From Syntrophorhabdaceae bacterium (GTDB lineage: Bacteria; Desulfobacterota; Syntrophorhabdia; Syntrophorhabdales; Syntrophorhabdaceae), in NCBI GenBank assembly GCA_963666485.2, contig CAXXUO010000001.1:96001-160000 (forward strand): a stretch of 64,000 nt of DNA. Direction: 5' to 3'. Within the stretch, counting starts at the first letter, position 1; the number at the start of each line of letters is the position of its first letter. The translations under genes and the position numbers were made by a program. The notes under the pieces were generated by a model. The model worked only from the letters and a program-made list of their open reading frames with translations. It did not search any database and was not told where the DNA came from. Shown here piece after piece: positions 1-64,000 of the stretch.

Positions 1-881
1 CAACATTCGCACTATTGGTATTTTCCTTGATGTTCCTCTTTCCCGCCCTGGGCATGACGCGGTCGATAGACCCGGTCATCTCCACGGACTGGCTCGCCGC
101 CAATGCAAAGGACCCGAAGATCGTCATCGTTGACATCAGGAAGGTCGAGGATTACAAGGCCGGGCATATTCCGAATGCCGTGAACATCTTTGTCAATACA
201 TGGGCGATAACCCAGGGGAAACTCCGCAACCAGGTCCCGCCGATAGATGACCTGGCCGACATAATAAACTCTGCCGGGATAGCGGCCGATTCAAAAGTGG
301 TCGTTGTCGGCAACACCGATAATCCCCCCAACCGCTCAGGCATCATGCGGGTAGCCTGGACCCTCGAATATGCAGGCATAGAAAATGTTGCGATCCTTGA
401 CGGGGGATGGGAGAAATGGGTTGCCGAGAAAAAACCCGTTGCAACGGATATGGTAAAGCCCAAAGCTTCCAATTTCCAGCCAAAGCCCAATAAGGCCATG
501 CCGGCCTCAAAGGATGACGTCAAGGCTGCCATAGGAAAAGAGACGATCGTCGATGCCCGGGACCCTGATTTTTACCAGGGCAAAAAGAAACTCGACTTTG
601 TGGCCCGGGCGGGCAGGATAAAAACCGCCGTCAACCTTCCTTCGATGGCGGCGTACAACCCGAACGGCACATTCAAGGACAAAAAAGAGCTTGCGGACAT
701 GGCCGCGAAAGCCGTGGGAAGCGACCTCAACAAGAATATAATCGTTTATTGTGACACAGGCAGACTCGCCACGGTCTGGGCATACCTTTTAAAAGACGTC
801 CTGGGATATAAGAACGTCCGGATGTACGACGGCTCATCGGAAGAATGGATGGCGGATCCGACTGCACCGATAGAACCGTAA
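1..881 (+). CDS. Exported two-domain rhodanese/sulfurtransferase (5' end runs off the window)
   Basis: GHIPNAV motif, LDGGWEKW, catalytic loop YCDTGR and C-terminal YDGSSEEW. The frame is open to the window start and has a hydrophobic signal-like N-terminus. Confidence 0.9.
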   Translation, partial: TFALLVFSLMFLFPALGMTRSIDPVISTDWLAANAKDPKIVIVDIRKVEDYKAGHIPNAVNIFVNTWAITQGKLRNQVPPIDDLADIINSAGIAADSKVVVVGNTDNPPNRSGIMRVAWTLEYAGIENVAILDGGWEKWVAEKKPVATDMVKPKASNFQPKPNKAMPASKDDVKAAIGKETIVDARDPDFYQGKKKLDFVARAGRIKTAVNLPSMAAYNPNGTFKDKKELADMAAKAVGSDLNKNIIVYCDTGRLATVWAYLLKDVLGYKNVRMYDGSSEEWMADPTAPIEP

Positions 882-883
882 AA

Positions 884-904
884 GGCGTAAGGCGTAAGGC
901 GTAA
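884..904 (+). repeat. Heptamer tandem repeat (GGCGTAA)x3 directly after the stop codon
   Basis: ggcgtaa ggcgtaa ggcgtaa read directly. Confidence 0.9.
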
Positions 905-940
905 AAAACCGCTATCCCATCCGGGGTAGCGGTTTTTTTT
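903..940. terminator. Bidirectional intrinsic terminator between the rhodanese gene and lexA
   Basis: aaaaaaccgctatccc-atcc-ggggtagcggtttttttt hairpin with A and T tails. Confidence 0.85.
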
Positions 941-956
941 ATAATTTGGTTTTTAC

Positions 957-978
957 GTGGAACGGTGGAACGTGGAAC
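957..978 (-). repeat. GTTCCAC heptamer repeat x3 just downstream of the lexA stop
   Basis: gtggaac g gtggaac gtggaac next to tta at 984-986. Confidence 0.85.
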
Positions 979-983
979 TCTTT

Positions 984-1616
984 TTACGGATCCATCCGCA
1001 AAACCATCACCACCCTCCCCTGCACCCGGACGTTTTCCGCATCGTGGAACATGGGCAGCATGTACGGGTTGCACGGCTGAAGCCTTATCTTCTGATCCTT
1101 TTCGTAATAGACCTTTTTGAGAGTCACTTCCTGTTCGTTTTCAAGCCAGCAGGCGGCGACATCACCATTCTTCACGGAATCGGCCTTCTCCATGATCACG
1201 ATGTCCGAATCGGCTATCATGGCGTCCACCATGGAATTGCCCCTGACCCTGAGTGCGAAGAGGTCCCTTCCCTTTCGCATGACGTCGCGCGGGACATCGA
1301 CCATCTCCTGGTCCGAAGCAGATTCTTTATCCATGGAAGGAACATCTATGGGCTGGCCAGCCGCGATCACGCCGAGGAGCGGCACACAGGCAGGTCCCTC
1401 TTCATCTCCCACCACACCGATGCTCCGCGAACGCACCCTGTCCTTTGTGATCAGCCCGGCTTCCTTGAGCTGCTCCAGGTGATACTGAACGACGGACGGG
1501 CTTTTCACCCCGCAATGGCTCGCAACCTCGCGCACGGACGGTGAATAGCCGTTATCGCGCCGAAACGCCCTGATAAAATCGAGGATCTCTTCACGGGTGT
1601 TTGTTTTTCGTACCAT
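984..1616 (-). CDS. lexA: SOS repressor LexA
   Basis: N-terminal wHTH (GYSPSVREVA...SPSVVQYHL), Ala-Gly cleavage site IAAGQP, catalytic Ser (GNSM) and Lys (TLKK). Confidence 0.97.
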   Translation of the reverse strand: MVRKTNTREEILDFIRAFRRDNGYSPSVREVASHCGVKSPSVVQYHLEQLKEAGLITKDRVRSRSIGVVGDEEGPACVPLLGVIAAGQPIDVPSMDKESASDQEMVDVPRDVMRKGRDLFALRVRGNSMVDAMIADSDIVIMEKADSVKNGDVAACWLENEQEVTLKKVYYEKDQKIRLQPCNPYMLPMFHDAENVRVQGRVVMVLRMDP

Positions 1617-1631
1617 AGAACAAGTGTACTA
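1616..1631. promoter_or_regulatory. Putative LexA box TAGAAC-AAGT-GTACTA overlapping the lexA -10 and start
   Basis: GAAC-N4-GTAC, one mismatch to GAAC-N4-GTTC, abutting the lexA ATG. Confidence 0.75.
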
Positions 1632-1670
1632 CAAACAAGGAAAACTTTACAACAAATTTATAAAACCTGC

Positions 1671-1851
1671 CGTCATTCCCGCGAAGCGGGAATCCAGTGT
1701 CTTTTTTGTTATTTTTTTGCGTAATACCCGGAAACATATAAACATTTGTGCAAGTAAATCAGGCCGCCGGCTGCCCCCTACAATAAGAAGGCTCAACACT
1801 ATAGAAGATTAAAAGATAAAGACGCTGGATTCCCGCTTCGCGGGAATGACG
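1671..1851. repeat. CGTC-type REP doublet (34-bp inverted arms 1671-1704 and 1818-1851)
   Basis: cgtcattcccgcgaagcgggaatccagtgtcttt ... aaagacgctggattcccgcttcgcgggaatgacg, one mismatch between arms. Confidence 0.9.
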
Positions 1852-1890
1852 ACCGATTTTTTAATTCTGAATAATAACCGGAAATTATCT

Positions 1891-1921
1891 AACTTTGAAC
1901 CTTGAACTTTGAACCTTGAAC
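1891..1921 (+). repeat. Heptamer tandem repeat TTGAAC(C/T), about 4 units
   Basis: aactttgaaccttgaactttgaaccttgaac. Confidence 0.85.
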
Positions 1922-1932
1922 AAAAATTTTTC

Positions 1933-1961
1933 TTGCCAAATTAGAACAGATGTTCTAATAT
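1933..1961 (+). promoter_or_regulatory. Sigma70 promoter TTGCCA-N17-TAATAT with palindromic LexA box TTAGAACAGATGTTCTAA (1941-1958) in the spacer
   Basis: Read directly; perfect GAAC-N4-GTTC core. Confidence 0.85.
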
Positions 1962-1967
1962 TGCGTT

Positions 1968-3158
1968 ATGCGAGTTGCTTGTCTCTACATCCCCCATTTT
2001 TATTGCCAGGTCGAATACCGGAAAGACCCTTCCCTCAGAACAAAACCTGTCGTAATCATAGGCATGCCCGAGGAAAGAGGGTTTATCATGGATTGCTCCG
2101 AAGAGCTTACCCGAAGAGGAGTTGCTCCCTCGATGGCACTCAAGGACGCCTATCATCTTTGCTATGATGCGGCCCCGCTACTGGCCCGCAGAAAGGAATA
2201 CGAGACCCTGTGGGAAGACATCCTTTCTTCCGTCGCGGGGATAACCCTGCGCATCGAACCAAAAGAACCGGGCACGGTATTTCTTGATATTACGAGGCTT
2301 CCCGGCATGTTCAGAAGCGAGGAGCAGATCGCACACGCCTTGACCAGGATGGTGTCGGAAAAATTTGGCCTCGATGTCAGGATGGGGATCGGGAATTCCC
2401 GTTTCTTGAGCGGTGAGGCCGCCTCGTCGGCAGCCGGGGCTGTGCGTGTCATTCCTCCGGGAATGGAAAGGGATTTCCTATCCTCTATCAAGATCGGGCG
2501 CCTTGCGATACCGGACGAGATCCGCGAAAGGCTCGATCTTCTCGGTCTCGATTCGCTCGGGCAGATCGGCGCATTCACCTTTTCGGCGCTTACCTCGCAG
2601 TTCGGGGCTGCAGGAAAAGAATTGTGGGAGATCGCAAACGGGGTCGGCGACCAGGGCAGGATACTGCCCGCCTTCACTATTACCGACATAGACCGGGAAA
2701 TGGTCTGTGACGGGCCGGTCCATTCACGGCAGGAGATCAAGGCGGCCCTTCTCGAACTCCTCGACGGGCTGTGCCTCGAACTCGAGGAACTCGGTAAGGC
2801 CTGCCGCACGATAAAGCTCGTTCTCGACCTCGAGAACAGGACTTTTTTTGAAAAAGAATTCTTTATGCACGGCCCCACGGTACACAAGGACGACATGCTG
2901 CTGAGGATAATGGCAGGGCTTGAAGGGATCGAACTTGCAAGCCCGGTCAGGATAATGAGCGTACGGGCCGGGGCCCTTGTCAATTATGCGGGAAAACAGG
3001 AGAAGCTTTTCCGGAACCGCAACCGCATTGAAAGAAGCATGAAAGAGATCAGGGGATTTCTGAAAACCAAGTACGGATCGATGCCGCTTGCACGCGCTGT
3101 CAGGAACGACGGCGGCACCCTCCTGCCCGATGACAGGTTTATTTTTGTCGAACCATGA
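1968..3158 (+). CDS. imuB: Catalytically inactive Y-family DNA polymerase (ImuB-like)
   Basis: UmuC/DinB-like fold with the catalytic motifs replaced (YIPHFY; EPGTVFLD), QEKLF clamp-binding-like motif, upstream of dnaE2. Confidence 0.85.
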   Translation: MRVACLYIPHFYCQVEYRKDPSLRTKPVVIIGMPEERGFIMDCSEELTRRGVAPSMALKDAYHLCYDAAPLLARRKEYETLWEDILSSVAGITLRIEPKEPGTVFLDITRLPGMFRSEEQIAHALTRMVSEKFGLDVRMGIGNSRFLSGEAASSAAGAVRVIPPGMERDFLSSIKIGRLAIPDEIRERLDLLGLDSLGQIGAFTFSALTSQFGAAGKELWEIANGVGDQGRILPAFTITDIDREMVCDGPVHSRQEIKAALLELLDGLCLELEELGKACRTIKLVLDLENRTFFEKEFFMHGPTVHKDDMLLRIMAGLEGIELASPVRIMSVRAGALVNYAGKQEKLFRNRNRIERSMKEIRGFLKTKYGSMPLARAVRNDGGTLLPDDRFIFVEP

Positions 3159-3406
3159 AAGCATCACCCTCCGATCCCGAACCTTTGCCCGTTATTGCCG
3201 TTAAGAACAGGCCGGCATGGGTCATCCTGAAAAAGAAAAAGCAGAAAGTCCGGGAGATTGTCAACATCTGGCGGATCGATGACGCCTGGTGGCGCAAACC
3301 CGTTGCCCGCATGTATTATGCGCTTGAACTTGAAAGCGGGGCCCGGATAACGGTCTTCCAGGACCTTGATTCAGGTGACTGGTACCGGCAAAACTGGTCT
3401 GCCTGA
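3155..3406 (+). CDS. Small conserved protein of SOS mutagenesis cassettes (DUF6504-like)
   Basis: WRIDDAWWR...YY.L.L..G...VF.D..G.W pattern; ATGA-coupled to imuB. Confidence 0.75.
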   Translation: MKASPSDPEPLPVIAVKNRPAWVILKKKKQKVREIVNIWRIDDAWWRKPVARMYYALELESGARITVFQDLDSGDWYRQNWSA

Positions 3407-3411
3407 GATCC

Positions 3412-6400
3412 ATGTACACCGAACTGCACGCCCATTCAAATTTTTCTTTTCTCGACGGGGCCTCACCTACCCGCGCCCTCGTCGAACGGGCCGCGTCCCT
3501 CGGCATGGACACCCTTGCCATCACCGATCACGACGGGCTCTACAACGCCTGCCTCTTTACGAGGCTCGCAAAAGAGGCAGGTATAAAACCCATTATCGGC
3601 GCCGAACTGACGCTTGAAGGGGAGCGGCACCTTACATTACTCGTCGAAAACGGCAGGGGATACGAAAATTTGTCCCACCTTATCACCCGCGGGCACCTTG
3701 CGGGCTCCAAGGGGAAGCCGGTCTTATCCCCGGCAGACCTTCAGGCCCGCACGGAAGGGCTCGTCTGCCTGTCCGGCTGCGCACGATCGGAGATAAACCG
3801 TCTTCTCATACAACGGGAAAGGCGGGCCGCATACGAGGCGGCAAAGGCATACACCGAGCTTTTCGGCAAAGACAATTTTTATATCGAGCTCGAGGGGCAT
3901 CTTTATCCCGAAGACAGGGGCCTGTGCCGTCAACTGATCGAGATGGCCCGGGAATTGGGCCTCAAGACCGTTGCTTCGAATAATGTCCATTACGCGACAC
4001 GGGACGGGCATACCCTTCACGATGTCCTCACCTGCATACAGCACGGGGCGACCCTGGAGAGATCGGCCGCCATCCGGAGGCTCAATTCCGAATTTTATCT
4101 CAAAAGCCATGAGGAGATGCTCGAGCTTCCCTTTATACCCCGGGACGCCATCCTCAGGACCGAAGAGGTAGCCCGAAGGTGCACATTCAACCTCGATTTC
4201 TCTTCCTTTTCCTATCCTGATTTCCCCCTGCCGGTTGATGAGACAGCAGCGGGATTTCTTAAAAAATTGGTAATGCAAAAGGCCGGCGAGCGCTATGGGG
4301 CCCTGACGGAAGAGGTCCTGGCGCGGATCGAGGACGAGACCGGCCTTATCGAGCAAAAAGGGCTTTCGGGATATTTCCTCGTTGTCTGGGACATCATCGA
4401 ATACGCCCGAAAAATGGGGATATCCGCGCAGGGCAGAGGCTCGGCGGCAAGCTCCGTCGTGGCATATGCCCTCGGTATAACCCCCGTCGACCCGATACGC
4501 CACAGGCTTTTCGTGGGGCGTTTTCTCAATGAACTGAGCATCCCCGATATCGACATCGATATCGCGACAAACAGGCGCGAAGAGGTTATCAGATACGCCT
4601 ACGACACCTACGGCCGTGAGCATGCCGCGATGGTCTGCACCTACGTGACGTTCCAGGGGCGCAATGCAATGCGTGAGGTTGGAAAGGTGCTCGGCCTTCC
4701 CGCGCATATCATAGACAGGATGGCGAAGTCTACTTCCGCGTATGGCGGCCACGGGGCCGTGGAGTCATTGAGGGAGGTCCCCGAGTTCAGATCATATCTC
4801 GACTCCGGGGCCTGGGGGCATTTCAGCAGGCTATGCGGGCAGATAGCCGATTTCCCGCGCCATCTCTCGATCCATGTCGGGGGGATGATCATTACCCCGA
4901 AACCGATCGCGGACATTGTGCCCCAGGAGCACGCCCGCGCCGAAGGAAGGATCGTCTGCCAGTGGGACAAGGATTCCGTCGATGACGCGGGGCTTATCAA
5001 GTTTGATCTCCTGGGCCTGAGGATGCTTTCCCTTATCGATGATGCGAAGGAGCTTATCCAGAAGCACCGGGGCATTGACCTCGATCTCGACCGCCTTCCC
5101 CCCGACGACCCCCGCGTTTACGACATGATAAGCGAGGCGGACACGGTCGGGATATTCCAGGTTGAGAGCCGGGCGCAGATGCAGACATTGCCCAAAATGA
5201 GGCCGCGCACCTTCGAAGACCTCACCATCGAAGTGTCCATCGTTAGGCCGGGCCCCCTCCAGGGGAACATGGTCCATCCCTTCATACGCCGCAGGCAGGG
5301 CAAAGAGCCCGTTGTCCACCTGCACCCCAAACTGGCCCCCATCCTCGATGAAACACTCGGCGTGATACTTTTCCAGGAACAGATCCTCGAGGTGGCAATG
5401 GCCATAGCCGGATTCACGGCGGGTGAAGGGAACAAGCTGCGTAAGGTAATGGGGCGCAAGAATGCACGGGAGGAACTCCTCGCATGGCACGAGCGTTTTC
5501 TCGAAGGGGCAAAAAGGCAAGGCATCGTGAGCGGCATCGCCTCGAAGATATTCGACCATATCTGCGGGTTTGCCGATTTCGGTTTTTGCAAGAGCCACGC
5601 CGCCAGTTTTGCGATCCTGTGCTACCGGTCCGCCTACCTGAAATATCATTATCCGGCAGAGTTTTATTGCGCCCTCCTCAACAACCAGCCCATGGGTTTT
5701 TATGAACCGGAGGTCATCATAGGGGACGCGAAAAGGCACAACGTCCCTATCCTTCCCGCGGATATCAACAGGAGCACGTGGAACTGCACCATTGAGGAAG
5801 GTTCTGTCAGGACAGGTTTCAGGTATGTGAAGGGGATCGGAGAGGAAAAAGGGGACCGTATTGTCACGGCGCGCGATCGGGGAGGAACATATATCTCGCT
5901 GCAGGATGTCGCCGACCGGTCGGGGCTCGACATGAGGTCCCTGCAAAACCTCGTTGCTGTCGGCGCATTGAGCGCCATCAAAAATTCCCGCAGACAGCTT
6001 CTCTGGGAAGCGGGGACAATACGGACAGCAGGGCTTACAGGGCTCGATGCCGGCGCGATGCATGAAAAACTCCCCATCCCCGAGATGACGGCACGCGAGG
6101 AGACGATAACCGACTATATCTACCAGGGGTTCTCCCCCGCGCGCCACATAATCAAGCTTTACCGGAAAAAACTGGATATGCTCGGAGCGGTGCCGAGCGA
6201 CAGGCTTATCCGCTGTTCTTCCGGAAGCAAGGTGATCGTTGCAGGGTACATGGTGTGCCTGCAGATGCCCCCGACAGCAAAGGGAAAGTTTTCATTCATC
6301 ACGCTTGAAGACGAAGACGGTCTTATCAACCTTGTGGTAAGGCCGGAGGTTTACAAGGCGTACCGCACTATCATACGCCTCGAGCCGTTCCTTCTTGTCG

Positions 6401-6480
6401 AAGGCGTTGTCGAAAAAAAGGGCAGCCTGATCAACATCAAGGTGAGCAAGGTCGAAAGCCTTGCCCCGTCGTTCCGGTAA
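3412..6480 (+). CDS. dnaE2: Error-prone DNA polymerase III alpha (DnaE2/ImuC)
   Basis: PHP domain (ELHAHSNFSFLDG, TDHDG), GRGSAASS, PDIDID, HLSIHVGG, QWDKD, KFDLLGL, KSHAASFA, LLNNQPMGFY, C-terminal OB fold. Confidence 0.95.
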   Translation: MYTELHAHSNFSFLDGASPTRALVERAASLGMDTLAITDHDGLYNACLFTRLAKEAGIKPIIGAELTLEGERHLTLLVENGRGYENLSHLITRGHLAGSKGKPVLSPADLQARTEGLVCLSGCARSEINRLLIQRERRAAYEAAKAYTELFGKDNFYIELEGHLYPEDRGLCRQLIEMARELGLKTVASNNVHYATRDGHTLHDVLTCIQHGATLERSAAIRRLNSEFYLKSHEEMLELPFIPRDAILRTEEVARRCTFNLDFSSFSYPDFPLPVDETAAGFLKKLVMQKAGERYGALTEEVLARIEDETGLIEQKGLSGYFLVVWDIIEYARKMGISAQGRGSAASSVVAYALGITPVDPIRHRLFVGRFLNELSIPDIDIDIATNRREEVIRYAYDTYGREHAAMVCTYVTFQGRNAMREVGKVLGLPAHIIDRMAKSTSAYGGHGAVESLREVPEFRSYLDSGAWGHFSRLCGQIADFPRHLSIHVGGMIITPKPIADIVPQEHARAEGRIVCQWDKDSVDDAGLIKFDLLGLRMLSLIDDAKELIQKHRGIDLDLDRLPPDDPRVYDMISEADTVGIFQVESRAQMQTLPKMRPRTFEDLTIEVSIVRPGPLQGNMVHPFIRRRQGKEPVVHLHPKLAPILDETLGVILFQEQILEVAMAIAGFTAGEGNKLRKVMGRKNAREELLAWHERFLEGAKRQGIVSGIASKIFDHICGFADFGFCKSHAASFAILCYRSAYLKYHYPAEFYCALLNNQPMGFYEPEVIIGDAKRHNVPILPADINRSTWNCTIEEGSVRTGFRYVKGIGEEKGDRIVTARDRGGTYISLQDVADRSGLDMRSLQNLVAVGALSAIKNSRRQLLWEAGTIRTAGLTGLDAGAMHEKLPIPEMTAREETITDYIYQGFSPARHIIKLYRKKLDMLGAVPSDRLIRCSSGSKVIVAGYMVCLQMPPTAKGKFSFITLEDEDGLINLVVRPEVYKAYRTIIRLEPFLLVEGVVEKKGSLINIKVSKVESLAPSFR

Positions 6481-6496
6481 AACCCGCAGATACCCG

Positions 6497-6679
6497 TCAC
6501 GCGATCTTTTTCTTGCACCGGATACAATACATCGGCTTTTCGTCGTGGATCGCATCCTCGAAATACCGGACCTTTTCGGGGGACTGTCTTTCCTCGTCGC
6601 TTGCGCAAACGGGACAGATCCACCCGCTATCTTCCTTACGATGATATGCCCTTATCTTTTTTTCATCTATTATCGCCAT
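6497..6679 (-). CDS. Small zinc-ribbon-like protein
   Basis: CPVC...CIRC, 60 aa, preceded by a GGGGAAG RBS-like sequence. Confidence 0.65.
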   Translation of the reverse strand: MAIIDEKKIRAYHRKEDSGWICPVCASDEERQSPEKVRYFEDAIHDEKPMYCIRCKKKIA

Positions 6680-6784
6680 AGGTCTTCCCCCTTGAAATAT
6701 ACGATCTTTTCCCTGGGGGAACTATAGTGCGCCGGATAGCGGCCGTCAACGAATGATGGATGCAGAATCGCGGTGGAAGAGGTT

Positions 6785-7714
6785 TTACGGCTGAACGACT
6801 GTGATCGCCAATTCCCTGTCGAGTTTCATTTCCTCAAGAAAATGCGGCTTTATGAAAACCTTGATGGTTGCCGGCCCCGGCTTTTGTGCCCTGAACTCCT
6901 TTGCAAGGGCCGCGTCCTGAACGAGCCAGCCGTCGCTATCCATCGACAGGACGGGAGTCCTGGCATCGCGAAGCGGGGCGAGCACATCGCCATCGGCCCG
7001 GACATTATAGAACGGCCCGCTCTTGCTGCCTTCCTTTCCATAATAAAACATGACGGTTTCTCCGAGCGGAAGGACTCCATCCTCTCCCAGGTAGAAAAAC
7101 GTAAAGTTCTTGACGATCAGACCTCCGTCGGGTTTGTTCCCACTGACTGTCAGGGTGTTTTTACCCTGCCGCCATGCCGGATCAATGATCCGGGCCTGTA
7201 CGTCGCTGCCTGTCGATCTTCCGTACATATCCTTGCCGTTGAACGATATCCTGATGTCCGTAACATTGACTATGGCGACGGCGAGTTGTTTACCCTTTCC
7301 CGATACTATCTCCCGGTCGCCCGGATGGTCCATGACAGCGATAAGGGGAACTTGTTTCCATTCAAAAACGCTCTTCGCAACCGCGGTGCGGCTGTTGACC
7401 GTCATTTTTACCGTTACGGCCTGTTTGCCTGCCCGCCGGGGAAAGAACATGAGGTCGGCCATGTTCCTGCCGCCCGAGAAGCCGCCGGATACCTTTCGCG
7501 CCCGGACGGGCTTGCCGTTGACCTCAACCGTAAATTTTGCATTATCACCCCATGCCTGCGGGTATTCGAGCCCGGCTATGGCATATATGTCATGTGCGGG
7601 CTGAATGGATGTGATCTTAAGCGTGGTCACCGCGGCCGGCTCAGACGATTGTCCGGCGCACAGGCCGGCGAAAAGAACGATCATGATAATAAAAATAACG
7701 GAAAAATATCTCAT
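6785..7714 (-). CDS. Exported hypothetical protein (beta-rich)
   Basis: 309 aa, N-terminal signal peptide, GAGG RBS. Confidence 0.7.
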   Translation of the reverse strand: MRYFSVIFIIMIVLFAGLCAGQSSEPAAVTTLKITSIQPAHDIYAIAGLEYPQAWGDNAKFTVEVNGKPVRARKVSGGFSGGRNMADLMFFPRRAGKQAVTVKMTVNSRTAVAKSVFEWKQVPLIAVMDHPGDREIVSGKGKQLAVAIVNVTDIRISFNGKDMYGRSTGSDVQARIIDPAWRQGKNTLTVSGNKPDGGLIVKNFTFFYLGEDGVLPLGETVMFYYGKEGSKSGPFYNVRADGDVLAPLRDARTPVLSMDSDGWLVQDAALAKEFRAQKPGPATIKVFIKPHFLEEMKLDRELAITVVQP

Positions 7715-7774
7715 TATGAAAACCTCAAGAATGATAGAGGCCGTATAGCCTTCTTTCCTGTGCGCACCCTTATA

Positions 7775-8332
7775 CTAATTCATTTTGGACAGTATCTGCA
7801 TCGCCATGTTCCGGGTATAATTCAGGCTCTGCTCCTCTCTCGCCCTTTCCATGGCTTGACTGGACGGAAAACTTCCCTCGAGGTGCGGATGGGCGACGAG
7901 GACGAACAGGTAATTTGCCTTTATTATCCAGAGATCATACCCGTTCCAGAAGGCTTCTTCACCCAGGGCGGGGATGTTCCTCATTTTCTTCGCCGTATCC
8001 GGGTTCGCCATCCGGGCTTTTTTCTGTCTTTCATAGGCATCCCTCGCCGATTTGAATATCCCTTCCGGCTTTATCTGTTCGGACGATGAGACCCTGACCT
8101 TAATGGCGCACGTAGTGCCTTTGATCTTGAAGATATATATACACATGGTGCCGGCAGGGGCCTTGACCCTTTCCGCTTTCTGCGACTGTGCCTTCGCATT
8201 AAAGAGCGATTCCGCCTCGGGCCTCGTAAAGATGCCGCATGCTTCGATCTGGTCTGCCGCATACACGGCCGGAGGGCCCGGCATGACAGCAAACAACAGG
8301 GCAATAACGGCAAAGGACGCGAATATCTTCAT
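7775..8332 (-). CDS. Exported hypothetical protein
   Basis: GGAGGAG RBS before the ATG at 8332 (MKIFASF...), signal peptide ending near AYA-like site. Confidence 0.7.
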   Translation of the reverse strand: MKIFASFAVIALLFAVMPGPPAVYAADQIEACGIFTRPEAESLFNAKAQSQKAERVKAPAGTMCIYIFKIKGTTCAIKVRVSSSEQIKPEGIFKSARDAYERQKKARMANPDTAKKMRNIPALGEEAFWNGYDLWIIKANYLFVLVAHPHLEGSFPSSQAMERAREEQSLNYTRNMAMQILSKMN

Positions 8333-8411
8333 AACTCCTCCTGGCGTCATGGCATACAGTTTTTGTGTGATTGAATGATACTACAAAATGAGGAGGTTTG
8401 AAAGCGCCGGT

Positions 8412-9191
8412 CTATTTTTTGTCCTGTTCCCGTGCTATAAGCGCTGCACCGAGCGCGGCCGTGATCTGGGGATGATCGGGAACAAAGAGTTTCGCGCCAA
8501 GTTCCGCGCCAAGCGCATTGACGAGCCCGATATCCATTGCCCCGCCGCCTGTCACGGCAAAGTCGGGATTGAGCCCGACGCGCATCGCCAGCGTCACGAT
8601 CTTCGACGCCATGGCATTGTGAATTCCCGCCAGTATATCGGCCGGGGATGCCCCCTCCGATATGCGGGACACCGCTTCCGATTCGGCGAAGACAGCGCAT
8701 GCTGTTGTGAACTCTACAGGCTTCTGCGCTTTCAACGATAGTTCCCCGATGTCTGCCACATTCATATGCAGGATGCGTGCGGCTACCTGGAGGAACTTGC
8801 CGCTTCCCCCGGCGCATTTTTCGTTCATGATGAAGTTCGCAAGCCTTCCCTCGTCGTCGAGCCGGATCGCCCGGGAATACTGGGCCCCCACATCCATGAG
8901 AGTTTTCACGGAAGGGAAGAGGTGATGGACCCCGATGGCATGGCACGAAATGTCCGTTGACGTATCGTCGGCAAAATCCACCATGTTACCGCCATACCCT
9001 GCCGCAACCGTGCGTGCCACATCAGCCCGGGTAATTCCGATCTCATCGAGCGCCGCTTTTGCCGCCAGCGTGCCCGCCTCCCGGTAATCCCCCCCGGATG
9101 GTATTACGGCGTAGGACCGGATCTCGCCGTCTTCAAGGATGACCGCCTTCGAATACCCGGAACCCACATCTATGCCAAGTACAAATGACAC
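8412..9191 (-). CDS. ASKHA-family ATP-dependent activase (BcrA/BcrD/BzdP/BzdQ/HgdC family), copy 2
   Basis: GIDVGS, AAGYG, NEKCAGGSG, CAVFAESE, TGGGA; GTG start after GAGGT. Confidence 0.9.
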   Translation of the reverse strand: MSFVLGIDVGSGYSKAVILEDGEIRSYAVIPSGGDYREAGTLAAKAALDEIGITRADVARTVAAGYGGNMVDFADDTSTDISCHAIGVHHLFPSVKTLMDVGAQYSRAIRLDDEGRLANFIMNEKCAGGSGKFLQVAARILHMNVADIGELSLKAQKPVEFTTACAVFAESEAVSRISEGASPADILAGIHNAMASKIVTLAMRVGLNPDFAVTGGGAMDIGLVNALGAELGAKLFVPDHPQITAALGAALIAREQDKK

Positions 9192-9201
9192 TATTATTAC
9201 C

Positions 9202-10041
9202 TCATGCGAAGAATGTCGCTTCTTCCAGTTTCTTTTCGCTGCGCGGCGGTTTTTGCCCTTCGGCCGCATATTTTGTGTAGATGTCCTTACCCATCAGCGC
9301 GGCACCCAATGCCCCCGTTATGAGAGGTTCCGGGGGAACGAGGAGTTCCCTGCCGAATTTGGATTCCAGCGCCTTCACGAGGCCGGTGTTCTTCGCCCCG
9401 CCTCCCGTGACAGCTATATCGGGCTCGACATTAAGCTTCCGGACGAGGGCCGCGATCCGCGTTGCAACCGCATCGTGGATCCCGGCAATGAGATTCGCGA
9501 TAGGCTCGCCCGTTGCCAGGCGCGAGATGATCTCCTGTTCGGCAAAAACGGTGCACGTGCTGCTGACAGGGGCTATCCTTTCCGCAGATATCGATATCTC
9601 ACCGATCTTGTTGAGGGGTACGCCGAGAGAATCGGCGATGATCTCGAGAAAGCGGCCCGTACCGGCGGCGCATTTGTCGTTCATGACAAAGTTCATGACT
9701 TTGCCGTTTAAGATCTTGATGCCTTTACTATCCTGACCGCCGACATCGATGACGGTTTTAACAGAGGGGAGGAGGCTATGGAGGCCTTTTGCGTGGCAGG
9801 TGATTTCAGTAATTTGTCGATCAGCAAAGGGAACGTTGATCCTGCCGTATCCAGTAGCAACAATGTATGTCAGGTCGTCGAAGGAGAGGCGCGCTTGTCC
9901 GAGCGCCTCCTCCATCACTCTGTTTGCTAATTTTCTATGCTCGGGCCCCGTCGGCCCTATAAGCGACGCTTCGATCCTGTCGCTTACGATAACCACCTTG
10001 GTCATCGTGGAGCCGATGTCGACACCGGCAAAATATTCCAT
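9202..10041 (-). CDS. ASKHA-family ATP-dependent activase (BcrA/BcrD/BzdP/BzdQ/HgdC family), copy 1
   Basis: GVDIGST, ATGYGR, EITCHAKG, DVGGQDSK, NDKCAAGTGRF, CTVFAEQE. Confidence 0.93.
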   Translation of the reverse strand: MEYFAGVDIGSTMTKVVIVSDRIEASLIGPTGPEHRKLANRVMEEALGQARLSFDDLTYIVATGYGRINVPFADRQITEITCHAKGLHSLLPSVKTVIDVGGQDSKGIKILNGKVMNFVMNDKCAAGTGRFLEIIADSLGVPLNKIGEISISAERIAPVSSTCTVFAEQEIISRLATGEPIANLIAGIHDAVATRIAALVRKLNVEPDIAVTGGGAKNTGLVKALESKFGRELLVPPEPLITGALGAALMGKDIYTKYAAEGQKPPRSEKKLEEATFFA

Positions 10042-10082
10042 GTACTGCTCCTATAAATAAATCCAGGCTTGCGCCGCGTTCC

Positions 10083-11408
10083 CTAGCTTCTCGCCTTATG
10101 AGCCGCAAGGGTCTCGATGAACGCGTCTATCCTGTTGTGCGTGTCCGCTTCGTTATAGGAGCTGATATCAACGATATCGCCTTCCATGATCAGGATGGGG
10201 ATATCCTTGTATACTTTCTTCAGTGTCGCTGCCTGCTGCATAATACCCGCGTGCCAGCTTCTGCAGGAGAAGGCTGAGTGGAACACGGCGCCGTCACATT
10301 TGTAATCTTCGATATACTCGATGATCCTTTCTACCTTCGGGGTTGAGCCCGGGCGCTTCTTTGCCGCATCGTACCAGTGCGTCCAGTAGCGGACCCATCT
10401 CCATGCGATGTGCTCGAGCGGATCGTTTGTTTTCGGGATGTCGAGCCGTTCTATCTTCTCGCAGCCGCGATACGTCACTTCCACCGGGAACACGACGCCC
10501 TTGCTGTTGAAATACTGGAAATCTCCCAGCGCGAACCAGCTCGGAAGGCCGGCGGCCCAGATGACCCTGAATTTTTCCGGGTTGGCGACGCCGACGCCGT
10601 CCGCGATCTTCTGCTCCAGCTCGGCCTTCAGGCTGACATAAAAGTCATATGCTTCCTGGGTGCCGAGGTTGAATGTCAACGGGACCATGGTGTTCATCGC
10701 GTCGCCGGTATCCATCGGCGTCGGGATGTGCTTGCGCAGTTCGTACGTATCGATGAAAAGGTCCCATGTCTTGTCGGAAAGCTCGACGGTTTTCGCCAGG
10801 CGGTCCCAGTCCATCTTCTTGCCCGTGATCTTTTCGCAGAACTTCACTGTCTCGTGGAGCTCTTCTTTGGCATATTTAACGTATAATGCTTCAACTTCGT
10901 GGTGATCTGCCTTCGGGTCCCACGGGGGATAATACATGTTGGTGACGAACACGGGGACATCCTGCTGATAATGCTGGGTTGCCTGCGGCCATTTGAACCG
11001 CGGGTCGCACAGGAGCTGGCCGTTGCCGAGCATCATATCCGGCCGCGCCATGCCGCCCCAGGGTGCCCCTTCGGGCGCCTGGCCGAGCTCTTCGCGCATC
11101 ATGTCGAAGCCGATGTTGCAGGTCGCATATGTGCAAAGTGACCGGGAGAAGTTGTCCGATTCCGCCTTCTGGAGATATTTCTCGGCATCGCGCTTGGCTG
11201 CGCAGACACCGGAGAAGCTCTCACCCCACGCCGGGACGATGTCCATGGCGCGCATGATCTCGTCCTGCCCGTCAGCGATGAACGCTGCGGCGACCTTCTT
11301 GCCCTCTTCTTTTGCCTTTAATGTTGCAGACAGGTTTCCCCGTACGAATTTCGGTATACTTGCTGCCGTTGAGGTTGCTACCGCTCTTCCTTTTTTTTCT
11401 TCAGCCAT
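10083..11408 (-). CDS. Class I benzoyl-CoA reductase / 2-hydroxyacyl-CoA dehydratase subunit (BcrB/BzdO/HgdA family)
   Basis: LCTY, LCDPRFKW, SCRSW cluster cysteines; C-terminal EGD...RIDAFIE. Confidence 0.85.
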   Translation of the reverse strand: MAEEKKGRAVATSTAASIPKFVRGNLSATLKAKEEGKKVAAAFIADGQDEIMRAMDIVPAWGESFSGVCAAKRDAEKYLQKAESDNFSRSLCTYATCNIGFDMMREELGQAPEGAPWGGMARPDMMLGNGQLLCDPRFKWPQATQHYQQDVPVFVTNMYYPPWDPKADHHEVEALYVKYAKEELHETVKFCEKITGKKMDWDRLAKTVELSDKTWDLFIDTYELRKHIPTPMDTGDAMNTMVPLTFNLGTQEAYDFYVSLKAELEQKIADGVGVANPEKFRVIWAAGLPSWFALGDFQYFNSKGVVFPVEVTYRGCEKIERLDIPKTNDPLEHIAWRWVRYWTHWYDAAKKRPGSTPKVERIIEYIEDYKCDGAVFHSAFSCRSWHAGIMQQAATLKKVYKDIPILIMEGDIVDISSYNEADTHNRIDAFIETLAAHKARS

Positions 11409-11434
11409 GGTGGTGTCTCCTTATCTCTCTTCCG

Positions 11435-12586
11435 TTATGCGATCATCTCGAGGAAAGCCTCGATCCTGGTCTTGACCCGTGCGAGGGACGACGTTGAATA
11501 CTCGTCTTCCAGGTACAGCACAGGCGCTCCCGCCGCTTCGACGTAGCTCTTGATAGCCGGTACTTCAAATCCATAGGGGTCGCAATACTTGTAGATAAAG
11601 AGGATAACTCCGTCCACCTTGAAATCCTTCACGTAATTCTTCATGTGTCCGAAACGTTCCTCAAGGATGCCCTGGTACGTGGGGGCCGAACCGATAAATG
11701 TCGTCGGCACTTTCAGTTTTCTCAGGTACCGCTCTGCAATTCCCTGGAGCGGGTCCGCCGTAGCATCGACATCCTGCCAGTACATTTTGGAGCCGGTTGA
11801 AAGATCGTCCATGACGAGGTACGCGCCGGCCGATTCGATGGCCTCGATCACCGCGACATCGTCAATCTGATCACCGATTATCATGATGCGTTTCGCCTTG
11901 GGGTCTCCTGCCGCAGGCGTGCGGCCTTTTACTTCTTTTATGACCGATTCGATAAGAGCACTCGACTCTTCGACCGGAAGGCTCATCGCAGCCACACAGA
12001 CCTTCATCATTTCAACGCCGGAGATGAGGGGGGGATTCGATTTCCGAAGGTCATAGAGGTCCCTCATGAGTTTTCTGTTCTGATTGTGGGCCGCGACCGC
12101 CTTCGCGATCGCTTCGTCGGTTATCGTATTTCCGGTATATTTTTCGAGTGATTTAACAAACATCCGCAGGATCTCTTTCGTAAAAGCTATCGACGGATCG
12201 TCCGCAACGTGCGGGAGGTTCAGGAAATGCCAGTATGGAAGGTTTAAGGTATAGCTCCATGTCTCGTTCGTGCGGTCAATCGAGTCGCACTGATGAGGCA
12301 GGAGCATGCCATCCAGAAAATCATATTTTCCCTTGACCGCGGCATCGAAGACATTGCGCACAAATGGACACACGATCGTCTCCATGTACGCATCGCCTTT
12401 TGTTATTGATTCGGAAACATTCCCTTTGAGCCTTATCGGGAGAACGCCCGCTGCTGTCAGGATCTCAACCGGACCAAGCGCGGACAGGTACCCGATCACC
12501 TTTTTCCCCGACGCTTTCAATTCTCTCGCTCTCGACCCGTACTGGGTGTAAAGCTTTTCGGCGGCTGCCAAACCTATATCTGTCAT
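11435..12586 (-). CDS. Class I benzoyl-CoA reductase / 2-hydroxyacyl-CoA dehydratase subunit (BcrC/BzdN/HgdB family)
   Basis: PVEILTAAG, VCPFVR, QCDSI, YCDPY, TRIEAFLE; ATG at 12586 after AAGGAG. Confidence 0.88.
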   Translation of the reverse strand: MTDIGLAAAEKLYTQYGSRARELKASGKKVIGYLSALGPVEILTAAGVLPIRLKGNVSESITKGDAYMETIVCPFVRNVFDAAVKGKYDFLDGMLLPHQCDSIDRTNETWSYTLNLPYWHFLNLPHVADDPSIAFTKEILRMFVKSLEKYTGNTITDEAIAKAVAAHNQNRKLMRDLYDLRKSNPPLISGVEMMKVCVAAMSLPVEESSALIESVIKEVKGRTPAAGDPKAKRIMIIGDQIDDVAVIEAIESAGAYLVMDDLSTGSKMYWQDVDATADPLQGIAERYLRKLKVPTTFIGSAPTYQGILEERFGHMKNYVKDFKVDGVILFIYKYCDPYGFEVPAIKSYVEAAGAPVLYLEDEYSTSSLARVKTRIEAFLEMIA

Positions 12587-12674
12587 CTTCACTCCTTGCA
12601 TCCCGCCCTGCCAATACGGGATCTCTTTATGGGATAGCCAAGCCAGGCGTCAAAGGGGCCAATCTTGGCACACA

Positions 12675-12704
12675 ATTCTAATGGAACGTGGTGCCGTTTG
12701 TCAA
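12675..12704 (-). promoter_or_regulatory. Sigma70 promoter TTGACA-N18-TAGAAT for the class I-type operon
   Basis: Near-consensus hexamers on the minus strand. Confidence 0.6.
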
Positions 12705-12710
12705 TCAATT

Positions 12711-12728
12711 ATGTGAAGCTTTTCACAC
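12711..12728. promoter_or_regulatory. Palindrome TGTGAA-N4-TTCACA (Rex-like or CRP-like operator)
   Basis: atgtgaagcttttcacac, just upstream of the -35. Confidence 0.6.
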
Positions 12729-13040
12729 AATCAGGCGCATCGGCACATGCTGCACGGTGCCGTCTTCATGCAGCACCCGCACGATGACCTTCTTCTTCCT
12801 GTCGACGTCAAATTCGACGACATGCTTGTGAAGGGGCAGGCAGCCGAACGTTTCGACCAGCGTCTTCTCCTGGGCCCCGAGGCTCTCTTCCGGCAGCACC
12901 ATCGGCGTTCCCCTGCGAACGTCGAGTTTGACCACCCTTTTGTAATCGACGGGGATACAGCCGTAAACCTCGATCAGATTCTTTTCGAGTTCCCTGAATT
13001 TAAGATTCGTAACCGTCCTGAGAGACCATTCTCTTGCCAT
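12723..13040 (-). CDS. Hypothetical 105-aa protein with two internal repeats
   Basis: Strong RBS GGGAGGAGG; EKNLIEVYGCIPVDYKRVVKLDVRR vs EKTLVETFGCLPLHKHVVEFDVDR. Confidence 0.8.
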   Translation of the reverse strand: MAREWSLRTVTNLKFRELEKNLIEVYGCIPVDYKRVVKLDVRRGTPMVLPEESLGAQEKTLVETFGCLPLHKHVVEFDVDRKKKVIVRVLHEDGTVQHVPMRLIV

Positions 13041-13150
13041 GATGTCCTCCTCCCTTCTCGATAACCTGACAATTGCGCCCGGGTGAAACCTGTGTTCGAT
13101 CAGCCATTCTGTGCCTCAAGGCACGTCCAACCGTCATCTGTCTACCATAA

Positions 13151-13166
13151 AGCAAAGGGTGTGCCA
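13151..13166 (-). promoter_or_regulatory. Sigma54 (-24/-12) promoter TGGCAC-ACCCT-TTGCT
   Basis: Matches TGGCAC-N5-TTGC(A/T) and points at the 105-aa ORF. Confidence 0.8.
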
Positions 13167-13363
13167 CGCATTTTTCACCCATTATTTTAACATGTTAGAT
13201 AGTTCAGGGGTACCGTATCCTATCATATATGGCAGATTTTAACTGGTATATGTGTCAGATATAACCCATTCTGTAATATATGTCAGAGTTTGCGAGCGAC
13301 CAGGTGCGGTCAGGCCGGTATCGCTAAAATAGGCGGAAAATAATGACATTTCACCCTCGTACC

Positions 13364-13392
13364 TTGAAAAACAAAGGTTAATCACATATAAT
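13364..13392 (+). promoter_or_regulatory. Sigma70 promoter TTGAAA-N17-TATAAT
   Basis: Near-consensus, upstream of the ORF at 13430. Confidence 0.7.
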
Positions 13393-13429
13393 CCTTACGT
13401 TTTAAAAGTCATACGCGGGGATCTCATAC

Positions 13430-14548
13430 ATGGAACGATACGATTGCGTGGTTGTGGGGGCCGGTCCCGGCGGGTCAACGTTTGCCCGGCATTCGGCACA
13501 GAGGGGTCTAAAAGTCCTTATCATTGAAAAAGAGTCCCTCCCGCGGTACAAGACGTGCGGCGGCGGCCTCACTCCCGCGGTCAGGAACCTTCTCGATTTT
13601 GATTATTCTCCCGTCATTCAGCGAAAAGTGAGCGGCGTGGCCTTTCTGTCGCGCGACGAGGACGGGACTGTCTTTTATCCTGACAGCATGCCCGTGGATA
13701 TGGTCGCCCGCAGCGAGTTCGACCATTGTCTCGTAAAACAGGCCGTCGCGGCGGGTGCTTCACTCAGGGAAAAGATCCGGGTCGTTTCAATCGAAGAACG
13801 AAAGGATGAGGTGATCGTCGAAACGGGCGATGGCGGCCGGATATCCGGCCTTATCGTGGTCGGCGCCGACGGTGCCCGCAGCATTGCAGCGCGCGCCGCC
13901 GGATTTCGCCGGGGATACGGGGGAATAGCCGTCGAAGCCGAGATATATCCACGTGACCCGGCGATCGTGGAAGAGCACTCGGGGCACTCGATATTCGGTT
14001 TCGGCTTCGCCCCGGGAGACGGATACGGCTGGGTGTTCCCGAAAAAAGATCATTTCTCCGTCGGAATAGGAACGAGCCGTGCACGCCTGCCCGAGCTCGT
14101 CCTCGTGTACCGGGAATTTGTCGGCCGTTTCGATTTCTTAGGCGATGCCGAGGAGAGGCTCAGGCGCGGATGGTTCATACCCTACTGCAAAAGCTCGGAG
14201 ACGATCAATACGCGGCGCATCTGCCTTGTCGGCGACGCGGCGCACCTTGTGGACCCCTTCAGCGGTGAAGGAATATATCATGCCATATTGAGCGGCATGA
14301 TCGGTGCAGACATCGCTGTTAAAGAACTGGGGGAAAAAGGCCGCCTTTCGCGACGGTACAGCAGGGAAATAAAGAGACAGATCACGCGGGATTTCATGTT
14401 TGGCCGGTGGTGCTCCGAGATCTATTACAGGGCACCGTCCTACTTTTATCGCAAGGAACGGGTGATCCGGGCACTCACACGGCTGGCCAAAAAAGAGATC
14501 CGTTACAAGGATGTTCTGAATGAACTGCGGAAAAGCCGCAGGACCTGA
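13430..14548 (+). CDS. Geranylgeranyl reductase family FAD-dependent oxidoreductase
   Basis: VVGAGPGG, PRYKTCGGG, GADGARS, YGWVFPK, VGDAAHLVDPFSGEGI. Confidence 0.9.
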   Translation: MERYDCVVVGAGPGGSTFARHSAQRGLKVLIIEKESLPRYKTCGGGLTPAVRNLLDFDYSPVIQRKVSGVAFLSRDEDGTVFYPDSMPVDMVARSEFDHCLVKQAVAAGASLREKIRVVSIEERKDEVIVETGDGGRISGLIVVGADGARSIAARAAGFRRGYGGIAVEAEIYPRDPAIVEEHSGHSIFGFGFAPGDGYGWVFPKKDHFSVGIGTSRARLPELVLVYREFVGRFDFLGDAEERLRRGWFIPYCKSSETINTRRICLVGDAAHLVDPFSGEGIYHAILSGMIGADIAVKELGEKGRLSRRYSREIKRQITRDFMFGRWCSEIYYRAPSYFYRKERVIRALTRLAKKEIRYKDVLNELRKSRRT

Positions 14549-14561
14549 CGTCAATTTTCGC

Positions 14562-14786
14562 TTATTTTTGCATTGCCTCGGCTTTTTTCACGGCCTCGGT
14601 GAGCAGGCCGACAAGGCCCTGCACCTGGTCCGGGCTTATCGTTACGCCATCCGGCGTTGCGACAAGCTCCCCATCCGTCAATATTTTGTACAGCCTGCAA
14701 TCAATAGACTTCGTACCCTTGAATTTATCGAGGACTTCCACCACGAGACGTTCACGGACACCTGTCGATAATTTGCCCACCAGCAT
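14562..14786 (-). CDS. PC4/YdbC-like ssDNA-binding protein
   Basis: FKG...IDCRLY.....GE...T..GVTI pattern, 74 aa, AAAAGGAG RBS. Confidence 0.7.
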   Translation of the reverse strand: MLVGKLSTGVRERLVVEVLDKFKGTKSIDCRLYKILTDGELVATPDGVTISPDQVQGLVGLLTEAVKKAEAMQK

Positions 14787-14799
14787 GATTCTCTCCTTT

Positions 14800-16008
14800 T
14801 CAGGACCTCTTACGTCCTCTGTATGATGGTTTGAACGTGGTCCGCCGCTTACTGACAGGCTTTACCGCCATCGTGAACTCATCTTCCGGAGACAGCGGGG
14901 GGTGCCGTTTTATCTCCGTTTTTGCATAATTCGTTATCTCCCTGAGCTTGCTTATCTCGGTGGGAAGAACCAGGGTAAATGCGTATCCCGTCTGCCCCAT
15001 ACGCGCCGTTCGCCCGATCCGGTGAACATAGTACTCGTCATCACGGGGAATGTCATAATTGATGACCGCTTCGACGCCCCTGACATCAATGCCGCGTGCG
15101 GCGACGTCGGTGGCTACCAGTATTGTGGAATGCCCCCGTCTGAACTTTGACATGACGCGGTCCCTCTGCCCCTGTGCCATATCGCCGTGGATGCTTTCCG
15201 TATCGTATCCCAGGGTCTTCAGGTCACGGGCCACGTCATCGACACATCTCTTCGTATTGCAGAATACCAGCGACGACGAGAACTTGTAATTGTCGACGAT
15301 CTTCCGCAAAAGGCTGAGTTTCTTGCCCGGCCTGACCTCTATATAGCTTTGTTCGACTTCCGAAACGGTCAGTTCGTCCCCCACAACCTTGACGAGTGAA
15401 GGGTTCTTCTGATACTTCCCGGCGAGCCTCCGGATGCTCTCGGGCATTGTCGCCGAGAAAAGCAGGGTCTGCCTGCCGGCTGATGTTGCCTGAAGGATCG
15501 TTTCAATGTCCTCCAGGAACCCCATGTTCAGCATTTCATCGGCCTCGTCGAGGACAACCCGGGTAACGGTGCCAAGCTTGATCGTCCTGCGCCTCATATG
15601 GTCGATCATTCGCCCCGGTGTGCCGACAACGATATGGACCCCTTTTTTCAGGCTGGCTATTTGCGGGCGAATAGACTGTCCGCCATAGACGGGAATGATG
15701 ACTATGTCTTTCCTGTACTGCGCGAGCTTTCTCAGTTCTGAAGCAACCTGTACCGCGAGTTCCCGCGTCGGGCACAGGACAAGCGCCTCCGTCTGCCTTG
15801 TTTTGCCGTCGAGCAATTCAAGGAGGGGAATGCCGAAAGCGGCTGTTTTGCCGGTACCGGTCTGTGCCTGCCCAATGATGTCGCTGCCCCCGAGCACGAG
15901 GGGAATTGATTGTTCCTGGATGGGGCTCAATTCTTCGATCCCCATGTTGTCCAGGGCTTTCTGGATCTTCTTTGAGAGATGCAGCTTCTCGAATTTCGTT
16001 TCTTGCAT
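14800..16008 (-). CDS. DEAD-box RNA helicase
   Basis: AQTGTGKT, PTRELA, DEAD, SAT, HRIGRTAR motifs. Confidence 0.96.
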   Translation of the reverse strand: MQETKFEKLHLSKKIQKALDNMGIEELSPIQEQSIPLVLGGSDIIGQAQTGTGKTAAFGIPLLELLDGKTRQTEALVLCPTRELAVQVASELRKLAQYRKDIVIIPVYGGQSIRPQIASLKKGVHIVVGTPGRMIDHMRRRTIKLGTVTRVVLDEADEMLNMGFLEDIETILQATSAGRQTLLFSATMPESIRRLAGKYQKNPSLVKVVGDELTVSEVEQSYIEVRPGKKLSLLRKIVDNYKFSSSLVFCNTKRCVDDVARDLKTLGYDTESIHGDMAQGQRDRVMSKFRRGHSTILVATDVAARGIDVRGVEAVINYDIPRDDEYYVHRIGRTARMGQTGYAFTLVLPTEISKLREITNYAKTEIKRHPPLSPEDEFTMAVKPVSKRRTTFKPSYRGRKRS

Positions 16009-16236
16009 TAACACTCCGTAAAAAAATGATTTGGTGCCGCCTTTGCCCGCCCGGCATTCGACCATTTTTTTTCGGTTGTCAGATCATGGCAGAATTTGAG
16101 AGGATCTAAGCAGTTACAGGAGTTTAGCATAATTTTATGGGAAAATACAGCCGAAAGCGACGTTCGGCCTTTGCGTGACAGACCGCCTCCGCCACGTAAG
16201 ACATCCAGATGTTCCGGAAAGACAAGGCCGATAGAA

Positions 16237-17478
16237 TTATTTCTCCCCGTATTTCTTGTACAACTCTTCGGCCAGCTTCCCGAACGCTTCTTCCGTTTTC
16301 GGACCGCTTATATTGGCCGTGATCACCATGCCAAAATCTTTCTTCGGCTGAACGTATATATGCGCAAGGTTCATGGTGTTCGATCCGTTGTGCCAGACGA
16401 ACGGTTCTTTCGACCAGGGGAAATATGCCTGGCACCAGCCGAGTGCATAAGAGCCGCGCTCCGGAAGCCCCGGCTGTTTTTCAGGCAAGGGTAGCTCTAT
16501 CACCGGGGTCGTGAGCCGGACGAACATTTCCGCCGGGATTATCTGAGGCGACCTTTTTCCTGCGCCGGCATTCCATGCCGCCCACCGGGCGAAGTCCTGC
16601 AGGGACATATGCACGGTCCCTGCCGGGCCGAGATACGGCGGGTTATCCGAGACGAGGCCTGCCATCATGGGTTTCAGTTTTCCGTCGATGGTCTTGTGGG
16701 GAAGCGGGGCGTCGACCATCCCCAGCGATGACTGGGTCCCGAAGCCTGCCGTCCTGAGCCTCAAGGGCACGAAGATCTTCTCGATAACGAGTTCCTCCCA
16801 CGACCTGCCGGAGATCCTTTCCAGGATGGCACCGGTCATGATGTAGCCCATATTCGAGTAAGAATACCTCGTGCGGGGGGCCGCGGCGACCGGCTGGCTC
16901 ACCCAGCGCGAAAGGAACCAGTACCGTGTATCGGTCAGGTTGTCCTCCGACCGCGTAAACGATTCCATGAAAAGTTTCGCGTAGAGCGGTTCTTTGTCCT
17001 CGGGCATCCCGCTCGTATGCGACAGGAGCTGTTCGACGGTGATCGAGCCCATGCCGGGTGTCATGGTCTTTTCCAGTTCGGGGAATATCTCCTCCAGCCG
17101 TGAATCCCAGCGGAGCTTCCCTTCTTTTACAAAGATCGCGGCGAGAAGGGCGGTCATTGCCTTTGTGTTGGACCCGATATGAAAGCGGTCACCCGGATAT
17201 ACCGTTATCTTCTCCCCGGCCTTGCGTGTACCCGCCGTCCCTATAGCGATGGTCCTTCCGTCCTTTACAACAGCCGCTCCCATGGCGGGAATGCCGTATT
17301 TGCTGCAATACTGTTCCAGTATATAGGTGAGGGATTCGGAGCTTTTCATGGCAACGTTCTTCTCCGCGATCACCCGCTGCGCCCCGGCTTCGGTACTGAT
17401 AAAAATTCCGAGAAAAACGAGAATACCCGCGCATAGCACGGAAAAGCATTGCATACCGGACCTTGATCGTCCCGCCAT
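16237..17478 (-). CDS. Exported serine hydrolase, beta-lactamase/AmpC-related family
   Basis: SNTK (SxxK), YSN, HNG, LLSHTSG; signal peptide. Confidence 0.9.
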   Translation of the reverse strand: MAGRSRSGMQCFSVLCAGILVFLGIFISTEAGAQRVIAEKNVAMKSSESLTYILEQYCSKYGIPAMGAAVVKDGRTIAIGTAGTRKAGEKITVYPGDRFHIGSNTKAMTALLAAIFVKEGKLRWDSRLEEIFPELEKTMTPGMGSITVEQLLSHTSGMPEDKEPLYAKLFMESFTRSEDNLTDTRYWFLSRWVSQPVAAAPRTRYSYSNMGYIMTGAILERISGRSWEELVIEKIFVPLRLRTAGFGTQSSLGMVDAPLPHKTIDGKLKPMMAGLVSDNPPYLGPAGTVHMSLQDFARWAAWNAGAGKRSPQIIPAEMFVRLTTPVIELPLPEKQPGLPERGSYALGWCQAYFPWSKEPFVWHNGSNTMNLAHIYVQPKKDFGMVITANISGPKTEEAFGKLAEELYKKYGEK

Positions 17479-17617
17479 ACCTGACCCCCTTGGATTTATA
17501 TGTCTTTACCATATCGTACGGCCAGGAACTTGTACAGTGAAAAGATTGACTTGACCGAGCTAAAACTCATATACTCTCATATACATATACGATCCTAAAC
17601 CCACCTGAGAGGTTGCC

Positions 17618-18595
17618 ATGGAATTTGAACAGACTTTCATGAATTTCCTCCTGGAACACCAGGAACGGAACAGACGGACCGGGCATTTTCTCGTCCTCAT
17701 GGACGCGATCGTCAGCGCGGCGAAGCACATCGAGCACTATTACATCACGGGCGCGCTCAAAGGACACCTCGGGCAGGCAGGCAAGGTGAACGTGCAGGGC
17801 GAAGACGTCATGCAGATGGATGATATGGCCCACGAGATAATCATCCACTACCTGAAGACGACGCGGCGCGTGATCCATGCAGTCAGCGAGGAATCCGACG
17901 AGATCATCAAGCTCAACGAGAACGGACGTTATTTCATGTACTTCGATCCGCTCGACGGTTCGTCCAACGTCAAGCATGGTCTTCCGGTCGGGTTTCTTTT
18001 CGGGATAGCCAAGCGGAACATCAACGGGGAAGAGGACTTTCACCTGCGGCCCGGAAAAGAATTCATAGCCGCCGGCATGTTCGTCATACCGACCGGAACG
18101 CTTACTATCGCGCTGCGGGATGCGGGCACCTGGCGTTTCCATATCGACGAAACGCTCGACTACGTGAAGCCGATGAAACTCGTCCTCCCGGACAATCCGA
18201 AGAGCTGGGAACTGTCCTTCAACGCGACGAACCGGTACACATACAGGCAAGAGGTCCTGGATTGGGTCCACAACAACGAGCGGAAATACACGTTCCGGTA
18301 CCTGGGGGCCCTTGCCGGCGACTTTCACCGGATACTGACGAACGGCGGGATGTTCATGTACCCGGCCATTGTCAACCATCCCGACCCGAAAAAGAACAGG
18401 CCTCAAGGAAAGCTGCGCCTCATGTACGAGGCAGCCGTCGTAGCGTTCATGTGCTGCGAGGCGGGAGGGCACGCGGTAAACGAACACGGGGTTCCCATAC
18501 TCGATATAGAACCCTCCGACCACCACCAGAGAACCGCCCTGTACGTGGGATCGAAGCAGCTTGTCGATGATATAGCGAATGTGCTCAAAAAATGA
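17618..18595 (+). CDS. fbp: Class I fructose-1,6-bisphosphatase
   Basis: NVQGE, SEE, FDPLDGSSN, DFHRIL..GG.FMYP, GKLRLMYEA. Confidence 0.95.
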   Translation: MEFEQTFMNFLLEHQERNRRTGHFLVLMDAIVSAAKHIEHYYITGALKGHLGQAGKVNVQGEDVMQMDDMAHEIIIHYLKTTRRVIHAVSEESDEIIKLNENGRYFMYFDPLDGSSNVKHGLPVGFLFGIAKRNINGEEDFHLRPGKEFIAAGMFVIPTGTLTIALRDAGTWRFHIDETLDYVKPMKLVLPDNPKSWELSFNATNRYTYRQEVLDWVHNNERKYTFRYLGALAGDFHRILTNGGMFMYPAIVNHPDPKKNRPQGKLRLMYEAAVVAFMCCEAGGHAVNEHGVPILDIEPSDHHQRTALYVGSKQLVDDIANVLKK

Positions 18596-18930
18596 AGCGT
18601 AAGGGGTACACGGTGCGCCGGCCAAACAAGCCGGTCAAAAAAGAAATAACCGGGTCGATCGAGGATATCGTCAGGGACATTACGCGCGACCGGAACATAA
18701 AAAACGAGGAGTACCGTGAACAGTCCCTTAAAATGCACGGCCTTTTCTGCGCGCGCTGCGGACGGCAGTTCGACCACACGGACAGGCACCTGTTGACCGT
18801 GCACCACAAGGACGGCAATCACAACAACAACCCGCCCGACGGCTCGAACTGGGAGAACCTGTGCACATATTGTCATGACGACGTGCACGGCCGTAATTTT
18901 TTCGCCGCGGAAGAAGAAAGAAAACAATAA
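18592..18930 (+). CDS. YajD-family HNH nuclease
   Basis: CARCGR...LTVHHKDGNHNNNPPDGSNWENLCTYCHD. Confidence 0.88.
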   Translation: MKRKGYTVRRPNKPVKKEITGSIEDIVRDITRDRNIKNEEYREQSLKMHGLFCARCGRQFDHTDRHLLTVHHKDGNHNNNPPDGSNWENLCTYCHDDVHGRNFFAAEEERKQ

Positions 18931-18949
18931 TGGATTGGAGGACATTGGG

Positions 18950-19759
18950 ATGAAAAGATGGGCCCTCACTGTATCGCTTATTTTTGTCACCGCGCTTCTT
19001 CCTCTCATATGTTTTAGCGCATCACCATCATCCGCGCTGCTCGGCGATGCAGCGAACAGGATCGAGCAATCCCTGAAGGCGATCGATGCGGACCTTGAAA
19101 AGGCCGCTAAGACCATCGGAAAAGATGTTAACGAACCAATGGGAAAAAGGCAGACGCTCAGCAATCTCTGCTCGGGGAAAAGTTATGCCGTTGATTGCGT
19201 GTTCATAAACACACGGGGGATAATGGAGACTGTCGAACCCTCGAAATACCGGAAGAACGAGGGTAAGAACATCGAAAACCAGGAACTTGTACGCCGCATG
19301 CAGAAAGATAAAAAGCCTGTGTTCAGCGAGATCTTTGCTACGGCCGAGGGCCTGCAGGGTGTTGTCTTTCAATATCCTGTCTTTGACAGGAAGAAGAAAT
19401 TCGCCGGCTCGGTGAGCCTCTTTGTCATGCCGGAAGTCCTCGTGCGCGACGCGATAAAAGACGTGAAATTAGAAAAAGGAATGGGCATTACCGTTGTCGA
19501 ACCGAGCGGCACGAACGTCTTCGCCACCGAACCGGAACAGGTACGCCTGAACGTCCTCACGAGCCCGCAGTACAAGGGATATGACCAGCTTCATGACATG
19601 GTGCGCCGCATAATCGCGGAGAAGGAAGGGGCGGGCGCGTACCACTATAAAAAACCGGGTACAGACATTGTTGTCAGGAAATCCGCCATCTGGAAGAACA
19701 TTTCTTTCTATGACAACTACTGGCGCGTGGTCCTGACGACGGAAGCGCATAGGCCGTAA
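18950..19759 (+). CDS. Exported stand-alone Cache-like sensor-domain protein
   Basis: Signal peptide; KPVFSEIF...GVVFQYPVFD...FAGSVS pattern. Confidence 0.65.
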   Translation: MKRWALTVSLIFVTALLPLICFSASPSSALLGDAANRIEQSLKAIDADLEKAAKTIGKDVNEPMGKRQTLSNLCSGKSYAVDCVFINTRGIMETVEPSKYRKNEGKNIENQELVRRMQKDKKPVFSEIFATAEGLQGVVFQYPVFDRKKKFAGSVSLFVMPEVLVRDAIKDVKLEKGMGITVVEPSGTNVFATEPEQVRLNVLTSPQYKGYDQLHDMVRRIIAEKEGAGAYHYKKPGTDIVVRKSAIWKNISFYDNYWRVVLTTEAHRP

Positions 19760-19765
19760 AAAAAG

Positions 19766-19852
19766 GTTCCAGGTTCCACGTTCCAGGTTCCACGTTAAAG
19801 ACAAGAAATTAGCCAAATCCCAACCTGGAACGTGGAACTTGGAACGTGGAAC
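19766..19852. repeat. Inverted pair of GTTCCA(C/G) heptamer arrays between convergent genes
   Basis: 4 units on + (19766-19793) and 4 units on - (19825-19852), each directly behind a TAA and an A-run. Confidence 0.92.
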
Positions 19853-19858
19853 CCTTTT

Positions 19859-20185
19859 TTATTCTCTGAACATAAAAAACACCGCACCCGCCATCAGGCC
19901 GAAGGATAGAAGATAATTCCACTTGAATTCTTCTTTGAGATAAAGAATGGAAAAGACCGCAAAGACCGCCAGTGTTATTACCTCCTGGATTATCTTGAGC
20001 TGCGCCGCCGAAAACTGGTAATGGCCTATCCGGTTGGCCGGAACCTGAAAACAATATTCGGCAAATGCAATGAGCCAGCTTATGATTATCACCTTCCAGA
20101 GTGACGAATCTTTGTATCTGAGGTGTCCATACCAGGCAAAGGTCATAAAGACATTCGAGACTGTAAGAAGCATAACGGTTTTCAT
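19859..20185 (-). CDS. DMT-family small membrane protein (DUF486-like)
   Basis: SNVFMTFAWYGHL, EYCFQVPANRIG, QLKIIQEVITL. Confidence 0.9.
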   Translation of the reverse strand: MKTVMLLTVSNVFMTFAWYGHLRYKDSSLWKVIIISWLIAFAEYCFQVPANRIGHYQFSAAQLKIIQEVITLAVFAVFSILYLKEEFKWNYLLSFGLMAGAVFFMFRE

Positions 20186-20313
20186 ATTTCTCTCCCCATC
20201 GGCAAACTGTGAGTAATATACATAAAGATATCGCCGGCGTGAAGAGAATTATCCGGGAAATGAGTTGAAAAAAGTCAAGGATTGCGGGAGAATAGAGGGT
20301 TCAAAATAAGGCT

Positions 20314-21408
20314 GTGATCGGAGATCAGGTGAACGAACCAAACAGGAACTATAACATCATACACTTTGAGGCGCTCGGCCCGGAGGCGATGTACCTTCAG
20401 GCGGAGACAAAGAAGGCGATCGAGTGTAAAGAGCTCCCCGAAGAGCATGCGTACCTGATCACACCGAAGAACGTTCAGGAATATATACGGGACAACGCAT
20501 CCGCGACCCTTCCCGATATTATCACGACAAAAACGCACTCGGTTCTGCCCGACGCATATATCTCGGGGAAAAAGAAAAGTGTTGTAACACGCAGCGCCGG
20601 CTACGATCATTTCGAGCACCTCGTCGATAAGGTCAACATCGCTTCGCTTCGCGAATACTGCGTCAATGCGGTTGCGCAGACTGCCATGAAATTCCTGTAC
20701 GCGGCCGCTGGCGAGTTGAACCATTACACGCTCAACACGGCCACATTTGAAAGAAAAGATTCCCGCGCTTTTATCGAGCTCGACAGGCACCGGGTATGCA
20801 CGGTTTTTGGTGTCGGCAAGATAGGCAAGAAAACGTATGAGCTCGCCGAGGCGAACGGGCTCACCGTTCAGGGAGTCGATATCCGCGAGGATGAACTTTC
20901 CGCGCTCTATAAAGGATCGGTCCGTTTTGTGTCCAAAGAAGAGGCCATCCAGACGAGCGATATCATCATCAATGCAATGAACCTCACCCGAAATATGGAC
21001 AGCAAATTCTACAACATAGGCTATTTTTCGAAATTCTATCTGGGCCAGGCAAAAAAGAAGTTGATCTTTATTAATGTCACGAGGGGCGAGATAGCGCCCG
21101 AGTCGGTCATAGCCGACCTCTACCGCGCCGGTCAAATAATCGGGATAGGCCTCGACGTGTTCAGCAACGAATCCGAGTTTGCATCTTTGCTCAACAAGCA
21201 GGGCAATGTTACGGATGCGGATGTCCTTGCGGCGAGAGGCCTCGTCGAGAAGTCAATCGAGAGAAATTCCAATATTTACGTCCAGCCTCACCAGGGCTTT
21301 AATTCGGATATTGCGGCGCAGACGAAGGCGGTCGAGGCGATCAAGCACGTTGCGGCGTGGTACAGGAACGGCGGGGCGGGGTTCGAGGAACAGCTGCCGT
21401 ACTACTAA
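20314..21408 (+). CDS. D-isomer-specific 2-hydroxyacid dehydrogenase family protein
   Basis: TRSAGYDH, GVGKIG, INVTRG, GLDVFSNE, QPHQGF; start uncertain (GTG 20314 or 20329). Confidence 0.8.
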   Translation: MIGDQVNEPNRNYNIIHFEALGPEAMYLQAETKKAIECKELPEEHAYLITPKNVQEYIRDNASATLPDIITTKTHSVLPDAYISGKKKSVVTRSAGYDHFEHLVDKVNIASLREYCVNAVAQTAMKFLYAAAGELNHYTLNTATFERKDSRAFIELDRHRVCTVFGVGKIGKKTYELAEANGLTVQGVDIREDELSALYKGSVRFVSKEEAIQTSDIIINAMNLTRNMDSKFYNIGYFSKFYLGQAKKKLIFINVTRGEIAPESVIADLYRAGQIIGIGLDVFSNESEFASLLNKQGNVTDADVLAARGLVEKSIERNSNIYVQPHQGFNSDIAAQTKAVEAIKHVAAWYRNGGAGFEEQLPYY

Positions 21409-21414
21409 AAAAAG

Positions 21415-21442
21415 GTTCCAGGTTCCACGTTCCAGGTTCCAC
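21415..21442 (+). repeat. GTTCCA(C/G) heptamer x4 after the stop codon
   Basis: taaaaaaag gttccag gttccac gttccag gttccac. Confidence 0.92.
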
Positions 21443-21563
21443 GAAAAAGATAAAAGATAATTAAAAAAAGCGTTGAAAGGTCAACGTTCAAGGCTCAAGG
21501 TTCAACGAAAAAACGTACGCTAATAAAACTGCTTCAGATGTTAGATCGGGATAGGAGGAATTG

Positions 21564-23660
21564 ATGGAATTGACCGAAGTTTTCGGGTCCAATGTCTTCA
21601 ACGACAAGGTGATGAGGCAGCGGCTGCCCAAAGAAGTTTACAAGGCCCTGAAGAAGACCATAGAAGAAGGCCTTCCTTTAAAGGCCGACATCGCCGATGT
21701 CGTCGCCAATGCTATGAAAGACTGGGCGATCGAGAAGGGCGCCACACATTACACACACTGGTTCCAGCCCCTGACGGGAATTACGGCGGAGAAGCATGAT
21801 TCCTTTATTTCGCCGGCCCCCGACGGCAGCGTGATCATGGAATTTTCCGGAAAGCAGCTCGTACAGGGAGAACCTGACGCATCGTCATTCCCGAGCGGGG
21901 GCCTGAGGGCCACGTTCGAGGCACGTGGTTACACGGCATGGGATTGCACGTCGCCCGCATTCCTCAAGGAAGACGAGGCCGGCAATGTCACGCTGACCAT
22001 CCCGACCGCATTTTACTCTTATCGCGGGGAAGCGCTCGACAAGAAAACACCGCTCTTGCGGTCGATGCGGGCCATTTCCGGGCAGGCGATCCGGGTCTTA
22101 CGGGCTCTCGGAAATACAACATCCCGGCGTGTCATATCCACCGTCGGCCCGGAACAGGAGTATTTTCTCGTCGACAAGAAATACTACATGGAGCGGCTCG
22201 ACCTGATGCTCGCGGGGCGCACGATCTTCGGGGCCCCCGCACCCAAAGGCCAGGAACTCGAGGACCAGTATTTCGGCGCGATAAAAGACCGCGTATCAGA
22301 CTACATGCATACCCTCGATATGGAACTATGGAAGATGGGGATCACCTCGAAAACGAAACATAACGAGGTGGCACCGGCCCAGTTCGAGATGGCCCCCATC
22401 TTCGATACGACGAACATCGCGACCGACCACAACCAGCTCGTCATGGAGACCATGCAGAAGGTCGCCTTCCGCAACGATCTCGTATGCCTGCTCCACGAAA
22501 AACCCTATGCGGGAATTAATGGGTCCGGTAAGCATAACAACTGGTCATTATCAACCGATGACGGATTCAATCTCCTCGAGCCGGGCCATACACCGAGCGA
22601 GAACGTCCAGTTCCTTCTCTTCGTCAGCGCGATGATCAAGGCTGTCGATACGTACGCCGATGTTCTCCGCGCAACCTGCGCGACGGCCGGGAACGACCAC
22701 CGCCTGGGCGCAAACGAGGCGCCGCCGGCGATCATCTCGATATTCATGGGCGAGGAACTGACAGATATACTTGAAAAGATCGCACGAGGTGAAAAGACGT
22801 CCTCCCGGGGCGAGCAATTCGTCGGGGTAGGCGTTGACACCCTGCCCATGATACCGCGGGACAACACCGACAGGAACAGGACGTCACCTTTTGCATTTAC
22901 CGGCAATAAATTCGAGTTCAGGATGGTCGGTTCCGCCCAGTCTATAGCCGGGTCGAATGTCGTGCTCAACACGATAGCGGCCGAGGCCTTCGATGAAATA
23001 GCGTCACGTCTCGAAAAGGCAAAGGACGTCGTCTCCGAAACCGCGAAGACCATCCGGGATATCTGGAAGAAACACAACCGGGTCGTATTCAACGGCAACA
23101 ACTATTCAGAAGAATGGGTGAAGGAAGCGATAAAACGGGGCCTCCCGAACATAAACAACGCGGTGGACGCCCTCAAGGCTTTTGTCACGGAAAAATCATT
23201 CAAGCTTTTCGAAAAATACGATGTCCTCTCACGGAAAGAAGTTGTCTCGCGCTTCGAGATCTACGTCGAGACATATTCGAAACAGATAAATATCGAGGCC
23301 CGGGTAGCGATTGACATGGCAAGAAGACAGATTATTCCCGCAGCGATGGAATATGCCGGGTTTCTCGCCGATGCGGCCGACGGTCTTAAAGAATTCAACA
23401 TCCCATCCTTAGCACCGGAAGACATCCTGAAAAAGCTCGGCGCGGCCCTTACGTCAGCATACAAGAACCTGGGAAAACTCGAAAAAGCGCTGGAACGATC
23501 CCGCAAGATCGCGGACACCGTCAAATGCGCGGAAAATTATCGCGACGCCGTGCTCACCGCGATACAAACCCTGCGCGTCGATATAGACAAGCTGGAAACT
23601 ATGGTCCCGGCAAATATATGGCCGATACCGACATATACAGACCTATTATTTAAATTATAA
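21564..23660 (+). CDS. glnN: Glutamine synthetase type III
   Basis: [72 protein letters not shown]. Confidence 0.95.
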
Positions 23661-23701
23661 AGAGTGTTCAAAGTCGGCTTGTTTGACGGTCGACTTACCT
23701 C

Positions 23702-23944
23702 GCCGTCATCCCGGGCTTGACCCGGGACCCAAGGTTTTCGCTTTTTTGTTCTTTTTATTTATAGTCCCGAAAAACTGAAAAGAAAAACCTTGGGGTCCCG
23801 GCTCTGACGGCCGGGATGACGGCTGAGAGGGTTTCCAGGTCATCGGTCACTTTCGAACCAAAAAAACCAAAGACGCTGGATTCCCGCTTGCGCGGGAATG
23901 ACGGCAGGTGGTGAATCCCGGTGTCAAGCACCTGGATGACGGCC
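23702..23944. repeat. Cluster of CGTC-type REP palindromes (doublet 23702-23823, singlets 23869-23908 and about 23916-23944)
   Basis: gccgtcatcccgggcttgacccgggacccaaggtttt ... aaaaccttggggtcccggctctgacggccgggatgacggc; aaagacgctggattcccgcttgcgcgggaatgacggcagg. Confidence 0.88.
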
Positions 23945-23955
23945 AGTGGGTAGAT

Positions 23956-24001
23956 GCCTTACGCCTTTCCGTTAGCCGTTAGCCGTACGCCGTTAGCCGT
24001 T
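23956..24001 (-). repeat. Degenerate heptamer repeats (CGGCTAA/AGGCGTA) overlapping the end of the acyl-CoA ligase gene
   Basis: gccttacgcctttccgttagccgttagccgtacgccgttagccg. Confidence 0.75.
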
Positions 24002-26062
24002 TATCATCCTCGCATCCACCACATACAACTCATCCCCTGTCCCCTTCAGCGGGTTTATGTCCATTTCCCGGATAGAGGGGAAGTCGGAGACGAGAAGTGC
24101 AAGACGCGCCAGGTTTTCAGCGAGAACGCTTATCGAAACGCCCTTCTGCCCGCGGACCCCTTCAAGGATCTTATAGGCCCTGATCGAGCGTATCATGTGC
24201 ATACATTCCTCATTGGACAGGGGGGCGAGACCAAAACTTACGTCCTTGAGCACCTCGGTATAGATACCGCCGAGACCGAACATGACGAGCTGCCCTATGT
24301 CCCCGGAGCGGCTCGAACCGAGAATGACCTCGGTCCCTTCTATCATCTTCTGCACCAGGACGCCGGCTGCCCCGGGTATCGCCATGAGATCGCTCCATGC
24401 CTGCCCGGCCTTATCGGCATTGCCAATTCCAAGCCTGACCCCGCCGACATCGCTTTTATGCAGGGGACCGGCCACTTTCATGGCGACGGGATAGCCGATC
24501 GCATCGCAGGTTTTCACCGCTTCATCGAGCGACGCAGCCATTGCCTGCGGCGGGAATGCAAACCCGGCATTTTTGAGCACCTGCTCTACCATATCGGCTG
24601 ACAGCACCCCGCCTTTGCCTTCCAGAATTCTTGCGACCCCTTCCCTGTTGTATCCCGGGATATCGCGGGATGCGTCGGATATAACCGGGCGCTTGAGCAC
24701 ACTGCCCAATCCCCAGCCGCAATTGACCTCATCGACAAAATAAAAATTGTCTCTTTCGGTAAATTCGCGTATCTGTTCCGTACAGGTCGTGACGGAACTC
24801 AATGTAGGAAGTATGGGTATCGGGCATGTCCTTCTCGCCTCGGCCACTTCATGATAGATCTCGCGGTTCGGATGCATCCCCGGGTTTCCCACCTGTATCG
24901 CTATGACATTGATGTTTTGGATCTCCTCTTCACCCAGTATTTGAAAGATCTGCCGCATCTGGAGGCCCGTCCGGGACGGAAGGGTATCGATGGGATTGAG
25001 GACCGAGCTTTCGGCCGGTAGAATTTCCCTCAATCTTTGGCGCGTCTTTTCGCCGAGGACCGGCAGGACGAACCCCTGCCGTTCGAGCTCGTCGGTGAGC
25101 ATGACGCCCGGGCCTCCTGCATCGGTTATAACGCAGGCGCGGTTCCCCGCGAGCTTCCCGCAGGTGCCCGTGAGGGCACATGCTGTGTCGATCATTTCCA
25201 TCTTGCTTTTCACCCTGATGATCCCCGCTTTTTCAAATAATGCATCTACGGCCGCGTTATCGGTTGCCATCGCGCCCGTGTGGCTCGCCGCCGCCCGGGC
25301 CCCGGATTCGGAGACGCCCGACTTGATGCCAATGATAGAACATCCTTTCTTTGTCAGGCTTCGGGCCGCCTTCAGGAAGATCCCGGGTTTCTTGAGATTC
25401 TCGAGATAGAGCAAAAGAATGGGGGACCCGTCGACGTCATAATTCTCGTCATAAAGAGCGAACAGGTCCTCGACACCGATCTGAACGGAATTGCCGACGT
25501 TCACGACATTGCAAAACTCGAGTCCCCTGAGCACCGCCTGTTCCATGACAAGGTCCACGGTCGCGCCGGAACCACTGATGAAGTCGATGGAATTTGGTTT
25601 TAATTCGGGTATGATCCCCGCGAATTTCCCGCTGTAATGATATGTCATAAACCCGGAACAATTCGGTCCGATGATCGTCATGTCAAGGTCTTGAGCGATC
25701 GAAAGCAGCCTCATCTCCTCTTTTTTCCCGGCTTCGTCTTTTTCTCCAAACCCGGCCGAAAGTATCACGACGGCCTTTGTTCCCCTTCGGCCGAGGTCTT
25801 CGAGCGCCTGCGCCACGAGTTTCGCCGGGATCGCAATGATGCCGAGCTCCGGTATACCGGGGACGTCATTCACCGACGGAAAGGTCGGAAGGCCCGCCAC
25901 CGGCCCGCCGGGATTCACAATGAAAAGTTCGCCCTCGTAATGATGCTCGACTATGTTGGCGAGCACGGTGCCGCCAGGCTTCAGCTTGCTCTCGCTGCCG
26001 CCGACGATCACAATGCTCTTGGGCCTGAAAAGCGCATTATAGATTGCCCGGCTATTTTTCAT
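23993..26062 (-). CDS. ADP-forming acetate/acyl-CoA ligase (fused alpha-beta)
   Basis: CoA-binding domain, GPNCSG, AAASHTGAMA phospho-His motif, ATP-grasp HKSDVGGV, EMDINPL. Confidence 0.92.
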   Translation of the reverse strand: MKNSRAIYNALFRPKSIVIVGGSESKLKPGGTVLANIVEHHYEGELFIVNPGGPVAGLPTFPSVNDVPGIPELGIIAIPAKLVAQALEDLGRRGTKAVVILSAGFGEKDEAGKKEEMRLLSIAQDLDMTIIGPNCSGFMTYHYSGKFAGIIPELKPNSIDFISGSGATVDLVMEQAVLRGLEFCNVVNVGNSVQIGVEDLFALYDENYDVDGSPILLLYLENLKKPGIFLKAARSLTKKGCSIIGIKSGVSESGARAAASHTGAMATDNAAVDALFEKAGIIRVKSKMEMIDTACALTGTCGKLAGNRACVITDAGGPGVMLTDELERQGFVLPVLGEKTRQRLREILPAESSVLNPIDTLPSRTGLQMRQIFQILGEEEIQNINVIAIQVGNPGMHPNREIYHEVAEARRTCPIPILPTLSSVTTCTEQIREFTERDNFYFVDEVNCGWGLGSVLKRPVISDASRDIPGYNREGVARILEGKGGVLSADMVEQVLKNAGFAFPPQAMAASLDEAVKTCDAIGYPVAMKVAGPLHKSDVGGVRLGIGNADKAGQAWSDLMAIPGAAGVLVQKMIEGTEVILGSSRSGDIGQLVMFGLGGIYTEVLKDVSFGLAPLSNEECMHMIRSIRAYKILEGVRGQKGVSISVLAENLARLALLVSDFPSIREMDINPLKGTGDELYVVDARMING

Positions 26063-26237
26063 ATCGGTATCCTCGGAATTGTAAGACTTTCACAGCTCTC
26101 CATTATCATACCACAATGACCTTGCAACCCATATATTAAGGCTATCAAGGACCAACAAGAATATCCCGAGAACATTAAAAAGTCTTTTTAGAGATTCCGC
26201 GCGAAGGGCACCTTGCGCAAACAGAACCCGGTCTTTA

Positions 26238-27405
26238 TCATTGACGGCATATTTCCAGGAGGGCCTGGACCCGCGTAAGTATCTGGCCCGCATCTCCCTG
26301 GGAATAGTCTGTTTCTATCTTTAGGAAGGGCAATCCATGTTTCTTCTGAACATGTTCTCCCACCTTGTATGACTCGACATTATATGTGTGGCACGCCTGG
26401 AGGACGACATCGACCACGGCATCAGGCTTGAACCTCTCCACCATCGAGTCGATCGCATCCAGTCTTCGTGTATTAGGTGTCATACAGGAGCAAGGGATAG
26501 TAAGGTAATGCGCCGCTATCGCCCGGACAGGATCCTCTGTGCCTTCTTCAAACCCGTGCATGTATGGTTTCATTCCCATGCATGAGTCCGGGGCAACGAC
26601 CACACCCGCCGGCTTCTTCGATGATCTTGAAAACCTTTGCGGCATCCCCCGCAATAGGGCAGCCCGTTACCATCACTCTCGGCCAGGTTTCCGGCCTGTA
26701 CGCATAACCATCCGACAGCCTCGCATCGAGCTTTCTGAAAATGTCCTCGAAAACAGGGAGCATCTCTTTCCCGGACATACCCTGGGCCACAAAGAAGAGG
26801 TCGTACAATTCCTGCCAGCCGACAATTGACGGCTTGAGCGCCAAATAGTCGAATACGCGATTCATGAGACCGATTTTCATATTCGATTCCCGTATCGCTG
26901 CCTCGATCCTCTCCTTGTCAGCTGCTTTCCCGAATTGCATCTCAAGGAACCGTATCAGCTTCCCTATCATGTTTGTCCAATTATCGAGCGCTTCCGGCTC
27001 GTCGGGAATCTGCGGGAGGTCCATGACATGCATCGGTTTATGTGATCTTATAAGCTCAAACATCTTTTTCTTGCCGTCGCATGTCGTTTCGGCGACGACA
27101 GCGTCCGATAATCCGAAGAAAGGGCATGTGTCGGTAATAATATACCCGTAGCTGGATTTTATGAGGGAACAAAGATTGCCCGGCAGTACGGCTTCCGCTT
27201 TTTCGATTGGAGTATTTGAAAAAGCACAGAGGACCGCCGGAACATGGCCCATGGCACGGATGATCTCGACCGGGGCATACGTGCAGTATACTCCCACGAT
27301 CTTGACATCTTTGGTTCTTTGCGACTGGAGGTATGCCAGAAGTCTTTTGGTTGGTACATCGCCGGTATATTCGTCATCAAAAAGAGGTTCTCTATTAGTG
27401 TTCAT
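26238..27405 (-). pseudogene. Double-cubane-cluster protein (HgdAB-like anaerobic reductase) with a +1 frameshift near 26605-26607
   Basis: GVYCTYAPVE, LCSLIKSSYG, CPF, ETTCDGKKK and GCP in one frame; DSCMG, CSCMTPN, ACHTYNVE and ETDYS in the next. Total length 1168 = 3n+1. Confidence 0.85.
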
Positions 27406-27918
27406 TTTTTCTCCTCGTATGTCCTGTACTTTTAAGGAACCGGATAAATATCATTCTGCCACCAGGCACATTGCCCCATGTTCCTGTTTCGTTTTTCGTG
27501 ATGTAATCTCGGCCGGGAAGGCAGAATTTTACGGGTGATGAGGAGGATACCAGACCGGTACCCCATGATGTAAATCAGGAGGGAAAAAAATATTACTTAT
27601 TTTACCTGTCTCTTCTCTCGTCATTATTCTATTTCAGAAATTCCTGGTTATTATAACATAGCGCTTCGACCATGTCATTATAAGCTGATTGCATTTTCGT
27701 CATAAGGCTGCCTAGGTTTATTGACCTTTCCGGTCCCGTGGTTCAGCTTCGGTGTTTCGGGGGTATTAATACCATAGAGCCTCACTTTCAATTTTGTCCT
27801 GTCCGCACGCCGCGAAGTGCGAAACGAAATAATTGACACAGAAATACAGGTTTATCTTGACGGGACGCCCCAAGAGACATAATCTTAGCTACACTTTATA
27901 AGACTATTCAGGTTTCCT

Positions 27919-28341
27919 ATGATGAAAACAAAGAAAAACCCCCAAATAGTTACAGCCGCTATAATCGAGAAAGATGGCAGGGTCCTCATCGGAAAAAGAA
28001 AAGAAGGGAAACATCATGCGGGGAAATGGGAATTCCCCGGCGGCACCCTTGAAGAGGGTGAAACGTATGAAGAATGCCTGAAACGTGAGCTTCAGGAGGA
28101 GCTCGCCGTGGATGCAGAGATCGGCGAACTGTACTGCATTGGCGAGCACGTTCTTACGCCGGAATGGACGATCAGGTTGTTGGCGTACCGTGTCGACAGG
28201 GTCTCGGGTGTTCTCACCCCGGAAGAGCACGAAGAGTTAAAATGGGTCCGGATAAAGGAGCTTGCCGACTACGAATTTCCGGAGGCGGACAGGCCGATCG
28301 TCGAAAAATTGATCTCCGAGTGTGACACCCGGGGCCTTTAG
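27919..28341 (+). CDS. MutT-like NUDIX hydrolase
   Basis: WEFPGGTLEEGETYEECLKRELQEEL Nudix box. Confidence 0.92.
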   Translation: MMKTKKNPQIVTAAIIEKDGRVLIGKRKEGKHHAGKWEFPGGTLEEGETYEECLKRELQEELAVDAEIGELYCIGEHVLTPEWTIRLLAYRVDRVSGVLTPEEHEELKWVRIKELADYEFPEADRPIVEKLISECDTRGL

Positions 28342-28404
28342 ACGGCAATAGATCTTTCAACTTGGGCTTTACCGGGAAGCAGTAATTATATTACGATACA
28401 CATT

Positions 28405-29061
28405 ATGCAGCTTCATATATATGGCCCGGGTGGACCTTACACGCCCATGATGGAGTCGGCCCTCGCGTATTTCCAGAGGACCGGGATCGAGGTTTTCGTC
28501 ATGATGGGGACGCCGGACCAGTGGATGCCATTCGCCCGCGCGAGCGCCGACTGCATCTACGGGGGTGCGGAATACATGATGACCGACCTTGCGGCGGAAT
28601 ATCCCGATATGATCGACACGGCATCAATAACAGGTCTTCACTCGCGCGAGATCGGCATAATTGTCAGGCCGGGAAATCCTCTCGGTATATCATCGCTCGC
28701 CGACCTCGGCCGCAAAAATGCCAGGATACTCGATATACGCCTCGAAAAAATGGAAGAACTGCAGGAACTGGCATCGATAGACCCCGATGCAGTCTCCCTG
28801 ACAGTGATGACAGGCAAGGAGGGATACGACGCCTGGCCATTGAGACCGGATATCGATGCCTGGATCACGTACCGGTCATGGCATGTCAAAATGACGGATA
28901 CTTCCGATTTTGTCCGGCTCCCGCCCGCGGAAATAGCGTTTCGAAAAACCCCTATCGCTATCACGAGAAACTCTTCAAAACCCTCCGAGGCCCAGAAATT
29001 TATAGAGTTTCTCAAATCCAAACCGGGCCATGCCATTTTTCAAAAATGGGGCTGGGAATAG
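28405..29061 (+). CDS. AcfC/PEB3-like substrate-binding-fold protein
   Basis: YGPGGP, ADCIYGGAEYMM, IIVRPGNP, DAWIT, IFQKWGW. Confidence 0.75.
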   Translation: MQLHIYGPGGPYTPMMESALAYFQRTGIEVFVMMGTPDQWMPFARASADCIYGGAEYMMTDLAAEYPDMIDTASITGLHSREIGIIVRPGNPLGISSLADLGRKNARILDIRLEKMEELQELASIDPDAVSLTVMTGKEGYDAWPLRPDIDAWITYRSWHVKMTDTSDFVRLPPAEIAFRKTPIAITRNSSKPSEAQKFIEFLKSKPGHAIFQKWGWE

Positions 29062-29070
29062 AGCGGGATC

Positions 29071-29586
29071 ATGATCATACCTTTTTGCGGCAAACATCCA
29101 AAGATCGATCCAACGGCTTTCGTCGTCGGCAATGCCGCGATCATAGGTGATGTCGAGATAGGCCCCCGGGCGAACATATGGTTTCAATGCACCGTGCGGG
29201 GCGACACGAATTATATCCGCATCGGTGCCCGCTGCAACATACAGGACGCCTGCGTCCTTCACGTGGTGAAGGACCGGTACCCCGTTATTCTCGAAGATGA
29301 TGTCGTGCTCGGTCATCGCGTCGTTGTCCATGGATGCCGTGTGGGCCGCGGTGCCCTCATCGGTATCGGGGCCATCGTCCTTGACGGCGCCGAGATAGGT
29401 GAAGGGTCCATCATCGGGGCAGGTTCGGTCGTGAGCCCGCAAACGGTCATTCCCCCGCGCAGCCTTGCGCTCGGCACGCCCGCCAGGGTCGTGCGCAGCA
29501 TCGAACAGAGGGACGTCGCCCTCATCGAGGACATAGCGGGGCAGTATCTCGACCTGATGGAACTCTACAGGGGAACCGGGGCCTAA
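29071..29586 (+). CDS. Gamma carbonic anhydrase family protein
   Basis: IIGDVEIG, VRGD, NIQD..LH, GH...HGC hexapeptide repeats. Confidence 0.92.
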   Translation: MIIPFCGKHPKIDPTAFVVGNAAIIGDVEIGPRANIWFQCTVRGDTNYIRIGARCNIQDACVLHVVKDRYPVILEDDVVLGHRVVVHGCRVGRGALIGIGAIVLDGAEIGEGSIIGAGSVVSPQTVIPPRSLALGTPARVVRSIEQRDVALIEDIAGQYLDLMELYRGTGA

Positions 29587-29750
29587 AGATCCTTGCATGG
29601 CGGGACACCGCCCGGGCAGGCCCACAAAAGCACTTGCAAACGGAACACCGGCTATAGGAAAATAGATGAAGGCTATTGCCTTGCTACTGTAATGTAAGGA
29701 GGCTCGCACTAACTGTGAAAATAGATGAAAGAAAACAGTCACCCCGCACA

Positions 29751-30245
29751 ATGTTCCCCCGTCCTTTCCTGTACTTACTGGCCATGATACTGTGCCTCGT
29801 ATGGTTCGCCGGCGACGCCTGTGCCGAGCGGGCTTCCGGCCCGGCTGAAAAAAAGCAGGGCCTCTCTGAAATGGACAGGTTGGCCCAGGAAAAGAACGAT
29901 GTCAGGCAGGCACGTTTAAAACTCCTGCAGGACGAAGGCACCTACCAGGTCCAGTATTTCAAACCTGTCGACAGGCTGCGCAGACAGCTCGATCTGGAGG
30001 AAAGCGACCTGTATGCGGAATGTTCGAACGGCAAGGACCTGAAGGCCCCGAAGCACGGCTTCTGCATAGCCGAACTCAACAGGTTCAACGACAACGTAAA
30101 ATATTACAATGAACGTGTCGATGCACTGAAAGCGGGACTTGTCGGCCACAAACAGGAATTTGCCGCGAAAATGGACGATCTCGACAAGAAAGAGCGGGAG
30201 ATAGACCGCAAGATAACCTTGCTAAAAGAAAAGAAGCAACGCTAA
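29751..30245 (+). CDS. Exported coiled-coil hypothetical protein
   Basis: Signal-like N-terminus and charged helical body; start uncertain. Confidence 0.6.
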   Translation: MFPRPFLYLLAMILCLVWFAGDACAERASGPAEKKQGLSEMDRLAQEKNDVRQARLKLLQDEGTYQVQYFKPVDRLRRQLDLEESDLYAECSNGKDLKAPKHGFCIAELNRFNDNVKYYNERVDALKAGLVGHKQEFAAKMDDLDKKEREIDRKITLLKEKKQR

Positions 30246-30263
30246 TAACCTTTCCGGTGCTTT

Positions 30264-30476
30264 ATGAACAGGAAAATATCCTGCGATTGCAGGCAGGGGC
30301 AGGAAAAGATCGATTGTTTTGCCTGCCGCCATTTTTACATAACGTACGATAAAGGATTCCCCTACGGCTGCGGGGCAATGGGGTTCAAATCCCGGGTTAT
30401 CCCGTGCCGCGAAGTGTATTCCAGTTCGGGCTTTGACTGCCAGTCATTTGCTTCGAAAAAGGCAAGGTCCCTTTAA
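30264..30476 (+). CDS. Small Cys-rich conserved protein (family often auto-annotated as uracil-DNA glycosylase; function unverified)
   Basis: CFACRHFYITYD..FPYGC.AMGFKS...P...V..SSG..C..F. Confidence 0.7.
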   Translation: MNRKISCDCRQGQEKIDCFACRHFYITYDKGFPYGCGAMGFKSRVIPCREVYSSSGFDCQSFASKKARSL

Positions 30477-30559
30477 AACACGTTAAATCGGGTAGCGCAA
30501 AGGAAAAAGATGCTTACATTTATCGCATAATGAAGTAAAAACCAAAAGGAGGCATAATT

Positions 30560-31174
30560 ATGGAAGACCAAAAATTGTATGCTTTACCCGACCTGCCCTA
30601 TGCATACGATGCCCTCGCTCCGTACCTGTCAAAAGAGCTCGTGACTTTGCATCACGACAAGCACCACGCGGCGTATGTCAATGGCGCAAATGCGATCCTT
30701 CAGAGGCTGGACAAGGCGAAGGCCGACGGTGCAGATTTCGACACCAAGGCCACATACAAGGAAATGTCGTTTCATATAGGCGGTCACCTGCTCCACTACA
30801 TCTTCTGGGAAAATCTGGCCCCGGCCGGCAAGGGCGGCGGCGGCGCGCCGACAGGTGTTCTTGCCCAGCTTATCGACAGGGAATACGGCTCGTTCGACCG
30901 TTTCAAGAAATTATTCTCGGCGGCCGCGACCAGCGTCGAAGGCTCCGGCTGGGCAACCCTCACATTCTGCAAGCTGACGAACAGGCCGATCATCATGCAG
31001 GTTGAAAAACATAACGTCAACGTATACCCGATGTTCAGGATCCTGATGGCGCTCGACGTCTGGGAACACGCCTACTATCTCGACTACAAGAACGACCGGG
31101 CAAAATTCGTAGAGGCCTACTGGAACATCGTGAACTGGGGGGCGATCAGCAAGAGTCTGGAAGAGGTGCTGTAA
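30560..31174 (+). CDS. sod: Fe/Mn superoxide dismutase
   Basis: [29 protein letters not shown]. Confidence 0.97.
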
Positions 31175-31180
31175 ACAAAA

Positions 31181-31225
31181 GTTCCAGGTTCCACGTTCCA
31201 GGTTCCACGTTAAAGACAAGAAATT
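31181..31225 (+). repeat. GTTCCA(C/G) x4 plus tail, 45 bp identical to 19766-19810
   Basis: gttccaggttccacgttccaggttccacgttaaagacaagaaatt at both sites. Confidence 0.93.
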
Positions 31226-31227
31226 TC

Positions 31228-31256
31228 AGCCGGGGTCTTCGGATCCCGGCTTTTTT
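31228..31256 (+). terminator. Intrinsic terminator of sod
   Basis: agccggggtc-ttcg-gatcccggct followed by a T run. Confidence 0.88.
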
Positions 31257-31327
31257 GTACTTCCTTTGGGTCAATTAATTTTCTTAAATGCCACATCAAC
31301 TTAGACAAAAATCATACAATGATACCA

Positions 31328-31427
31328 GCCGTCATTCCGGCTTGCCGGAATCCAGTGGCTTTGCAGTTTCTCTTTCCCAAAAACATTAAAGCCACTGGAT
31401 TCCGCCGCTAAAGCCGGCGGAATGACG
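31328..31427. repeat. CGTC-type REP doublet
   Basis: cgtcattccggcttgccggaatccagtggcttt ... aaagccactggattccgccgctaaagccggcggaatgacg. Confidence 0.85.
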
Positions 31428-31458
31428 CTATTTGGTTGAGATATAGCTCAACCGTGTT

Positions 31459-32046
31459 TTAGGGTATTCTCTTTTTGAGATAGGCTTTGCGGGCCAGGAT
31501 GATCCCGTACACAAACAGAAGCAACGTGAGTATGAATGCTGCTACGGGAATGAGGATCGAAAGGAGGGAAACAACAAGGGACGCAACGAGTTCCAGGCTG
31601 GCGACAATGAAATTTGCGAGTCCGCCGGTGAAGAGGGTGGACTTTGCGCGCAGCGCAACCGTTGCGCCCTGGAGCAGGCCTGCTATCCCGCCCCCGGCAA
31701 TGATCGAGATCGTCCATTTCAAGGAGGGGGGGATATCGGTTATCAGGGAGGCTGAAGCTATGGTGCCTGCAATGATGCTGACCGGCGACGCGATCGTATC
31801 CATGACGTTGTCGAGCCAGGGCACATAATAGGCAATTATCTCAAGTACGGTCGCGAGACCGAATGCAACCGTTACCTGTCTGCCCGCGATCCATTCAAAT
31901 CCCGGCGCCAGACTGATATACCCGAACATCGATGCAAGGTTGAGAGCGAGAAGCGGCAGGAAGATCCGGAAACCACAGGCTGCACTGAGCCCGATACCTG
32001 TCAGGACCGCAATGATGATCTCGATATGATCGCGCGATAATCCCAT
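31459..32046 (-). CDS. DUF4126-like membrane protein
   Basis: GIGLSAACGFRIFLPL, EIIAYYVPWLDN..D, RAKST..TGG..N. Confidence 0.85.
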   Translation of the reverse strand: MGLSRDHIEIIIAVLTGIGLSAACGFRIFLPLLALNLASMFGYISLAPGFEWIAGRQVTVAFGLATVLEIIAYYVPWLDNVMDTIASPVSIIAGTIASASLITDIPPSLKWTISIIAGGGIAGLLQGATVALRAKSTLFTGGLANFIVASLELVASLVVSLLSILIPVAAFILTLLLFVYGIILARKAYLKKRIP

Positions 32047-32071
32047 CTCACCATTGTTGTAACATAAAAAC

Positions 32072-32190
32072 GGGTAATGGGTAATAGGTAATGGGTTATG
32101 GGGATTTTTTCCGGCACCCCGCCATGCCTATCACCTATCTTTATCTTTTCCCGTTACCTATCACCCATCGCCCATTGCCTATAACCTATC
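32072..32190. repeat. Inverted pair of degenerate heptamer arrays (TAATGGG-type / CCTATCA-type) in a divergent intergenic region
   Basis: taatggg taatagg taatggg ttatggg ... cctatca cccatcg cccattg cctataa cctatc. Confidence 0.8.
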
Positions 32191-32262
32191 TTCTTGCCCA
32201 TTGCCTGTCGTTTTGTTAGAATCGCGGAAGACGGAAACTTCCTGACACCAGCGGGGGTGAAA

Positions 32263-34905
32263 ATGACCTTCCTTCGCGCATTTCTGGCATTGCTTCTTTT
32301 ATCGCTGATCTTCACGATCGTCCCGGGCGTCTCATACGGAGAGGAAACGGACGATCTCTCGAAAAAGATCGCGCAGATAAACGACCTGAGAAGACAGGGC
32401 AAGCCCCGTGAGGCCGCTGAACTGGCAACGCAGCTCGTAGAAAATACCAAAAAGACATTCGGACCGGACGACCCGAATACGGCACGGGCGGTCTTTACAC
32501 TCGGCAACCTTTACCGCCTCTCCGGCAACTATGCCGAGGCCGAGCCACTTCTCAGGCAGGCACTGTCATCTGCCCAAAAAGCCCGCGGTCCGTATCGCGG
32601 CTTGATATCAAATATTCTCATCGTGACAGCGATGCTTTATAACAGCACCGGCCGCTATGCCGAAGCAGAACCGCTGCTGAAACAATCACTGGACATCCTG
32701 GAACGAATGAAGATCAGGAGCCAGGAGGCCATTGCCTTCGCTACGACCCTGCTCGCCGAGGTGTACCACTTTACCGGGCGTCAGGCCGAAGCGGAACCGC
32801 TCATGGTAAAGGCGCTGGGTATCTATGAGAAAGCTGACGATTTTATGCCGGAAAGGACGGCCCATGCTCTCACTGTACTTGGCCGGATCTACCGTAATAC
32901 AGGCCGTTTTGCTCAGGCCGAGCCGCTTATACGGCGCTCTCTCGCCATAAGTGAAAAAAACCTCGGGCCCGAGCACGGGACCGTTGCGTTCGCGCTCAAC
33001 AACCTGGCCCTGATATACAGGAACACGGGGCGCTCCGCCGAGGTTGAGCCGCTGTATGTGAGGTCTCTCGCAATTACGGAAAAGAACCTCAGCCCCAATC
33101 ACCCGCTTCTTTCCGCGACCCTGAACAATCTCGCGTATCATTACGGCAACGCGGGGAAACATGTGAAAGCTGACAGCACGTTCAGAAGGGCTGCCCGGGT
33201 CCAGGAATCGATGCGTGCATCGATCTTTACCCTTCTGACAGAAAAGCAGAAGTTATCGTACATGAAAACCCAGGAGAACGGTATTTACGGATACGTCAGC
33301 CACACCCTGGGATTCCCCCGGGTCTCCGCGACCGCTGTTGCGGAAACCTTCGATACGTGGCTGAGATGGAAGGGTTCGGTCATCGAGGCGCAGGGGCGTT
33401 TCCTCGATGCGGTCTACACATCTGACGACCCGGGAACCCAGGCTAAGCTCAAAGAGCTCATAACGATAAGAAAGGAACTCTCCCGCCTCGAAATTTCGGG
33501 CCCGGAAAAGACAGGGGCGGAAGAATACGGGCGAAGAACGGGCGAACTCAGAAAAAAACAGGCATCGCTCGAAATTGAGCTTATGTCGGGAAACAGGGAT
33601 TTTATGCTTCAGAAAAAATCCCAGGATGCCGGCACAGAAACATTGGCCGCCTATATGCCGGGGAACGCCGTCTACCTCGACTATGCAAAAATACGTCTGT
33701 TTGATTTTCGTAAGAAGAAATGGCTGGGCCCTCACTATCTTGTCTTTCTCTTTGCGCCGGGCAGTGCAAAATCGACACAACTACTCAGCATGGGCCCCGC
33801 CGAACCGGTCGACCGGCACATCAATGAATATCTCAGGGAAATGGCGCGGGCGGGAAGCGAAGGAAAACTGCCCGACGAGAAAAAGCTGAGAGAGGAGGCC
33901 ACGGCCCTTTACAACATCCTTGTGCGGCCTTTAGAAAGCTTCTTCCCGGGAAAGGAGCACATCCTCATAAGCCCCGACGGGAACCTGAACCTGATACCGT
34001 TCGAGGCCCTTGTCGATCCCGCCGGAAAATATCTCATTGAAAAAGCGGTTATAAGCTATGTCGGGGCGGGCCGGGACATCGTCAAGTTCTCGCGTATCTC
34101 CCTCAAAGGAGGGACCTCGCTTATCATAGCGGACCCGGACTATGACCTCGGGCAGAACGAGATCGAGAGGTCAAAGAAAAACGGCGGTCTTGCCGTGTCC
34201 CAGACAAGGTCCTTCACTCTCAGAGACCTCGAAGGAATGCACTTTGACCCGCTGCCCGATACGAAAATAGAGGCCGATGCCGTCGAGAAGATCCTGCATG
34301 ACACTTTTTCCCAGACCGTGTTGAACCGCCAGGGCAAGAAAGCGCTCGAATACACGCTCTTCGAAAATTTTTCACCGAAAGTGCTTCACCTCGCAACGCA
34401 CGGATATTTCCTGACAAAACAGGAACCGAAACAGACCGATGCTGTCGCCGACATGGCCGCAGAGGATGACCTGATGGACAACCCGGCGTTCGTTATCCAA
34501 AACCCGATGCTCCGCTCCGGTATAGTCCTTGCCGGGGTCAATACATCCCTCAAGGCCGGGCAGGACGAGGGCATGGTAACGGCCGAGAAGGTCCTGGGGT
34601 TGCGGCTCAAGGGCACGGACCTTGTTGTGCTGTCAGCGTGCAGGACCGGCGTCGGCGACATAGAGAGCGGTGAAGGTGTGTTTGGCCTGAAAAGGGCTTT
34701 CATCCTTTCCGGGGCCAAGTCGATCATCATGAGCCTGTGGAGCGTGCCGTCCCGGGAAACGGTGGACCTGATGCGCTCATTCTACACACAGATAGCCGAA
34801 GGAAAGACCGCATCCGTAGCCTTGAGGCAGGCGAAGCTTTCGATAATGCAAAAACAGCCGCATCCGTTCTTCTGGGCTGCGTTCATTCTGACGGGAGCAC
34901 CGTAA
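32263..34905 (+). CDS. Exported TPR-CHAT (caspase-like) domain protein
   Basis: Signal peptide, tandem TPRs (LNNLA..Y...G...EAEPL), SPDG.L.LIPFEAL, HLATHG, LVVLSAC.TG, SLWSV, HPFFWAAF. Confidence 0.92.
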   Translation: MTFLRAFLALLLLSLIFTIVPGVSYGEETDDLSKKIAQINDLRRQGKPREAAELATQLVENTKKTFGPDDPNTARAVFTLGNLYRLSGNYAEAEPLLRQALSSAQKARGPYRGLISNILIVTAMLYNSTGRYAEAEPLLKQSLDILERMKIRSQEAIAFATTLLAEVYHFTGRQAEAEPLMVKALGIYEKADDFMPERTAHALTVLGRIYRNTGRFAQAEPLIRRSLAISEKNLGPEHGTVAFALNNLALIYRNTGRSAEVEPLYVRSLAITEKNLSPNHPLLSATLNNLAYHYGNAGKHVKADSTFRRAARVQESMRASIFTLLTEKQKLSYMKTQENGIYGYVSHTLGFPRVSATAVAETFDTWLRWKGSVIEAQGRFLDAVYTSDDPGTQAKLKELITIRKELSRLEISGPEKTGAEEYGRRTGELRKKQASLEIELMSGNRDFMLQKKSQDAGTETLAAYMPGNAVYLDYAKIRLFDFRKKKWLGPHYLVFLFAPGSAKSTQLLSMGPAEPVDRHINEYLREMARAGSEGKLPDEKKLREEATALYNILVRPLESFFPGKEHILISPDGNLNLIPFEALVDPAGKYLIEKAVISYVGAGRDIVKFSRISLKGGTSLIIADPDYDLGQNEIERSKKNGGLAVSQTRSFTLRDLEGMHFDPLPDTKIEADAVEKILHDTFSQTVLNRQGKKALEYTLFENFSPKVLHLATHGYFLTKQEPKQTDAVADMAAEDDLMDNPAFVIQNPMLRSGIVLAGVNTSLKAGQDEGMVTAEKVLGLRLKGTDLVVLSACRTGVGDIESGEGVFGLKRAFILSGAKSIIMSLWSVPSRETVDLMRSFYTQIAEGKTASVALRQAKLSIMQKQPHPFFWAAFILTGAP

Positions 34906-34910
34906 AAAAA

Positions 34911-34938
34911 GTTCCAGGTTCCAGGTTCCAGGTTCCAC
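34911..34938 (+). repeat. GTTCCA(C/G) heptamer x4 after the stop codon
   Basis: taaaaaaa gttccag gttccag gttccag gttccac. Confidence 0.92.
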
Positions 34939-34976
34939 GTTAAAAGAAAAAAACAGGAAACAGGTTTGGGCCGGCA

Positions 34977-35507
34977 TCATCGCGACGAGTGGTCCACGAT
35001 GATCAATTTGTCTGTATCGAATCCCATGTCCTTCGCCTTTCCCATGAGCGCAGTCATGACCGGCTGTTCCAGTTTCGGGGTACGGGCGAGGATCCAGAGA
35101 TAGTTCCGGGTGTTACCGCACACAATGGCCCAGGCATAATCAGCGTCAAGCGCGATGACGTTATATCCGCCATAAAAGGGTCCAAAAAATGATACCTTCA
35201 ACTGCCCGATATCGGGGCTTCCGACAAAATATCCTTTGCCCTTTGCCTTTTTCCACACCTTTTTCCCGGGATCGAACCCGGAATTTATCACATCGATCCC
35301 ACCGTCCTTTCGCAGGGTGTACTCGGCCCGGACGTTCGTAAGGCCCCTCTCGAAGGAGTGATCGAGACGGGCTATTTCGTACCAGGTGCCCATATAACGG
35401 TCCACTGTGAACCCTTTCACGGGTTCGATCCCGTTCGGGAGCGTCGCGCATGCGCCGAAAAGGAGAAGGCATGTAAATATCATAAATATCGCTATATTAC
35501 CTGACAT
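34977..35507 (-). CDS. blc: Bacterial lipocalin lipoprotein (Blc family)
   Basis: Lipobox FGAC, RYMGTWYEIARL, LKVSFFGPFYG.Y, YLWILARTP; start uncertain. Confidence 0.9.
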   Translation of the reverse strand: MSGNIAIFMIFTCLLLFGACATLPNGIEPVKGFTVDRYMGTWYEIARLDHSFERGLTNVRAEYTLRKDGGIDVINSGFDPGKKVWKKAKGKGYFVGSPDIGQLKVSFFGPFYGGYNVIALDADYAWAIVCGNTRNYLWILARTPKLEQPVMTALMGKAKDMGFDTDKLIIVDHSSR

Positions 35508-35727
35508 TTTTTTCACACGTCCACTTCGTATATCTCGCATATATCAAATTTAATTCGGAAAACAATGGAATGCAAACGAAAAACAGGCTTGCCTTCTTGA
35601 AATACTAAAAGGTATACTCACAAAAAGTGTGTGGCAGGCTTTATCGGCTCTCCCGGCCGAGAAGAGAAGGTATGTCGAAAAGGTCCGTGACCGGACTTTA
35701 AGTTATTTCCGAACGTGGGGTTCACAT

Positions 35728-37083
35728 ATGATCCGTGACACATATTGTTTCCCGTTGAAGAAACAAAACGGAGTATCGCTGGCGATCATTATTTTACTCA
35801 TGATCGCTCTCGTTCTCGGCGGTTGTTCGAAAAAACCGAAACAGCAGCCGCATCAGGCCGAAGTTACCGTCATGGCGATAAAACAGGCGGACACTCCTGT
35901 GGCGTTCGAATTCGTAGCCCAGACACAGAGTTCCCATGAAGTGCAGATACGGGCGCGTGTCAGCGGATTCCTGGAAAAACGGGTCTACACCGAAGGCACG
36001 GTCGTAAAAAAGGGCAGCACCCTTTTCCTAATGGACAAGAAACCGTTCCTGGCCCAGGTGGCTGCGGCTGCTGCTGCGCTGGCCCGGCAGAAATCGAACC
36101 ACGAAACGGCGCGCAGGAACCTGGAGCGTGTAAAGCCCCTTGCCGAACAGAACGCACTTTCCCAGAAAGACCTCGACGATGCCAACCGTAATTTCGAAAC
36201 GACGGCGGCGGAGGTCGAGCAGGCCAAGGCCCAGCTCCTGACACAGCAGCTCGACCTGTCCTACTGCACGATCACATCGCCCATCACCGGGATAACGGCG
36301 GCGGCTATGGTCCAGGACGGCGCTTACGTGAACATGCAGAACAACCAGCTGACCACCGTCTCGGTCCTGTCCCCCATGTGGGTCAATTTCAGCATCTCCG
36401 AGAACGACGTGAAGAGGTATGCGGACAGGATCGCCTCGGGTTCGATCATTCCCCCGAAGAATGACAATTACGAGGTTGAAATAATCCTGGTCGACGGGTC
36501 CATATTCTCCGAAAAAGGCGCAATAACCTTCGCTTCCCCGTCGTACGACGCGAAAACCGGTACATTCATGCTCAGGTCGAGCTTCCCCAATGCAAAAGGA
36601 TATCTCCGGCCAAATCAGTATGTCCGCGCCCGATTGAAAGGGGCCGTCCGGCGGAACGCTATATTAATACCCCAGCGGGCCGTTCAGCAGGGTGCCAAGG
36701 GACATTTTGTATGGGTGGTGAACAAGGAGGGGAAGGCCGAGTTCAGGCCGGTAACGGTCGGCGATTGGTACGGTGACGGTCTTTTTATCGATACGGGGTT
36801 GCGCACCGGTGATCAGGTCGTCGTCGACGGTATGCTTGGCGTGCGCACGGGCGAAGCGGTAAAGATCAAGCAGGCGGCCGCGGAACAGCCGACCGGCAGG
36901 CGGCCCGGCGAGGCCCCGGCGATCAAAATGGAACAGGCACTGCCCAAACCTCCGTCAAAACCGGACGCTTCGGCGACCCCCGCCAAAAGCGCGGCACCAC
37001 CGACTGAAGCAACCGCTCCGGGAAAACCCGCCGCGAAGCCGGCGGCTGCCGGATCGAGCGGGAGCACGAAACAGGGGAGGTAG
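35728..37083 (+). CDS. RND efflux periplasmic adaptor (MFP) with a Pro/Ala-rich C-terminal tail
   Basis: Lipobox LGGC, IRARVSGFL, VKKG.TLF, ITSPITG, IPQRAV; start uncertain. Confidence 0.92.
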   Translation: MIRDTYCFPLKKQNGVSLAIIILLMIALVLGGCSKKPKQQPHQAEVTVMAIKQADTPVAFEFVAQTQSSHEVQIRARVSGFLEKRVYTEGTVVKKGSTLFLMDKKPFLAQVAAAAAALARQKSNHETARRNLERVKPLAEQNALSQKDLDDANRNFETTAAEVEQAKAQLLTQQLDLSYCTITSPITGITAAAMVQDGAYVNMQNNQLTTVSVLSPMWVNFSISENDVKRYADRIASGSIIPPKNDNYEVEIILVDGSIFSEKGAITFASPSYDAKTGTFMLRSSFPNAKGYLRPNQYVRARLKGAVRRNAILIPQRAVQQGAKGHFVWVVNKEGKAEFRPVTVGDWYGDGLFIDTGLRTGDQVVVDGMLGVRTGEAVKIKQAAAEQPTGRRPGEAPAIKMEQALPKPPSKPDASATPAKSAAPPTEATAPGKPAAKPAAAGSSGSTKQGR

Positions 37084-37086
37084 GGC

Positions 37087-40000
37087 ATGTTCTCCCGGTT
37101 CTTCATAGAACGACCCATCTTTGCGACCGTCGTCGCCCTCATCATAGTCATCGCGGGGCTTGTCGCGATGAAATCACTTCCCGTCGCCCAGTACCCGACG
37201 ATAACCCCGGTCCAGATCCAGGTCACAACAACATACCCGGGCGCCGACTCCAAAACGGTCAGCGACTCCGTGGCGGCACCCATCGAGGCACAGATCAACG
37301 GCGTCGACAACATGCTCTACATGACGTCGACGAGCTCGAACACCGGCCAGTTGACCCTGACCGTGTATTTTACGCTGAACACCGACCCCGACATAGCACA
37401 GGTCCAGGTCCAGAACAGGGTGAGCCTTGCCATGCCGCAATTGCCGGAAGCCGTGACGCAATTCGGCGTTTCTGTCGAGAAAAAATCATCCAACATCCTG
37501 ATGATCGTTTCGGTCTTCAACAAGGACGGGCGCTACTCGGCGGATTATGTCAACAACTATGCGAACGTGTACGTCCTGGACGCGGTAAAGCGGGTGGAAG
37601 GCGCGGGCCAGGCGCAGATATTCGGACTGCCCGACCAGGCAATGCGAATCTGGATGAACCCCGATCACATGGCATCACTCGGTATCACGACGACGGATAT
37701 CCAGCAGGCAATCGCGAAACAGAACGCCCTCTGGGGCGCCGGGCAGGTCGGCCAGCAGCCAAACGACCCCAAGGTCCAGTTGACCCTGCCTGTCGTTACC
37801 CAGGCGCCGTTCACGAATCCCCGGCAATACGAGAGCATTATTCTCAAGACAAGCACAGACGGCTCCGCCATAGTCACGGTCGGAGATGTTGCCCGGGCCG
37901 AGGTCGGCAAGAAACAATACATTGACGACAACAAGGTGAACGGGATCGCGGCCACCCCCGTGGCGGTATACCAGCAACCCGGGGTGAACGGGCTCGACGT
38001 GTCGAAGGCCGTCCGGAAAACCATGGAAGAATTGAAGAAGTCAATGCCGGACGGGATGGATTACAGCATCACGCTCGACACGACGGATTTTGTCCGCATC
38101 TCGATCGAGGAAGTTGTCCACACTCTTTTCGAGGCGGTCATCCTTGTCGTTTTCATCGTCTACCTCTTCCTGCAAAGCTTCCGCTCGACCATAATCTGCA
38201 CCGTGGCCATATTCGTCTCGCTCATTGGAACGTTCTGCGGAATGCTGGTGTTGGGTTTTTCGATCAATATGCTCACTCTCTTCGGGGTGGTGCTCGCCAT
38301 AGGCATGGTTGTCGACGACGCGATCGTCGTCGTCGAGAATGTCGAGCGAAACATGATGAAAAATCACCTGCCTCCAAAGGAAGCGACCATAAAGGCCATG
38401 GAGGAGATCGGCACATCGCTTATCGCCGTCGTGCTCGTTATGGCCTCGGTCTTTATCCCTGCCGCCTTTCTTCCCGGTACGACGGGCCAGCTCTACAAAC
38501 AGTTTGCGATCACGATCGTTATCTCGGTCGCCCTTTCCGGTTTTACCGCACTGACGCTGACACCCGCAATGTGCGCCATCATGCTCAAGCACGGTCAGCC
38601 GTCCGAAAAGGGCATCTTCAAATATTTCAACCGTTTTTTTGGATGGTTCAACCGCGGCTTCGATCGTTTCACGGTTTTGTTTGGCGACCTGGTCGTTATG
38701 ATGATCAAGAGGATGACGATCGCTTTCTGCGCCCTGGCACTCTTGATCGCCGGGCTCCTGTATCTTTTCCACGCGATTCCGACCAGCTTCGTACCGAATG
38801 AAGATCAGGGTTACCTCATGGGTATTCTCCTCATGCCGGATGCGGCCAGCTTAAAGCGCACGGCTGATGCGGCCGATGAGATCGATAAGATCTTCGCAAA
38901 ACAACCGGGCGTCAAGGACCGTACCATCATCAACGGCTACAGCCTCCTCGACAGCCAATTCAAATCAAATGCCACAACGTTCTTTGTCACACTCGATGAT
39001 TTCAAGGAACGATACTCGTCCATGAAGAAAGCAAAACAGCAGAACGCACGAGCTATCGTGCAGGGTGTCATGGCACAATCCGGCCACTTGCAAAAGGGTA
39101 TCTTTTTTCCTATCATCCCCCCCGCCATACCCGGTATCGGGACGACCGGCGGATTCGAGTTCTGGATCCAGGACAAAGGGACCGGGGACCCGGCGGCGCT
39201 GTACGACGTGACCCAGAAATTTCTCGAAAAGGCCCGGACACGCCCGGAACTTACGAGCCTCAATTCCACCTACAAAGCTGCATCTCAACAGATACGGGCA
39301 GATGTTGACCGCTCGAAGGCCATGCTCCTCAACGTCCCCGTCGAAGACGTCTACAGTACATTGCAGGCGCAATTCGGGTCTGTTGTGGCGAGCCAGTTTA
39401 ACCAGTACAGCAGGGTGTGGAACGTGACCCTCCAGTCGGATGCCCGCTACAGGCAGAGACCTGAAGATATTACGAGGCTTTATACGCGATCGAGGACCCA
39501 GGACATGGTCCCGCTTTCCGCTGTCGTGTCGACAAAATTCGTAACAGGCCCGGACCTCATGTCGCGGTTCAATGGTTTCCCGGCCGCCCAGATCACGGGA
39601 AGCGCTGCTGCTGACAGAAGTTCCGGCGAAGCCATCAAGGCGATGGAAGAAGTAGCAGCGGAGGTATTGCCCCAGGGGTACAGTTTTGCGTGGTCCGGTA
39701 TGGCATTTCAGGAGAAACAGTCGGGCGGCACATCGTCCTCGGCATTTGTCTTCGGCCTCATTATCGTCTTTCTCATTCTCGCCGCCCAGTTTGAGTCGTG
39801 GGTCATGCCTGGCTCTGTTATGACGGCGGTGCCATTCGGTATCCTTGGCGCCCTTTTCTTCAACTATTGCCGCGGACTTGAAAATGACGTGTACTTCCAG
39901 ATCGGCCTTCTCGTGCTCATCGGGCTCGGGGCCAAGAATGCCGTTCTCCGTGTTGCCTTTGCATCGGAGCTCAGAAAACAGGGACTGTCGATCATGGACG

Positions 40001-40311
40001 CGACGATACAGGCAGGTGAACAGCGCTTGCGGCCTATCATCATGACATCTCTTGCGTTTATCTTCGGCGTATTGCCTCTCGCCATAGCGACCGGTGCGGG
40101 GGCAAATGCGCGCCATTCTATCGGCACCGGCATCATAGGCGGCATGATCGGGGAGACCACGCTTGCCATGCTCTACGTGCCTCTCTTCTTCTATATTTTC
40201 GACGGACTGGCCGAGCGCTCTGCAGAGAAGAAAGAAAAAAAGAAAAAAACTCAGGAGGCGGTGGAAGGAAAACCGCGCGAAGACCTCCTGCCGGACAAGG
40301 AGGAGAGCTGA
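37087..40311 (+). CDS. HAE1-family RND efflux permease
   Basis: FFIERPIFA, LPVAQYP, AIGMVVDDAIVVVENVER, RLRPIIMTS. Confidence 0.96.
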   Translation: MFSRFFIERPIFATVVALIIVIAGLVAMKSLPVAQYPTITPVQIQVTTTYPGADSKTVSDSVAAPIEAQINGVDNMLYMTSTSSNTGQLTLTVYFTLNTDPDIAQVQVQNRVSLAMPQLPEAVTQFGVSVEKKSSNILMIVSVFNKDGRYSADYVNNYANVYVLDAVKRVEGAGQAQIFGLPDQAMRIWMNPDHMASLGITTTDIQQAIAKQNALWGAGQVGQQPNDPKVQLTLPVVTQAPFTNPRQYESIILKTSTDGSAIVTVGDVARAEVGKKQYIDDNKVNGIAATPVAVYQQPGVNGLDVSKAVRKTMEELKKSMPDGMDYSITLDTTDFVRISIEEVVHTLFEAVILVVFIVYLFLQSFRSTIICTVAIFVSLIGTFCGMLVLGFSINMLTLFGVVLAIGMVVDDAIVVVENVERNMMKNHLPPKEATIKAMEEIGTSLIAVVLVMASVFIPAAFLPGTTGQLYKQFAITIVISVALSGFTALTLTPAMCAIMLKHGQPSEKGIFKYFNRFFGWFNRGFDRFTVLFGDLVVMMIKRMTIAFCALALLIAGLLYLFHAIPTSFVPNEDQGYLMGILLMPDAASLKRTADAADEIDKIFAKQPGVKDRTIINGYSLLDSQFKSNATTFFVTLDDFKERYSSMKKAKQQNARAIVQGVMAQSGHLQKGIFFPIIPPAIPGIGTTGGFEFWIQDKGTGDPAALYDVTQKFLEKARTRPELTSLNSTYKAASQQIRADVDRSKAMLLNVPVEDVYSTLQAQFGSVVASQFNQYSRVWNVTLQSDARYRQRPEDITRLYTRSRTQDMVPLSAVVSTKFVTGPDLMSRFNGFPAAQITGSAAADRSSGEAIKAMEEVAAEVLPQGYSFAWSGMAFQEKQSGGTSSSAFVFGLIIVFLILAAQFESWVMPGSVMTAVPFGILGALFFNYCRGLENDVYFQIGLLVLIGLGAKNAVLRVAFASELRKQGLSIMDATIQAGEQRLRPIIMTSLAFIFGVLPLAIATGAGANARHSIGTGIIGGMIGETTLAMLYVPLFFYIFDGLAERSAEKKEKKKKTQEAVEGKPREDLLPDKEES

Positions 40312-40312
40312 T

Positions 40313-41830
40313 ATGCGTAGACGCGTCTTGCTCATTCTCTGCGCATTATTTGTCCTCCTGGCAACCGGCTGCGCGATAGGCCCGGATTATAAACGGCCTG
40401 ATATGGATGTCCCCCAGGCCTTCCGGTTCGACGGGGAAGGTTCGCGCGAGGTTGCCGACAGCGAATGGTGGAAGCAATTCAATGACCCCGTCCTTGAAAA
40501 ACTTATCGTCGAGGCGCTCGCGAACAATAAGACCGTCAAGATAGCCGCGGCCAACGTCGATCGGGCGTCCGGCATCCTCATGTCGACCCGCTCGCTGTTC
40601 TTCCCGCAAATATATTATAGCGGGATCGGGCAGCGCGCCCTGCAATCCAAGAACACCGTCCAGATCGTTCCGGAAGATCCGTATAACACCTTTCAGGCAG
40701 CCGGCCAGGCAAGCTGGGAGATTGACCTCTGGGGGCGCATCCGCCGCCTGTCGGAATCGGCGAAGGCCAACCTGTACGCAACGATGGAGGCACGCCGCGG
40801 TATCGTCATGTCCCTGATAACAGAGGTCGCATCGTCATACATACAACTGAGGGCCCTTGACGAACAGCTCTACATTGCCAACGAGACATTGAAATCCTAC
40901 GGGGAGTCGGTCAGAATATTCGAATTGCAGAACAAGTACGGCCAGGTATCGGGCATGACCGTACAACAGGCCCGGTCGCAATATGAGACCGCCGCGGCCC
41001 AGATCCCGCAGATCGAGGTCCAGATCGCCAAGACCGAGAATGCCCTCTCCATCCTCCTCGGCCGGAACCCCGGACCGGTCGAACGGGGGTTGAAACTCTC
41101 CGAGCTCAAGATGCCCCCTATTCCCGCAGGATTGCCTTCAGACCTTCTCTCGAGGCGCCCTGATGTTCTCCAGGCGGAACAAAGCCTCATCGCGGCAAAT
41201 GCCCAGATGGGTGCGGCAAAGGCGCTGTTTTTCCCGACAATATCTTTAACGGGGGCCGCGGGATTTGCGAGCGAGGAACTATCCACACTCTGGCTTGGTC
41301 CCAGTAAGTTATGGAACTATGCAGGAAACGTCACCGGGCCCATCTTCACCGGGGGCAACATACTGGGCCAGTTCAGGCAGTCCCAGGCGAGCCGGGAGGC
41401 GGCGCTCTACTCGTATCAGCTGGCCGTGCAGTCCGCGTTCGCCGATACCGAGAACGCGCTTATATCGAGAAAAAAGATACTCGAACAGCTCGCAGCCGAA
41501 CAGCGCAAGGTCATAGCGTTCCGGGAATACGAAAGGATGGCTGAACTCCAGTATAATGCCGGCTATACAACGTATCTGACCGTCCTCAACGCACAGCAGG
41601 AGCTCTTCCCCGCCGAACTGCAGGCAGTGCAGACAAATGCGTCCTGTTACATAGCGGTCATAAACCTGTATAAGGCGCTCGGCGGTGGGTGGATCGCGAA
41701 AGGGGAAGCACTCACTGTCCCGAAGGATATGGCCAGCGCCGTTCAGACTGACGGCACGGGGGCAACGCCTGCGAATGAATCGAAAAAAGAGGCCGCACCG
41801 AAACCGGGTTCAGAAGCGGAAAAAAAGTAG
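40313..41830 (+). CDS. RND outer-membrane factor lipoprotein (NodT/OprM family)
   Basis: Lipobox ATGC, GPDYKRP, SWEIDLWGR, PAGLPSDLL.RRPD, LYKALGGGW. Confidence 0.94.
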   Translation: MRRRVLLILCALFVLLATGCAIGPDYKRPDMDVPQAFRFDGEGSREVADSEWWKQFNDPVLEKLIVEALANNKTVKIAAANVDRASGILMSTRSLFFPQIYYSGIGQRALQSKNTVQIVPEDPYNTFQAAGQASWEIDLWGRIRRLSESAKANLYATMEARRGIVMSLITEVASSYIQLRALDEQLYIANETLKSYGESVRIFELQNKYGQVSGMTVQQARSQYETAAAQIPQIEVQIAKTENALSILLGRNPGPVERGLKLSELKMPPIPAGLPSDLLSRRPDVLQAEQSLIAANAQMGAAKALFFPTISLTGAAGFASEELSTLWLGPSKLWNYAGNVTGPIFTGGNILGQFRQSQASREAALYSYQLAVQSAFADTENALISRKKILEQLAAEQRKVIAFREYERMAELQYNAGYTTYLTVLNAQQELFPAELQAVQTNASCYIAVINLYKALGGGWIAKGEALTVPKDMASAVQTDGTGATPANESKKEAAPKPGSEAEKK

Positions 41831-41848
41831 AGAAGAAAACGAGACGGT

Positions 41849-42538
41849 CTACCTTACAACGACCTGAAGGCCCCTGATATTCCCCCCGCCAAACTTGGCC
41901 ATGGTTTCCGCCGCAACGTTTAATCCATCTTCGAGACACGCCGGGTCTATGCCGGGCACGGCGAATGAATAGAAGAGAACGTTGCGGGTATCGTCCCTGA
42001 CCTTTGTCTTTTCGTCGGCCCCCTGGCACAGCACGCAGACGATATCTCTTTCATCGCGCAGGACGATCTCTCCTTCTTTCAATACAAAAAGGCGGCCTCC
42101 CATTCCGGCACATTCCTCGCCATGCCGTGCAACATCCAGTATAAGAGCGCCTTCGATCCGGTCAAAATCGGTGACCGCAACGAGGATGCCGGCGCACATC
42201 TCAGCCATGAAATGAGCATCGACCATGAGGTTGTACCGCGGGAAACCGCTGTTGACCGTTCGCTTGAGATGAGCGGGAAGGGGGCAATCAAAGTCAAAGC
42301 TGTGAAAGAATTTTTCGTAGATATCGATCCGACGAGAGATGCCGGCAAGCGTTTCGCGCTTTCTCATCTTTCGCAGGAGATTGCGCCTGTATTGATCAAA
42401 TTCTGCGTTATCGCTCAGCGGGCGGCAGTCTGAAATAAGCGTCAGTCCAAATGCCACGCCCGGGTACATGGCCCCGTATGCGGATGAGATAGAGAAATTT
42501 ACCCATGCGGCCGATTGATTTTCTTGCATAAGAATCAT
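41849..42538 (-). CDS. Stand-alone B3/B4 (PheT editing-like) domain protein
   Basis: PRYN.MVD, D.DRIEG.L.L...GE, GEIV.RD, TKV...TRNVL. Confidence 0.75.
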   Translation of the reverse strand: MILMQENQSAAWVNFSISSAYGAMYPGVAFGLTLISDCRPLSDNAEFDQYRRNLLRKMRKRETLAGISRRIDIYEKFFHSFDFDCPLPAHLKRTVNSGFPRYNLMVDAHFMAEMCAGILVAVTDFDRIEGALILDVARHGEECAGMGGRLFVLKEGEIVLRDERDIVCVLCQGADEKTKVRDDTRNVLFYSFAVPGIDPACLEDGLNVAAETMAKFGGGNIRGLQVVVR

Positions 42539-42577
42539 CCTCCTGGTGTCGCTGTAGTCTTAAGAAATCATTCTTCT

Positions 42578-42613
42578 AAAGACACTGGATTCCCGCTTTC
42601 GCGGGAATGACGG
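42578..42613. repeat. CGTC-type REP singlet
   Basis: aaagacactggattcccgctttcgcgggaatgacgg. Confidence 0.85.
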
Positions 42614-42626
42614 GCAGGGGGAAGAG

Positions 42627-42644
42627 GCCTTACGCCTTACGCCC
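42627..42644 (-). repeat. GGCGTAA heptamer repeat directly after the transporter stop
   Basis: Minus strand reads taa g ggcgtaa ggcgtaa ggc. Confidence 0.75.
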
Positions 42645-43445
42645 TTATCTCGACAGCCGCAGGATCCGCAGCGCTCCCCTGCTCAGCAATATGAAAACGA
42701 TCGTCCCAACCGCCAGGTCCGGTATCTTGGATCGGGTCAGATATACCAGGACACCCGCAATGATAACCCCGACATTGACAATGACATCCATGGATGTGAA
42801 CATCATGCTGGCCTGCATATGCGCCTCCTTGCTCTTCGAACGCTGGAGCAGGTACAGGCACAATACGTTGCCGGCGAGGGCAAAGATCGATACCCAGATC
42901 ATCGTCAGAAAATTGGGCGCCGGTTCGTGCCCGAGAAATCGCCGGATGACCTCGAGAAAACCGAGGACCGCGAGCACCGCCTGAAAATACCCCGCTATCC
43001 CTGCGATTCTTTTCTTGCGGGTGACCGAATCCCCGACTGCCAGGAGGGACAGGCTGTAGACGATGCTGTCGGCAAGCATGTCGAGGCCGTCTGCAACAAG
43101 CCCCATCGAACCCGCGATGAGGCCGGCGATCATCTCCGCTACGAAGAAGAACAGGTTGATGGCGAGCACCTGGCAAAGAACGCGGCGCTGCCGGGAGTGT
43201 TCATCGGCAGGCCCTATGTATTCGACAGCCTCGGATGAGATAAATGTCGTATCAAGCTTGAGGCCGTCGAGCGCATCGAGGATCCCGTTGTAATTGTCTG
43301 TATGGTATACCTGCAGCAGTCGTTCCGGTATATCAAAGACGAGATTCCTGATGCCGGGCAGTCCCTCAAGCCTTGAGCGGACCAACTGCTCCTCGGTCGG
43401 TCAATCCATCTTCGCTATTTTAAATGATGTCCTTATAATTGTCAT
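42645..43445 (-). CDS. CDF-type cation efflux transporter with an N-terminal HMA-like domain; in-frame TGA at codon 15 (43401-43403), candidate selenocysteine
   Basis: MTIIRTSFKIAKMD-[TGA]-PTEEQLVR is in frame with ORF 42645..43385; TM domain has ADGLDMLAD, H..AS..FTSMD and PD. Confidence 0.75.
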
Positions 43446-43458
43446 ATAGTCCGCTAAC

Positions 43459-44304
43459 CTATTTTTCGGCCTTGTCGAGGTCTTTACCAATGTCCCGGGT
43501 AAGGTCTGTCGTCAGGTAATCAAGCGTGACGGGAAGACCAACGTCGAGCCGCGGGATGTGCTGTATGCCTATACGGACCTTCTTTAGCGAACACTGCATC
43601 ACATGCCCCCCGCGCAGGCGGTCCTCGCTCAGGAAATGGACGTGGTATCCGGGTGCATTGAGTGATTCCATGAATGCAGGTGTGTAAAAGCCGGCAAGCG
43701 ATCCTCTGGCGTTGTGAACCTCAAAAACAGTCTGGTCCTTTGTCGCTTCTACGAGGGGCGTGTAGTTTTCCGATCTCGGGGCAGCCCTCAATTTCATATG
43801 TTCGAATTCACCATCAACCCGGATAGCGTAGAGCATATTCCTCGACGGGATCAGGTCGTCGAGGGTCTTTGCAAGGTCATGGGGGGCTGAATCCCCGATA
43901 TCATCAAAGGTGTCGGGGCTGAAAAAGGTCACGCAGGCAAACGGCGAATGCTGATCGTCAGATACCCCGTAAACGTTGCCGTCGGAGCGGACCTGGAACA
44001 CCCTGCCGTCGAGGACGACCATCTCGCCGTCGAGAAAATCGAACGTGCCGAGGCCGAAATCGCCATGCTGCCTGATCTCCCCGATCGTGGTATTTTCGAC
44101 ATAAAGGCCTTCGACAAGGGCATTGATCGGCGCGGAAAGGTAGACGGCATTGGTTCTTCCCGTGCTGACGAGAAATTGGCGCAGCGCCTGCTCCACCAGT
44201 TCCGAGGCGGATAGCCCTGTTCTCTCCATAGCCTCTGTAAGCTGCTTCAAGGTATCGTACGACAACAGGATCTCAAGTTCGGTCGCGTTTTCCTTGTCGG
44301 CCAT
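43459..44304 (-). CDS. Alpha-acetolactate decarboxylase family protein with an N-terminal ribbon-helix-helix-like extension
   Basis: HGDFGLGTF..LDGEM, PFACVT.F, GFYTP, GYHVHF.SEDR..GGH. Confidence 0.88.
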   Translation of the reverse strand: MADKENATELEILLSYDTLKQLTEAMERTGLSASELVEQALRQFLVSTGRTNAVYLSAPINALVEGLYVENTTIGEIRQHGDFGLGTFDFLDGEMVVLDGRVFQVRSDGNVYGVSDDQHSPFACVTFFSPDTFDDIGDSAPHDLAKTLDDLIPSRNMLYAIRVDGEFEHMKLRAAPRSENYTPLVEATKDQTVFEVHNARGSLAGFYTPAFMESLNAPGYHVHFLSEDRLRGGHVMQCSLKKVRIGIQHIPRLDVGLPVTLDYLTTDLTRDIGKDLDKAEK

Positions 44305-44334
44305 GCATGGTCAGATCGCCCGGGGGTCCTGGTT

Positions 44335-45678
44335 CTACGTGTCGGCTTGACCCTCTTTTGCCCGATGCGATCTTCTGCGCCTCCTTCTGCGTTTTTTCCG
44401 CACAGGGGGGCCGGCTGGTTCCGGGGCCTCCTCCGAAGCCGGGTTTTCTATAATGAAACTTTCCCACCACTGCAGGATACCGTCATACTCCCTGTGTGAT
44501 TGTGCGGTGATGCTCAAGTAAATAAGCGCTTCCGAAAACTCGGGCCTCCCGGCGATGGTTCTTGGACGTTTTACAGGGATCCTGCAAATACCGGACTTCA
44601 GTGTAAGAATGGCTGCAAGGCGCCCAGCCACCCGCCCGGGGATGTGAGCGGTTTGCGCAATTTCGGCAAGAAAGGCCGCGCATGACGCATCGAGTGCCTG
44701 GCGCAGCGGTATACCATCCTGGTGGCGCTCGAGCGCCTCTTTTTCGATAGACTCACCAAATAAAGCGGTTATAAGCAGGGCCGGTGAAACCGGCGCCCCG
44801 TTGCTGACAAGCTCGTCGATAGCACGTAGATTCATTTCAATGGTGTGAAAGAGTCCGGGGTCTGCATGGACCCTCACGCTTAATCCCGGAAAAAGTGCGG
44901 CCAGCAGACCGCTTTTTTCAAGGAGAAAAAATGTCGGCGACGCGAAACCCAGAAGAAAGAGTTTCTGTATCTCCTCGTAAAGCCGAGACGGGGACACCCG
45001 TGCTATGACCGGGGCAAGCTTCACGATAGTGTGCCAGGATTCGTCTTCTATTTCAAAACCGTGTGATGCCGCGAAGCGGACCGCACGGAGCATACGGACA
45101 GGGTCCTCGGTGAATCGCACGAAGGGGTCCCCGATGGAGCGAATGAGGCGTTCCTTGAGGTCTGCGAGCCCTGTGCTGAAATCAATGACGGACAGATCGG
45201 CAATATTATAAACGAGCGCATTGACCGTAAAATCGCGCCGGATGGCATCTTCTTCGGGCGTTCCAAAGATATTGTCCGCAAGCACCATACCGTGCTCATC
45301 TTTCGCATGTCGCACATGCCGGCGCCTTCCCTCTTCAACCTGAGGGATCTCTTCGATATCCGAAGCCTCTGCTGCACGGCGGAAAGTTGATACCTCTATG
45401 ATCTCATCCTGAAAACGGACATGGGCGAGCCTGAACCGTCTGCCGATCAGCCTGCAATTATGAAACAGCCGCTTTATCTGGCCAGGGGTCGCATTGGTCC
45501 CGATGTCAAAATCTTTTGGGGTGCGTCCCAACATGAGGTCGCGCACACACCCGCCGACAAGGTACGCGACAAAGCCCCGCGAATGAAGACGGTACAGGAT
45601 GCGCAGGGCATTCACACTGATATGCCGGCGAGAGATGCGATGCTCTTTTTTCGGGACTATTTTAGGTTTAGATTCCAT
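44335..45678 (-). CDS. pcnB: Poly(A) polymerase I
   Basis: [24 protein letters not shown] signature, [18 protein letters not shown], basic C-terminal tail. Confidence 0.92.
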
Positions 45679-45741
45679 AGTACAGGTAACGGTATTAGGT
45701 TATAGGTTATGGGGAAACGGCCAAAAAAGCAATATAATAGG

Positions 45742-45769
45742 CGATGGGCGATGGGCGATGGGCGATGGG
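45742..45769 (+). repeat. (CGATGGG)x4, inverted relative to the adjacent long array
   Basis: Read directly. Confidence 0.9.
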
Positions 45770-45801
45770 AAAACACATAAAAACCGCGAAATTGTCAGCA
45801 A

Positions 45802-45948
45802 CCTATCGCCTATCGCCTATCGCCTATCGCCTATTGCCTATCGCCTATCGCCTATCGCCTATTGCCTATCGCCTATCGCCTATCGCCTATTGCCTATCGC
45901 CTATTGCCTATTGCCTATTGCCTATTGCCTATTGCCTATTGCCTATTG
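45802..45948 (+). repeat. Tandem array of 21 heptamers CCTAT(C/T)G
   Basis: 147 bp = 21 x 7; 11 CCTATCG and 10 CCTATTG units. Confidence 0.97.
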
Positions 45949-45957
45949 CCCTAATTA

Positions 45958-45992
45958 AACAGGGTATCCATCCATCGGATAGATACCCTGTT
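45958..45992 (-). terminator. Hairpin terminating the bam operon
   Basis: aacagggtatc...gataccctgtt, followed on the minus strand by a short T-rich run. Confidence 0.75.
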
Positions 45993-46014
45993 GTCATCAC
46001 GTAATTGTTTCTTT

Positions 46015-46848
46015 CTACTCTGCTGCTTCCTTCGCCTTCTTTACCACCGCCCTCTGGTCGGGGGGAGGAGGAGGCGGGACGGCGCCCTCCATCTTCGATA
46101 TCGCCCGGAACTTCGGCGGGCAGACCTCGAAGCAGGTGCCGCACCGGATGCATTTGTCCTGATCGATGATGTGGATCTGCTGCTTTGCGCTGATGACTGC
46201 ATCAACGGGGCAGCGCCGTGCGCAGGTCGTACAGGCCTGGCATTTCTCGGGGTCGATCCAGTAGGAGAAGGGCTCGGTGAACTGCTTCGTCACTTCTTCG
46301 AGCGTAAAGTAGTTCTCGTGCCCGTCATGGCCCTCCAGGCGCCCTGCGAGCTTCTCGCGGTTCGCGATCTTGAGGTACGGGAGCTTCGCCTTGACGAAAT
46401 CAAGTTTCTTCTTGAGCTCTGCCGGTTCTATGCCTTCGGCCTTGCCCAGGGGGCCTATGCCTTTGATAGTCTTCACGAAGGCATTCACCGATTCCGTGAA
46501 GACGTTCGCCTCGGCGCCCGACATAAAGTTGATGCGCAGCCTCTCGGGGTTCACGCCGATGTATTCCAAGATGCGCTTCATGAGAAGCACCATGTTCTGT
46601 GCCTGGTAGTTGCCATGGGTGATGTAGTTGCACTCGCCCAGGTGGCATGCGCCCATGAAGACGCCGTCGATGCCGTTCTCGAACGCACGAATGATAAAAC
46701 CCATATCCACGCGCCCCGAACACATGACGCGGATGATCCTCATTTCTGTTGTATATTGCAGTCTGGACACGCCAGCCAGGTCAGCGGCTCCGTACGCTCA
46801 CCAGTTGCAGGCGAAGCCGAGGACTCTCGGTTTAAATTTTGTGCTCAT
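46015..46848 (-). CDS. bamF: BamF: MvhD-like [2Fe-2S] selenoprotein with a C-terminal 2[4Fe-4S] domain; Sec at codon 17 (TGA 46798-46800)
   Basis: MSTKFKPRVLGFACNW-U-AYGAADLAG matches MvhD CNWCSY.AADLAG; RVMCSGRV, CH.GEC.Y..GN; two CxxCxxCxxxCP motifs. Confidence 0.93.
46771..46788 (-). promoter_or_regulatory. Candidate SECIS of bamF
   Basis: GCCGCU-GACCU-GGC-U-GGC hairpin with a bulged U, starting 9 nt after the UGA. Confidence 0.6.
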
Positions 46849-46874
46849 TATGTCCGACCTCCTTTATAGACTTG

Positions 46875-49800
46875 CTACTCGGCCGCCGCGGCCGCATCTA
46901 TCAACTTCTCGATCTCGCCGTCAGGTACGACAACGTCGATCTCGCTCACCATTTCCTCATCTGTATAATGGCGCAGCTGGATGGCGCCTGTCGGGCACTT
47001 GGTGTTGCACAGGCCGTCACCTTTGCAGAGGACCGGATTGACGAACACTTTCCTGCCCGCCTTCGTATCCCTGACCTCGAGCGCCCCGTATGTGCAGATC
47101 TCGGCGCAGGCGCCGCAGCCCATACACTTCTTTTCGTCCACCGCGCAGACGGAACCCGATGCCACGACGATATCATTGGCGAGGAGGGTCAGCACCCTGC
47201 CTGCCGCGCCGTAGGACTGGTTGATCGTCTCCTGGATGAACTTCGGGTAATGTGCAAGGCCGCACAGGTACACGCCGTCGGTCGCAAACTCGACCGGGCG
47301 CAGTTTCACGTGGGCTTCCTTGAAGAAACCGTCGGGGGAGAGCGTCACCTTGAACTGGTTCGCCACTTCCTTTGTAGCCGCGGAGGGAATGACGGCGGCT
47401 GCGAGTGCTATGATGTCCGCGTCGAGTTCGAGCTTCTTGCCGAGGATATAGTCGATAACCGTCACTTTCAGGACGTCGCGCTTGTCTTCGGACTTGCCCG
47501 GTTCGATCTCGGGCGGGTTCTCGGGTTCGTAGCGGATGAACTTCACGCCCTTGTCCGCTGCCAGCCTGTAGTAGTCTTCATTGAACCCGTAGGTGCGGAC
47601 ATCCCTGAAGAGCATGTAGATGTCCATGTCGGGGTTCTTTTCCTTGAGAAGGAGCGCGTTCTTGATCGATTCGGAACAGCATATCCTCGAGCAGTAGTTG
47701 CGTTCCTCGTTCCTGCAGCCGACGCACTGGATCATGACGAGTCCTTTCGCGCCGACGACGGCCTCATCCTCTGCCACGATCTTCTCCTCGAGTTCGAGGT
47801 GCGTGAGCACCCGCGGGTCCTGCCCGTAGAGGTATTCGGTCGGGGTGTACATGTCGACGCCGATCGCAATGACCGATGCGCCGTGTTTTATAACTGTCTC
47901 CCCCCTGTCGGACTTGATAGTGGTTACGAAGTTGCCAACGTAGCCGGTCGCATCCGTGATCTGCGCATTGTGATAGACGTGAATGAGGGGGTTCTTGTAG
48001 ATCTTCGATTTAAGGTCTTTCAGGTATTCCTGGACGTCGAGGCCCTGGAGGGTCGTGTGGATCTTGCGGGCGATGCCGCCGAGCTCTTTGTCTCTCTCGA
48101 CGAGGAAAACCTCGTGGCCCTGGTTCGCTATGGACATCGCTGCGTTCATACCGGCGATGCCGCCGCCGACAACGAGGGCACGCTTGTCGACGGGGAGGTC
48201 GAATTCCTGGAGGGGCTCGAGCTTGCAGGCCCGTGCAACGGACATCCTGATGATGTCATGGGCCTTCTCCGTCGCCTCTTCCTTTTCCTTCTGGTGGACC
48301 CAGGAGTTGTGCTCCCGTATGTTCGCCATTTCGTAATAGTACTGGTTGATGCCTGCCTCGCGCAGGGTGTCGCGGAAGAGGGGCTCCAGGGTTCTCGGGG
48401 AGCATGCCGCAACGACAACGCGGTTCAAGCCTTCTTCTTTAATCTTGTCCGTTATCTCACGGGCGGAGTTCGTCGCGCAGGAGAAGAGCTGTTCCTGGGA
48501 ATAGACGACGTTGGGGAGTGTCTTGCAATATTCCACCGTGCCCGGGACGTTGACGATACGGCCGATGTTCGCGCCGCAGTGGCAGACGAAGACGCCGACC
48601 CGCGGTTCTTCCTGGGAGACGTCCTTCTCTTCAGGATATATTCTCTCCTTCGAGAGGTTGCCGCGACGGTACTGCAGCATCTCGCCGATCTGGCTTCCCG
48701 CGCCGGAGGCACTGAAGACCGATTCCGGGATGTCGATGGGGCCCTGCAGGGCGCCTGAGACGAAGATGCCCTTGCGGTTCGTCAGCATGGGGTTTCTCGG
48801 GTCGATGTTGCAGAAGTTGTGCGACTCGAGTTCGATACCGAACTTCTTCGCGATGTCTTCCACTTCCTTCGGGGGATTCATGCCGATCGAGAGGACGACC
48901 ATGTCGAACTCTTCCTCGATGACCCCTTCCTCGGGCGTTGAGTATCTGATTGTCACGTTGTGCGTGACCGGGTCTTCTTTCACTATGGAGGGATAGCTCC
49001 TGAAGAAGCGTATGCCGGGCAGTGCCTCGGTCCTCTCGTAGTAGCGCTCGAAGTCCTTGCCGTACGCGCGCACGTCGTTGTGGAAGATCGTGCATTTCGC
49101 GTCCGCGTCGTGGTCCTTCGTCAGGATGACCTGCTTCTGGGTGTACGTACAGCACACCGCCGAGCAGTAAGAGTTGCCGCCCTCAATCACCTGGCGGGAG
49201 CCGATGCACTGGATCCACGCGACATTGTGCGGGTGCTTGAGGTCCGACTTCCGGAGTATCTCGCCACCGTAGGGGCCGGTGGAGCACAGGAGCCTTTCGT
49301 AGTCCATGCTGGTGACGACGTTCTGGAAGTCACCGTAGTGGTACTCCTCACGGACCTTCGGGTCAAAGGGCTCAAAGCCGGGGGCGAGGATGATCGCGCC
49401 GACGTTGATCTCTTTCTTCTCGGGCTTCTGGTTGAGATCGATCGCGTTCTGCTTGCAGACCGCTTCGCATATCTTGCATTTCTTCTCTTTGAGGTAGAGG
49501 CAGCTCTCGTCTATGTAGGTGATGAGCGGGATGGCCTGTGCAAAGTAGACGTGGACCGCCTTGTTGAGCGATATGTCCTGGTTGTACTGGTCCGGGTACT
49601 TCACCGGGCAGTACTCCACGCATACCGTGCAGCCCGTACACAGGTCTTCCTTGATGTAGCGGGGCTTCCTCAGTAATGTTACGTTAAAATCTCCTGCATC
49701 TCCCTCTACGTGATCAACTTCCGTATAGGTGAGAACTTCGATGTTGGGGTGCCGGCCGACCTCGACCAGCTTCGGTGCGAGAATTCACATCGAGCAGTCG

Positions 49801-50015
49801 TTCGTCGGGAAGGTCTTGTCGAGCTGGGCCATGTGCCCGCCGATCGAAGGCGCCTTCTCGACGAGGTAGACCTTGAACCCCGCGGTCGCCAGGTCAAGGG
49901 AGGCCTGGATACCGCTTATGCCGCCGCCGACGACCAGGACATCGCCAAAGTCGCCGGTGGGACCTGTCTTGCACAGGTTCTTAATATTCTCGTTGAGCGA
50001 TATTACGTTTTCCAC
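46875..50015 (-). CDS. bamE: BamE: HdrA-like electron-bifurcating flavo/FeS subunit, about 1046 aa; Sec at codon 77 (TGA 49785-49787)
   Basis: ORFs 49785..50015 and 46875..49619 share a frame and join as [27 protein letters not shown]...[12 protein letters not shown]; two GGGI.G FAD motifs; QC.G.R...CS..CC motifs. Confidence 0.93.
49751..49770 (-). promoter_or_regulatory. Candidate SECIS of bamE
   Basis: 8-bp stem GCUGGUCG/CGGCCGGC (2 G-U pairs) with an AGGU loop, 14 nt after the UGA. Confidence 0.7.
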
Positions 50016-50051
50016 TGTGTATCACCTCATCGTGGTTTGTCTTATATATCG

Positions 50052-51218
50052 TTACTCCATCACCTCGGCGATGACCTCGGTGATGTCCTTTATCGTTATG
50101 TCGTCCTCGTGGCCCGTGACAAGGCGCGAGTCCTCGAGTGCCGTGATGCAGTAAGGGCACGCCGTGACGAGCTCTGTCGTCCCTTCGGCGAGCGCCTGGT
50201 CGACGCGGATGTTCGAGAAGCGCTCGTGCTTCTCCGTCTCCGCCCACACCCTGCCGCCGCCCATGCCGCAGCACGTGGAATCCATGCGGGCCTCGGGAAG
50301 TTCCGCAAGCTCGACGCCCGGGACAGCCTTCAATACCTCGCGCGGGTCGTCGAAGATGCCGTTGTGACGTCCCAGGTAGCACGGGTCGTGGTAGGAGACC
50401 TTCTTCTGGTACTCCTTCTTGATCGTGAGCTTGCCCTCTTTTATGAGCTTAGGCAGGAGCTCAGAGATATGGACGACCTCGAAGTCAACCTTGAACTCGG
50501 GGTACTCGTTCTTGAATGTGTGATAGCAATGGGGCGAGGAAACCAGTATCTTTTTCACGCCGGCATCGATGAAGGCCTTGATGTTCTCCCTCGCGAGCTT
50601 CTTGAAGAGGTCCTCGTTGCCCGTCCTGCGGATGGACTCCCCGCAGCAAACCTCTTTCTCGCCCAGAATGCCGAACGTCACGCCGGCTTTCTTCAGGACC
50701 TTTGCGGTCGCCTGAGCCACCTTTTTGAGGCGCGGGTCGTAACTGCAGTAGCAGCACGGGAAGTACAAATACTCCATATCTTCCTTGTAGGGCTTGACGC
50801 CTAAGCCCGCGGCCCACTCGGCGCGGGTCTTCCTGTCTTCGTTAAAGGGGTTGCCCTGGCCGTTCAAGCCCGACGCGATGGTCTTGTATGATTTGACGGG
50901 GCCCGCGAAGACGCCGTATCCCGTTGCCATCCTGCGGATAGCGATCATGTCATCGATCTGCTTGACATCGCGGGGGCATCTCTGGGGGCATTTGCCGCAG
51001 GTCGTGCAGCGCCAGATCTCTTCCTTCTCGATCTCGGACAAGCCGAAGACGGCTTCCCTGATGAGCTTGCGCATCGAGAACTTACGGACCTTGTTCCAGG
51101 GACAGACTGTGTCGCATTTGCCGCACTGGTAACAATATTTTACAGCCTCGCCGCCCTTCTCCCTGATCTCGTCTATTACTTCCTGGAAAGGGGCTACGAT
51201 CTCCATTTTCTTTGCCAT
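50052..51218 (-). CDS. bamD: BamD: HdrC/HdrB-like Fe-S subunit
   Basis: CYQCGKCDTVCP, CTTCGKCPQRCP, two CCG motifs, YHDPCYLGR, ACPYC. Confidence 0.92.
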   Translation of the reverse strand: MAKKMEIVAPFQEVIDEIREKGGEAVKYCYQCGKCDTVCPWNKVRKFSMRKLIREAVFGLSEIEKEEIWRCTTCGKCPQRCPRDVKQIDDMIAIRRMATGYGVFAGPVKSYKTIASGLNGQGNPFNEDRKTRAEWAAGLGVKPYKEDMEYLYFPCCYCSYDPRLKKVAQATAKVLKKAGVTFGILGEKEVCCGESIRRTGNEDLFKKLARENIKAFIDAGVKKILVSSPHCYHTFKNEYPEFKVDFEVVHISELLPKLIKEGKLTIKKEYQKKVSYHDPCYLGRHNGIFDDPREVLKAVPGVELAELPEARMDSTCCGMGGGRVWAETEKHERFSNIRVDQALAEGTTELVTACPYCITALEDSRLVTGHEDDITIKDITEVIAEVME

Positions 51219-51242
51219 GGTAAGATCCTCGTTAATGGTCTT

Positions 51243-51788
51243 TTACTGCTGGTCCTTCTGGGACATCCGGGTCAGAGTGTCGGCCAGTTTGTCCATACCG
51301 TATTTATCGATCATGGACTTAAGGCTGTTCTCCACCTCTTCCGCCTCGAGACTTTCCTCGACCTCTTCTTCCCTTTCTTCATAGATAAGGGCGTCGTTCA
51401 AGCACCACTTAACGCACAAAGGTTTTTCAAGAGGCGGGTCGTCTTCGCACATATCGCACTTGAGCGGGAGGCCGGAATCCGGTTCTTTGAATGCGTCCCG
51501 GGAGGGGCACGATGCCCTGCAGAACCCGCACTCGTCGTACTCTTTGCCGTCGATGATGTACTGGTCGCGGCCCATGCACTCGGCTGCAGTATACTCACCG
51601 GCATACACCGGAACGTAGACGTCACGGATTGGATCGCGGATCATGCGGATGCGGGACCGTGCCGGGTTATTGCTTGAATACTTCGGATTAGCATGGAAGG
51701 CGGAGCAGATCACTTCGCATGCCCGGCAGCCATTGCACTTATCAAGATCGATCTTGATTTTCTTAACTATCTTCTTAGTCTTGGCCAT
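51243..51788 (-). CDS. bamC: BamC: ferredoxin-like subunit of class II benzoyl-CoA reductase
   Basis: CNGCRACEVICS, ECGFCRASCP, KCDMC...PLCVKWC. Confidence 0.92.
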   Translation of the reverse strand: MAKTKKIVKKIKIDLDKCNGCRACEVICSAFHANPKYSSNNPARSRIRMIRDPIRDVYVPVYAGEYTAAECMGRDQYIIDGKEYDECGFCRASCPSRDAFKEPDSGLPLKCDMCEDDPPLEKPLCVKWCLNDALIYEEREEEVEESLEAEEVENSLKSMIDKYGMDKLADTLTRMSQKDQQ

Positions 51789-53745
51789 CTTTGTATATCC
51801 CTCTCTGTTCAAAGTCTTCGGCAACATAGCCCAGATCCAAATTCTTCAAAGTTTCCTTTTTAGGAATACCATCCATGTTCCAACCTTTGAAATTGTAGTA
51901 TGCGTCGAGAAGTTTCTCTTCCAGTTCCGGGAACCTCTTCTTCCAGTGGTCTTCGGGCGGCTTCTCGTCTGCCCTGCGGAGCCCTCGCCTTACGTTGATG
52001 GAACGGACGAGGGTGCGGTTCCGTGCGTAGACCTTCTTTATATCGTCTTCGCTCATATCGATGCCCGTCGATGCAGAGACCATCTTCGGGTAATTATGCA
52101 CATGGTACGGCGGCTTCAGCGGGAAGGAGGACAGGCCGGCACAGACTCCGAGGGAGTCGTCGAGATAGTGCATCATCTCCTGCCAATCCACGATATCTAC
52201 CGACATGTCGACGGTCGGGAAGTACGGGTTCGATTTCTCGCCGCGCATTTCCCATTCCATGACGATCTGTTTGAATTTGTCGTCGGGGCACTGCGGCCAA
52301 TCCCGGATGAAATTCTCTTTCTCTTCCTGCGTCGCAAACGGCGCCTGCGGGAACTGCCCTTCGATCTGGGTAATGTTTATCTTCTCGCCGGTCGCATACA
52401 TCAGGAAGTAGACCGGGTTGAGCATGCCAAGTTTCAAGGGAAGCTGCTCGTGTTTCTTGATATTGTTGTGGGCATATATGTCCGCGCCGTTTCCGATCTT
52501 CTGCGCGGCCCAGTATGTTCCGTCGGCCAGGATATCGCCGATGCCTTCGCGGCGGACGAGCCTGTCGAGGAGCCAGTAGAATTTGCCTTCGTTGTCTGTC
52601 GGGCAGCCTTCGAAATCCTTGTCTGAGAGGATGCCGGCTTCCCTGAGCTCGTAAGCGAATGCCAGCGTCTGCGGTACGGAGAACCCGTCGACCCCGTATT
52701 CCGTTGCCTTCTGTGCGATCCTGAAACCGAAGTCGAGGTCTTCGACAAACGCGGCCATTGAATACGTGAGTTTGGAGAAGCATTTCATCATGTACGTCGA
52801 GATGCCCGGGACGGATATGATGGCGCCGCATTTCATCGGGCAGTTGTAGCAGCTGATGAGGCGCTTGCGCACGCTCAGCTGGGTTTCTTTCCATTTCTTT
52901 TCGATCTCGGCGTTCCAGAAATCTTTCCGCCGTGCCCGGGAGTTCCCCCACATGAAGTTTTCCGTATGCCATTTCTCGTCGACATGGAGCATTTCCTGCG
53001 GTGAGCCAAGGCCCTGGAGGATTGTCATGACGTTCGGGACCGGGTTTTCGTTCCTGTATTTTATGTACTCGAGGACCTCGTTGCACAGGTCGATAAATTC
53101 CGCAGGCCGTGCCAGGTTAATGTCTTTCGTTCCCCTGACAGCGATGGCCTTCACGCCTTTATCGCCCATAACGGCACCAAGCCCGAGGCGGCTTGCGCTT
53201 GAACGGCCCTGCTCGATCGAGGCCATGAAGACCCTGTTCTCGCCGGCAAGACCGATAGCTGCCACCTGGCAGTTCGGCTCGTTGAGTTCCTTCTTGATGA
53301 GCTCCTGCGTCTCGACGGCGCCCTTCCCTTTCAAGTGGGAAGCGTCGCGGATCTCCACCTTGTCGTTGTTTATCCAGATGTAGACAAGGCTCGGTGATTT
53401 CCCGCGAAGGACGATCTTATCATAGCCTGCATATTTCAATTCCGGCGCGAAGAAGCCGCCCATCATCGAATACCCCATCAACAAAGTCTGGGGTGAGTAC
53501 GCGGTTATGATGGTCCTGTTTGCGCCAGGGGCAGGTGTACCGCCAAAGAGGCCGGCACTGAACGTAAGAGGGATATCGGCGTCGAAAGGATCTATCTCGG
53601 GGGGAACCCTATCCCATAAAAGCTTGGAACTGGTCCCCAAACCGCCAAGATAAAGTTCCGTATCCTTGGGATCGGTCTCGACACGCTCGACATTGCCTGT
53701 GCTTAAATCGATTTCCAGGTTAAATCCGTTTTCTCCATACCTCAT
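51775..53745 (-). CDS. bamB: BamB: tungstopterin active-site subunit of class II benzoyl-CoA reductase (AOR family)
   Basis: Recognisable BamB sequence: DTELYLGGLG, GSPQEM...EKWHTENF, SCYNCPMKC, TYMMKCF, GEKINITQIEGQFPQ, CAGLSSFPLKPPYH. Confidence 0.95.
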   Translation of the reverse strand: MRYGENGFNLEIDLSTGNVERVETDPKDTELYLGGLGTSSKLLWDRVPPEIDPFDADIPLTFSAGLFGGTPAPGANRTIITAYSPQTLLMGYSMMGGFFAPELKYAGYDKIVLRGKSPSLVYIWINNDKVEIRDASHLKGKGAVETQELIKKELNEPNCQVAAIGLAGENRVFMASIEQGRSSASRLGLGAVMGDKGVKAIAVRGTKDINLARPAEFIDLCNEVLEYIKYRNENPVPNVMTILQGLGSPQEMLHVDEKWHTENFMWGNSRARRKDFWNAEIEKKWKETQLSVRKRLISCYNCPMKCGAIISVPGISTYMMKCFSKLTYSMAAFVEDLDFGFRIAQKATEYGVDGFSVPQTLAFAYELREAGILSDKDFEGCPTDNEGKFYWLLDRLVRREGIGDILADGTYWAAQKIGNGADIYAHNNIKKHEQLPLKLGMLNPVYFLMYATGEKINITQIEGQFPQAPFATQEEKENFIRDWPQCPDDKFKQIVMEWEMRGEKSNPYFPTVDMSVDIVDWQEMMHYLDDSLGVCAGLSSFPLKPPYHVHNYPKMVSASTGIDMSEDDIKKVYARNRTLVRSINVRRGLRRADEKPPEDHWKKRFPELEEKLLDAYYNFKGWNMDGIPKKETLKNLDLGYVAEDFEQRGIYKDGQD

Positions 53746-53802
53746 TTTTACTCCTCCAAGAGTATCTTCGCGACCTGAGCCCGAAGTTAGGTTTAGGTAA
53801 TT

Positions 53803-53857
53803 AAGTTAACAAATTCACAAAACCCTTGTCAAGGTCAAATAATGAAAGAATTCACAA
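53803..53857. promoter_or_regulatory. bamB promoter region: TTGACA (-35, 53827-53832, minus strand) flanked by two Rex-like boxes
   Basis: aagttaa-caaa-ttcacaa (53803-53820) and taatgaa-agaa-ttcacaa (53840-53857). Confidence 0.55.
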
Positions 53858-54069
53858 GGTTAGGTGCTCTCTACGGTAACTTTAAAGTCATCACCTTGGA
53901 ACATTTCGGTATTTTGGGTATTTTTATTCTGTACATAGTAATTATATAATATATAATATTGAAATTTAAATAACAATTTAAAATTGAGCAAGCTTCGGAG
54001 CGATCATATCGGGCACCCGTCGTTGGAAGCAGGCATACCACACTATAATTTTCGGATTTTATTGACGAA

Positions 54070-55377
54070 TTATTTATTGCGTACCCTCTTGCCAAGGACG
54101 CAGGAGGTCTCGATCTGACGTTCCGGAATATTCCAATATTTTCTTAACAGATCATCCTTGTTTTCCATCAATTGAAAGCCGAATTTCTGGTAAAAACGCA
54201 CCGCCCAATCGGCGGCCTTCCATGTCCCCACCAGGAGCCACTCGGTGTCGGCCTGCCTCTCGATCAGATCATAAAGTTTCGACCCGATACCCCTGCCCTG
54301 CTCGGAGGGCAGAACATAGGCATGCCGGACAAGGGTCACATCGCCCACCCTCTCCCGTGCCATGACACCGAGCAATGCGAGGTCCCTCCGATATCCGTAA
54401 AAGGACATCCTTTTCATCTCATCTTCAAGCTCACTCATGGGCATGTACGGCTCGTGATAGCAATCACCGGGTATAACATCCCGGTACCGTTTCGATGCAT
54501 CATCAATGACCGGGAATATCTCATCTGTGTCCTCAACCCCGAAAAGGCCCTCCTTCCAGAACCCGTAAAGGTCGTACGCATTCCGGAACGCGATCCTGTC
54601 GAGCACCTCACCGTCATCGACAAGACGGGAAAGGACGTCGTAATTTTTCCGGATGCCGGGAACACCGGGGAAATCCGTCCCGAAAAGATATTTGTGCGCG
54701 AACTTCTTCATCGAGGGCCAGTAATTCAAGAGATTTCCGGGCGGAAGGCCCGATATATCGATGTACACATTGTCAAAATTCTTGACGAGGAATTCGGCGA
54801 TATTGTACCAGAAACCGCGGCCTCCGTGGCACAGGACGATCTTCAGGCGGGGGAAATCATTGACCACATCGTCGAATGTGTACGGGTCGGAATACCGCAT
54901 CTTCGAGCCCTCAAAAAGACTGGTGCCCGCATGGAACAGAACGGGCAGGTCCTGATCCTGGCATGCATCGTATATCGGGTAGAGCCTCTTATCATTCGCA
55001 TAGAAGAATCCGTGGATGGGATGCAGCTTGAGCGCCCGGCCACCGAGGCCCAACTGCCGGGTAAACTCGGACATCAGGTCATCGTGAAAGTTCAGGTTCA
55101 AATTCGCTATCGGGACAAGTTCGGGATGGAACGTATGTATCTCGAGCGCGCGCTCGATGGGCATCACGCCGGCGGTAAGGGGTGAGTATTCGGGGATCAG
55201 TACGCCTCCGAACACCCCCTCGCGCTTGATGACGGCCCCGTATTCTTCGGCCATCTGCCTTTGTTCCCCGTCATACAGCAAGGGAATGTAGGGTCCGGTC
55301 TGCATCCAGACCTTCTGGGCCCGCTCGGTCCACTCAAACCTGTGGCCGACATGGATATGCGTATCTATTATCCGCAT
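54070..55377 (-). CDS. Amidohydrolase_2-family protein fused to a C-terminal GNAT domain
   Basis: IDTHIH, KLHP, FHAG, CHGG, FGTDFP; then YVLP..QGRGIGS.L and AVRFYQKFGF. Confidence 0.88.
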   Translation of the reverse strand: MRIIDTHIHVGHRFEWTERAQKVWMQTGPYIPLLYDGEQRQMAEEYGAVIKREGVFGGVLIPEYSPLTAGVMPIERALEIHTFHPELVPIANLNLNFHDDLMSEFTRQLGLGGRALKLHPIHGFFYANDKRLYPIYDACQDQDLPVLFHAGTSLFEGSKMRYSDPYTFDDVVNDFPRLKIVLCHGGRGFWYNIAEFLVKNFDNVYIDISGLPPGNLLNYWPSMKKFAHKYLFGTDFPGVPGIRKNYDVLSRLVDDGEVLDRIAFRNAYDLYGFWKEGLFGVEDTDEIFPVIDDASKRYRDVIPGDCYHEPYMPMSELEDEMKRMSFYGYRRDLALLGVMARERVGDVTLVRHAYVLPSEQGRGIGSKLYDLIERQADTEWLLVGTWKAADWAVRFYQKFGFQLMENKDDLLRKYWNIPERQIETSCVLGKRVRNK

Positions 55378-55474
55378 AGTTCATTGTATAAAAAGAAAGG
55401 CTGTTGTTCAAGCTAAGGATGCGGCGGAAATTGTACACATTTTGTTAAATTCTCTGATCTTTGGCACGGGAGGA

Positions 55475-56491
55475 TCAGAAACGGTATTCCAGGGTAAAAG
55501 ACAGGCTGGCCTGCTTTGACCAGACCGTGGCGAGATTCGACCAGCTGAAATCCATATCGAGGGGGCGGTTAAGCATGCGATGGTTGCCCGTCGTGGTCAA
55601 CGCGAGGTAGTCCAGTTCAAGGCCGACACCGAAATTGTCCCCGATATACTTCTTGAGCCCGATCGAGGCGTGCCAGGCGTAACCGTACGTGTTCTCAAGG
55701 GTAAAACGCTGGCCCGGCCTCAACAGGTGATTGTCCTCATTTTCACCTTCAACGTATGCCCAATCGCCCTGCATCAGGAGCATGAGGGCCTTTATCCCTG
55801 TCAGAGAAGATAGGTCTACGTGGGTACGCAGGCCGATAAAATACTGCCAGTACTGCTGTTTGAAGCGTATCCCCTCCCCGGGCAGGGCAACTGCCGGCGT
55901 ACTGCCCGTCAGGTCCCATTGCACGCCATCATGAGAGACGAGATTGAATTTCTGCCAGCGTATACCGCCAACCGGCTTTATGCTCAGCCATTTCGGAAGG
56001 CGCAGCCAGTCTGAGACGTCCATATCCGCATCGAACCTGACCATGTAGCTCGGTGCGACCCGCATATCGGATTTACTGTAAATGGTCTTCTCTTCGGGCC
56101 TTGCACCATCGTCCCAATCTGAATCCTTGAATTGACCGTGCGCGTTCTGCGTGAGGTTCGTCAGGCCTTCCAGTCCGAAGGAGAAGCGGGAAAAGTTGAA
56201 TTTCACCTCCAGTCCGCCCCACCAGGTGTCGAGGGGAAATTCAAGCCGGCTCAACGGGTCCTGGTAAGGAGAAAACGGGTTGGCAAATTCATATGATGTG
56301 TAGCTGCGGAAAAGATATTTCAGTTTCCCGCCGATCGAGAACGACTTCGTGACCGGTACCGATCCACTTTTTTCCAGGGGTGCGGCGGCTGAATGAGAGA
56401 AAGTGAGGAGGGTAAGGGAGATAACAAAGCCAACCACGTGAAAAAATCGGCGGGTCGGTAGTCTCTTCAGCATGGTTTCCCATCTTAACAC
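55475..56491 (-). CDS. Omptin-family outer-membrane protease
   Basis: SRLEF, DSDW (DxD) and DNH (DxH) catalytic pairs, terminal YRF; start may be 56473. Confidence 0.8.
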   Translation of the reverse strand: MLRWETMLKRLPTRRFFHVVGFVISLTLLTFSHSAAAPLEKSGSVPVTKSFSIGGKLKYLFRSYTSYEFANPFSPYQDPLSRLEFPLDTWWGGLEVKFNFSRFSFGLEGLTNLTQNAHGQFKDSDWDDGARPEEKTIYSKSDMRVAPSYMVRFDADMDVSDWLRLPKWLSIKPVGGIRWQKFNLVSHDGVQWDLTGSTPAVALPGEGIRFKQQYWQYFIGLRTHVDLSSLTGIKALMLLMQGDWAYVEGENEDNHLLRPGQRFTLENTYGYAWHASIGLKKYIGDNFGVGLELDYLALTTTGNHRMLNRPLDMDFSWSNLATVWSKQASLSFTLEYRF

Positions 56492-56558
56492 AGCGGTTGG
56501 AAATGTAAAACATCCCCGGAAACCTCACGTGCTGAGAAACGAAAAAAGCAAGATGTTG

Positions 56559-57728
56559 TCAGATTGTCAAAAAACCATCGGGGGCGAGGCTGGTTGCCAG
56601 CATCACCGTGTTGATATCCCGGTGTTCTTTCCAGGCATCCGTTTTTCGGTTTGCCTCGTCGAGCCAGTATTCCTCGATCCTGTCCTTAAGCGACATATAT
56701 TTCCAGAACGTCTTGAGCATGACCGGGATGTCCCGGTCGTCCTTGAAAACAGCCATATTGTCGCGCAGGAAAGAATCGAGAGATTCCAACGCGTGAAGCC
56801 CGATCGCCAGCCCGAGTTCCCGGAAGGCAAGGCGGAATTCTGCCGGCGTGTAGAGGAAATTCTCCCGGCCGGGATATTTGAGCCCCGGCATGGCTGCCTC
56901 GAGAACGATCCTCAGCATGTCGGAACCTTCGAGGGTCCCCTGCGCAAAAAGCTGCGCAACCCTGAACGCATCGCATAAAAGACCGCCAAGCCCGAGAAGG
57001 TCGTCCGTTTGCCAGTCCCTGTCCGCGCATATGCCGATGAGGTCGTCGATCTCGGTCTGCAGGCTCAATGAAGCCGGCGCCCCGGGGTCGCGTGCAAGTG
57101 CCCCCTGGAGCTCAATGTACGTGATCAGCCCGTCGAGCGGGTCGTGGTGCCCCATCGATTCGACCAGCGGGTAGGACAGGTTGATGCTCATCTTCCAGTA
57201 CATTCGTTTCGAATGCGCACTGTTCCCGTACACGAAGCCGCGGTGAGCGGTCTTTGCGAGTTCGACCGCCCACCTGTTGAATATATGGTTCCCGGTAACC
57301 GTGCTTACCCGGTTCAGGGCATGCATCCATTTCGTCAGGTAATGATAGTACTGCCCGTCCCTTTCCCATTCCTTGTATTCATCGATCGGGTCGCCGGGCC
57401 CGCGTTCATCCATCGCTTTACCGATCCGCAGCCCCCCGGCCGTGGGATGTGCCGCGCCCTCCTTTTCGGTGAGGCCGCTCAACCATCCCTGGTGCTGTGA
57501 ACCTGTGCGATGCTTGCCGAGGACCTGGTGCACTTCATCGACGAGAAGAAGTGCAAGCTCCTTCCATTTACCATCGCCCGTCGCCTGGTAAAGCCCGAGA
57601 AAATTGCAGACGGCGTAAGCGTCTGTCCAGAGGTAGCGCTTGGAGAATTGACCCGCGGGCGAAAGCCCGGTGCGTTCCGCGAAGTCTTCCATGAATTCCG
57701 CCGCGCTTTGCATCCTTTCCTGGTCCAT
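56559..57728 (-). CDS. Conserved hypothetical protein, possibly an (alpha/alpha)-barrel glycosidase-like fold
   Basis: RYLWTDAYAVCN, GGLRIGK, DGQYYHYLTKWMHAL, MYWKMS, LAFRELGL, HRDIN.VMLAT. Confidence 0.7.
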   Translation of the reverse strand: MDQERMQSAAEFMEDFAERTGLSPAGQFSKRYLWTDAYAVCNFLGLYQATGDGKWKELALLLVDEVHQVLGKHRTGSQHQGWLSGLTEKEGAAHPTAGGLRIGKAMDERGPGDPIDEYKEWERDGQYYHYLTKWMHALNRVSTVTGNHIFNRWAVELAKTAHRGFVYGNSAHSKRMYWKMSINLSYPLVESMGHHDPLDGLITYIELQGALARDPGAPASLSLQTEIDDLIGICADRDWQTDDLLGLGGLLCDAFRVAQLFAQGTLEGSDMLRIVLEAAMPGLKYPGRENFLYTPAEFRLAFRELGLAIGLHALESLDSFLRDNMAVFKDDRDIPVMLKTFWKYMSLKDRIEEYWLDEANRKTDAWKEHRDINTVMLATSLAPDGFLTI

Positions 57729-57992
57729 GCACCCTCTTGTCACTTGCTTCTGCATTCCGGCATGCAGCGCCGCCGGGGGGGGGCAGGCAGGCAATGCCGT
57801 GATTTATAGTAATGAATATATATTGCGGGGTTGGTATATGCAAGACAGTTTATGCCGGTGTTTTACCGTGATGCCGGCCTGAATTGCAGGGTGAGCCCTC
57901 TATTTTCCTCTTATTAAACATATATGGTCAACCGGCCGGCTGTTTGCTAGCATAACCCTGAAAAATAAACGCAGCACATGGGGGGATCTCGC

Positions 57993-58907
57993 ATGGAAGA
58001 CAAAGCAAACCTGCACGGAATGGGCTGGCTGCCCGACTACCCGGACATCAGGGACTTCACACCCGACCACGACAGGGTCCCGAGGAAGCTCGCGGCAATG
58101 GGCGAGACAAGGTCTGTTCGCGACATGCTCCTAAAGGCCGGTATATCGGGAGGGGCGCAGCCGGACCTGCCGGCCCTCGTTGACCTCAGGCAATGGTGCC
58201 CGCCGATAGAGGACCAGGGCAAGATCGGCTCCTGCACCGCCCATGCGGGAGTGTCCATCGTAGAGTATTTCGAGAGAAGGGCCTTTGGGAATCATCTCGA
58301 TGCCTCACGGCTGTTTCTCTACAAGGCCACGCGCAACCTGCTGCACCACGCCGGGGATACCGGGGCATTCATACGCTCGGCCATGGCCGCCCTGGCACTT
58401 TTCGGCGTGCCGCCCGAAGAACACTGGCCTTACAACCCTGCAGACTTTGACAAAGAGCCTCCGGCTTTTTGTTATGCGCTTGCGAGAAATTACCAGGCGA
58501 TCAGTTATTACCGGCTCGACAGCCCCGGCATAACGAAAGATGCGCTGCTTACGGCCATCAAGAAAGACCTTGCAGCGGGAATTCCTGCCATGTTCGGCTT
58601 CACTGTTTATAATTCCTATATGCAATCCGTGAAAACCGGAAAGATACCTTTTCCGGCCGGAAACGAGAAAATAGTGGGCGGGCATGCCGTCGCAGCCATG
58701 GGATATGACGACTCGATCACCATCAGGAACGCAGGCGCTGCGGAAGAAACGCAAGGCGCCCTGCTCATCAGGAATTCCTGGGGCGCCGGGTGGGGCATGG
58801 ACGGCTATGGGTGGCTCCCGTATGAATATGTCCTGAAAGGACTTGCCATTGACTGGTGGTCAGTCATTAAATGCCAGTGGATAGACACCGGGCTTTTCAA
58901 GCTCTAG
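57993..58907 (+). CDS. Papain-like C1 family cysteine peptidase
   Basis: DQGKIGSCTA (Gln, Cys), GGHAV..MGYDD (His), IRNSWG (Asn). Confidence 0.93.
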   Translation: MEDKANLHGMGWLPDYPDIRDFTPDHDRVPRKLAAMGETRSVRDMLLKAGISGGAQPDLPALVDLRQWCPPIEDQGKIGSCTAHAGVSIVEYFERRAFGNHLDASRLFLYKATRNLLHHAGDTGAFIRSAMAALALFGVPPEEHWPYNPADFDKEPPAFCYALARNYQAISYYRLDSPGITKDALLTAIKKDLAAGIPAMFGFTVYNSYMQSVKTGKIPFPAGNEKIVGGHAVAAMGYDDSITIRNAGAAEETQGALLIRNSWGAGWGMDGYGWLPYEYVLKGLAIDWWSVIKCQWIDTGLFKL

Positions 58908-58926
58908 CTTCCAGGGTAGAGACCGG

Positions 58927-60633
58927 TCATTCTCTCGCACTGACTTTCTGTTTTTCTATCCATGTCCCGATCTCTTCTTCGAGGACGGGCAGGAGAAGTG
59001 CGCCGTTGTCAAGGACCGCATTGTGGAATGTCCTGATATCGAATGCAGGCCCAAGCTCCCGCTCGGCCCGCTCGCGCAATTGCCGGATCCGTAATTCACC
59101 GATCTTGTATGACAGCGCCTGGCCGGGCATGACGATGTACCGGTCTACCTCTACCGCGATATCCTGCTCTGTTTTTGCGGTCTCATTCCTCATGAAATCG
59201 ATGGCCTGCTGCCGACTCCAGCCGAAATGATGGATCCCTGTATCCACAACCAGGCGGCACGCGCGCCACATCTCGTACATGAGCTGGCCGAACCGGGAAT
59301 ACGGGTCCGTATAAAAACCCATTTCTTTTCCCAAACTCTCTGCATACAATGCCCAGCCCTCAATATAGGCCGTGTACGAGGCGTTCCGCCGGAAACGGGA
59401 CAAATGGCGAAGCTCCTGGGCCCGCGAGATCTGCAGGTGATGGCCCGGCACGGCCTCGTGGAGCACCAGGGCTTCCATCTCGAACTTCGGGCGCATGTCG
59501 AGCCGGTAGGTGTTTACCATGAAGTACCCGGCCCGCGACCCGTCGGACGCCCCGGGGTAATACATGGCCGTCGTCTGGCTCGGGGCCTCGTAATCGGGGA
59601 ATGCACGCACCCCGTAAGGGTTGCGGGGAAGCTCCGCGAAAAGACCGGGTAATTCAGCATCCACACGCTTTGCGATGTCCCGGTAGGCCACGACGAGGTC
59701 ATTCTCATCTGTGAAATAAAACCGCGAATCGCTGCGAAGAAATGACGAAAAATCATCGAGCGACCCGTCAAACCCCGTTCTTGTCATGACAGACAGCATA
59801 TCCTGCCTGATGCGGCCGACCTCGCTCAAGCCGATCTCGTGGATCTCTTCGGCAGTCATTTCTGTCGTCGTGTGTTCGAATATGCAATGGGCGTAATAGG
59901 CCGTGCCGTCCGGAAGCTCGCTTGCAGCGATAGGCCGCGCCCCGGCGGGCAGGTATGTGTTCACGACAAAATCATGGAACATTGACAGTGAAGGAAAAAT
60001 GGCATCCGTGATAAGCCGGCTGATATCCGACCGCAAGGACTCCCTCTCTGACCCGGTGATGTTCTCCGGTATGCGCTCGAGAGGTTTGTAAAATGCACTT
60101 TGTTCAACATCGTCCGTCACCTGCCCTTTTATCTGATCGGGCACTCCCTGAAGCGGTACAGAAGGCAACACCCACCCGGTCTCGATGCCACGCCGCAAAA
60201 GATCGGTCACCTGGCCGAGATAAGCCGGATAGGCCCTCATTCGCTTTTCATAATTGCGGTAATCGGCCGCCGTCCTGAACGGCGTTATCGAGACCAGCTG
60301 GGCGAGATCGAGATGGGGACCATATATCTGCGTGAGCATGAGGACCGGAGGAAACCTGTGTGCCCTGACGGCAAGATCGAGGCTCCACGCGAGAAGTTTG
60401 AAGGACAGGGCATCCTGTTGCGAAAAACCGGACCGATCGATCTTGCGGACCCGCTCGAGCCATTGCCGCTCGTCACCGCGCCTCTTTTCAATAGCGGCCG
60501 GGGACAGGTCGGTAAGCCGGTCATTGTACCTGTTATCACCGGTCCACGTCGAGAGTTCCGGGTACTCGTTGAGGCACCATTCCCAGTATTCTTCCTGAAG
60601 CCTTTCAAAAACACTCTGACCTTTTTCATTCAT
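58927..60633 (-). CDS. DUF885 family protein (metallopeptidase-like)
   Basis: HEAVPGHHLQ, EGWALYAE, RACRLVVDTGIH, PGQALSYKIG. Confidence 0.92.
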   Translation of the reverse strand: MNEKGQSVFERLQEEYWEWCLNEYPELSTWTGDNRYNDRLTDLSPAAIEKRRGDERQWLERVRKIDRSGFSQQDALSFKLLAWSLDLAVRAHRFPPVLMLTQIYGPHLDLAQLVSITPFRTAADYRNYEKRMRAYPAYLGQVTDLLRRGIETGWVLPSVPLQGVPDQIKGQVTDDVEQSAFYKPLERIPENITGSERESLRSDISRLITDAIFPSLSMFHDFVVNTYLPAGARPIAASELPDGTAYYAHCIFEHTTTEMTAEEIHEIGLSEVGRIRQDMLSVMTRTGFDGSLDDFSSFLRSDSRFYFTDENDLVVAYRDIAKRVDAELPGLFAELPRNPYGVRAFPDYEAPSQTTAMYYPGASDGSRAGYFMVNTYRLDMRPKFEMEALVLHEAVPGHHLQISRAQELRHLSRFRRNASYTAYIEGWALYAESLGKEMGFYTDPYSRFGQLMYEMWRACRLVVDTGIHHFGWSRQQAIDFMRNETAKTEQDIAVEVDRYIVMPGQALSYKIGELRIRQLRERAERELGPAFDIRTFHNAVLDNGALLLPVLEEEIGTWIEKQKVSARE

Positions 60634-60818
60634 CTGAGATCACCCGATATAATGTATTCCGGCACGCCCGGGGGGCCGCAAGACCCGACCGCTTCTTTGG
60701 GCAGAGACCGTTCCTTATTATACAACGTGGATCGCATTATGCATCGGCCGCATTTTCTATTATACTGTAGAGGGAACGAAAGCTCCGGACTCATCGAATT
60801 GGAGGACGGTCGGGAATA

Positions 60819-61526
60819 ATGGCGGGGAAGACGGGTATAGTCCTCATGCCGGGTATCGATGGTACCGGGATATTTTTCGATCCGCTTGTTAAAGCCCTGC
60901 CGACTGATATCCCCGTATCGGTGATAACATATCCCCCCGGGAAGATCATGTCTCTCGACGAGCACGCCGAATTCGTCACCCGGCATTTCCCGGCGGACAA
61001 TGTCGTGATCGTGGCCGAATCCTTTTCGGGCCTTGTCGGCCTGGCTCTTCTCCATCAAAAGCCAAAAAGCGTCAAAGGCGCTATATTCAGCGCCGCCTTT
61101 GCCGGTCCGCTTCATCGGCATGTGATCTGCGGCCTCTCCCGGATACCCGGCATGGAATCCCTCATCAGGAAACTTCCCGTATCCCTCCTCGAGTATTTCC
61201 TTTTCGGTCCCTTTGCCAACAGCGAGCTCAGGGCACTTTTGGTCTGCGGGCTCCCCGGGATCGACGGGAAGTCCCTCAAGCAGCGGGCCCGCCTTACCGC
61301 TTCCGGCTATCCCCGCCCCGACGAGAGCTTCACCACAGCGTGCCTGTACCTCGAAGCCGCCCGGGACCGTGTCGTCCCCCCACAGGCCGCCTCGTGGTTC
61401 GCGGACCATTTTTATACATTCGAACGCGCCCGGTTTGACGCCCCTCATTGTCTTCTCCAGACAAAACCTGTGGAGTGCGCCGCAAAGATCGTGGAATTCA
61501 TAGCAACCGTGAGCCGGCAGCAGTGA
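60819..61526 (+). CDS. Alpha/beta hydrolase fold protein
   Basis: LMPGIDGTG, AESFSG nucleophile elbow, DRVVP, APH. Confidence 0.8.
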   Translation: MAGKTGIVLMPGIDGTGIFFDPLVKALPTDIPVSVITYPPGKIMSLDEHAEFVTRHFPADNVVIVAESFSGLVGLALLHQKPKSVKGAIFSAAFAGPLHRHVICGLSRIPGMESLIRKLPVSLLEYFLFGPFANSELRALLVCGLPGIDGKSLKQRARLTASGYPRPDESFTTACLYLEAARDRVVPPQAASWFADHFYTFERARFDAPHCLLQTKPVECAAKIVEFIATVSRQQ

Positions 61527-61533
61527 GTCTTTT

Positions 61534-61558
61534 TTCACCTCACGCCTCACGCCTCACG
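61534..61558 (+). repeat. Heptamer repeat CTCACGC, about 3 units
   Basis: ttcacctcacgcctcacgcctcacg just after the hydrolase stop. Confidence 0.7.
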
Positions 61559-61826
61559 TTTCCTATTAAGCCCGGCCCGATTTCAGCGACAAACAGAGTA
61601 TGGCATGATCACGTGCCCTCAAGACAATGATCTGCATCAGGGCCTTCTTCGCAACTAAAATACCTTTACCCCGGCGATGAAGGCCCTTTCTTCCAAAATC
61701 TAACAAGACAATTTGCCATTGACACCCACGAAATCCATAGTGTACAAAGTACAGGTAACCTGAATCATACGTTACCAGTTTATTAAACATCCGGACCATT
61801 CCTTAAAAATAAACGGGGCGCGCTGC

Positions 61827-63014
61827 GTGGCTCTTAAGAAGGTCGACATTCCCCTCGAAGTTGTGATCCTCCTTACCGGCGGTATTGCACTTTTGATAAC
61901 CGGGTCTGTCTTCTTTGCCGTCAGCCGGGGTGGACTGCCATATTATGAGAACGGTTTCTACGGCCTGTTCCTCGTCATCGTGGCGATGCAGACAATAATG
62001 CTGGGGAAAACCCCTTTTGGCGATATGCGCAAGTCACCGGGTCTGCTGATCGCCGGTGCAGCCGTTGCCGCCGTCGGTATACTCAGTTGTTTCATCCCCG
62101 TATTCAACCGGTTTCCCCGTCTGCTCCTCATCGTGTTGCTCGGCCCGGGGAGTCTCATACTTCTCGGGCGGATGTGCTTCTCCCCCGACAAATTCCGCGC
62201 CTGGATAAAATACGGGGGGACCTTCCGGCATCTTATCGTTTCATGCACCGCGGTTTATTGCCTTTCGATGCTGATCGCCCTCATCCTCGCCACGGGGAGC
62301 GCACCCGCGGCGCCTGCCGCAGCCACTGTCGTGATCATTGTCTATGGCATCGCGGGTTTGTATCTCGCCGGCGTACTTCGGACCATCTACCGGACGTTTC
62401 CGGATGCAGCCCGTGAACACGAGGAGAACGGGCTTTCCGCCGATCAGTCGATGATATTCCTCACGGGAATCTTCATGATCATCCTCGGGACAATGCTCAT
62501 CCCGGTCAACCTGGGACTTCTTCCTTTTTCCGGCAGCGCTCAGGTGGGCCTGCTCATGGTGATCTTCGCGGTCCAGATGCTTGCCACCGGCAGCACGCCC
62601 ATCGGCCCCTTTCCCCGCTCATGGCCCGTGATCGCGGCGGGGATGGTATTTGCGGCGCTGGGGGTTGTGTCCTGCATCGTTCCGGACATACTGCTCAAAC
62701 CTTTGACGCTCCTCGTGGGCGTGCTCAATATGCTGGGAGGGGCGATCTCGCTCATAAAGATGCTGAGCGAACGGTTGCGGCCGGCCGAAGGAATACAGGG
62801 CCCTCTCGCCCGGCTTCTGACAAAGCTTTTTGCAGTTCGGCTTGCATTGAACATACTGGGGATGATGTTCGGTGCATCAGTGCTTGTCCCGAATCTCATC
62901 CACGGCCTGATAATGGGCGTTATCCTTGCGGCAAACGGGGCTGTTCTCCTGTATTTGCTGCGGATACTTGTTCTTCTCGATAGAATGCAGGCCGTCCCGG
63001 AAGGAAATATATGA
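61827..63014 (+). CDS. Multi-pass membrane protein with an internal duplication
   Basis: AMQTIMLGKTPFG...SCFIP repeated as AVQMLATGSTPIG...SCIVP. Confidence 0.75.
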   Translation: MALKKVDIPLEVVILLTGGIALLITGSVFFAVSRGGLPYYENGFYGLFLVIVAMQTIMLGKTPFGDMRKSPGLLIAGAAVAAVGILSCFIPVFNRFPRLLLIVLLGPGSLILLGRMCFSPDKFRAWIKYGGTFRHLIVSCTAVYCLSMLIALILATGSAPAAPAAATVVIIVYGIAGLYLAGVLRTIYRTFPDAAREHEENGLSADQSMIFLTGIFMIILGTMLIPVNLGLLPFSGSAQVGLLMVIFAVQMLATGSTPIGPFPRSWPVIAAGMVFAALGVVSCIVPDILLKPLTLLVGVLNMLGGAISLIKMLSERLRPAEGIQGPLARLLTKLFAVRLALNILGMMFGASVLVPNLIHGLIMGVILAANGAVLLYLLRILVLLDRMQAVPEGNI

Positions 63015-63028
63015 CGGAGGTAGCGAAA

Positions 63029-64000
63029 ATGTTCCAGAAGCTCTTCAGCCCGGTGCGAATCGCAGGATTGGAGATCAAGAACCGCGTGGCTATGACGGCC
63101 ATGGGCGTGGGGCTCTCCGCGCCGGGCGGCGGGGTCAGTGACGATATCATAGCTTTCTACGAGGCACGGGCCCGGGGCGGGGTCGGGCTCATCATCAGCG
63201 AGATATGCCGGGTCCTGGACGGCGCGGGTGCAGGGGAACCCTGCCAGCTGGCCGCGAGAAATATCGGGGATATACAGGGGCTGGGAAGGCTCATGGACAC
63301 CGTGCACAAGTACGGTACCAAAATGTTCGTCCAGCTGCAGCACCCCGGCCGCCAGGGAAGCCCCATGGTCGGTGGGGAAGAACCCGTCTCCGCCTCGGCG
63401 GTGGTAAACCCCATCACGGGGGAGACGCCGCGGGCGCTCACGGTGCAGGAGATCGGGACGGTCCGGGATGCTTTCATAAGGGGGGCGCGCTTTGCGCAAA
63501 TGGCAGGCGCGGACGGCATCGAACTGCACGGGGCGCACGGCTACCTGATCAACAGCTTCCTCTCCCCCTATCTCAACAGGCGCGACGACCTTTACGGCGG
63601 CAGTCTCGAGAACCGTATGCGTTTTCTGCTCGAGATCCTCGCGGGCATCCGCGGGGCATGCGGCAGAGGCTTCCCGCTGGGCGTGCGGCTCTCAGCCGAG
63701 GAGTTCTTAGGTGACAGGGGGAACGACCTCGCCGCCACGTGCAGGATCGCGGAAGAGTTGGAGAAGGCCGGCGTCGACTTCCTCGACATCAGCTGCATGA
63801 TCCCCGACAGTCCCCGGTTCACCGCCTGCATAGAGCCGGGCACGATAGAACAGGGATGGAAGAAATACATGGCGGCAGAGATCAGGAAACACGTGAAGGT
63901 GCCCGTCATCGCTGTGGCGAACATCAAGGAGCCCGACGTCGCCGAGGCGATCCTCGAGGAAGGCTGCTGCGACCTCGCCGGTGTGGCGCGCGGGCATCTC
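63029..64000 (+). CDS. NADH:flavin oxidoreductase (Old Yellow Enzyme / enoate reductase family), truncated by the window end and absent from the ORF track
   Basis: MFQKLFSPVRIAGLEIKNRVAMTAM, RARGGVGLII, QLQHPGR, DGIELHGAHGYLI..FLSP..N.R.D.YGGSLENR; GGAGG RBS. Confidence 0.93.
   Translation, partial: MFQKLFSPVRIAGLEIKNRVAMTAMGVGLSAPGGGVSDDIIAFYEARARGGVGLIISEICRVLDGAGAGEPCQLAARNIGDIQGLGRLMDTVHKYGTKMFVQLQHPGRQGSPMVGGEEPVSASAVVNPITGETPRALTVQEIGTVRDAFIRGARFAQMAGADGIELHGAHGYLINSFLSPYLNRRDDLYGGSLENRMRFLLEILAGIRGACGRGFPLGVRLSAEEFLGDRGNDLAATCRIAEELEKAGVDFLDISCMIPDSPRFTACIEPGTIEQGWKKYMAAEIRKHVKVPVIAVANIKEPDVAEAILEEGCCDLAGVARGHL

Follow-up and report, generated by a model that had tools for sequence, protein, structure and literature searches.

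The gene at 43445..42645, on the minus strand of the window (the whole 64-kb stretch of DNA that was analyzed), very probably encodes a full-length selenocysteine (Sec)-containing protein of 266 residues. We rate this protein as a new selenoprotein family and not as a new principle, given that the use of Sec for a metal-contacting Cys in a metal exporter is already known. The gene comprises 266 codons and a TAA stop. The ATG at 43445-43443 opens a run of 14 codons (MTIIRTSFKIAKMD), which is followed by TGA at 43403-43401 as codon 15. Directly 3′ of the TGA, the frame continues with PTEEQLVRSRL..., the same frame as that of a 246-aa CDF open reading frame (ORF; 43385..42645) with a TTG start. 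The read-through product (P0001) aligns end to end with full-length Cys relatives of 264-265 aa. The upstream gene stops with TAG at 43461-43459, and a 13-nt spacer containing GCGGA precedes the ATG, with a weak RBS (GGA, 43452-43450). This arrangement of ATG, TGA, and 246-aa ORF in one frame had been described in an earlier sequence-only reading, and its coordinates proved correct when the sequence was read again; the weak GGA RBS that it had placed past the upstream stop is likewise present. The features of the gene and two context sites are as follows.

42645..43445, minus strand: full gene, with an HMA-like N-domain and a six-helix CDF membrane domain, Sec being proposed at codon 15 (Pfam and full-length Cys relatives).
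43443..43445, minus strand: ATG start (kept at the aligned position in loci L001 and L002).
43401..43403, minus strand: in-frame TGA, the proposed Sec codon, residue 15, in the motif KMD-U-PTEE (the aligned codon is also TGA in L001 and L002).
43383..43385, minus strand: TTG, the ORF-caller start of the 246-aa model, which we do not regard as the true one (CTG in L002).
43360..43383, minus strand: proposed bSECIS hairpin of 10 bp (folds, invariance, and restriction to TGA forms).
43224..43439, minus strand: predicted HMA-like cytoplasmic N-domain, residues 3-74 (AlphaFold2 model, Foldseek, and a Pfam HMA match below its cut-off).
42651..43211, minus strand: CDF transmembrane domain with six helices, residues 79-265 (Pfam, model, and Foldseek).
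49785..49787, minus strand: in-frame TGA of an HdrA-like gene, given as context (motif TNDCSMUILAPK).
46798..46800, minus strand: in-frame TGA of an MvhD/FlpD-like gene, given as context (motif FACNWUAYG).

The identity of the codon at the TGA position was explored among relatives by a genome scan with one genome per species. The scan returned at least 581 related stretches, of which the best 79 loci, holding 80 gene copies, were retained. In these 80 copies (best 79 of at least 581 loci), the aligned codon is TGC in 55, TGT in 22, TGA in 2, and TAC in 1. The codon was called from the motif in 77 copies, and three loci with a differing motif were resolved separately, all as Cys. The two TGA copies, L001 (CAIQJW010000029.1; 82% identity) and L002 (CAZENE010000013.1, labelled Syntrophorhabdus; 75% identity), are the two closest loci among the best 79. 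Both have an ATG and 14 in-frame codons ahead of the TGA, as in the window. In pairwise comparisons of the three TGA genes, these 14 codons differ by 12 synonymous versus 9 nonsynonymous changes, and the downstream part of the gene is 75-82% identical. The retention of ATG, frame, and sequence with this proportion of synonymous differences indicates that the peptide ahead of the TGA is maintained as protein.

The locus itself is common to the window, L001, and L002, which have TGA, and to L063 and L070, which have TGC: pcnB and/or alsD (acetolactate-decarboxylase-like) lie upstream, and an outer-membrane efflux gene lies downstream. This shared neighborhood of TGA and TGC copies points to orthologous Sec/Cys pairs at one locus. 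The proposal that the TGA is a Sec codon at the position of a metal-ligating Cys had come with a check, namely, that independent genomes should have TGA at this codon and others Cys. The check was run and came out in favor of Sec, with 2 copies carrying TGA and 77 of the 80 carrying Cys codons (TGC or TGT), among them the syntenic L063 and L070.

The best 120 protein database matches were also examined, one of which is the window's own 246-aa ORF. Among these 120, the 12 matches at 75-89% identity all lack the N terminus and begin at five different aligned residues (21, 29, 36, 39, or 46); the 107 matches at 61-70% identity are all full length and carry Cys at the site (107/107). The scattered starts indicate a gene caller taking the first start past a stop and not a conserved alternative start. 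This agrees with the prediction of the sequence-only reading that ORF callers would shorten the gene, as the 12 closest of the best 120 matches are all without the N terminus. The public annotation of one clade member (P0013) is that of a shortened “cation transporter.” In a tree built on the shared part of the proteins, the query and the 12 shortened rows fall on one side of a branch with an SH-aLRT of 100. The clade with the TGA reading reaches up to 25% protein divergence, and its grouping is consistent with a single Cys-to-Sec change that has since been retained in the query and the 12 relatives. For the latter, we infer the TGA solely from the start positions of their proteins.

The domain composition of the read-through product was assessed with profile models and structure prediction. 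Pfam Cation_efflux (PF01545) matches residues 94-263 (E 4.4e-17; 62.9 bits versus a cut-off of 26.6), and Pfam HMA (PF00403) matches residues 8-48 with an E of 7.8e-4 and 20.2 bits, below its cut-off of 24.8. Pfam HMA is matched at E≤0.01 by 43 of 120 family members, the best at 8.3e-6. Against NCBIfam release 20.0 (E≤1), the product gave general CDF models below their cut-offs and weak chance matches; TIGR01297 scored 71.2 bits, below its cut-off of 82.35, and no selenoprotein model in this release matched.

An AlphaFold2 model based on the 120-row family alignment has a mean pLDDT of 74.2 and a pTM of 0.52, a confidence that is only moderate for the whole protein. The N-domain is modelled with a pLDDT of 82-88 as strands at residues 3-10, 32-38, 43-48, and 66-74 and helices at residues 16-26 and 53-61. 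In this predicted beta-alpha-beta-beta-alpha-beta topology, residue 15 is located in the beta1-alpha1 loop, which is the classical ligand position of HMA domains. Foldseek searches of the PDB with the N-domain retrieved yCCS domain 1 (rmsd of 1.4 Å over 69 columns), Atx1, and the OsHIPP43 HMA domain, with target-normalised TM-scores of 0.77-0.89. When solved structures were searched by sequence with the same domain, nothing significant emerged, the best relevant match being the MerA N-domain (2kt2) at E=2. The CxxC motif is absent: a single Cys or Sec is followed by P-[ST]-E-E, and all family members have Glu in place of the second Cys. Within the family motif, K-M-D-C-P-[ST]-E-E, the residues M13, D14, C15, and E19 are each conserved in 90% or more of the rows of the 120-row alignment. 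In the predicted fold, the proposed Sec lies in the HMA-like metal-binding loop.

Six long helices follow the N-domain in the model. For this membrane part, Foldseek retrieved ZnT1, ZnT8, and YiiP (E down to 2e-6; query-normalised TM-scores of 0.50-0.60). The CDF transport site (site A) has four residues, with H/D-xxx-D on each of TM2 and TM5. Profile alignment to ZnT8 placed D122 and D126 of TM2 on H106 and D110 and placed D220 of TM5 on D224, and the TM5 His position (His220 in ZnT8) is occupied by an invariant Phe, F216. The protein ends just past TM6, at residue 266, and the Pfam match stops at 263, which leaves no CDF C-terminal cytoplasmic domain. Taken together, the Cation_efflux match, the fold, and the motif data indicate a CDF-type membrane domain that lacks the C-terminal domain and carries an HMA-like domain at its N terminus.

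Two further genes in the window had been taken as a sign of Sec usage in this organism, and both were confirmed. They are adjacent to each other. The first is HdrA-like (46875 to about 50030, the exact start being uncertain), with an in-frame TGA at 49787 in the motif TNDCSMUILAPK and an NCBIfam HdrA2 match on its downstream part (E 3e-222). The second is MvhD/FlpD-like (46015-46848), with an in-frame TGA at 46800 in the motif FACNWUAYG and a Pfam FlpD match on the read-through product (E 3.6e-46). Both TGA sites fall on the known Sec positions of the two families, and these in-frame TGA codons speak for decoding of UGA as Sec in this organism. Within the 64-kb window, none of selA, selB, selC, and selD was found, ARAGORN found no tRNA genes and hence no tRNA-Sec, and a scan with Rfam at gathering thresholds gave no matches. 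A reassignment of TGA in the genetic code was ruled out: TGA terminates 6 of the 32 family-supported ORFs in the window, so that the code itself is standard. Five other TGA-containing frames (12681-13064, 14138-14614, 18716-19759, 30911-31294, and 51243-51872) showed no likeness to selenoproteins. The sequence-only reading had also referred to a “bamE” candidate, which was not found in the window, where one small ORF was tested.

The RNA downstream of the TGA was then considered. In bacterial SECIS elements, the apical loop must contain G and lie some 16-37 nt away from the UGA. A hairpin at 43383-43360 has 10 bp, a bulged G at 43378, and the apical loop GGC at 43372-43370; its stem opens 17 nt past the TGA, and its apical loop starts 28 nt past it. 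From the outside inwards, the stem is formed by G.U, G-C, U-A, C-G, C-G, the bulged G, C-G, U-A, C-G, A-U, and A-U, and it was chosen by every minimum-free-energy fold. At the HdrA site of the window, an 8-bp hairpin with the loop AGGU is found at a similar distance. A different element, GAGC (43391-43388) paired with GCUC (43378-43375), had been put forward earlier. It exists, but it is not the main element: with 4 bp and a 9-nt loop, it was chosen by no fold, and it competes for the 3′ arm used by the far better 10-bp hairpin, which is preferred in all folds.

Conservation sets this hairpin apart from the rest of the gene. No run shared without change by the three TGA genes is longer than its 19-nt core, the next longest being 11 nt, and this core is the sole stretch of seven codons in which every third position is identical among the three. 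Over the whole gene, 32% of third positions are identical, as are 59 of the 185 codons that encode the same residue. Across the three TGA genes, pairing is retained in each of the 30 pair cells. The outer pairs vary (G-C/G.U/A-U and U-A/U.G), and one pair switches on both sides, from G-C to A-U; the covariation count, drawn from three sequences only, lacks significance, with 341 of 500 shuffles attaining it. For the 33-nt segment at the same offset, the three TGA genes give folding energies of −11.4, −9.0, and −9.5 kcal/mol, against a mean of −2.0 kcal/mol (sd 1.8; minimum −6.0) in the 75 non-TGA copies, so that values of ≤−7.5 kcal/mol are found in 3/3 TGA forms and in 0/75 non-TGA forms. The syntenic and GC-comparable TGC copies L063 and L070 give −6.0 and −5.6 kcal/mol, with different pairing.

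The energy of the hairpin is no better than that of dinucleotide shuffles, with z-scores of +0.38 to +1.05 for 60-nt segments and −0.85 for the 32-nt core. Folding energies at the HdrA and MvhD sites of the window are likewise no better than those of shuffles. Since the shuffle z-scores also fail at these two sites, they were dropped as a criterion, and conservation and exclusivity to TGA forms were used instead. On these grounds, the hairpin, being conserved and restricted to TGA forms, points to constraint on the RNA itself, and 43383-43360 is likely to be the SECIS.

These observations bear on a different account of the gene, in which the TGA is a true stop, the protein starts from TTG 43385 without the first strand and the metal loop, and the 14 codons upstream are a decaying remnant. 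ORF callers and public annotation use precisely this 246-aa “cation transporter” model, and both the weak RBS ahead of ATG 43445 and the hairpin energy, unexceptional against shuffles, are compatible with it. However, the upstream ATG, frame, and peptide are kept across genomes that are 75-82% identical, with the 12 synonymous changes described above, and the TGA reading persists in a clade whose proteins diverge by as much as 25%. Moreover, no downstream start is conserved. The shortened relatives start at five different residues, and the TTG start, which the sequence-only reading had kept as a competing model, fails in L002, where the position is CTG and the first usable start leaves an ORF of only 221 aa. 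According to the model, the shortened products would also lose one to three secondary-structure elements of a compact fold. We therefore regard termination at the TGA as very improbable.

Read-through of UGA-15 could also occur without Sec, for example, by a near-cognate Cys or Trp tRNA stimulated by the hairpin. The sel machinery genes are absent from the 64-kb window, and the case for Sec insertion is indirect, both of which leave room for such a mechanism. It is nonetheless very improbable: the HdrA-like and MvhD/FlpD-like genes have in-frame TGA at known Sec positions, the TGA substitutes specifically for Cys, which is the usual Sec/Cys pattern, and the hairpin has a G-rich apical loop with a spacing similar to that at the HdrA site of the window. 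A fault of sequencing or assembly, or a nonsense mutation that arose recently and in this assembly only, has in its favor just the general expectation that many in-frame stops are errors. It is of negligible probability, given that the same TGA is found in L001 and L002, which were assembled independently and represent different species-level genomes, and that 12 separately shortened protein clusters come from several sources.

With decoding of the TGA as Sec as the preferred reading, the protein can be compared with known systems. Its closest counterparts are the short Cys-containing HMA-like/CDF transporters of 264-265 aa from Syntrophorhabdaceae, Bacteroidota, and others, annotated as “cation transporter” or “Co/Zn/Cd efflux system component.” These share the architecture, the KMDCP[ST]EE loop, and 61-70% identity but have TGC or TGT in place of TGA and lack the downstream hairpin. 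No member of this HMA-CDF family with a tested substrate was found. In the Bacteroidota relatives, the neighboring genes encode a TonB-dependent receptor in one setting and a multicopper oxidase and a P-type ATPase fragment in another; these neighbors point to metal handling only generally and do not settle the metal. The occurrence of MDCP(S/T)EE in HMA domains of Zn/Cd transporters, which the sequence-only reading had given as known, was not confirmed outside this HMA-like/CDF family, and no paper describing it was found.

The canonical CDF exporters (YiiP/FieF, ZitB, CzcD, and ZnT1/ZnT8) have the same six-helix membrane domain, and the profile alignment places Asp residues of the present protein at transport-site positions of TM2 and TM5. 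In contrast with the present protein, they have a C-terminal cytoplasmic domain, whereas here an HMA-like domain is found at the N terminus and F216 occupies the TM5 His position.

Among selenoproteins, the UxxC P-type ATPase (ABB15669.1) is comparable, as a predicted selenoprotein and heavy-metal exporter with Sec in an N-terminal HMA-type metal-binding motif. Compared by description, it has a partner Cys, whereas the Sec here is alone and flanked by carboxylates (D-U-P-T-E-E). P0001 matches no ATPase model, and when longer proteins (467-2000 aa) were searched with residues 1-75, the N-domain, none of 97 candidates reached E≤0.001, which is weak evidence against a link with the Zn/Cd P-type ATPases. 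In the SO_0444 Cu/Zn efflux proteins (USC motif) and the MerT-like selenoproteins, Sec likewise replaces a metal-contacting Cys, but these have unrelated folds, belong to other families, and carry the Sec inside a membrane permease; P0001 matches no such NCBIfam model. More generally, in NCBIfam 20.0, P0001 matches no model of a transporter family already catalogued as containing selenoproteins, be it the UxxC P-type ATPase, SO_0444, MerT-like, or Sao proteins.

Haft and Gwadz describe SO_0444 and MerT-like as the only two prokaryotic transporter selenoprotein families that they had been able to validate previously (10.1101/2022.07.06.499078). A May 2026 review names as transporter-related selenoproteins a UxxC cation-transporting ATPase, a putative mercuric transport protein, and YeeE/YedE, together with SaoX, SaoB, SaoP, SaoC, and the SO_0444 Cu/Zn efflux family (PMC13188914). 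The terms PF01545, PF00403, “CDF,” and “diffusion” are absent from its accessible text. No CDF selenoprotein was found in the literature searched, and the supplementary tables of large selenoproteome surveys might list one. The sequence-only reading had presented the gene as a nonredox use of Sec. The lack of a partner Cys agrees with this; such a use in a metal transporter already has predicted precedents in the UxxC P-type ATPase, SO_0444, and MerT-like proteins.

The following mechanism can be proposed. A SelB/tRNA-Sec system would read UGA-15 as Sec, directed by the hairpin within the coding sequence at 43383-43360. The full-length product would act as a divalent-metal exporter, with the direction of transport, like the activity, being presumed. 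The N-domain may capture or sense cytosolic metal through the selenolate of Sec15 together with D14 and E18/E19 and may then hand the metal to, or gate, the Asp-rich membrane site formed by D122, D126, and D220. Alternatively, the N-domain could serve as a sensor, as the C-terminal domain does in canonical CDFs. The lack of a partner cysteine argues for a role of the Sec as a ligand and not in redox chemistry.

Bacterial selenoproteins are mostly redox enzymes whose Sec belongs to a UxxC-type or similar redox motif. The present protein may be the first selenoprotein of the CDF superfamily, with Sec as a pure metal ligand that has no partner Cys, a carboxylate-rich D-U-x-x-E site, an HMA-like domain in the place of the C-terminal sensor, and selenium both retuning the exporter to soft metals and coupling its synthesis to selenium supply. 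In this full form, the proposal is tentative, and we hold it to be possible but rather unlikely. If true, selenium would retune the exporter toward soft metals (Cd, Hg, Pb, and Cu(I)), and synthesis of the exporter would depend on selenium supply, so that metal efflux in syntrophic anaerobes would be tied to their selenium status. A lone Sec in place of a lone Cys within a metal-binding loop, with syntenic orthologues, would constitute a clean natural Sec/Cys pair, useful for asking what selenium contributes to metal binding and transport. The CDF superfamily would join the short list of transporter selenoproteins, and the Syntrophorhabdaceae clade of shortened “cation transporters” would need reannotation and a dedicated pipeline model.

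The candidate selenoprotein exporter has the following neighbors:

43459-44304, minus strand: homologue of acetolactate decarboxylase, fused to an N-terminal ribbon-helix-helix (CopG-type) DNA-binding segment, directly upstream of the exporter
35629-41830, plus strand: complete RND efflux system (adaptor, permease and outer-membrane factor), convergent with the exporter locus

The DNA-binding segment of the decarboxylase homologue matches RHH_1 over residues 14-45 (E 1.9e-4), and this fusion protein could be a regulator. The fusion was also found in the TGA-containing relative L001 and in the syntenic TGC-containing orthologues L063 and L070; in L002, the other relative with TGA, the decarboxylase homologue is missing between pcnB and the exporter gene. 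Conservation of the neighborhood extends to the outer-membrane gene of the RND system, which L001, L002, and L063 also have beside the exporter.

Two further genes of the window, which adjoin each other, carry in-frame TGA codons at the classic Sec positions:

46015-46848, minus strand: MvhD/FlpD-like gene, TGA at 46800
46875 to about 50030, minus strand: HdrA-like gene, TGA at 49787

A plain ORF list truncates HdrA at its 5' end and replaces the MvhD/FlpD-like gene with a 292-amino-acid ORF on the opposite strand (45991-46869, plus strand), which is probably spurious. The start of the HdrA-like gene is uncertain: three codons past the first ATG, at 50024, there is another TGA.

Among the 80 gene copies in the best 79 of at least 581 related stretches, the only one with neither Cys nor TGA at the ligand position is L006 4031-4060 (CAWEQT010000001.1, 63% identity), where TAC encodes Tyr (ISKMDYPSEE). 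Another relative, the database protein P0007 (373 amino acids), has two tandem HMA-like domains before the CDF membrane domain, each with MDCPSEE. Next to the Cys form in L016 lie a multicopper oxidase and part of a P-type ATPase. Ten loci with the Cys form (L060, L065-L069, L071, and L073-L075; about 4001-4786 in most) were compared over an N-terminal stretch of 45 residues, which is letter-for-letter identical in all except L068, where one residue differs. Their hosts represent different genera of the Bacteroidota, among them Sphingobacterium, Paenimyroides, Vaginella, Planobacterium, Edaphocola, and Paludibacter; near-identity across them suggests that the Cys form has spread horizontally and recently.

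Elsewhere in the window are the following:

26238-27405, minus strand: double-cubane-cluster reductase homologue, as two overlapping ORFs in different frames
8412-12601, minus strand: four-gene cluster resembling benzoyl-CoA reductase or 2-hydroxyacyl-CoA dehydratase

The reductase ORFs cover profile positions 9-254 and 252-371 and join near 26604-26612; the split is not due to a TGA but is a frameshift, whether real, programmed, or an assembly error. Of the subunits in the four-gene cluster, two are activase-like and two catalytic-like; the cluster is in keeping with a syntroph of the Syntrophorhabdaceae that degrades aromatic compounds.
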